A stretch of DNA of 37,494 nucleotides from positions 1 through 37,494 of the forward strand of contig JAUCBJ010006909.1 in assembly GCA_032718475.1 (NCBI GenBank), given 5' to 3'. Below, piece by piece: positions 1-37,494 of the stretch. A program made the position numbers and the translations under genes. Position 1 is the first letter of the stretch. The number at the start of each line of letters is the position of its first letter. This DNA is from Nemertoderma westbladi (taxonomy: Eukaryota > Animalia > Xenacoelomorpha). The notes beneath the pieces were generated by a model that saw nothing but the letters and a program-made list of their open reading frames with translations, searched no databases and was not told the DNA's origin.

Positions 1-253
1 GGTAGGCAAGGATACCGATGAAAAATTTCGCTCACTTCGCTTTTTCATTTCGCATTGTTAAAATGTATTTTACCATTTCACCATTGTATTGTAATACAGT
101 AAAGGGCCTACTGCCTACCGGCATTCTGGCTGACGGATTCTGACTGTTGTGAGATCTCAACAGGGTACCAAATCTAGCACAGGCACATATTTTAATTTAG
201 ATCTTACGGATCAGATACTGGCATTAGTATATACATATTCTATTTGTACATAA

Positions 254-1370
254 TTGTTCTATATGTTGATTCTGCGGAGAATTATACATCAATTGAAATT
301 GATTGAATCTGGTGTTAAAGAAAAGTATGTAATGATATCAATTAATACAGACGGTGTAGTTTCAGTGCACAAGTCGAAAAGGAGTCTGCTTGTGGCCCGT
401 TATGGCATGTGTATGTGTAATGAACTTACCATTGTATCTCCGCCGAAAATATGAGAATTTGCTACTATTTAGCTTATATCACGGGCTTGAAAAACATATT
501 GGATCTTTGCCAAAAAGCCGTTGAAAATATCCATTACCAAGTTTACTTATTATTTTTACTTGTTATAGTACAATCTTGTGATTACTGCTGAATGTTTCAG
601 TTAGTCAGAGGCCGATATTGATGACTCTAAAGTTTTGATTAACTTTTTTAGAATATCTATCCCCGGCACTTTTGGTGAAGCTTCACAATCTTTGTCACTA
701 CATGCTTTGTCTCATTTACCATTATCATGTATGGCTCTCTTCAGGCCTCATCTGCAGCTATGTTTGAAAGTGCATACCATCATTTGAAGTCGTTTGTATC
801 TGGAAATCGTAGTGAAGCTTCGATTATAATAAAACGTTTTTTTCATCAAAAGAAATTGTTACAAAATTCATGTGTAGTTCATCCATCTTCCGGACTTCGT
901 GCTATTTGGAAAGATAGTTTCTCCTAAAATACTCACTCTAGAAACGTGTCTAAATTTCAATATTGATATAAATGATATTGTAGGTTTAACTTTTCGGTTA
1001 TCAGTGGATAATAAAACGTATCATTCTTATAATTACGCAGTAGAAAAAATAAATTCAGCTTCATATTTGGCCGTCATAAAAAAGGAAGATAAGCTGATAT
1101 TTTTGAAAATAAAAAATATTATTTTACATTATAACCAGCAGTATTGTTGTTTGTGCACGGCTTATCAAGGTACCCCTGCTTTGGATACCCTTTGGATATC
1201 TAGTGCACCTCCAGCAGTTCAAGTTATACTACGTAAGAATTCTTGTGCGTATGTCTTAACAAGGGAAATATTTTAGTAAATTCATCTGATTTATTGCATA
1301 ATTTTATTGGTTTTTCGACTAAAAGTGTTTATTATGGTGTCCCGTGTATTGAAGACTATGAACACGATTA
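254..1370 (+). pseudogene. Degenerate CACTA/EnSpm-type transposase (frameshifted, with internal deletions)
   Basis: ISINTDGV..HKSKRS followed, after frameshifts, by WP..CNELP..R resembles the NTDG...KS...WP...NELP block of animal EnSpm transposases. HALSHL..YGSLQASSAAMFESAYHHLK (700-790) resembles their HxLxHL..GPL..SAFxFES block. Confidence 0.65.
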
Positions 1371-2059
1371 GAAAGGATGTTTTTGAATTTGTAATATTTA
1401 TATATATTGGATCTACTTTAACAATGCCCTCCTACCTCTTCTGATATATGTCGTATTTTTATATTATAATAGGATTTTTAGTACATTTGTTTATTAAATG
1501 TGTTGGTTGAGTTTTGAATACAAAAGTACAAACACAATAGTGTCATTTTTCTTTATTCCATTGAATTCAGAATCCCCATAAATCCGTATAAAGCGACAAA
1601 CAAGATGTTACAATCAATTCATCTATTGCATTGATTTTCAAAATGTAACCAAAATAAACAAACAAACTACGGGTAAGATGACATTGAAACATTGCTCAGG
1701 TGTAACGGATGAAGCTACACTACCTCGCCTTGCATTCGAGACTTAATCCCAGACCCCACTTCCCCGCCGTCAACCCACTGCAAATCGACCAGTATGGAGA
1801 CAGTCCCGCTGCTAATCTACCAGTTATGACTAATTATTACCTGAGGCTAATAAACTACATGTGAACTTTTTACTATTGTAAAAATTGTACTATTAATAAT
1901 AATAATAAAGTGGGTAAATTAAGGTAAAAAGGTTACATTACCCCCCCCCCCCCCCCCACCCCCTCCCTCCCTCCCAACAGCGCAACGGTTACTAAGGGAT
2001 TTTTAAGTTTCGTACATTTTCAGAATCGACTGCCAGTTCGGTGTAGGAGTCCAAGATAG

Positions 2060-2274
2060 ACCATTTAAAGTAACTTTTCAAATATTTGCAAGCCTGAATA
2101 AATTTTCCCAAGTAATTAACAAGTAACTTGGGATAACTACATTTAGCATTGCTTTCTAATATTGTCAAATTATGTAACTTGCTAATTTTAGCAAAATTTG
2201 CTAATTACGGTTCAAATGTCTGCTGAGTTTTTCCAAAAAGTATTTAACAAAATAGGCAAGTTTTGTCAACCGGG
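2060..2274 (+). mobile_element. Probable right terminus of the CACTA/EnSpm element
   Basis: Short repeated motifs (AAGTAACTT, GCAAG) end in ACCGGG at 2274. Animal EnSpm elements often have CCC...GGG ends. The left end is not in the window, so the TIR cannot be confirmed. Confidence 0.35.
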
Positions 2275-2899
2275 CTGGTGACCATCGACTCTGCTATGGT
2301 TCCAACCTGATTGTTATTAGTTAAATATAATTTCAACCAAATTATCTCTACTTATGCTGTTTTAATAATTCAAATACAAAAATCCGTCAATATTTAAACA
2401 CCAGTGTTCCCAAATGGGACATTAAAACGGCCCATAGACCAACAAAAATGTGTAAAAATGTATTCTGTTTGTAGTTTTAAACGTTTTTGGACAATACTTT
2501 TTATTTTTGTTTTCATGAAAATAATATATTGCATTTTCTGTGGTGCAGTGTTCCCAAATGTTTTTTTCCAGATAATTTTTTTACAAAGTTAAAGTTGACT
2601 CGAATTAAAAGTGTTTCGAAAATTCAACAGATTTGCTCATATTTAAAGAGGGTTGGGAAATATAATGTTTAAGGTACGACTATTTAGAGCAGCACTAAAA
2701 CCAGTACTCCTAAGTGGGAGTCCATGCTGCATCCCATAGACAATTGTTGTTGAACCGAGATAGTAAACGAGCCCTTTGTATGTGGATTTACAACAAACTT
2801 TGTGGTTTTAAATATTATATATTCCTGGTTAAACATAATTCGTGTATTTTATATCTTTTAATTGATTTAATATCCTCACTACCTATCATTATTTTAAAG

Positions 2900-3022
2900 A
2901 TGATGATGAATGTGCATTAAACACAGACAACTGTGATATAAATGCTGACTGTACCAATACTCCAGGCGGATTTATTTGCAGTTGCAACAATGGATATGCA
3001 GGAACTGGTGTATCATGTTCAG
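2900..3022 (+). CDS. Host gene exon: calcium-binding EGF domain
   Basis: AG/GT-bounded 123-nt phase 1-1 exon reading (D)DDECALNTDNCDINADCTNTPGGFICSCNNGYAGTGVSCS, which fits the cbEGF consensus with six Cys. Confidence 0.93.
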
Positions 3023-3258
3023 GTAATACATGGGGTCTACTTCAATGTAAATAATCGAATATACATATTCTGCAAATCTATTTATGTATAATGTTTCACT
3101 GCAGTGAATAAAGTGTATAATTAATTATTATTAATTACTTAGCTTTCCTGGTCACTAAGTCAATATAGTATAATTATTGTCTGTCCGAGAATGGAATATA
3201 TAAATATAATATTTGAAGCAAATTAATCTGTCTAACTAAGTTACAGTGTATTTTTAAT

Positions 3259-4280
3259 AATAGTGAAGGTGCTGGCTCAGGGTTAATATACAATACCCTT
3301 TCGCGGTAGCGAGTGGATAAAGACGGCCAAGTATACAGTAGTAATAAGATAAAGAACAGTGTCTGCAGATGATGGTATTGGCAGATAGGATTCCATGCTA
3401 AAGGTATATATCGGACATACAAGGTATCATTTCCAGGACTACCTTTTATCTGGGCCGCTAGCAGAATGGTTAGAGCTGGTTGGTTGGTCTACATTGAGTT
3501 CACCAGTTCGATCCCCAACTTTATTACCGACCTTGCTAAGCTGTACCCAACGAAAGTTATAATAATACTTGGAAATGGCAGTGGGAGAGCAACTTAACCT
3601 AGCAACCCACTTATTCGTCAACATACAACCGACTGGAATTTGAACAATGCACCATCCTTTACCTGTGTATTTCAGCTCCATAACAATGTAACACTTCCAT
3701 CCCATATTCTTACAAATGTTGACATCATTGTAATATAACTATCATGATGTGATCCATATTTGATGTTTAGCAAGGATTGTTGATCAGTCCAGATTGTAAC
3801 GCTCTGAGCTTGTGCTACCAACCTCTTTTCTGATGAGTCTAAGGGCAGTTTGTTCGATCACTGCACCCCCGTCACGCTCACTCATCAGTTATCATTCCAT
3901 ATTAATTATTTAAATCTAGTGGAACTTTAGCTTGTACAACAGCGATTATTACAAGCTTTACTTCGAATGCCCTCTGGCCTTCTACTGCCCAACCACATCC
4001 TCCTTTTCTGAATCTTGTCTGTAAGTGTAAACCAGTGACTAAAGGGAACAACAGGCCCTGCAGAAACACCGCCAGAAACTTGCTGGGTACTGATTCTGCA
4101 GGAACAAACTATAGACCCACAACCTTGTGTTGTCTAGCCTGCTGTTGAGAATAGACATGGCGTACAGCCTATTACTTTCCACGCGCCTGTTCCATGACAC
4201 CGGACTTCAGAATAGGGATGCACTTGGAAAGTGTATGACTTTCTGAAAGCTTACCCTCTGACAGTGTGAGCTAGGGGGCA
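3259..4280 (+). mobile_element. Degenerate, internally deleted LTR retroelement (Ty3/gypsy-like) with a tRNA-like segment in its LTR
   Basis: Region ~3318-3565 aligns with 11235-11478. It contains A-box TAGCAGAATGG and B-box AGTTCGATCC (3452-3515). It is followed by a PBS-like TGGAAATGGCAGTGGGA (3570-3586), eroded gag/integrase-like peptides (e.g. LLRMPSG ~3955-3980) and a purine run CTAGGGGGC at ~4271. Boundaries are approximate. Confidence 0.45.
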
Positions 4281-5038
4281 CACTATTTAGCTTGGTGGAC
4301 CAACACAAGCCAATCATCATTATCATCATAAAAAAACTGTAAAATCCAATATACACTAATAATTCAAAAAGTTGTATTTAATTAATGGGCCCAAGATTGT
4401 GATGTATAATATAGTTGAGTTGAGTTAAGGGAACTGTAGAAGCGTAATTTTGTTGATAAACTGTCAGCATTCTTCATCTTGATGCAGCTGCAATTCTGCA
4501 TGCCAATTCTAGATAGATAGATCTGAACATACTACTAGTATTGCTTATTTAATATCCAAACAGCTATGGGTATAAACACTGTGCTGAGAATATATATGAA
4601 GGTGTGGCGCCTCACAGAAAACAACTTTGGATGCTGTCTGCCTCCCATTGTTACATCAATAATGAGCATTATGGAGAGGTATCAGCCAAGCACGTAATGT
4701 ATGTATTGTATATGGACCGGTCCTCAACAAGAACTTAGAGAGAGAGCAAGATCTTTCCTCCTGAAGATGGAAGAACTTTGTTGGGATTATATGGTTTATA
4801 AAGAAAATACTAAAGATGATTCGGATTCTGAAGAAACATGCTAAATGATCTTAGATGAGCATTTTCTACTTTCAGCTTTCCATAAGGAAGTTGCAGTTGC
4901 TGCGAAAAAGAGCAGGAGTTTTATATTCAGATGTTATTCATTCAAAACGCGAATTTATTTAATAAAGAAAATGAATATTAAAACATGTAAATAATAATAC
5001 ATAATACATAACTACCAATCAAACTATTTCATTTTTAG

Positions 5039-5170
5039 ATATTGATGAGTGTTTAGATTCTTCAATTTGTTACTCTTCGTCATCCAGCTGCATAAACACA
5101 GTGGGCAGTTACTACTGTACGTGTGCCAGTGGATATTACAAAGATCCTGATAACCCCGACAACTGCAAAG
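5039..5170 (+). CDS. Host gene exon: calcium-binding EGF domain
   Basis: TTTTTAG/GTAAAA-bounded 132-nt phase 1-1 exon reading (D)IDECLDSSICYSSSSSCINTVGSYYCTCASGYYKDPDNPDNCK. Confidence 0.93.
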
Positions 5171-5767
5171 GTAAAATAAGCAAAACAAATCCGCACTACT
5201 TACAGTAGCTTGTATATAAAGGCCATATGTCATACTGTATTACGTACAGGCCGTGCCATTTACATGTATTTGAAATTATCAATGACCAAAATGTTTAATG
5301 TTTGTTTATCCTGAATTCAAGTAGGCCTAAACAACCATGAATGTCAGTGCAGTAGTATTGTTACTACCAAAGCAGTAGTTCCAGATAATTTTTAAATTTC
5401 ATTCTGTGTTAGTAGAGCTTTATTAGATATAATAGTATTAATATTAGTTTTATTGTTTCGTTATTAGAAAGGTATTAATAATTAACAGAAAATAAAAACA
5501 ATGAATAATTGGATGAATAACTATCAGCTCTAATTTGAAAGAAGTGTTAGAGAATATCTCGATTGCTATTGGGAGCGCTTTGAATCATAAACCTATATTT
5601 ATAGTCTCAGGCCTGAATTCTAACATCAGCAAACTTTCCATGAAAATTCCAATTCCAACTAGTTTTTACCGTTCAGCATTTTAAAAACAACTTCATGGAA
5701 ATACCCATCAAATCTATGTACATAGATTTGATGGTATCAATCACCCTATTGCTAGATGGTTAGGTCC

Positions 5768-6340
5768 TACTACTACTACTAGGATCGACATGCTGCATTG
5801 CAGCTGCATTTTTAAGAATGCTGTGCCGGCTTATCGACAAAATTGCATCGCCACAACTCTCTATCACCCATGACATTTGCTAGATCATCCGCATCTTCAA
5901 GGCCAGTGTCCTTTAAGATGCGTTTCAAGAAAGTCATGGGCTGTCCACCATGCTTATTCACTCCATGAGGCTGCCAAAGTACAAGATTATGCACTGGCTG
6001 GTCCTCACGGCAAAAGCAATGTCCTGCAAAGCGGAGGCGATTTTGTTCTATTGTCAAGCTTGGGGGAACCAATGAGACACCTCCAATGTTATATAGTGTC
6101 TGTTTGGAGATGTGTGCATTGTAATTGACACAATGAACCCGGCGTAGCATTCTTGTGAATGTGCCATCCAGAGATTTGGTGTCCTCAGCAGTTAGAGCCC
6201 AGCATGGACTCCCATAGAGGAGTACTGGAACTACTGCTGCTCTAAATAATCGGACCTTAAGTTTCCGATTAATTCTCAGTGACTTCCAAATCCTGGAAAC
6301 CCTATTCAAGGCTGCCCATGCCTTTCCCTTACGTATTCGT
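5768..6340 (-). mobile_element. 5'-truncated RTE-clade LINE (C-terminal part of the RT ORF)
   Basis: ORF 5812-6309 (IWKS...KVRLFRAAVVPVLLYGS..W...RLRFAGHC..R) is typical of the RTE C-terminus. A (TAG)n tail appears as TACTACTACTACTA at 5768-5781. Confidence 0.85.
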
Positions 6341-6719
6341 TAGGTCCTAGAATGTTAATGAGATCCTTATTCCTCTAATTTATCTTCCAAAACATACCCA
6401 ATATTTGTTATCATTCAGTTATGATAATGTTTTAATTTAAAACAAACATACATCTTTTGAGAGATGTCGGTTTTAGTGAGTGAAAAAAAATATATTGCTT
6501 ATTCTTGGCGATTATTTTACTACCGGTACTTAACATTCTATTCAAAATTATTTTTTGTGTATATTTTTTAGAAGACAAAATTAAAGTATAAAAGTAATAA
6601 TAATAGTAATAGTAATAAAGAACTACTATAGTAGCATCTACAATTTATGAATCAGATGTTTCTGTTGGGAAGAAGATAATTTAGATATTTTGAAATTAAC
6701 AAATAATTATTTTTTATAG

Positions 6720-6894
6720 CCATTGTTGCTGACTCATGTACTGCAAGTTCAGAGTTCAATCATTTGTTTCAATGCATTTATGCAATAGACAACAATGAGC
6801 TAACAGAATGGGCTATACGCGGAGGTAGCAAAGGAGTGGCGATAGGGAGTTACATCGACATTGTATTTGGTGCTGGTCCTAAAACTATATCCAG
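6720..6894 (+). CDS. Host gene exon: N-terminal part of an F5/8 type C (discoidin)-like domain
   Basis: Acceptor TTTTTATAG, phase 1, reading (A)IVADSCTASSEFNHLFQCIYAIDNNELTEWAIRGGSKGVAIGSYIDIVFGAGPKTIS. The ASS..AID..TEWA pattern matches discoidin-like domains. Donor is AG|GTTACA. Confidence 0.8.
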
Positions 6895-7307
6895 GTTACA
6901 CAAAAAATAATATACAATTTATTTATCACTGGGTACAATCTATATACTACATACTGTTAAGGGAGAGCTTCGACTATGATGCCAAAATGATAATTTCAAA
7001 CATCACAGGGCAGTGTTCTCTAGAAAATCATCCAACAGGTACTCATAATATGGAAAAGTTAGTTCTCTGTAAATGATCTGCTCACCTCCTAAACAGAAAA
7101 ATAACAGAGAACATATTAACAGCGAACTAAAATAGGACAATTAATTACTCACCTAATATGTGTTCTCTGATAAAACCCTCTGTTAGTGTTCTCTGTTAAG
7201 TTACCAGAATACATTAAAAGAGAACCAATTGCTCATCGCCCCTGGATGGACTGATACTCAAACCATATTTAATTACAAAGCAACAACATTTACAATTTTT
7301 TCTTCAG

Positions 7308-7421
7308 TATGGGTTACCAACAAAGAGTGTCTGGAGAATACAACAAACAAGTTACTATCAGATGCCAAACTGGGTTTATAGGAAACAAAGTTTCGCGGGT
7401 TGTTACTTTACGAAATACTGG
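7308..7421 (+). CDS. Host gene exon: middle of the discoidin-like domain
   Basis: Acceptor TTTTTCTTCAG, phase 2-2, reading (S)MGYQQRVSGEYNKQVTIRCQTGFIGNKVSRVVTLRNT(G). The phase fits both neighbouring exons. Confidence 0.75.
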
Positions 7422-7699
7422 GTTTGTATTGCATTTTATTTTTAATTAATCGTTTAAGATTTAAAATTGAGAGTAACATTAAATGACATACTCAACCAAC
7501 AAGTGTGGGTGTCAGTGTTTGATGTATGTATATGTTCAGAATATAAAATAACTTAAGTTCTAACTAACGAACTGAACGTCCATTCACAATCAAATGTAGT
7601 ATACACTGATCTATTTCCTATGTTGTAGGAAATGTACATTTTGTAACATTAGGTCAAACTTAGCAGGGCTCTGCCTGCATAATACCTCGTTAAGCTGAA

Positions 7700-8345
7700 G
7701 TACCCACTTTGCAGCATTGAATTGCTTCACAATTCAATGTCTCTTTACTCTGTCTCGGTAGCCACTCCTGACAACTTTCACAATTTGAAACCATTTGTGT
7801 AATATCATTGGTGGTGCCCAGTCAAAACACTCAAGATCGCACTCTCATTTGGTTGTGTCATACCTCAAAGGAATGCGTGCAAGCATTCTAGAACATTTCT
7901 ATGCATTAGTGCTGGGATTAGTAACAATTGTCCAAACAATACAAGTCCATTGTCAACTGATAAGTCATTCCTCATTGACTTCATTTGTTGTACTAAATGT
8001 ATTATATTTTATTAAACCCATCATGAATTTCAGAAACTAGTTCACAATAATTGGGATTTTTTACAGCATCATCTCATATTTTCTCTATGATAGGATGGGG
8101 AATATTATAATCAACCTATCAACTTTATCACATTCCTTGACTTGTGTAGTTGTAGCTGTCAATGTCCATGCAATGATGTAATTCATCTCATTGTCCTCAA
8201 ATCCATCTCATTGTCCTCAAAATCTGGGTCATTAACTTAATATATTTATCAGTCAGTGATTGTGTGGTCCTTGCTGGCCCCGCCACTCCAGCTGAAATTA
8301 ATATTGGGATGAGATGTTCTCTTTAATATTTTGAAGTTTCAAATT
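7700..8345 (-). pseudogene. Degenerate Ty3/gypsy pol fragment (end of RNase H to integrase Zn-binding domain)
   Basis: The minus strand gives KLQNIKENISSQY*FQLEWRASKDHTITD and VLECLHA...TTNDITQMVSNCESCQEWLPRQSKETL, with stops and frameshifts. Confidence 0.65.
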
Positions 8346-8830
8346 ATCGATCTGATAATCTATATGATATCTATAACTTACATATTGGAAATAATAGTAT
8401 GCGGTCTGTTATTAATGCTAGATAAAGTAAGCTACTATAAGTCCAGCTTGATAAAGGTGCTATCATTGTATACACCTGACTAGGGATCTGATAAAAAAAT
8501 AATATAAATAACAATAGTTGTTATAGATAACGGCATCAATAACGGAGGTGAAGTACTTTGCCCTTGGATTCCGATCAGAAACAATGTTGATAGGAGTGCG
8601 GGCATTGTGTGTATATTGTCCACCGCACCTGGGGTCAAACGCTTAGTTCGAACTAGGGTAGTTCATACTTCATACTATGGTAGCTTGAACTAGTGTGTAT
8701 GCTCAGTGTCTGACACTATAGTTTGAACTATAGCTTGCTTTGCTTAGCAAGCTCATTAGTCAGTCATTAGTTCAGTCAAATTTAAAAAAAGGCAGCTCTT
8801 CTGGTTTAAATGAGATGAATAACAACCAAC

Positions 8831-9621
8831 TACTACTACTACTAAGTCGAGTGAACTCGGACAGTGGAAATGAGATCCTTCCAGGCTTCCCAATTCTCCA
8901 TAGTTGTTGCAATTTCGTTTCTCCCAAGTTCAGTATCCCTTTCAAGTTGATCTATATATGTTATGGCCAGTTGTCCACGACTACACTTTCCATGAGTTGG
9001 TTGCCAGAAAAGTAGATCTGGTATGACCTCATCTTTACTTCGCCAGCAGTGCCCACTGAATCTTAATCTGCGTTCACGGAGGGTGGTTGATCCAGGTGGT
9101 ATTCTACCATAAAGCTCGGCGTTTGTCATGTGTTGTCTCCAGCTGTTGTCTCCAGCTGATGTTTAGGGCTGCCCTTAGTAGCCTTGTGTAGTAACCATCA
9201 ATTCGTTGTTCAAGTGATTTAGTCAGTGTCCAGGTCTCACCCCCGTATAAAAATACACTTTCCACTGTGGCTCGAAAGAACTTAGTCTTCAGGTACCTGG
9301 AGAGATCTAATTTCCAGATGGTATCCATTTTTGATAGAGCTACCCAAGCCTTTGCTTTCCTAACTTCTATGTCCTTTTTGCTACTCTCTATCCATGATCC
9401 TAGGTACTGGAAGTCGTCAACCTTCCTTAGTTGATTATTATCAATGGTTTTCAAGTTTCCATCAACATTAAAAGTCATGAATTCGGTCTTGGTAGCATTT
9501 ATATGCAATCCAACGTCCTTAGCAGCCCTCTCCACTTTATTTAGTAGAAGCTGTGCATCTGCTAGCGTATTAGAGAGCAGGGCGATGTCATCCGCAAAGT
9601 CGATGTCTGTGACTGTAGCTG
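8831..9621 (-). mobile_element. 5'-truncated RTE-clade LINE
   Basis: RT motif TDIDFADDIALL at ~9575-9612. ORFs 9104-9535 and 8842-9129 are one frame broken by a short duplication (TGTTGTCTCCAGC x2 near 9132-9157). A (TAG)n tail lies at 8831-8843. Confidence 0.88.
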
Positions 9622-9966
9622 TAAATCTTTGAATATTTTACCTATCCAAGCGCTCTACAAATATCAGGTATTAATATTTATGTATAATGTTTTAAAAGGT
9701 AATTGTCCAAGCGATTTAAAAAGGTTGTTTTCAAGAACTGACGCTGTCCATTCCCATATAACACGGTCGGCTAGCCAAAAAAATTTCTATATTCCATCAA
9801 ATCGTATTCTTGTATCTCAAAGATCACTAAAATATCAGTGTCCTTTTTTGTGGAATTTATTGCCTACTTCAATTAAAGAATGTCAATCATTAAACATATT
9901 TTCTGCTAAACTAAAAAAATATTTAATTAATGAACCGTAACTGCGGGGTCTATGTCTGGTGCTTTG
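9622..9966 (+). mobile_element. CR1/L2-group LINE 3' end, part 1 (ORF2 C-terminus)
   Basis: ORF 9629-9940 (LIFMYNVL..HSHITRS..SLKYQCPFLWNLLPTSIKECQSLNIFSAKLKKYL) is the typical CR1/L2 ORF2 tail. It is interrupted by the Sola2 insertion. Confidence 0.8.
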
Positions 9967-10735
9967 GGGCAATTCCACCATTGATGTAACACTTACGTCG
10001 AAAATAAAAAGTCATCTAATCAGCATAATTTTGGCATCAAAATGACGAGAAAGAATGAAATTTTCAATAAAAGTGACGGATTTTTAATATTTTTGAGGGT
10101 AACAACTGGTTTTTCATTATTCAATATGAGGAAATTTTTTAACATATTTTCAAATTTGTAGAAATTAATCCATGTCATTTTTTAACATAATCTTACTACC
10201 ATTGAAATTGTCGGAATAAGAAAGGTAAATACACCAACCGAAAATTAGACATTTATTAGAAGCTATTGATAATAAAGATTAGAATATTGACAGTATAGCA
10301 TTGCATAATCAAAATTTTAAAAAAATTAGATTTGGCCTACATAATTATGTGAGTCCGTAACGAAAAGCACTTAAAGTTTTAATTTGGAGTACACCCCGCA
10401 TGTGTATTGCACTGACAATCATTTTCCTTTGGGTTTACAGCCAATCCGATCCTTCCATTATGTCTCTGTGTTCTTTATTGCCGATGAAATGTGTAATAGC
10501 AGCGTTACGGACTCACATATTTTTCGTTACGGACTCACCATATGGAAGGTTAGGTATGAATCATTCTGCTTTGTAAACATTATTCACTATGTAAACTGAA
10601 AGTATTTACCTCGATTATACTCACATGTGCCCATCGACTCGACAGTCTGTCATATGACAATCAAACGTATTCATACATCACATGTAATGTGTTACTGTTG
10701 ACACTGACCGACATTCTGCATTGTGACTGTTAATA

Positions 10736-11118
10736 ATGGTTAAAACTCCCCTCTCTTGGGCCGAAAGGGCCAAACGTCATCCAACGGATTACAGAAGAGA
10801 AGAGGGAGGAACACAAGAATAGAGATAGGATACGGAAAAAGAAATATCGTGATTCTTTAGAAGGGTCTGCAAAGACTGCTTATCAAATTCGTCAACGTTG
10901 CCATACAGTGAATTGGCGGAGCAATAAAACATTATCAATCCCTCAAACACCTACCACATCGCCAGCCAAAGCTTTCCAATGCCGGCAGAGCTTAGGAAGG
11001 GCTATTTCCCGTGTAAAACGTGTTCTACCATTGAGTTCCCCCAAAAAGAAGGCTGTTATTCAACAGTTAGCTGAGGTTGCTGGTCTCATAACGAATGTTT
11101 CATGTGGGAATAGTCGAG
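10736..11118 (+). CDS. Sola2 transposase exon 1 (one frameshift near 10781)
   Basis: ATG 10736 reads MVKTPLSWAERAKRH. In the shifted frame it continues ...KAFQCRQSLGRAISRVKRVLPLSSPKKKAVIQQLA...GNSR. Donor G|GTAAGA at 11118/11119. Confidence 0.65.
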
Positions 11119-11205
11119 GTAAGATTAATTTAATACTTATTATTCATTAGATATTGTTATTAATGGGTCCTTCTTATTATTATTTATTATATTATAAGGA
11201 AGGAT

Positions 11206-11480
11206 TGTGATAGAGACAAGTATGTCAGGTATTAAAGACGGCCAAGTACAGCATAATTCGCACAGTGGCTGTCGATGAGATGATTGGTGGATGGGAGCTC
11301 ATGATGACGTAAATTGCGGACATGCAAGGAATCACGTAGTACTTCCAGGTCTACCTTTGACATGAGCCGCTGGTGGGATGGTTAGAGCGCCAGACTTCCA
11401 ACCTGGGGGTCAGCAGTTCGATCCTACGTCGGCATCATTGCCAAGTTTGAAAAGCAGTGTCCAATGAAGGTTGTAATGTA
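11206..11480 (+). mobile_element. Solo LTR-like repeat containing a tRNA-Gly(TCC)-like segment, inside the Sola2 intron
   Basis: Shares blocks with ~3318-3565 (AAAGACGGCCAAGTA, CGGACAT.CAAGG, TTCCAGG.CTACCTTT). Segment 11364-11436 has A/B boxes and an arm CCAGA-CTTCCAA-CCTGG. Confidence 0.55.
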
Positions 11481-11482
11481 TG

Positions 11483-11557
11483 GTACTGTATCTTAAAGTG
11501 CTACAAGATTACGCCATGGACCATGGCGTAATCTTGCAGCACTTTAAGATACAGTAC
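11483..11557. repeat. 75-bp near-perfect inverted repeat (hairpin, MITE-like)
   Basis: Two 37-bp arms around a single A at 11520, with one mismatch. Confidence 0.9.
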
Positions 11558-11737
11558 AAGGAACAGGCCTACATATTGTTATTACACTTACACATAGTAC
11601 CGCAATTACATTAATTGTATGATAAGCTTTCCTTATTTAATATACATTCCTAACTAGAGAAAATGTTATAATAACAATATAATAATAATAACAATAACAA
11701 TAATTATGAAATCGTATTCTATTCTACTGTATTTTAG

Positions 11738-13449
11738 GTAATCCTGGTATCAGTAAAGAAATTAAAGATAAAGTAACTTCGTTCTATGAAAGGGAGGACA
11801 TCAGTCGACAAGCACCAGGTCGTCGGGATTCAGTGAAAGTTAAGGGCGAAGTCAGACAGAAACACCATCTAATGATGACCATACAAGAAGCCTACCAGGT
11901 GTTTATGGTGGAAAATCCTAATGTAGTGATTAAAAAGTCTGCCTTTGCCGCTCTTCGTCCCCCACATGTATTATTGTCCTCTGAGTTCCCTCGCAATGTA
12001 TGCCTATGCATCTACCACTCGAATCTAATTATGCTATTAGAAGCACTGCATAGTGTCATTGACGAGATACCATTATATAAAAATGATAACAAGTTTTTAA
12101 ACTTGTGTGTTTGTGATCCAACGCGAAAATCATGCATGACTGGATGTTGCACAGATTGCTTTCCACAAAGTATATTTGACGGAATAAATGGACCAACGCG
12201 GAATCAACCAATAAAATATTGGCAGTGGAGGAAAAGGATGGAAAATAAAACTGTAAAGGTTCTATTTGAAGGTACTGTTGGTGATGCGATTAATTGTCTC
12301 CATAATCAATTACCGAAATTTCTGCAACACCACTTTATAAAGAATCAGCAAAGTGCAGCTTTCAATAATAATAAAAAATTGGTTGAAGAATCTACTGAAA
12401 TGGTAATGTTGCAAATGGATTTTGCTGAGAATTATACGTGCGTTTATCAGAATGAAGTCCAATCGGCCCATTGGTCTCCCTCACAAATAAGTATCTATAC
12501 ATCATGCATTTGGGGTCCGGGTTCCGAATATCAGTCCATCGCACAAATATCTGACTACCTCACTCACGATAAAACAACGGTCATCCCTTATACAATAAAC
12601 CTATTAGATCAAATATTCAGTAACAATCATATACACGTCGTTAACATCTGGACCGACGGACCATCAAATCAATTTAAGAACAAATTCATCGTCGATTTCG
12701 TTGGTCATATAGCTCTAAAACGGTACCCTAAGAAATTAATCACTTGGAATTATTTCGCAACCTCTCACGGGAAAGGTGCTGTGGATGGTGTTGGGGGGAT
12801 ATTAAAGAGCACCACCAGAAGGGCTGTCGTTTCTAAGAACGCTGTAGTCCAGTGCGCCAGTGATATGGTGAATACAGTGAAACAAACGCTAAATAAGGTT
12901 AAAATAGTTAAAGTCAATAAATCAGAAATCGAAAGAATATCTTTGGAAAATAGTCTCCAACTTGTCTGGGAGAAAACTCAGCCTATTCATGGAATTTTGA
13001 ACATGCATCAATGCAAATTGGACAACCCGTCCAATTTGAAACCAGTTATTGTCACAAAGATGTTCAGCAATGATACGCTCGAAGTTCGACACGACTTCCA
13101 TGGATTGAATGAGCAAGGGATGGATTGTGATAGTGACAATGAACCAACAACCCTTAATATATATGTCAACGCAATGGGATTGGTTGTAAATGGCTTTGTT
13201 TGTGTGATTTCGGATGGAAAACATTATCCAGGGCAGATAACGGCAACGATGGAAGATAGTGCCGATGTACGGCGAATGTCACCCAGCGGGAATGCATGGA
13301 AGTGGACAGTGCAACCGATTATCGTAAATCATAAATACAATGAAATATTGTTCAAAATTGATATTCCGAGCCAAAAAACTTCCCGTGATCGTGGTATTTA
13401 TATTGTTAAAGAACTGGAAATTGGACACTTTGACTTCTTTGCAATATAA
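11738..13449 (+). CDS. Sola2 transposase exon 2 (catalytic domain)
   Basis: Acceptor TTTTAG|GT, in phase with exon 1. Open frame with FYEREDISRQAPG, CLCIYH, QMDFAENY..QNEVQSAHW, WTDGPSNQFKN and FATSHGKGAVDGVGG motifs. Confidence 0.85.
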
Positions 13450-13637
13450 ATCTATAGGATGGACTATGACAATATACACCAATTCACTCAATCGCATACA
13501 TACATCAAATACATAAAGTATTTTTTTTCGTCAACTATTTAGAAACATAACTACTGTGAGTGATTTAAAGTACATTTTTAATGTATATGACTTAAGCCAA
13601 ACGCTATTAAATCTATGTTATGAATTTAATAAATGAA

Positions 13638-14106
13638 GAGGCTGTACGCGGACGCAGTGACGGCCCGACGGGGCGACTTCTCGCCGTTCGTCGCCTCATG
13701 CGACGGAGTTCTCGCGCCGCAAGCGAACCATCTTCTCCGTGTGGTGGCAGACCGGCTGCACCGATCGTGGGGGCGGCCCTATAGCGTCACAATGGGCTGG
13801 ATCCGTACGCGGGTTCAGTTGGCCATTATTAGAGGGGCCACCCACTGTCTGCGGGGCTCCCGCACCAAGTGGAGAAGCGCTCGGGGGCCGGATGATGGCG
13901 CAGGGCTGCCAGAAAGCTGGCAACCGGTGTAGTACTGTGGTACAATGTAGGTGTAAAATAATATATAAACATAAAAACAATCAATTCAATTTATATTTAC
14001 TGTGTTTGGTGGTGGTGCAGTTTTAACTGTTTGTTGTTTAAGTTTTTAAATTTCCCGCGTTTATATTACAATTAAAATTACACTACTATTATTAAAAAAA
14101 AAAAAA
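13638..14106 (+). mobile_element. 5'-truncated CRE-clade (restriction-like endonuclease) non-LTR retrotransposon
   Basis: GC-rich ORF end FSPFVASCDGVLAPQA..W.RTRVQLAIIRGATHCLRGSR. Poly(A) from 14094, with a 15-bp TSD AATTTAATAAATGAA (13623-13637 and 14107-14121). Confidence 0.8.
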
Positions 14107-14607
14107 AATTTAATAAATGAACACCACAAACATTCACGATTCGGTTAAATTCGTTTTCTAAAAAATAAAAGTCCATAACGATTTCAAGTGTGAGTCCGGA
14201 ACATTTTTTTCTGTGAGTCCGTAACGAACAATTGACCCTAAATATGTGGTTTAGCACCACATATTTCTGGTACTAATTAACAAATTTAAAAATTTGATGT
14301 ATCTACCTCGCATTGTGAAAGTTAGAACGTATGGCGTTAAACATTTCAAGAGAATTTGTCAAAATAATATTGGGTAATTTTTCTTTGTCCATTTGCATGT
14401 GAGTCCGTAACGGGTACTATATTTACAATATCCTATGAATCAAATGAGATACAACTATTTTTTATAAGTCAAAGTAAAGATGTACCATTAATCCATCAGC
14501 CACCATAGGTAAATGTTATTTATATTGTAAAGTTACTAATTAAATATGCCAATTAATTTGGAAAATTGCGTACGAATGTGAGTCCGTAACGATGGAATTT
14601 CCCTTTG

Positions 14608-15123
14608 GTCAGTTTTCATTGCGGTGTCGCTAACGGCTCATATTATTAACGTTGTTGTCTATTCCGTTATCCACTTATAATTTGGGTTTAGTTTATTTCT
14701 AACTTTGCTCCTTGTGTGTAATTTTTAATTCAAATGTCGTGCCTACGTACAGATGGATCGTCACTTTTATGTATTCATATATTTCTACGTGCTTTAGATT
14801 TAATTATATATAACGTATACGGTAGTAATTCTAATGAACACATGTACTGTATTAAAATCGTCAATAACCTTCTAAACGGCGCACAGCCACGTAATAGCTT
14901 TGCTATATTGCCCTTTATTGCCCCTATGTTGCCCTTTTCACTATTACCTAGTTAAATTTTAATTTCACATTACTTTTAAAACTTAACGCTCCGGCACTTA
15001 TTTCCAGGAAATTAACTGTTTGTAATATACGTAAATTTTGATTGTCATTTTTTTTGTTATGTATATTGTATGTACTTTATGTATATATTAGTGAAATAAA
15101 TAAATAAACTGAAACTGAAACTG
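14608..15123 (+). mobile_element. CR1/L2-group LINE 3' UTR, part 2
   Basis: Sequence resumes after the Sola2 TSD and ends in AATAAA repeats plus an (AAACTG)3 tail, typical of L2/CR1 ends. Confidence 0.6.
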
Positions 15124-15694
15124 GTATATTGAATCGGTGGACTGACCATCCATTGACTGAAGTGCTTCAAAGCGGTTTTGAACTTCTACTGTGTAAGCAA
15201 CCTTTACTGCATAACAACCAACAAACCAAACGAATTGTTGTTGAGCACCCTTATGAAATATTTCCTTGCGATAGATTGGACAGCAAACTAAAGGAGCTAT
15301 TCCGGTTCGATAAGACAGGTATTGAATTCGTCACAGACTTGATTTCATACAACATCACCATAATATGGACAGCTGAGAGGACTTCTAATTGCTCCCACCA
15401 GGGATTCACACCAGATATCTATTGCCCACACCTTCCACATGCACCAATACACTGTTTCTAGAACTGTTTTCTATTGCATATTAAATACTGAATTAGCACA
15501 AAATCGAACCAGCCTAAATACAAATAGCACAGCAAGACTGACTGCTACATACTACTGCACTACAATAACAGTACTACGCCCTACATACATTAGCTAGGGA
15601 CCCCCCCCCCCCCCCCCCCCCCCCCCTTATTACAAGATACTTTTAGCTTTTACTAGAGCGGCCACGCACCCAATATTATTATTATTAATTACAG

Positions 15695-15818
15695 AAACCT
15701 GGAAACATATTCCCTACAACCAACGTTCCATGATGCAAGGAGTTGCAAGATAACTGTTGATTCTATATACCCCAGTCAACATATGAATAATGGCGCTCGG
15801 AGGATTACATTCTATTGA
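15695..15818 (+). CDS. Host gene terminal coding exon: C-terminus of the discoidin-like domain
   Basis: Acceptor TTACAG, phase 2, matching the GG left by exon 7308-7421. Reads (G)NLETYSLQPTFHDARSCKITVDSIYPSQHMNNGARRITFY*, like the K-I-T-V-x-S-x-Y...N-N-G-A-x-x-I-x-F end of such domains. Confidence 0.8.
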
Positions 15819-16415
15819 ACTTGGAAGGAATCGGATTCCATTGGACTTATATTATGTATAGTATATGGCTGAACATATGGGTGTGGTAACCCAAAAAAAA
15901 TTTAGAGAGTTTTACAACCAACTTTATTTTTTCAGTATTTTATTGCCTTTTTAATCCTGAATGTTGTCATTTCATAGCTCTTTGAGGGAAACGAGTTTTA
16001 GAAAACAACAAGGTTTGTTAGAAACGATTACAATGTCCGTTTATTGCTTACCTACACGACGTTCTTAGGTAATAATTTGATAATTGTTTTTAAAATATTC
16101 CACAACTATTCAGTATTTGATATTAAATACCGCATGCACATTCAACTGACTAAACTAGACCCACTGACTAAACACTGTTTGGTCCAACCAGCCTACACCT
16201 TTTACGCAATATCTAGAGAACCTATCTCTCTACCATAGTTTTGATGGTGTCTACACTAACATCAGTGTGAATCAAATTCCTATATTGCATTGATATCCTG
16301 ATCCTGAATTAATTTCAGTCAGCCTTCACATCCTCACCAATATCTCGAGAACCAATCACTCTAGTATTGTTTTGATTGTGTTTACAGCCACTAAATAGGT
16401 TATAGTGGTTCGTAA

Positions 16416-16738
16416 AGCCCCGTTGACATCCAATGGTGTGTGAGCGGTAAAGTAGTCCGGCGGTATTGAAGCGGTAAGCCAGCGGTCCACTACCCGGAGC
16501 CTGTTCACACCCAGCGGTAACTTATTGTCTATCTGTAGACTGTGAATTCAACAGGAAATTACATTAATTGTTTTAACATTGTTTAAATGGGCTGCGGTAA
16601 ACCGCGCGGTTTAGCGCACAACTAACTGTTGGGTCGTTCACAGTCAGTGGTGTACCACTGGCCCTACGGTACACCGTAGGGCCAGCATATATGCACGTAC
16701 AGTGCACATATACCGTTCCATTGGATGTGAACGAGCCT
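16416..16738. mobile_element. PIF/Harbinger-like MITE
   Basis: TIRs AGCCCCGTTGACATCCAATGG / CCATTGGATGTGAACGAGCCT, flanked by TAA and TTA, with internal GCGGT/ACCGC repeats. Confidence 0.65.
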
Positions 16739-17208
16739 TTAGATAAGTCGGTGAACACATGACTACAACAATGGATTACCTTAAGAGGCAGTTCTGTATG
16801 GAGGCTCATGGAGGCCAACTGAAAAAAATATGTGGCACCCATGGTCCACACTTATACTGTAAATAAGTCATTCATGGACCATGGAGGACACCTATAAAAA
16901 TATACTTAGCTTCCACTTACTTAGCTTCCTTTATACTTAGGTTCAAATAATAAACAAGTAACATAATTATAATACTGTAGTATATTAATGTAGTATTTTA
17001 GCGCGAGCTAAATTATGTTCTAATACTTTGTTGTTTATTGTGGTATGGTGTGCAATTAGTATATTCGAATGTCAAGTCGTAATTATAAATATACGCTAAA
17101 GTACAGAGATTCCAGAGAACTGGTTTATTGTGTAAGGTAACTAATTACACAATGTCACTATTATAGTATCTAATTGTTCTTGTTGATATGTTGATAAGCA
17201 ACATTCTT

Positions 17209-17546
17209 AGTAATTCCTTGTTCTGTTATCCTGGCCCAGGGCGGCAGAGTGCGGCCTTTATCTATGGGGCGGAAAAATGGAGTTCATATTCGTGTTCGGC
17301 AGGAAAAACTGGTCTAAATAATTCCATTTAATATTGCTTGATGGGATTCCTATTGGTTTGAGGGTACTTTAAATTACATAATTTTTTATGCAATTTAATT
17401 TCAATTTAGCCAATAATTTTGTTACAAATGATTAAGGCGGCAGTGTGCCACCCATGGCGTTCAAATGAAAGACTTAAAAATTTCGAAAATGGTTTAAAGG
17501 CGGCAGTGTGCCGCCTTTGGATGTAGGATAAGTAGTAATAGAGTTA
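17209..17546. mobile_element. Degenerate MITE with GGCGGCAGTGTGCCGCC subterminal motifs
   Basis: Three copies of the motif (~17240, 17436, 17499) and imperfect inverted ends (TTATCCT...AGGATAA). Superfamily is uncertain. Confidence 0.4.
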
Positions 17547-18029
17547 TCATACTCTTTATATAAAAAATCTCTGGTATGACAAGAAAATAAACCTTGGTCC
17601 GATCAAATATATTTTTCATGGTCCTTAGAAGTAAAAATTTATGTAACTTATCTTTGGTACGCAAAGGGTTTTAAAAATTTAGAATTCATATTTCATACTG
17701 ATAATTTTGAATTCATACAAAATTTACAAAATGTGCCGATGTCACATTGTAAATGCCGGTGCTGGTGCCGGTGTTTTTAAATGTTTAGCAATTGGCATAA
17801 TTCTATTTGAAAACCAAATAATGTAAATTTATGTGTACTGTAATTAGTTATAAAATATCACTTTCATTAGGTTTTGATTTGATTGATTGGTGTGGTGAAC
17901 TCGTGAACGATCGTATATTTGTGGCGAGGGTCCAGCGCAAACTCTTCGCAATCGTCAACATCTTCGAAGTGATCACTGACATCGTATCCCGCAAAGTACC
18001 TGTTCAACTGCTGTAATAGTTCATTCTTT

Positions 18030-18360
18030 AAGGGAGGGGGGGGGGGGGGGGGGTATACCCCCCTCAGGGTAAAATTTTCAAATTGTTGTTTCTTTATTTC
18101 ACCTAGAGCAGAATTTAATGAGGATTACAAATCTGAAAACCGCTTAGTGAGACCTCTTTCAGTTCTCGAGTTATCACTGTTTTTCCGTATGACTGTCAAA
18201 TAGTCCATCAAATTGTAAAAAAGACAGAAGACCGACAGACAGACAGACAGACAGATAGACTAGATTCCACCAAAAATTAAAACTGAAATCGGAAATCGGA
18301 AATGAAATCAGCGACCCCGAAAACCCCAGTAATGAACATTTTTGCTCGTTGGTGTGCATC
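18030..18360 (+). mobile_element. Helitron/Helentron-associated non-autonomous element (HINE-like)
   Basis: Internal (GACA)n microsatellite at 18235-18260, with GAAAACCGC..TTCTCGAGTTAT and CAGCGACCCCGAAAACCCC blocks resembling such elements. The call rests on motif resemblance only. Confidence 0.45.
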
Positions 18361-18783
18361 CTTCGTGCCAGAAATAATTAACCAACCAGAACACAAACAG
18401 CCAATTATGGAATATACATGTTGTAAGTCTAAAACAGAAAAGAACAAGTAGTGCGATTTGAAAAAACATAATTATTTAGATCCGGAACATTTCGTATATA
18501 ATTATATACATCATCAGCCAAAAAACAACTTGGAACAAGTGAATTATTATAATTATCACAGAAAATAACCTAAATTAAAATAAAGACAAATGTAAACAAA
18601 ATTAACAAATATTATGCGCTTGATAATGAAGAACTAGAATAATTAGAAAATATTAGATTATATAATTAATATATATGGTTACAGGGTTGGGCAGTATAAG
18701 TATAAGTTTAGTACAATAATGAAAAATTACTGAACAAATTTTAGAAAAGTTTACGGTACCGGTAGCAAAGCAAAGACAGTATG

Positions 18784-19318
18784 TAGGGTGTACGTACAGT
18801 AGAGTAGTAACAATAGATACAATACAGTAGGGTGTTATACAGTTGTAAGAATAGATACAGTACAGTAGGGTGTTATACAGTTGTAAGAATAGATACAGTA
18901 CAGTGGAGTAGTAAGAATAGATACAGTACAGTGGAGTAGTAAGAATAGATACAATACAGTAGGGTGTACGTACAGTAGAGTAGTAACAATAGATACAATA
19001 CAGTAGGGTGTTATACAGTTGTAAGAATAGATACAATACAGTAGGGTGTTATACAGTTGTAAGAATAGATACAGTACAGTAGGGTGTTACATTTGTAAGA
19101 ATAGATACAGTACAGTGGAGTAGTAAGAATAGATACAGTACAGTGGAGTAGTAAGAATAGATACAATACAGTAGGGTGTTACAGTTGTTGTAAGAATAGA
19201 TACAGTACAGTAGGGTGTTACATTTGTTGTAAGAATAGATACAGTACAGTAGGGTGTTACATTTGTAAGAATAGATACAGTACAGTGGAGTAGTAAGAAT
19301 AGATACAGTACAGTAGAA
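18784..19318. repeat. Composite minisatellite
   Basis: Interspersed ~36-39 bp units (AGTAGGGTGTTATACAGTTGTAAGAATAGATACAGTAC) and 28-bp units (AGTGGAGTAGTAAGAATAGATACAGTAC). Confidence 0.92.
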
Positions 19319-19380
19319 TATAGTAGATAATGTAACTAAAATAGATGTAGAGGGAGACGGAAGTGCCTTAAGTACATTTA

Positions 19381-19790
19381 GTGAGGGTCTACAATGAAGA
19401 TCGCAATGAAGATGCCTGTTGTGGCAGGGTTTTATCTTCCAAATTGAAACTACATTGCGATAATTGTGCCAGACTGAAAAGATTTTATACATCGCTATTA
19501 GTGGATAACCAATATGAAATTAACTTGCGTTTAGTGTATGTTTTGCATTGTATTAGTGTGGGATTTGAAGGAGGTAACACTTTATGCAGCATAATGGGAC
19601 TGCCACAACCTTCACAATCATTTATTGAACACACAAAATCATTACTTGTAGCTGCTAAACCTATTTCAGAAGCCTCAATGGTAGACGCAGCTAAGGAGGT
19701 AATAAAAGAAAATGGTGGAAATACAGATTATTGGAAGAGACAGTAACAAAATGCCCTGCAATATCCTACTGTAAAGTTTGTGAATCAAAA
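19381..19790 (+). pseudogene. Kolobok-type (Mutator-like domain) transposase fragment
   Basis: SSKLKLHCDNC..FYTS...YEINLRLVY....GFEGGNTLCSIMGLP..SEASMVDAAKEV, then an eroded YCKVCE. The catalytic DG segment is deleted. Confidence 0.6.
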
Positions 19791-21198
19791 CATAATCCGA
19801 CCTTCTCACCAAAACAGTAAACTCTAAGTAAGCGAATATATATTGCAGTATCGGTCTCTTATAACCGGTGAGGCAGAAAACAGTCTACGAACGGACAAAC
19901 TTCGATGAAACAAAATCCCGCGCAGCGAATCCTAAAATCAGGCTGACTCACTGACGGACTAAGGGGCTCGTATACTTTGCCGCGGTGTGATTTATATGGT
20001 TGGGATAGAGAGATGCTAGCTAGGTGCAGAAAGGTCTAACTAGCGGGCAAAGCGCAGTATGGACAAAAATTATTTTATATATTTTGAGGTGTAAATAATT
20101 TCTAACGCGTGTGAGTCTTGATTCTAAACAGTCAAAGTCAGTTTTGCTCCTTCACATATATAATTACTGGGTCCGGTATGCATTTTACAAATATTCTAAT
20201 TTTATAACTTGTAGGTCCAATACTCACGAATGATAAGGCTCCTTCCCCTTTTGTGTATTTCCAGGACTCAAATTCAGGCATAAGGTTAATACTACGCCCA
20301 GAATTCGGCAATTTAATTTACCAGGTCCCTAATACTAAGAAGAAATGTGTTAGTTTACTACAGTAGGCGTACAGTTACTAATAGCTAGCCTGGCGTTCTT
20401 ATCTAGAATTTTGGTTGCCTAGATGGGCACGGCAACTTCCTAACAGAATGTTGGCGGAGACACGGTAGATGTTAGTATCCCTAAATAGCCTCAATTTATT
20501 TTGCGCCTAGTGGTAAACTGCCCTACCGCCTGAACGGTACAATCCCAATTCAGGTAAAACACAGTAACCCTTCTAGCCTACAAGTTCAAATGCAGTGGAC
20601 ACCGTTGTACTACAAACAGTCACCGATGCACCTATACTTAGCAAGAGTTAGGCGTACAGTTTGCTGCACCCTACCAATGTGTATGCCTTGTACCGGTGTG
20701 CCTGCGTCCTATCTGTGTACTGGTATCTTTCTGCCTGATCTCCTCCTCTCCCCCCGTAGGAATGTGAAGGTCTACTGCGGGTTTTCTCTGAATTAAGACA
20801 GTACGGTCCCTAGATGTAATTTTTAGCGCACAGCGTGTCACTACCTCTACCTTCGATCTTTGGTCTTACACTTAGGTAGCAAGGCATTGAACGCTGTCTA
20901 ACCTTTCAGGCGATGGGCGAATAACTAAGAATGAATATTGTGGGTTGTCTCCTTCTACATTCCTCAGATGTTCCCGTTCATTGCTGTGGCCCGATGTCTA
21001 GCCTGCCATCCTGTCCCTCAGTTAGGTTCACCGTGGTAAAACATGATAGGAAAAGGGCAGATATAGCGATAATTCTGACTTTATTACAGATAACCAACAA
21101 TTATATTAATATAAACAATGTAATCTGAAATAACTAATGGATGTAAGAAGTAGAAGTAGATTGAATAAGAATAGATAACTAATGAACGAAATCGCACC

Positions 21199-21343
21199 TT
21201 TTATAGCAAATTTGTGCTGCAATCAATCGAGATAAATCTAGATTGTTCTATGAGTTCAAAAGGTTTTTAAAGATAATCATTGGTCCAGCGAACACGTATC
21301 TTGCACGACATTGGTTACTATCTAATAACTGCAATCCTATTGG
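21199..21343 (-). promoter_or_regulatory. Pol II promoter in the LTR (three CCAAT boxes plus TATAAAA)
   Basis: ATTGG at 21279, 21310 and 21339, and TTTTATA at 21199-21205, all oriented on the minus strand. Confidence 0.6.
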
Positions 21344-21410
21344 TTAATCTACCTTGAGCAAATGCAATTTAATTCGTAGCGGTTAATTTAAATGAGTTGA
21401 AACTCAGCAC

Positions 21411-21494
21411 AAAAAATAATTCACACTTACTAGGATTCGAACTCGATACCTACTACACGAATTTCCAACGCTTAACCGACTGAGCTACTGAACC
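21411..21494 (-). ncRNA. tRNA-like Pol III cassette (not a canonical tRNA)
   Basis: GGTTCAGTAGCTCAGTCGGTTAAGCG...GAGTTCGAATCC...TTTTTT gives an A box, a B box and a T6 terminator. The anticodon and acceptor stems pair poorly. Confidence 0.65.
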
Positions 21495-22699
21495 ACTTGA
21501 ACAATGTTATACAAATAGATATGGTAAATGCAAATGAGGACTTAATGTAATCTTTATAGCAAAGTTAATTCGAACAAAATAAAATTTTGAAAATCCACGG
21601 CATTTATAGAATATAATTCTATACCGCTCCATGAAAACAGGATATTATCGTGCATAAAATATACGGTTTTCACCAATACTAAATCAAATTATGGAATACT
21701 TGGGACGTACTTACATATTTACAAATTAAATCTCAACAATAATACCTTTACATAATAATTCGATACAAAAATAATTACAAATTCAAACTTTACGTATTTA
21801 AGGCTTTATTAAGTAAGTACAATATAAATCTAAATTAAATTCACCAAAATAAATCTATTGCATCTCAAATATTGCATAAATTCAAACAATCACAAATACA
21901 AATACTACTTAAATATAAAACAAATTGCATAAGTTCGGAATAAATCACAAGAAAGGCTCACAAGTCTTCCGTCTGTTCTTGCCTTTTATTTACTGTGAAT
22001 ACAAATACTGCTTCTTTATAAAATATAAATTGCATAATATTCGAAACAATAAATGGCGTAAGTTTGGAATGACTACAAATATAGCACTTTCTAAATATAG
22101 ATCTTTCTAAATGTAAATCTTTACTAAATATAGATATAAACTGCATAAGTTTAGAACAATATAAACTCTTTAGGCATCTCAAATATAAAATATAAATCTT
22201 TCAAATATAAATTCCTTCTAAATATAAAATTTTCTAAATTTCAAAATTGGAACAATACAAATACATAAATTTTGAATAATATAAATTGCATAAATTTAGA
22301 ACAATATAAATTGCATAAATTTAGGGCAATATAAATTTTAAACAATTCAATTTATATAAAAAATTACACGAACAATACAAAGAAAAACAATACATAAGAT
22401 AAACAATTCATAAGAAAGGCTCACGAGTCTTCCGTCCACTCCTTCCTTCCCCACTTGTGAGTTCTGAGTTCGGAATAATTAGTCCTTTCAAATATAACAC
22501 TTTATTTACCGCTTAGCTGATCGGGCTCTGCCGCGTCCTCGAAAACTGCGTATCGGTGATTTAGCTCGTGATATGGGATTTGTGGGGCGAGTCACTGGTT
22601 TACTTTGGACGTTGGGAGATGGTACGACTATTTCCTCACATATTCGTCTCTTAGTTATCCCAAATCCTCTTCCAATTCCTCGTGACCGATCGGTTGTAT

Positions 22700-25462
22700 C
22701 TACCGCTGGTAAAATGTCTGGGAAGCGGACGACGCAGACCCAAGAGAAGCTTGCGCCCCCTTTTGATCAGCTGGTATATGTCCCGATCCTCCTTGCGGTT
22801 CTCTGGGAAGCGAAACCGTATCACGAGTAATTCGAATAGTCGGTTCGTTTCCCCTTCGTTCTTCAACATTGATAGTTTTCTTTAATTGTTGGCCCACTTT
22901 CTGAACCCTTATGAACCTATGCTGTCCGCCCTCCCGAGGGTGACGTGCAGACGGCGCGACCGGAGTAGCTGGTATGTTGGTCGCCTCTAGGACCTCCTCT
23001 TCCTCGAATACGCTCACTCGTATACGTTTATGGTAGAACGCGGCTCGGTACGCCCATGCGACGGTTAACCAAGCTCCCTTGTTCCGCTTTTCCATTCGGA
23101 AACGATCAAATTCACCATAGGTGATACGATTAACGACTTTCTGGAAATTCCATGTATTCTTATTGTCAGGGTGTATCTGTAACAAGTATTCGCGCACAAC
23201 TCGAAATCCACTATCGTGAGGCAAAATATCAACTACCTCGATGAGTTCGTCATATTGTGGCATAGCGGAGATATATCCTTCCGACATCATAGTTTGGGGA
23301 TTTACTGCCCAAAATCCAAGATGCGCTCTCATCGGGAATCGTCTTCTTTGTGCCGATACATGTTCGTCAGCTAAATCTTCCCAATCATCAAATAGTTTTC
23401 GCACGAGTTTTACAGATTTGTGTTCGTAAGGTATGTCTCGCAATTGGCATTCAGATGCTCGATGTCCCTTTATATTGCAGTATGTGCATTGAGCCATAAA
23501 TCTCCAGCAAGTATAAAATGTATGGAACCCTTGATCTCCACACCATCCACAGATTAGTTGAGTCGTAGTAATGTGCTTTCCACTGCACTTTGTCGAATGA
23601 TGTCCAGCGACGCCACATTTACCACACATCGTATTAGCAGGGTACCACACTCGCTCATATATAAGATCTCCAATGGGTCGAGCGCTTCCTCCCACACTAT
23701 AGTCATAATCGTCTGGATCGATAGGTTGGTATGTTTCAGAAGGTTGTATGCAAACTACAGCATCTGTTGCTTCTAGTTGTCGAATCTCCGTCTGAGATTT
23801 CTTCGGGAGGTTCCTTTCAATCTCAAGAAGTTCCTCTAAAGGATCGTCAATGATCGTTGTTACTTCGAAATCATCACCTAAGTGACCGATAGGCGCACGC
23901 GTCTGCCGTGATTCGTCCGTAAGCTCCACGATACGTTCTCCTTCATAGGGTAACAATGTAAACATAGATGGTCTTTCGATAAGAGATCCCGCACAGCGAA
24001 GATACACGTCTCGAAATATACTAAATCCTGCTCGAGTGAAGGCATTACACTGAGCGTCGGAATTGTAGAAGGGTTCGAGAAACCGTCTAAACACATCGGT
24101 ATGAATTCTCCCTTCCGCGTAGAATATATGATCTTCTCCGAGACAAAGTGGATGTCTTTTAAGAGTCCGAGACACAATGTCGGCGACTAAGCAAACATTC
24201 ACTGATGACTCTACCGCTAAATAATATTGTAGTACCGCTCTTGGAGGTGAAGTAATAGCCCAATATACGCATCCTATCCATTTGAGCTGTGATTCAAACT
24301 CGTTTATATCTGGAGTATCACCTTCTCCATACGTTTCGATATACTTTGTTCTTTTACTTTCCTTGTAATCCCAATTAAACATCAAATAGGAAATGTATCC
24401 AGTTCCGGTTTTCTGAGTATCATACTCACGGAAGTATCCTTGTTCTATAGACCACAGTATAAGAGGTCCGGTGTCGACGTAAGGTGTCGGTAATCGGTCA
24501 TCACTGTCCGACATGCCGGCGAAGTCGCTAATTAAGTCCTCTCTTACTCCTGATCCAATCTTTACAACAGTTTTATCTAAAATCATATTTCTCACCATCT
24601 TTGGTAACATTCTAGCATCGATATTGCAAGCCTGGTCCATCTTCTTTACTATATTAGTGATGAAATGGTGCCGCTTGGTAGTTCCTGGAGTTATCTGCAT
24701 TTGCTTGTCGCTCCTTTGTCTACTGAAAACGTGCAAAACTCCGCCTGCCGCTCTAATTTGTATAGTCTTGGAGGTTAGACTCTGCTGATGGCTGCCGCCC
24801 TCGTTGTCATAAAACATGTAACCATTTTCCTGAAACGATCTAAACGTCCTATTCCATTCGTCCAATAATTCTTCCGAAGGTTGCCAAATCTTCTCTATGT
24901 CTTTCTCGTCCTCGAAACGAATGACTTTACCTTGCCAGTCCGCAGCGATATCTGTATCCGACTCAAAGGTTCCTGTTCCAATCCATAAGCGAATTGTTTT
25001 GGTTAAATATCCTTTCAGGTTACTCGGAGCTATATCAGCGCCAGCTCTATCCAGTTCCCTAAAGTCTTGAATATGAGGCGGAACATTATGCACGACCTTT
25101 TGTGTAATATGTCTACGTAAATCATATATCTTAACCATATCGCTTAGAACAACTGCAGGAAGAAACTCTAAGTTTGAAATGATTTCCGGATGATCCACAA
25201 TAGGTATTTCATACGTCGTATCTTGTCGAACTGGTATACTAATAGGGAAATTGAGTGTCGTACTCAATGGTTTCGTAGTCGAAGTACTATACGGTTGCAT
25301 TTCTCTTGTCCTTTCCGGAGATGCAATCTGTAGTCTCTGAATAACGTTTTGAGCAAAGTTTATACTTTCGAAAACTTCCAGTGTCATCTCCTTAGCTGAA
25401 GTTTGATCGTGTGACGTCCAATGGTAAGGTAGGCTCGCGAGTCTTCCGCCCCATTCTTCCAT
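22700..25462 (-). CDS. Accessory retrotransposon ORF: putative DEDD(y)-type 3'-5' exonuclease plus three CCHC zinc knuckles
   Basis: 920-aa open frame. Motifs FYDNEG (ExoI-like), QIRAAGGVLHVF, VVKIGSGVREDL (ExoII-like), YVDT and QYYLAVES (ExoIII-like) occur in the WRN/EXD/mut-7 order. Knuckles are CGKCGVAGHHSTKC, CGWCGDQGFHTFYTC and CTYCNIKGHRASEC. Confidence 0.7.
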   Translation of the reverse strand: MEEWGGRLASLPYHWTSHDQTSAKEMTLEVFESINFAQNVIQRLQIASPERTREMQPYSTSTTKPLSTTLNFPISIPVRQDTTYEIPIVDHPEIISNLEFLPAVVLSDMVKIYDLRRHITQKVVHNVPPHIQDFRELDRAGADIAPSNLKGYLTKTIRLWIGTGTFESDTDIAADWQGKVIRFEDEKDIEKIWQPSEELLDEWNRTFRSFQENGYMFYDNEGGSHQQSLTSKTIQIRAAGGVLHVFSRQRSDKQMQITPGTTKRHHFITNIVKKMDQACNIDARMLPKMVRNMILDKTVVKIGSGVREDLISDFAGMSDSDDRLPTPYVDTGPLILWSIEQGYFREYDTQKTGTGYISYLMFNWDYKESKRTKYIETYGEGDTPDINEFESQLKWIGCVYWAITSPPRAVLQYYLAVESSVNVCLVADIVSRTLKRHPLCLGEDHIFYAEGRIHTDVFRRFLEPFYNSDAQCNAFTRAGFSIFRDVYLRCAGSLIERPSMFTLLPYEGERIVELTDESRQTRAPIGHLGDDFEVTTIIDDPLEELLEIERNLPKKSQTEIRQLEATDAVVCIQPSETYQPIDPDDYDYSVGGSARPIGDLIYERVWYPANTMCGKCGVAGHHSTKCSGKHITTTQLICGWCGDQGFHTFYTCWRFMAQCTYCNIKGHRASECQLRDIPYEHKSVKLVRKLFDDWEDLADEHVSAQRRRFPMRAHLGFWAVNPQTMMSEGYISAMPQYDELIEVVDILPHDSGFRVVREYLLQIHPDNKNTWNFQKVVNRITYGEFDRFRMEKRNKGAWLTVAWAYRAAFYHKRIRVSVFEEEEVLEATNIPATPVAPSARHPREGGQHRFIRVQKVGQQLKKTINVEERRGNEPTIRITRDTVSLPREPQGGSGHIPADQKGAQASLGSASSASQTFYQR

Positions 25463-25597
25463 CTCACCTTTCTCGAAAGCCTTGTAGGCTCTGTATAGGC
25501 TAAGAGCTTCTTTCTTTTCGCGGGTTGACTGAGTCGCCTCGTCCAGTGTAAGTTCAAATACATCGGGTTCAACAACCTTAGGTGGGTAAACGACAAT

Positions 25598-26218
25598 TTA
25601 TCCCGCCTTTGGTCCAGTCATAGCGAATGAATGATATGGATTCGATAAAGGATACCCTCCTTCCTGGTAGCGTAGTTGTTGATGGTTCGAACACCTCGCC
25701 AATATCGGTTCGGGATTTTCCTTATTTAAACGCATCGGAATCGCATTTTGTTGTTCGCGCATACAAGCACCGCATTGATAATAAAGTTTATAAACTGAAA
25801 ATGCTTCCTTTGTTTCTCTATCGTCCCCTCGAGTTCGTCTGTAAAGATGCATTCCATCGAATTCATCGCGTACCGCAGGCATAGGTTCATGCGCCTTCAG
25901 GTATTGCATGGTATGATACAAACGACTAATTTCGGTATCGGGATCTTCGCTAATATCTCCCATATCACATAAAGCGTCGTACGGGTAAAGTTCATTGAAG
26001 GTTTTGCGTAAACTTTCGATTCTTTCATTTAACGCATTTTGCCTTCTCTTTAATACGTTCGAGTCAGATTTAGTCTTTGCGAGTTTCGCTGTACTTTCTG
26101 ATAAATCCTTTATTCCAAATATGGTGTAGTCTTTAGCTCCAAACCGTTCGAATGGCGCTGCTGCTTCCTCTTGGATATCATATCCCCATCTCGGCTCTCC
26201 ATGTATCCCCTTCGCCAT
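25598..26218 (-). CDS. N-terminal part of the accessory ORF (coiled coil, CxxC..CxxH), in frame with 22700-25462
   Basis: First in-frame ATG at 26218 (MAKGIHG). After the TAA at 25598-25600, 45 sense codons lead directly into the ATG at 25462. Confidence 0.65.
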   Translation of the reverse strand: MAKGIHGEPRWGYDIQEEAAAPFERFGAKDYTIFGIKDLSESTAKLAKTKSDSNVLKRRQNALNERIESLRKTFNELYPYDALCDMGDISEDPDTEISRLYHTMQYLKAHEPMPAVRDEFDGMHLYRRTRGDDRETKEAFSVYKLYYQCGACMREQQNAIPMRLNKENPEPILARCSNHQQLRYQEGGYPLSNPYHSFAMTGPKAG

Positions 26219-26880
26219 TATTTGAGGTATGGTTACATAATCATTACTACTAGAGGGAATACAACAGAGTTTATTGTTAGTTGTGAGGAGATGTGAGAGT
26301 TTTCGTTTGCCCTTTTGGCTCGACAACGCTCTAACCTCCTACCCATAGCCTAAGATCTAGGGTTTCTTTAATGACACGCTGTTTCTTATCTAAAAGTTTT
26401 GCCGAAACAAAAACGAATTTGGGCTAAACTGGCTGTGAGTCTAAAATACTCACTTTTTGATCCCAAACTATTATCAGAAAATAAGCAATCAAGAATTAGT
26501 AATAAATATAGGGAAGTCTATTATTTGACGTAACTTATTAAAACAAGACCGTGTAAAATTTAATTAAATTTAAGAAAGGCTCGCGAGTCTTCCATTCTCT
26601 TGTTTCTCTAATTTTAAGTTCCACCCGACTGTACCCTGAAATCTATTCACTGGAGAAAATTTTAAAAATTTTTCAAATCCAAATTGGATTGTCTAAAATT
26701 TCGAAAATGTCTCAATATTGTGAGTTCCAAGTAGAATTCCATTTCTTATACCTACAAATCCCGCTCCTATGTGACACATAAGGGTACTACCCTCAATGTT
26801 CACATATAAAGACAATGGAATTCTACCGCTGTCCTTACTACAGTGTACAGGTACGTGGAAATCTATTTGTAAACTCCTTA

Positions 26881-29136
26881 CTATTTACTAACAGTAGTTG
26901 GAGACTTGTAATCTCCAGACTTGTTTCGCGTCTCTTCAAGAAGTACGAGACGTTGAGTCAGTCTGTCTACTGTACGACCGTCAATTGTCCGTACCGTCAC
27001 AGTTCTTGTCACTCCATCCATAGATGGATGTGTGTCTAAAATTACACCTGTTATCCAGAAGCGTCTTTTTAGATTCACTTCTGCTAACAGCACGTGATCT
27101 CCCACTCTTAAAGCGCGAGTTTTGTTGTACCAAGCAGTTCTGGCAGAAATAGAGGGCAAATAATGGTTTTGCCATATTTCCCAGAATTTGTTAGCTAGTA
27201 GTTGCGTGATTTTCCACGCTTTTCTACCGTAGCTATCGCCTTCTATTGGAATAGAAATAGGCGTTAATGTGGTCGGTGCCTGAATAAGCAGGTGTGCCGG
27301 TGTTAAAGCAAACTGGGATTGTTTGTCATCGGGTACTAATACTATTGGTCTAGTATTTAGTATTGCCTCGATTTCAACAAACAATGTTGTCAGTTGGTCG
27401 TCTGTCAAGATGTGGTTTACTGGAATTACTTTCGCCATGGCTGTTTTTATAGATCTAATCAATCTCTCCCAGACTCCGCCTCTCCATGGACTATCTGGAG
27501 GATTAAACTTCCAAACAATCTTGTAAGGACGTAGTTCGTTTGAGATTTGATCATGATCTAATTTCTTAAAGGCTCTAGCAATTTCATTTCGAGCACCAAC
27601 AAAGTTTGTACCTTGGTCTGAGTACAAGCATTTTACTAGTCCGCGTCTAGCGATAAATCGCCACAATGCTAGTATAAAAGCGTTGGTGGAAAGATCCATC
27701 ACACGTTCAATATGAACTGCCCTACTGGACATGCATGTGAAAATCAGTCCCCAGCGTTTCACTAGTATACGTCCACGTTTCGTATGTATGGGACCAAAGC
27801 AGTCAATTCCAGTCTCTGTGAAAGGTGGTCTGAATGCCTGTAGTCGTGCTTGTGGAAGTTCACTCATTTCTTGGGTACTTATTCTAGAATGTACCTTCTT
27901 ACAAATAATACACATACGTGTCACTGAACTTAACGCTTTACTGGGTCTAATTAATACAAATCTTGTACGTAAGTAGGAAAGACAGTGGTGTCTTCCAGCG
28001 TGTTTAAGATGTAAGTGTGCATCCAGTATCATTGCACGTTGTAATTCGTGATGTTGCGGTATTATTATCGGGTATCTAAAATCAGTATTAAAGTCAATGT
28101 TTTGAAGCCGAGATTTATGACAAATTAAGCCATTATAAATTATCGGACTCCAACTCAATATTGGTGACGACTTGATTGGTTGACCTTGACTTATGGATGT
28201 GAATTCGCGTGCGAAATATCGCAATTGGTAATGGCGAATTAATTTAATTTCACATCTGTCAATCTCAGTCAATGTGAGTCGACGTGTAAAGTCGCATTTG
28301 CCTTTAACGTATTGTACAAAACGTACAATCCATGCTAATTTTCGGCACGCGTTGGTCCAAGAATCTGTCAGGTTTACAATGCGGTCGACGTAAGTATTTA
28401 TGACGTCATCAGGTAAGTCAATGGAGAATTTGGAAGGTTTTGTTTTACTAGATAGGCCCACGAGTCCGCCGGTAAGAATTCCCTTGTTGACTGTTGATCC
28501 GTCCGGGTCTACAAGTAATTTGTCTTTCTTCGTCTTCTTACCTTGATTGTCAGTATCTTGTAAGTCGATCCCTAATGGTGGTTTTAACTCTATGGGATCA
28601 CTGGGTTTAGGTAAACTTATTTCTGTGCCGATATTAATCCCAGGTCTCACTGTAGGTTGTAAGGTTGGTATGTTTCTTGAGCGTAAAGTAACACCTGTAT
28701 TTATATTTGCGTAGGTACTACCCACATCTGTAATACATGAGGTTTCACTGTACTTATGGTTACTCAAGGGTGTCAAATTTGGTAGTTTGTCAATAGAAGG
28801 CCGCTCCAATAGGGAAACTGCGGCTTTACTATGTGTTAGTGTGTTACTAGTGTCTGGTAGAACATCTTGTGATATGTCTGGTAAAATGTTTCGCGGAACT
28901 TCCGGCGAAACGTCTAGTGACATGTCTGGCAAAATGTCTGGTTGACCGTCTGGTAACGTGTCTGGTTGACCGTCTGGCGATACGTCTGGTAACATGTCTG
29001 GTTGACCGTCTGGCGATACGTCTGGTTGAGAAAGGCTCGCAAGTCTTCCTGCCTTAATTTTGTGAGTTATATTCTTCCATATCGCCTTTGGTTTCTTCTT
29101 AAGTTTCACCGTTGTCCTTTTCTTTGCTTTACCTTT
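26881..29136 (-). CDS. BEL/Pao pol C-terminus: long linker plus integrase
   Basis: SWTNACRKLAWIVRF, H-H-C-C zinc domain (AHLHLKHAG..CIICKK), TGIDCFGP, SDQGTNFVGA, PWRGGVWERLI, and the DUF5641-like FWEIWQNHYL..GVTRTVTV end. The 5' side is cut by the second element. Confidence 0.93.
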   Translation of the reverse strand, partial: KGKAKKRTTVKLKKKPKAIWKNITHKIKAGRLASLSQPDVSPDGQPDMLPDVSPDGQPDTLPDGQPDILPDMSLDVSPEVPRNILPDISQDVLPDTSNTLTHSKAAVSLLERPSIDKLPNLTPLSNHKYSETSCITDVGSTYANINTGVTLRSRNIPTLQPTVRPGINIGTEISLPKPSDPIELKPPLGIDLQDTDNQGKKTKKDKLLVDPDGSTVNKGILTGGLVGLSSKTKPSKFSIDLPDDVINTYVDRIVNLTDSWTNACRKLAWIVRFVQYVKGKCDFTRRLTLTEIDRCEIKLIRHYQLRYFAREFTSISQGQPIKSSPILSWSPIIYNGLICHKSRLQNIDFNTDFRYPIIIPQHHELQRAMILDAHLHLKHAGRHHCLSYLRTRFVLIRPSKALSSVTRMCIICKKVHSRISTQEMSELPQARLQAFRPPFTETGIDCFGPIHTKRGRILVKRWGLIFTCMSSRAVHIERVMDLSTNAFILALWRFIARRGLVKCLYSDQGTNFVGARNEIARAFKKLDHDQISNELRPYKIVWKFNPPDSPWRGGVWERLIRSIKTAMAKVIPVNHILTDDQLTTLFVEIEAILNTRPIVLVPDDKQSQFALTPAHLLIQAPTTLTPISIPIEGDSYGRKAWKITQLLANKFWEIWQNHYLPSISARTAWYNKTRALRVGDHVLLAEVNLKRRFWITGVILDTHPSMDGVTRTVTVRTIDGRTVDRLTQRLVLLEETRNKSGDYKSPTTVSK
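28850..29028. repeat. Coding tandem repeat (12-bp GTCTGG-based subunits, 36-bp higher-order unit)
   Basis: Encodes (QPDVSPDGQPDMLPDVSPDG...) PDxx repeats. Confidence 0.9.
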
Positions 29137-30944
29137 TGTTACGGTATATGGCGCTGTATCCACAGTATTAGTCCGTTATGCAGTATGCAATATTAGTCCG
29201 TTATACTGTACGTAATATTAGTCCGTTGTGCAGCATAATATTTTAGATAAGGCATAATAACGCAGTGGTATTTAGGTAGGGAAATCAAAACGCCCATATA
29301 TTTTGCATCCATTCATTTTGTATAGTATGTAGCCCTACCTACGTAATTTTGTATTAGGTTATATGTAGATAGTTCCAGGGTAAGTTTATTCGGACCCTGG
29401 ATTCCGTGCTTGCTGATATTAGCTTTAGTAGGGCTAGCATATAGGGACGCTGTCCTGGCCATTCAGCAGCCAGAGACGTGAACCATTACCATATATGGTA
29501 ATAATTCGAGGAAAGGGAGCAAATAGGGCTACAATCCGGCCTCCTTATTGGACTAGCTGCTTCCAGGTTGGTCTAGTGCTAGCACGGACTGGAGAGCCAA
29601 TAAGAAAGCGATTGAGTCACCCTATTGCATCACCCCATCCGGATCACCTATAAATTGGCGGTGTGCCGGTAGAGCCTCACTCTTATCACATGACACCTAG
29701 CCCTAGCACCTGTCTTACTGTTTTCTTGATACTCGTATTTTCTGCAATTTGCTAATTTGATTAATTTCTTGAAATGATTTGCTAGTGCGATTACTTGCTT
29801 GTGTTTCTCAATAATTCCTTCGATTACTGCTAATTACAATTGAACTATGATTTCTACCCCTTGATTGATGGTTCTATGTGATTCTTTCTGCGCAATAACC
29901 CCAAGGGATTCCTGAGACTGTCGGACTTTGTGATTTGCATGCGCCGCTACGGTAGCTATTAGCATCATGGAGGGCTAAGGCGCCAGTGGGCGGTGGGCGC
30001 ATCGGGGGGTTGAGCGACTAGGAGGGAGCGGAGGATTCAAAGGCGAGCAACGCTGGCGGGGGGTCACCGTTGCGGTCGGGCAATTTGCATTGTAGCGTGG
30101 GGGCAGCTCGCTGGTACAGTAATTAGGGGGCTGATGATCCAGGTTTTGTCTCTATTTAGTATTAGGGGGGCAGGAATTGGGTTAGTTAGGAAGCCTAGAT
30201 GTACCCGGGAGAGGTCTGCGTGCTTTACAATTGCGAATTGCATGTATTGCGAATTATTATATTGTGCTGTGTAATTGCTAATTGCGTGCATTGCGGATTG
30301 TACAATTGTGAATCGCGCATTGCGAGATGTGATTGCTGACGCTGATTGGTGTGTTACTAAAGTGTGCCTAAGATTACGAAAGCTTAGATAGGCGCTCTTT
30401 TCCCTTTGATTGATTTCTATCTCTTAGTTTACTGTAAATAATTACTGATTAGGTCAAAGTAATACAGTATTTTAGGCTGTTACATATTTGTGACTGTAAT
30501 TAATTAGTAAAATTAAGAATTAGTACGCAGCATAGCGGAGAGTAGCTAAGGTAATAATTAGAGTACCGTAAACTATTCACGCTGAGCGGTTATTTGAATT
30601 AGCGGGCAATAAGCTAGATAGCAGTATTCAGTACGCAAAACGCATTAGTAATTTGCTGGCCTAAAGCCAGCCGCAGACAAGTTTAGTCCCACTATAGGTA
30701 TTAGCCCTAATAAAAACTGTACCACTTTGATTATTTTAAATATTCTCGCATTCACACATTCCGTTAGGGAACCCCCAGTATTCGCGATTAGAAAAGACGT
30801 AGGCATTGGCGTACTTTAACAGTAAGATTAGGCGTAAGAATATACTCTGAGTGTAAAACCTCTCACACTCGTTTTAAGTCAGCTTAGGGAGCCGATTCGG
30901 GTTTGTTGTTTTGGTTATTCCCGCGTGGCTCATATATTCGAACA
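29137..30944 (+). mobile_element. 5' LTR of the plus-strand BEL/Pao element
   Basis: Begins TGTTAC where the minus-strand pol is interrupted and has three 25-bp repeats (29166-29238). CCAAT elements at 29547 and 29597, TATAAAT at 29649 and Inr-like TCACTCT at 29677. The proposed end TTCGAACA is followed by TAGCTCTCTATCGAG, a weak tRNA-Asp PBS resemblance. The 3' boundary is tentative. Confidence 0.6.
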
Positions 30945-31174
30945 GTTAGCTCTCTATCGAGTAATTGGTAGAGAAAGGAACAAGAAATTAGCAGGAGCCG
31001 TAGAAAATTAGTAAAACATATTAGCGGACGGCAGGTTAGCGCCATCTAACGGTAAGTAGCGGTTTTGTATTTAGCAGCCCCTCACATTAGCAATAATACG
31101 CTCCTGATTGCCCTGTCTAATAAATAGAGCAGTTTTGTGTCTTTATTGGTTAGGCCGGGGTAGTTTGTTTAACA

Positions 31175-31490
31175 GTAAAGCACGTTTTGTTTTGCTGTAC
31201 TGTGTACAGTAAGACAGAGAGTATATTCTTTTAGGCTGTTAAATTAGATTACTGTATTATTTACTGTACTGCGTATAGTAGGACAGAGAGTGTATTTTTA
31301 GGCTAGTTTAGATTACTGTATTCACTGGTCGCTGGTACAATAGTACAGTAGTACATTAGGCTGATTGCTGTTACTGCGTACGGTAGAAGGACATTTGTTT
31401 GCCGTACCACACACAGTATCATTAGGCTGTTAGGTTGGTGTACTGTTTTACTTACTGTACTGCATACAGTGGATGTACGGTAGTGCGTTT
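31175..31490 (+). repeat. Degenerate tandem repeats in the 5' leader
   Basis: About five ~60-70 bp units containing TTAGGCTG..TTACTGT..ACTGTACTG..TACAGTA. Confidence 0.6.
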
Positions 31491-32320
31491 TTGCTAATTG
31501 CGAATACAGCAGTTCCTTAGGCCTTAGGGCAAACAGTAATTAGTAAGTTTTTTGAAAATTTTAGCTAGGTTTGCGAGAATTCAGTTTCGGTCAAAATTAT
31601 TTGTAAAATTCTAGAGTTTTGTACCGGTATGTTAGGTAACCGCTTAGTTATTTTATACCATCTGGAGATACATGGCAAGACGGAACTTCTGAGTTTGGGG
31701 TTCGTGTGGGTCTGCGGGTTCGGTTTGCAATCAGCGAAGGGCCTGAATCTTTGGACGCGGACGTGGAATCTCACAGCAAACAAGGTTAGTTGTTCTGTTG
31801 GCACCATAGTGTTTGTGGAAGCAGTAAAAAATTATCGGTTGTTTAACTGCGAGGCTGAACTCAATTTATTAGTTAGGATATTTAGGTTTAGCCGGCCATG
31901 GTTTTTTGAATCGCTCAAGTTAGAGAGAGAGTTAGAGAGAGTCGCAACCCGAAGATGTAGCCACGCGCTAGTGGATACATATAATATTTGAAATTAAAAT
32001 TACGTTGATTAGAGCTATATAAAATTAGAAATATTCGGGTGGCAAGTTTATTTTGAATATTTTGTATTAGATTCAAAGTTATTTGTGCTATACCGGTATT
32101 TAATGCTATAGTAGCTATATAATAATATTTTTGTTTAAATATTGTGCTAGTATTTGCTATAACTATACCCCATTAAATTCACAATATTGCATTGCGAATT
32201 TATTTGACATTTGGACCAACTGATTATTTGACAATTAATTTGACCGTATTTCGGTTAAATTATAATTATATCTCGAACTTTTGCGAGATATTTTGCCGGA
32301 AGGCAAACATTATTTAGACT

Positions 32321-35300
32321 ATGAGTGTCTCAGACAAAGAGGCACTAGAGGAAAGCTATGAGACGGCGGCCGGACCGCCGACTGACGATAGCGTAAATGT
32401 TACTGTTGACGACAATGCCGACTATGACGACGCAGCGAGCGACGCTGACGTAAGTGAACAGGAGGACGAGACAGTGACTAGTGAGGAAGAAGAGCTACCT
32501 CAGGTAATAGTATTAGGATCCCCTACCGCTACTGTAAGGAAGGATTGTACAGCAACCCGGACAGAGGTGAGTGATAGGGAGGGTAGTGTAGTAGAAGCGA
32601 GAGCCCGGAGCCCGGTTTCCAGACCTGTGGGTATGGTAAGTGCCGTGGTCCCAGCGGCTGTTAGGAGTACCCGTAGTTCCCGAAATAATCCTTCAAGTCC
32701 ACCGAGTGTAAGTCAGGTAAGTGATAGAGAGTTCGACATTGCGATAAAGAAGAAACTTCGCGCGCATGCCGGACATATAACTCGGACGACGGACAAGGTA
32801 AGGAAGATGTTAGCTGACTCAGCGAACATCGGGAGGGTAGAGTTAGTAGAGATTAGAAGAGGATATAACTCAGCGTTATTCAAGCAGACGGAGGAGCTTG
32901 CAGTCCTAGCGAAGAAGGCAGTAGAGTCTCAGTCGAGCGACGTGGCGACGAGGATTTACGACAGGGTTTTAGCAGCCTTGTTGGAGCACCGCGAGTTATC
33001 GGAGCGATTCCGACGAGTTAGGACGGAGAACTGGCTGCTATGGGCATCACAAACGCAGGCGACTCAGGTGACTGACGCAGAGTTGAGAGACTTAGTGGAG
33101 CGAGAAGAGATCCAAGATAAAGAAGAGCGCCGTTATCAGAGGGAAGTTACTAGCTGGCTGATGCAGAATGGAGTGGTGGTACCAGGCCAGGTGCTACCGA
33201 CGACGTAGAACATTCAACAGAGGACGTTGACTCCACCCGACGACGCATCCAGAGACAGTGGCGATTCCCAGGTTAGTCACGCGCGAGGGAAAGTTATATG
33301 TGCTAGATCCCTTGTTTCTCACAACTCGGCGGAGGAGAGAAGACGCCGACTGGACGAACAGCAGGCGGAAGTTTTGCGTGCATCGGAAGCACGGAAGGAA
33401 GCCGAGCGGGAACGGGAGCGCACACGTAAGTTAGACGCGGAGTTACGAGAGTTGGAGGAGATAAGTAAGCGCGAGCGAGCGGAACGCGAGCAAAAGGAAC
33501 GCGAACTCCAAGCCGAGCGCGAGCGCAAGGAACTCGAACGCGAACAGAGAGAACGCGAACTCCAACTCGAACGCGAACGCAAGGAACTCGAACGTGAACA
33601 GAAGGAACGCGAGCTTCAACTCGAACGCGAACGCAAGGAACGCGAACTCGAGATCGAGAAAAGAAGACGCGCGTTGTATGAAGAGAAGGCGCGAGTGGAA
33701 GAAGAGAGCGCAGCGAGACGAGCGAGGGAAGAAGAAGAACGTAAACTGGCGCAGTTGGAAAGTGCGAGATTAAGTTTAGAGAGCGAAGAACGGACTAGGA
33801 AGGCGAACGAAATCGCCGAGAAGGGGATGCGAATGATCGAAGAATGTGGGGCGAGTGTAGGGACTGAGTTGCGAGAACTGTTCGCACTGCAGAAGGCCGA
33901 ACAGGAAGCGAGAACTCCGACCATACGCGAGTCGACGACGACCAGAATTCCTATACCCGGTCCAGCTATTACGAGTACACGGATCGCTAAACCATTCTCT
34001 ACATATCGCACGCCAGTTGGTATTAGTGCTTCACCCATCGCGCAGAATCCACGTCATCAGAACATCGCACCACTACACACCGAACACGACGATGAAGAGT
34101 TTAGAGAAACTCCGACGGGACGAGTATTGGGCGAACCGAACCCGCGGGTTTGGAATACGCGGACGGAGCGCCGACCCAGTTCGACGGAGAACTTCCGGGT
34201 TAAACCGGAAGAGGGATCATATGAGAGACAGCGGATTACTCAGATAGAGCCGACTATACAACAGAACCCTAGCCAGGAATTTATTACGAGGGATGAGTTA
34301 AGTGCTAGTTTAGCGCAAGCTATATCGCCACACATCCAACCTATAACGGACATGCTTAGCAACCTACGGTTAAAGGAAGCAGCCCAGGTAAGAAGTAATT
34401 CAAATCCTAGCAGGACTGAGTTAGATAAAGTTCAGCCTAGTCAACGAGTACGCATATCGGAGGAGACTATACCACATAGACCTCAGGTAAGGACGCCTGT
34501 CCCGAATATTCATAATCCCAACTTCGAAAATTCGGCCGAGAAATTTATACAAGATGCTTGGGTCAGGGCCTCGGCGCGCAAACCATCGCGAGCACTAAGG
34601 ACTGACACCGAGTCAAGCGATGAAGAGGAAGAAATGAGACGTCAGAAGTCCCGAAACTATAAGGAAAGAAGGACCGACGCGGAGCAGGTAAGTTGGAACC
34701 ACCGGGAAAGGACCAGACTTAATAACCCTGCAGAACTAAACCATTTGTTAACCCGGAACGACGCAACCCTTAGGGACATAGGTAAGTTTGCTGCTAGGCA
34801 AGGACTGCCGACGCAACAACCCCAGAAGTTTATGGGCAACCACAAGCACTGGAGGACCTTTAAAACCTATGTCGACGAGCAGCTAACCAACAGCACCTTT
34901 ACTCCCAACGAGAAGTTCAACTATTTGCTTCAGATGCTCCATCGAGAACCTAGAGCCATTGCTGATAACTTCGTCGGCAATGAAAGAGCATTCGAGTTAG
35001 CAATGAAGACGCTTAGCGACATCTACGGAAATAAAACCAAGATGGCGCAGTCGATAGTGGAAGACTTGGGTAAGGGCGGAAGGATTACAACTCCGTTAGA
35101 GCTGTTGAACTTAGCGAACGCCATTTCGAACGCATTGGACATCTTGAGGACGGTGAATCTACCTCATCATGGTGATCACGCCGAAGTTTTAAAGAGCGTA
35201 ATAAGACGTTTAAACATGCGTTACAGACAGAAATGGCGCAAATTAGAGAATAAGTTGGAGGGCCAAGGTAAAGTATTGACACTTCAGCATATTCATGACA

Positions 35301-37494
35301 TGATAGCCACAGACGCAGTAGCAGAGATGAAATCAAACTTCTCAGAAGAGAATATGAGGGAGTCTAAACCTGTTACCGGTAAGTCTATGGTAAGTTTTGA
35401 CGATGACAGGACCACTGTGACATTTAACTCAGTAGACAGATATAATTCGAGTACCCCAGCCTTTAGATCAGACTCGCGAGTATGGTCAGGTGAGCGGTTA
35501 GATAGACCTAGGTTAAAGCAACAGGAGTTGCCGGATGGATTTGTAGGTTGCCAATACTGTTTACTAAAGGAGGTAAGATCTGACGACCATAAGTTAGATA
35601 GTTGCAGACGGTTCAAAGAATTAAATTCGGAACAGAGAAGAGTTCAAGTGCGGACGCTGGACACCTGTTGGGCATGTCTTGCGCCAGGCCATGTACGGCG
35701 GCAGTGCCCGAACAGCAAGGACGGATGCATGGAATGCGGCAGACTACATCACAAGTTGCTACATGCGGATTTCCATACCCCAACGGACCGTTACTTACAG
35801 CGAAATCCTCAAAGGAAGAGGAGCAAAGAACCCGTATCGATAAGGAGGAATACGTACACTGGCATCCAGGACGATGGTTACCAACCAGGTTCGTCGGACG
35901 AGGATGGCGAGTCGAGCGCGAGAGAAGTGACCTGCCAAGGTTTCACCGCGGATAGTTCATCGACCAGCGCGCGGACGTATTTATCATCGGCCACATCGGA
36001 AATATTTAGCGTGATTCCGGTGAAACTCACTGGCGATAAGGGATCGAAGAGAATATATGTGATGTTGGACACTGCGTCCACATTATCTTATATCGACGAG
36101 GAAGTGGCGAGAGCTGTTTCTAGCTTCCAGGACGCCGAGGAGATCCAAATAGAGTTGAAGTCTATGCATGGAGTAGGTGACCTCAAGGGACACAGAATTT
36201 CGGTAGAACTAGATTCCCTACTTCCGAGAGACCAACACACTCGACAAGAACGGAAAGCTTTGCCATTGGACGGATTTAAGTGTCTAGCTATGAAGGGATT
36301 CGGCAGGCAGTTAGGTAAGGTGCCGCCGATGAGTCCCATAGCACAGGAGTATTTTGACAAGCTCAGGATACCCAGACACCAGGTAGGTTATAGGAATGTT
36401 TCTATGTTGATTGGTGCAGAACAGCTGATCGCACACCAGATATGGGAAACGAGACCAGCTGAGCCGCATGTCAATGGACCACATGCCCATAGGACCATAC
36501 TAGGTTGGTATACACGAGTACCCATGTCTTATGAGTTTACAGGTGGCGACAAGCCAATGAATAGATACGACGAATTACAGCCTATAACTCAACCACCGTT
36601 AGTAGAACCACCAGACATAGACGAGTTTAGGAGAACCTGTATTGACCACTATAGTGACTTTAGCGAGTCGGACGAGGAGTTGATTCCCGATAATGTTAGG
36701 TTGTCGGAACCACTTCACAATGACCGGACAGATAGTGAACCCGAGGACTACTGTTATCAGACCCGTGGGTCTGGTTCAGCGGCCCACGCTACCTATCTGA
36801 CTAACGTTTTGACTTATACAGACATAGTGGAGGGTCAAGTGGCTAAATATCGAGACCTAGACATTTTCCAATACAGTGAGGAGGAATTACAGAAGGAATT
36901 GATACGCCAGGACCTCGAGACAGGAGCCAGAACCGTCGAATGGCTGGATAGGGACGCAATGGAACCCGGTGGATATGACCTAGCCATGTCTACTGATGAG
37001 AAACGGTCGCTGGAGATGATGGAAGATACCATACGTCTGCTACCGACTGGACATTTTGAAGTTGGAATGTTGTGGCGTCGACAACCACCTAAGTTGGAGA
37101 ACAACTACAACTTAGCCTTGAAAAGATTAAACGGAGTAAGGGCTCGGTTGTTGAAGAATCCAGGCATTAGGGAGAAGTATTGCGCCCAGATCAACAACTA
37201 TTTCGCCAAGGGATTTGCTGGGAAGGTAGAGGACCCTAACTTAGTGACAGACCAGACTTATTACCTTCCACACCACTATGTGACTCACCCTGACAAGCCA
37301 GACAAGGTCCGAGTAGTCAACGACTGCGCAGCAGTCTATAGAGGTATGTCCCTGAATTCAGAGTTGATGGATGGTCCCAACCTGAATAACTATTTGATTG
37401 GAATACTGTTGCGTTTTAGACAGCGGCGATTCGCATTTACTTGTGACATCGAGGCGATGTTCCACCAGGTAAGAGCCTGTAAGGCAGACCAGGA
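32321..37494 (+). CDS. BEL/Pao gag-pol polyprotein (3' incomplete), with one in-frame TAG at 33206-33208
   Basis: The same frame continues after the TAG to the window end (spot-checked at several points). It contains DUF1759-like KFMGNHKHWRTF..EKFNYL, three knuckles (CQYC..H..C, CWACLAPGHVRRQC, CMECGRLHHKLLH), protease MLDTAS at 36062, and Pao RT YLPHH..KVRVVNDCAA..GPNL..LLRFR..DIEAMFHQV. Confidence 0.92.
33481..33655 (+). repeat. Coding tandem repeat in gag (E/R/K/Q-rich)
   Basis: Repeated GAACGCGAA(CTC/CAG/CGC) units encode (EREQKERELQLERERKEL)n. Confidence 0.9.

Follow-up and report, generated by a model that had tools for sequence, protein, structure and literature searches.

The rotifer retrotransposon clades known for a DEDDy third open reading frame (ORF3) are Ty3/gypsy-like, and, to our knowledge, animal transposons have few examples of encoded factors that oppose small-RNA silencing, most of them hypothetical. 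The Juno, Vesta and Athena/Terminon elements of bdelloid rotifers are reported to carry such extra DEDDy genes (PMC5408684; PMC6431247), as the preliminary description of the present locus had noted for bdelloid Ty3/gypsy elements; no clear link of these genes with copy number was found, and a Cys-His-Cys motif was noted in two rotifer ORFs (PMC5408684). Among other nucleases, the zinc-finger domain of TbRND, the RNase D of Trypanosoma brucei, raises RNA binding and cleavage (PMC7797062), and Arabidopsis RICE1, active on single-stranded RNA, requires Glu187 in place of its last catalytic aspartate (PMC5451212). Arenavirus ExoN, in turn, is a precedent for a parasite exonuclease turned against defence (PMC7968707).

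The stretch of 37,494 nt analysed here (the window) contains a likewise non-envelope and predicted enzymatic third ORF of an LTR retrotransposon. Specifically, the analysis supports an ORF3 that combines a DEDD-type exonuclease fold with CCHC zinc knuckles, is not env, and sits in a BEL/Pao-lineage family.

ORF3 and its surroundings

ORF3 reads on the minus strand from an ATG at 26218 to the stop at 22700, starting 662 nt downstream of the stop (26881) of a co-oriented BEL integrase (Table 1). Frame, strand and position agree with the co-oriented frame of about 1170 codons described earlier, but it is not open here: the window copy is broken by a stop at 25600-25598. This stop looks private to the window copy, because contigs from three studies differ from it at that codon (17665 of 17665 depth in X1, 14194 of 14243 in X3 and 290.5 of 290.5 in X4; X5 had no cover there). 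Hydropathy revealed no transmembrane or signal stretch in ORF3 (best 19-residue value 1.39), and together with family searches it gave no signal peptide, transmembrane anchor or fusogen family, in keeping with the earlier view that the frame does not look like env.

Table 1. Features of the locus, in window positions
Feature	Position	Strand	Basis or remark
ORF3 accessory gene	22700..26218	-	1172 codons, one internal stop (206 + stop + 965)
Stop codon inside ORF3	25598..25600	-	apparently private to window copy
Predicted 3'-5' exonuclease domain, DEDD/DnaQ-like (WRN/EXD/RNase D-like), carrying insertions	24131..24931	-	profile comparison, ESM Atlas, guided model
ExoI motif D-x-E	24800..24808	-	ExoI D aligned in 96/96 alignments
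ExoII aspartate (GVRED)	24536..24538	-	aligned in 96/96 alignments
Candidate ExoIII motif Y-x3-E (canonical Y-x3-D)	24209..24223	-	pairs with Y-x3-D of homolog P0124
Three CCHC zinc knuckles	23447..23626	-	motif scan; zf-CCHC E 0.094, third knuckle only
Unnamed motif 3' of knuckles, common to P0124	23303..23401	-	alignment with P0124; no Pfam family
Non-coding spacer, integrase to ORF3	26219..26880	-	contigs of X4 and X3 span spacer and integrase end
BEL/Pao integrase frame, 764 codons	26881..29175	-	DUF5641 E 8e-20, Integrase_H2C2 E 9e-4
BEL/Pao gag-protease-RT start, runs off window	32321..37494	+	DUF1759 E 3e-9
Candidate polypurine tract, TG directly after	22439..22452	-	putative; single, no second LTR for comparison
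Candidate 3' terminal region (LTR-like)	19752..22438	-	CCAAT boxes, TATAAA 21205, AATAAA 21085; extent putative
16-nt near-palindrome, five same-orientation copies	21955, 22418, 25432, 26578, 29034 (span 21955..29049)	.	0.01 expected by chance

The integrase frame matches BEL-type polyproteins at 33-41% identity among the 120 listed, its first ~225 codons being of low complexity and without a match in that set. No RT or RNase H lies upstream of it on the minus strand, where the 120 listed polyproteins reach only to 28509. The one-strand order gag-PR-RT-RH-IN is absent from the window: the integrase lies on the minus strand and gag-PR-RT on the plus strand, the two face apart, and the latter carries an in-frame stop at 33206-33208. 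Given these opposite strands, the window copy is not counted among intact Belpaoviridae members; the layout may reflect nesting, an inversion or a real design. Trees of 56/112 homologs place the plus-strand RT and the minus-strand integrase both beside the proteins P0086 and P0072 (support 0.81-0.91), but they do not settle whether one element or two is present, because ranks by identity and by distance are uncorrelated (rho -0.11 and 0.13) and the placement may reflect long-branch attraction.

On the far side of ORF3, a purine run followed by TG (22452-22438, minus strand) leads into the candidate 3' region, whose far end lies next to a truncated piece of a Mutator-like transposase. The 3' LTR that had been placed after ORF3 was not confirmed: Belpaoviridae have paired LTRs of 0.2-1.2 kb with a target-site duplication, the window contains no LTR pair, the other end lying outside it, and 22438-19752 is a candidate only. 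A generic primer-site pattern search gave eight unconvincing matches, Rfam yielded nothing above family thresholds in 19000-33000, and ARAGORN found no tRNA. The 16-nt near-palindrome runs through the integrase frame, the spacer, ORF3 and the 3' region and occurs nowhere else in the window; an RNA hairpin at this motif is not supported (z 0.03 to 0.87 relative to shuffles).

The predicted exonuclease domain and the zinc knuckles

The three exonuclease motifs first noticed in the sequence are all present on the minus strand, DxE at 24808-24800, GVRED at 24550-24536 and YYLAVE at 24226-24209. The ExoI aspartate aligns in every alignment with that of P0124, a homolog of ORF3, and with that of bacterial PF01612 proteins; the ExoIII register against the bacterial proteins is unstable, being seen in 2 of 96 alignments. 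ORF3 keeps three canonical acids and the tyrosine, and its fourth catalytic position is a glutamate, still acidic, where P0124 has the canonical Y-x3-D. This glutamate is weakly suggested to be common to the family, because none of the 40 differences listed, of 1946 between related copies and the window, changes its codon. The earlier remark that ExoIII has E in place of D was correct; the pseudo-nuclease suspected from it does not follow, since the active RICE1 also has Glu there. The domain is filed, from its residues, as a DEDD-fold variant and not as a canonical DEDDy (PF01612) member.

A DEDD-type exonuclease fold is very probably what this domain adopts, and the fold proposed in the preliminary description was recovered by profile comparison, by the ESM Atlas and through P0124. 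Specifically, a two-sequence profile of the window protein and P0124 matched a set of 77 exonucleases from bacteria (all six members that were tested belong to PF01612) with HHalign probabilities of 84% and 95%, values that refer to one hand-chosen target family and not to a library; 100 column shuffles reached at most 21%. In a profile search of 146 sequences, ORF3 and P0124 were the top two; the ORF3 score was 5.3 bits, and none of 500 shuffles exceeded 2.4 bits. In the ESM Atlas, 25 of 30 feature matches fall in a PF01612 set, and all ten structure rows for P0124 lie in clusters carrying PF01612, with TM up to 0.73 by row. Direct searches gave no sequence match for the nuclease in Pfam, NCBIfam, PHROG or PDB; PF01612 itself matched neither ORF3 at E up to 1, short of its cut-off, nor the exonuclease domain or P0124 at E up to 5. 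A single-sequence AlphaFold model failed (pLDDT 31.5). A guided model (mean pLDDT 54, below 50 over 191-236) matches EXD2, NrnC, Nibbler, WRN and TbRND, and also EXD1 and Egalitarian, at best with Z 11.3 and an rmsd of 3.8 over 170, but it is circular and not independent, because 10 known exonucleases, aligned in a hand-set register, served as seeds of its input alignment. A 44-row alignment was discarded with two motifs misplaced.

P0124 is the one full distant homolog found (E 5e-5 among 1.84 billion sequences), aligning over ~500 residues at 24% identity and having the exonuclease domain, the knuckles and the following motif in common with ORF3. Its catalytic set is the full D-x-E, D, Y-x3-D, and the motifs keep the same order and spacing in both proteins. 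Its nearest Atlas cluster by features, a lead only at 0.87, is Euglenozoan and combines PF01612 with zf-CCHC. The other two of the three matches, P0123 and P0125, were dropped because they match the knuckles only. Word-index searches confined to near lengths returned nothing for ORF3 residues 200-780 and P0124 alone for the two-sequence profile, scans of metagenome and viral contigs gave no locus related to ORF3, and no rotifer ORF3 was among the matches of the homolog searches.

The three CCHC knuckles described after the exonuclease lie at 23626, 23551 and 23488, the middle one reading C-x2-C-x5-H-x4-C; two or more knuckles arose in 0 of 20,000 shuffles. The tail, earlier called basic, is so only mildly, with 21 K+R against 13 D+E in the last 130 residues of the protein.

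Related copies and what the protein may do

Contigs of three DNA studies (X1, X3 and X4) cover ORF3, spacer and integrase. Depth in X4 is alike over all three (290-524) and far greater over the 3' part alone; in X1 and X3, ORF3 has about half the integrase depth, and depth rises near 19.5-19.8 kb. The data sets listed with matching contigs include none from RNA, which has no bearing on expression; X5 may be DNA. Across copies, gaps per substitutions amount to 6/681 in ORF3, 1/113 in the integrase and 63/185 in non-coding DNA, none of the 12 indels listed falls in coding DNA, and the frame is retained in copies diverged by up to 17%. The assignment of ORF3 to a many-copy BEL/Pao-lineage family, with indels as scarce as in coding DNA, is supported, and the absence of the frame from other copies, raised earlier as a possible objection, was not found. 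X1, X3 and X4 all have joints across which 2.0-2.2 kb of ORF3 is missing; such joints are common, and ORF3 is read as accessory and trans-acting because of them.

The available data are compatible with a model, to which we assign a probability of roughly 0.37, in which ORF3 is an RNA-trimming nuclease with knuckles that acts in trans on host silencing RNAs. Carried beside the integrase of a many-copy retrotransposon, the protein would hold single-stranded RNA with its three knuckles, its DEDD-type domain would chew the 3' end of the held RNA, and by acting on short silencing RNAs of the host it would shield the element. Catalytic activity is probably retained despite the ExoIII glutamate; RNA rather than DNA is the presumed substrate because of the analogy with TbRND; and, should the enzyme be active, host small RNAs would be its target with about even odds. 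A more ambitious version, in which a giant element of more than 17 kb disarms piRNA or siRNA in trans with such a small-RNA-trimming nuclease and the two-strand layout is family-wide, is decidedly unlikely.

An active nuclease could also serve the element's own replication, with the knuckles bringing the protein into the particle in the manner of a nucleocapsid and the exonuclease trimming, before integration, the tRNA primer, the 3' end of the genomic RNA or overhanging cDNA. The knuckles do resemble retroviral nucleocapsid fingers (P0124 matches HIV NC in the PDB weakly, E 0.18), the DEDD fold group has DNA-trimming members too, and processing of element-RNA 3' ends was the first role suggested for the rotifer DEDDy ORF3s (PMC5408684). 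This proposal is nonetheless rather unlikely: deletion joints through ORF3 are common, and such a replication step is not generally needed, because the ICTV profile of BEL/Pao elements lists no genes beyond gag, pol and, in some cases, env (PMC8742986). The glutamate, weakly suggested to be family-wide, the presence of EXD1 and Egalitarian among the guided model's matches, and the description of EXD1 and Maelstrom as inactive derivatives (PMC5408684) would all fit a pseudo-nuclease RNA adaptor, Egalitarian/EXD1-like, that binds and localises or shields element RNA, perhaps at the 16-nt motif. With three canonical acids and the tyrosine kept, an acidic fourth position, a fully canonical P0124, a RICE1 that works with Glu at the last position, and a motif that folds no better than shuffles, an adaptor of this kind is unlikely as well.

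Is ORF3 part of the element at all, and is its domain an exonuclease? A separate insertion or passenger, whether a gene taken up from the host or a second mobile element, without a role for the BEL element, would fit the frame of its own beyond a 662-nt spacer, the roughly halved depth in X1 and X3 and the far deeper 3' part in X4. Such a passenger is very unlikely given that the terminal repeats (TSD or TIR) looked for at its borders are absent, with neither direct nor inverted repeats flanking it, that the 16-nt motif is common to ORF3 and its neighbours, that its codon use resembles that of the integrase (r 0.50) more than that of the plus-strand gag-pol (r 0.25), and that diverged copies retain the frame. 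A chance resemblance of the motifs would be consistent with the missing curated family match, the failed unguided model and Atlas scores close to values that count as leads only (0.92, where 164 features are shared, and 0.87); profile scores above all shuffles and the correct order and spacing of motifs in two proteins 24-27% alike make it highly improbable. Having kept the predicted exonuclease-knuckle gene in frame, the many-copy family offers a concrete, assayable protein, with the well-studied TbRND as its mechanistic model.

Comparison with known systems

Among Belpaoviridae (PMC8742986; PMC3118150), the window has a BEL-type integrase with DUF5641, and ORF3 is a third gene 3' of the integrase, where some BEL/Pao elements have env, but it is nuclease-like and not a glycoprotein. 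The window copy differs in that its integrase faces away from gag-protease-RT and in a repeated span of at least 17.7 kb, if it is one element, against a norm of 4.2-10 kb. Should the split two-strand layout prove family-wide, it would represent a new architecture among LTR elements. Rotifer LTR elements are known to bear DEDDy extra genes, and literature searches returned no earlier report of a BEL/Pao host, of the fusion to knuckles or of a BEL/Pao exonuclease ORF; the 7,861 BEL/Pao sequences in the supplements of PMC3118150 may bear on novelty.

Compared with WRN-exo, EXD2, Nibbler (mut-7), EXD1 and NrnC (PF01612), ORF3 has ExoI, ExoII and ExoIII in the same order and spacing, but it is only 8-17% identical, below Pfam detection, with Glu for the last Asp and insertions of ~30 residues ahead of ExoII and of ExoIII. 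RICE1 (PDB 5v5f) is DnaQ-like and has the same glutamate, but it lacks the ExoI Glu, the tyrosine and the knuckles and is hexameric and metal-independent, so that it offers a loose precedent for activity. TbRND (PDB 7c4c), like ORF3, places a C-terminal zinc-finger domain after a DEDD exonuclease; it is, however, encoded by the host, has four fingers and acts by trimming U-rich guide RNA, whereas ORF3 is transposon-borne, its three knuckles follow an acidic linker and it has long additional ends, and the likeness would be one of architecture, an analogy rather than orthology.

The rotifer DEDDy ORF3s are alike in their DEDD-type fold, changed catalytic set, lack of a transmembrane segment and putative activity. 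The change lies in ExoIII in ORF3 and gives DEED in the rotifer proteins; the integrase beside ORF3 is BEL/Pao, unlike that of the rotifer elements; the window protein has three CCHC knuckles, where PMC5408684 uses none of the words CCHC, zinc knuckle or finger for the rotifer ORF3s; and ORF3 differs further in its 1172 codons, with ~450 residues without assignment ahead of the domain. With ORF3, DEDD accessory genes would be present in the BEL/Pao lineage as well as in rotifer elements, which points to an enzyme class captured repeatedly.

Conservation of ORF3 beside the BEL/Pao integrase

The new comparisons indicate that ORF3, on the minus strand beside the BEL/Pao integrase, is, as judged from sequence, a real accessory gene whose frame is kept under selection. 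Specifically, contigs of four public sequencing runs (X1, X3, X4 and X5, of which X5 may be DNA) were compared with positions 17500-37494; only contigs were used, so depth does not equal copy number. Three DNA studies have contigs over ORF3, the spacer and the integrase; X4 contributes long pieces, at depths of 200-524, that extend across ORF3 (24273-26159) and the spacer into the end of the integrase. In 26 pieces from the longest 32 of 40,867, with duplicates counted once and flank and boundary pieces excluded, gaps per substitutions amount to 6/681 in ORF3, 1/113 in the integrase, 19/462 in gag and 63/185 in non-coding DNA; pieces diverged by up to 17% carry zero gaps. All 12 indels listed, out of 346, lie in non-coding DNA, which together with the few gaps in ORF3 argues for maintenance of the frame by selection.

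The long co-oriented frame of the preliminary description is present, but one stop codon splits it into 206 and 965 codons. Contigs that differ from the window inside this codon make up, by depth, 17665/17665 in X1, 14194/14243 in X3 and 290.5/290.5 in X4; the stop therefore looks private to the window copy. The catalytic motifs, the three zinc knuckles and the preceding integrase were located as first described: no shuffle out of 20,000 produced two or more such knuckles, and the integrase matches Pfam DUF5641 (E 8e-20) and at least 120 homologs, at 33-41% identity among those listed. As also proposed, ORF3 is not an envelope gene, because it has no membrane-spanning stretch (top hydropathy 1.39). 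No terminal repeats of an independent insertion bound it within the window.

Joints in X1, X3 and X4 bypass 2.0-2.2 kb of ORF3, and its depth in X1 and X3 is about half that of the integrase; many copies therefore seem to be without it. Copies without this accessory gene may have its product supplied in trans. In X4, depth over 22500-24100, where ORF3 ends and the 3' region begins, is 5-15 times that of all other parts, which suggests a non-autonomous derivative retaining only that part.

A near-palindrome of 16 nt is present five times, always in the same orientation; within the window it is restricted to the integrase frame, the spacer, ORF3 and the 3' region. Both copies within coding frames encode GRLASL, each copy has a purine-rich run before it on the minus strand, and further variants occur in other copies of the element; a strong RNA hairpin was considered and rejected.

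Fold and catalytic residues

The ORF3 domain has a DEDD exonuclease fold with a probability of about 0.9. The nuclease region has no match in the curated libraries Pfam, NCBIfam and PHROGs or among PDB sequences, and HMMER, run over all 1.84 billion representatives, returned three matches, two to the knuckles only and one, P0124 (558 aa, from an ENA contig of 7460 nt), to the nuclease region (E 5e-5). The alignment of P0124 with ORF3 covers about 500 residues (24% identity), and the two have the nuclease motifs, the knuckles and a motif after them in common; P0124 carries canonical D-x-E, D and Y-x3-D. For comparison, 120 bacterial loci were fetched by an exonuclease motif and 77 proteins retained, six of six tested belonging to PF01612. 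The resulting profile ranks P0124 first and ORF3 second among 146 sequences, with weak scores (7.9 and 5.3 bits) that exceed the highest reached by 500 shuffles of either sequence (4.7 and 2.4 bits). Profile-profile comparison gives a probability of 84% or 95% depending on the anchor sequence (100 column shuffles, at most 21%) and 38% for ORF3 alone.

In unsteered ESM Atlas searches, 25 of 30 domain-feature matches fall in a PF01612 set, with a best score of 0.92 and unnamed clusters in the first three places, and 10 of 10 structure rows for P0124 come from clusters with PF01612, at TM up to 0.73 by row and with scores below the tool's naming bar. An unguided AlphaFold model of the domain gave no usable fold (pLDDT 31.5). 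Seeding with P0124 plus 10 known exonucleases gave a model (pLDDT 54) that matches EXD2, NrnC, Nibbler, WRN, RICE1, EXD1 and TbRND (Trypanosoma brucei RNase D); being partly circular, it shows compatibility with an exonuclease fold and no more.

ExoI and ExoII align in 96/96 trial alignments. The last catalytic acid of ORF3 is Glu; 35/96 alignments pair it with the Asp of P0124, and 2/96 with the Asp of P0124 and of the bacterial proteins alike. The ExoIII assignment is held with somewhat lower confidence than the fold. PMC5451212 reports that RICE1 has Glu187 in place of the last Asp and that its mutation abolishes or severely reduces activity, and parts of PMC5408684 describe another catalytic variant, DEED, in rotifer ORF3s. 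Because three canonical acids and the tyrosine are kept and P0124 is canonical, ORF3 is predicted, with fair likelihood, to be an active nuclease.

Layout of the element

BEL polyproteins match the minus strand no further than 28509, beyond which come 225 codons of low complexity; neither RT nor RNase H lies upstream of these on that strand. A BEL gag-protease-RT lies on the plus strand; within 26881-37494 it and the minus-strand integrase point away from each other, with a non-coding stretch of 3.1 kb between them. The leading explanation, at somewhat under even odds, is head-to-head insertion of a second BEL element near 29138: a TGTT start lies near 29138 with a TATA box at 29649, and third-position GC is 0.45-0.58 versus 0.28-0.37 for the integrase. 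In X4 the plus-strand part has its close match at a tenth of the depth, in keeping with two families. A two-strand design across the family is less likely, and an inversion or misassembly in the window copy less probable again; both draw on depth that is alike on the two sides in three of the four runs (X1, X3 and X5), on a diverged gag in X4 whose depth equals that of the X4 integrase, and on trees of 56 of 112 proteins in which RT and integrase adjoin the same two homologs.

The 3' LTR first placed after ORF3 stands as a candidate region, with a purine tract followed by TG, but the window holds no LTR pair, and its two non-coding blocks are unrelated to each other. X1 and X3 contigs carry the neighbouring Mutator-like fragment on in another way than the window. 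The tRNA-like stretch, inside which X3 and X4 have loose ends at 21369, is probably a small tRNA-derived insert within the terminal region; neither ARAGORN nor Rfam called it. The in-frame gag TAG is absent from the contig differences listed, and readthrough or a shared break is therefore possible.

Coordinates of features in the window
Feature	Position	Strand	Remarks
ORF3	26218-22700	minus	ATG to stop, 1172 codons
Internal stop	25600-25598	minus
D-x-E	24808-24800	minus
GVRED	24550-24536	minus
YYLAVE	24226-24209	minus
Knuckle starts	23626, 23551, 23488	minus
Integrase frame end	26881	minus
16-nt near-palindromes	21955, 22418, 25432, 26578, 29034
Purine tract, then TG	22452-22438
tRNA-like stretch	21360-21535	minus	A-box and B-box look-alikes; short direct repeats AAATGCAA flank it
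TATAAA, candidate 3' LTR	21205
AATAAA, candidate 3' LTR	21085
End of candidate 3' LTR	near 19752		adjoins cut Mutator-like fragment
Mutator-like transposase fragment	19372-19746	plus	PF20700, E 1.4e-8; cut where repeated element starts
Gag-protease-RT	from 32321	plus	runs out of window
Gag TAG	33206-33208	plus	separates 296-codon and 1428-codon frames
Coding tandem repeat	33482-33651		54-nt units; charged coiled-coil region of gag
Coding tandem repeat	28851-29026		12-nt units; N-terminal extension of integrase frame
Minisatellite	18776-19316		units 28-39 nt; higher-order repeat 176 nt
Open 579-codon frame	11710-13449	plus	no Pfam match; candidate DNA transposase, judged by eye from its motifs
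Near-perfect 75-nt palindrome	11483-11557		just before 579-codon frame

Putative function and known systems

Among the candidate targets, small RNAs of the host rank first, given that ORF3 is apparently dispensable, trans-acting and kept by a many-copy transposon; this reading of a putative activity is tentative. Trimming of the primer, RNA or cDNA of the element itself ranks below it and is unlikely, and an RNA adaptor that does not cut is marginally less likely again.

Belpaoviridae in the ICTV profile have gag, pol and env only (PMC8742986), and the word 'exonuclease' is absent from the main text of PMC3118150 and PMC13524379. The literature searched, with most subscription papers and Repbase outside its coverage, yielded no BEL/Pao exonuclease, and the present case appears new within it. 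Sections of PMC5408684 and PMC6431247 already describe DEDDy third genes in rotifer LTR and Athena elements, and an excerpt of PMC9289625 reports capture of another enzyme, an RNA demethylase, by orchid Ty3/gypsy elements. For exonucleases turned on host defence, arenavirus ExoN offers a precedent, according to parts of PMC7968707.

The best-studied protein with the layout of ORF3, a nuclease plus a zinc-finger part, is TbRND; the ESM Atlas cluster nearest to P0124 shares this make-up (0.87, a lead only). In TbRND, passages of PMC7797062 state, the zinc-finger domain strongly boosts RNA binding and 3' trimming. By analogy, the knuckles of ORF3 would hold single-stranded RNA and pass its 3' end to the nuclease.
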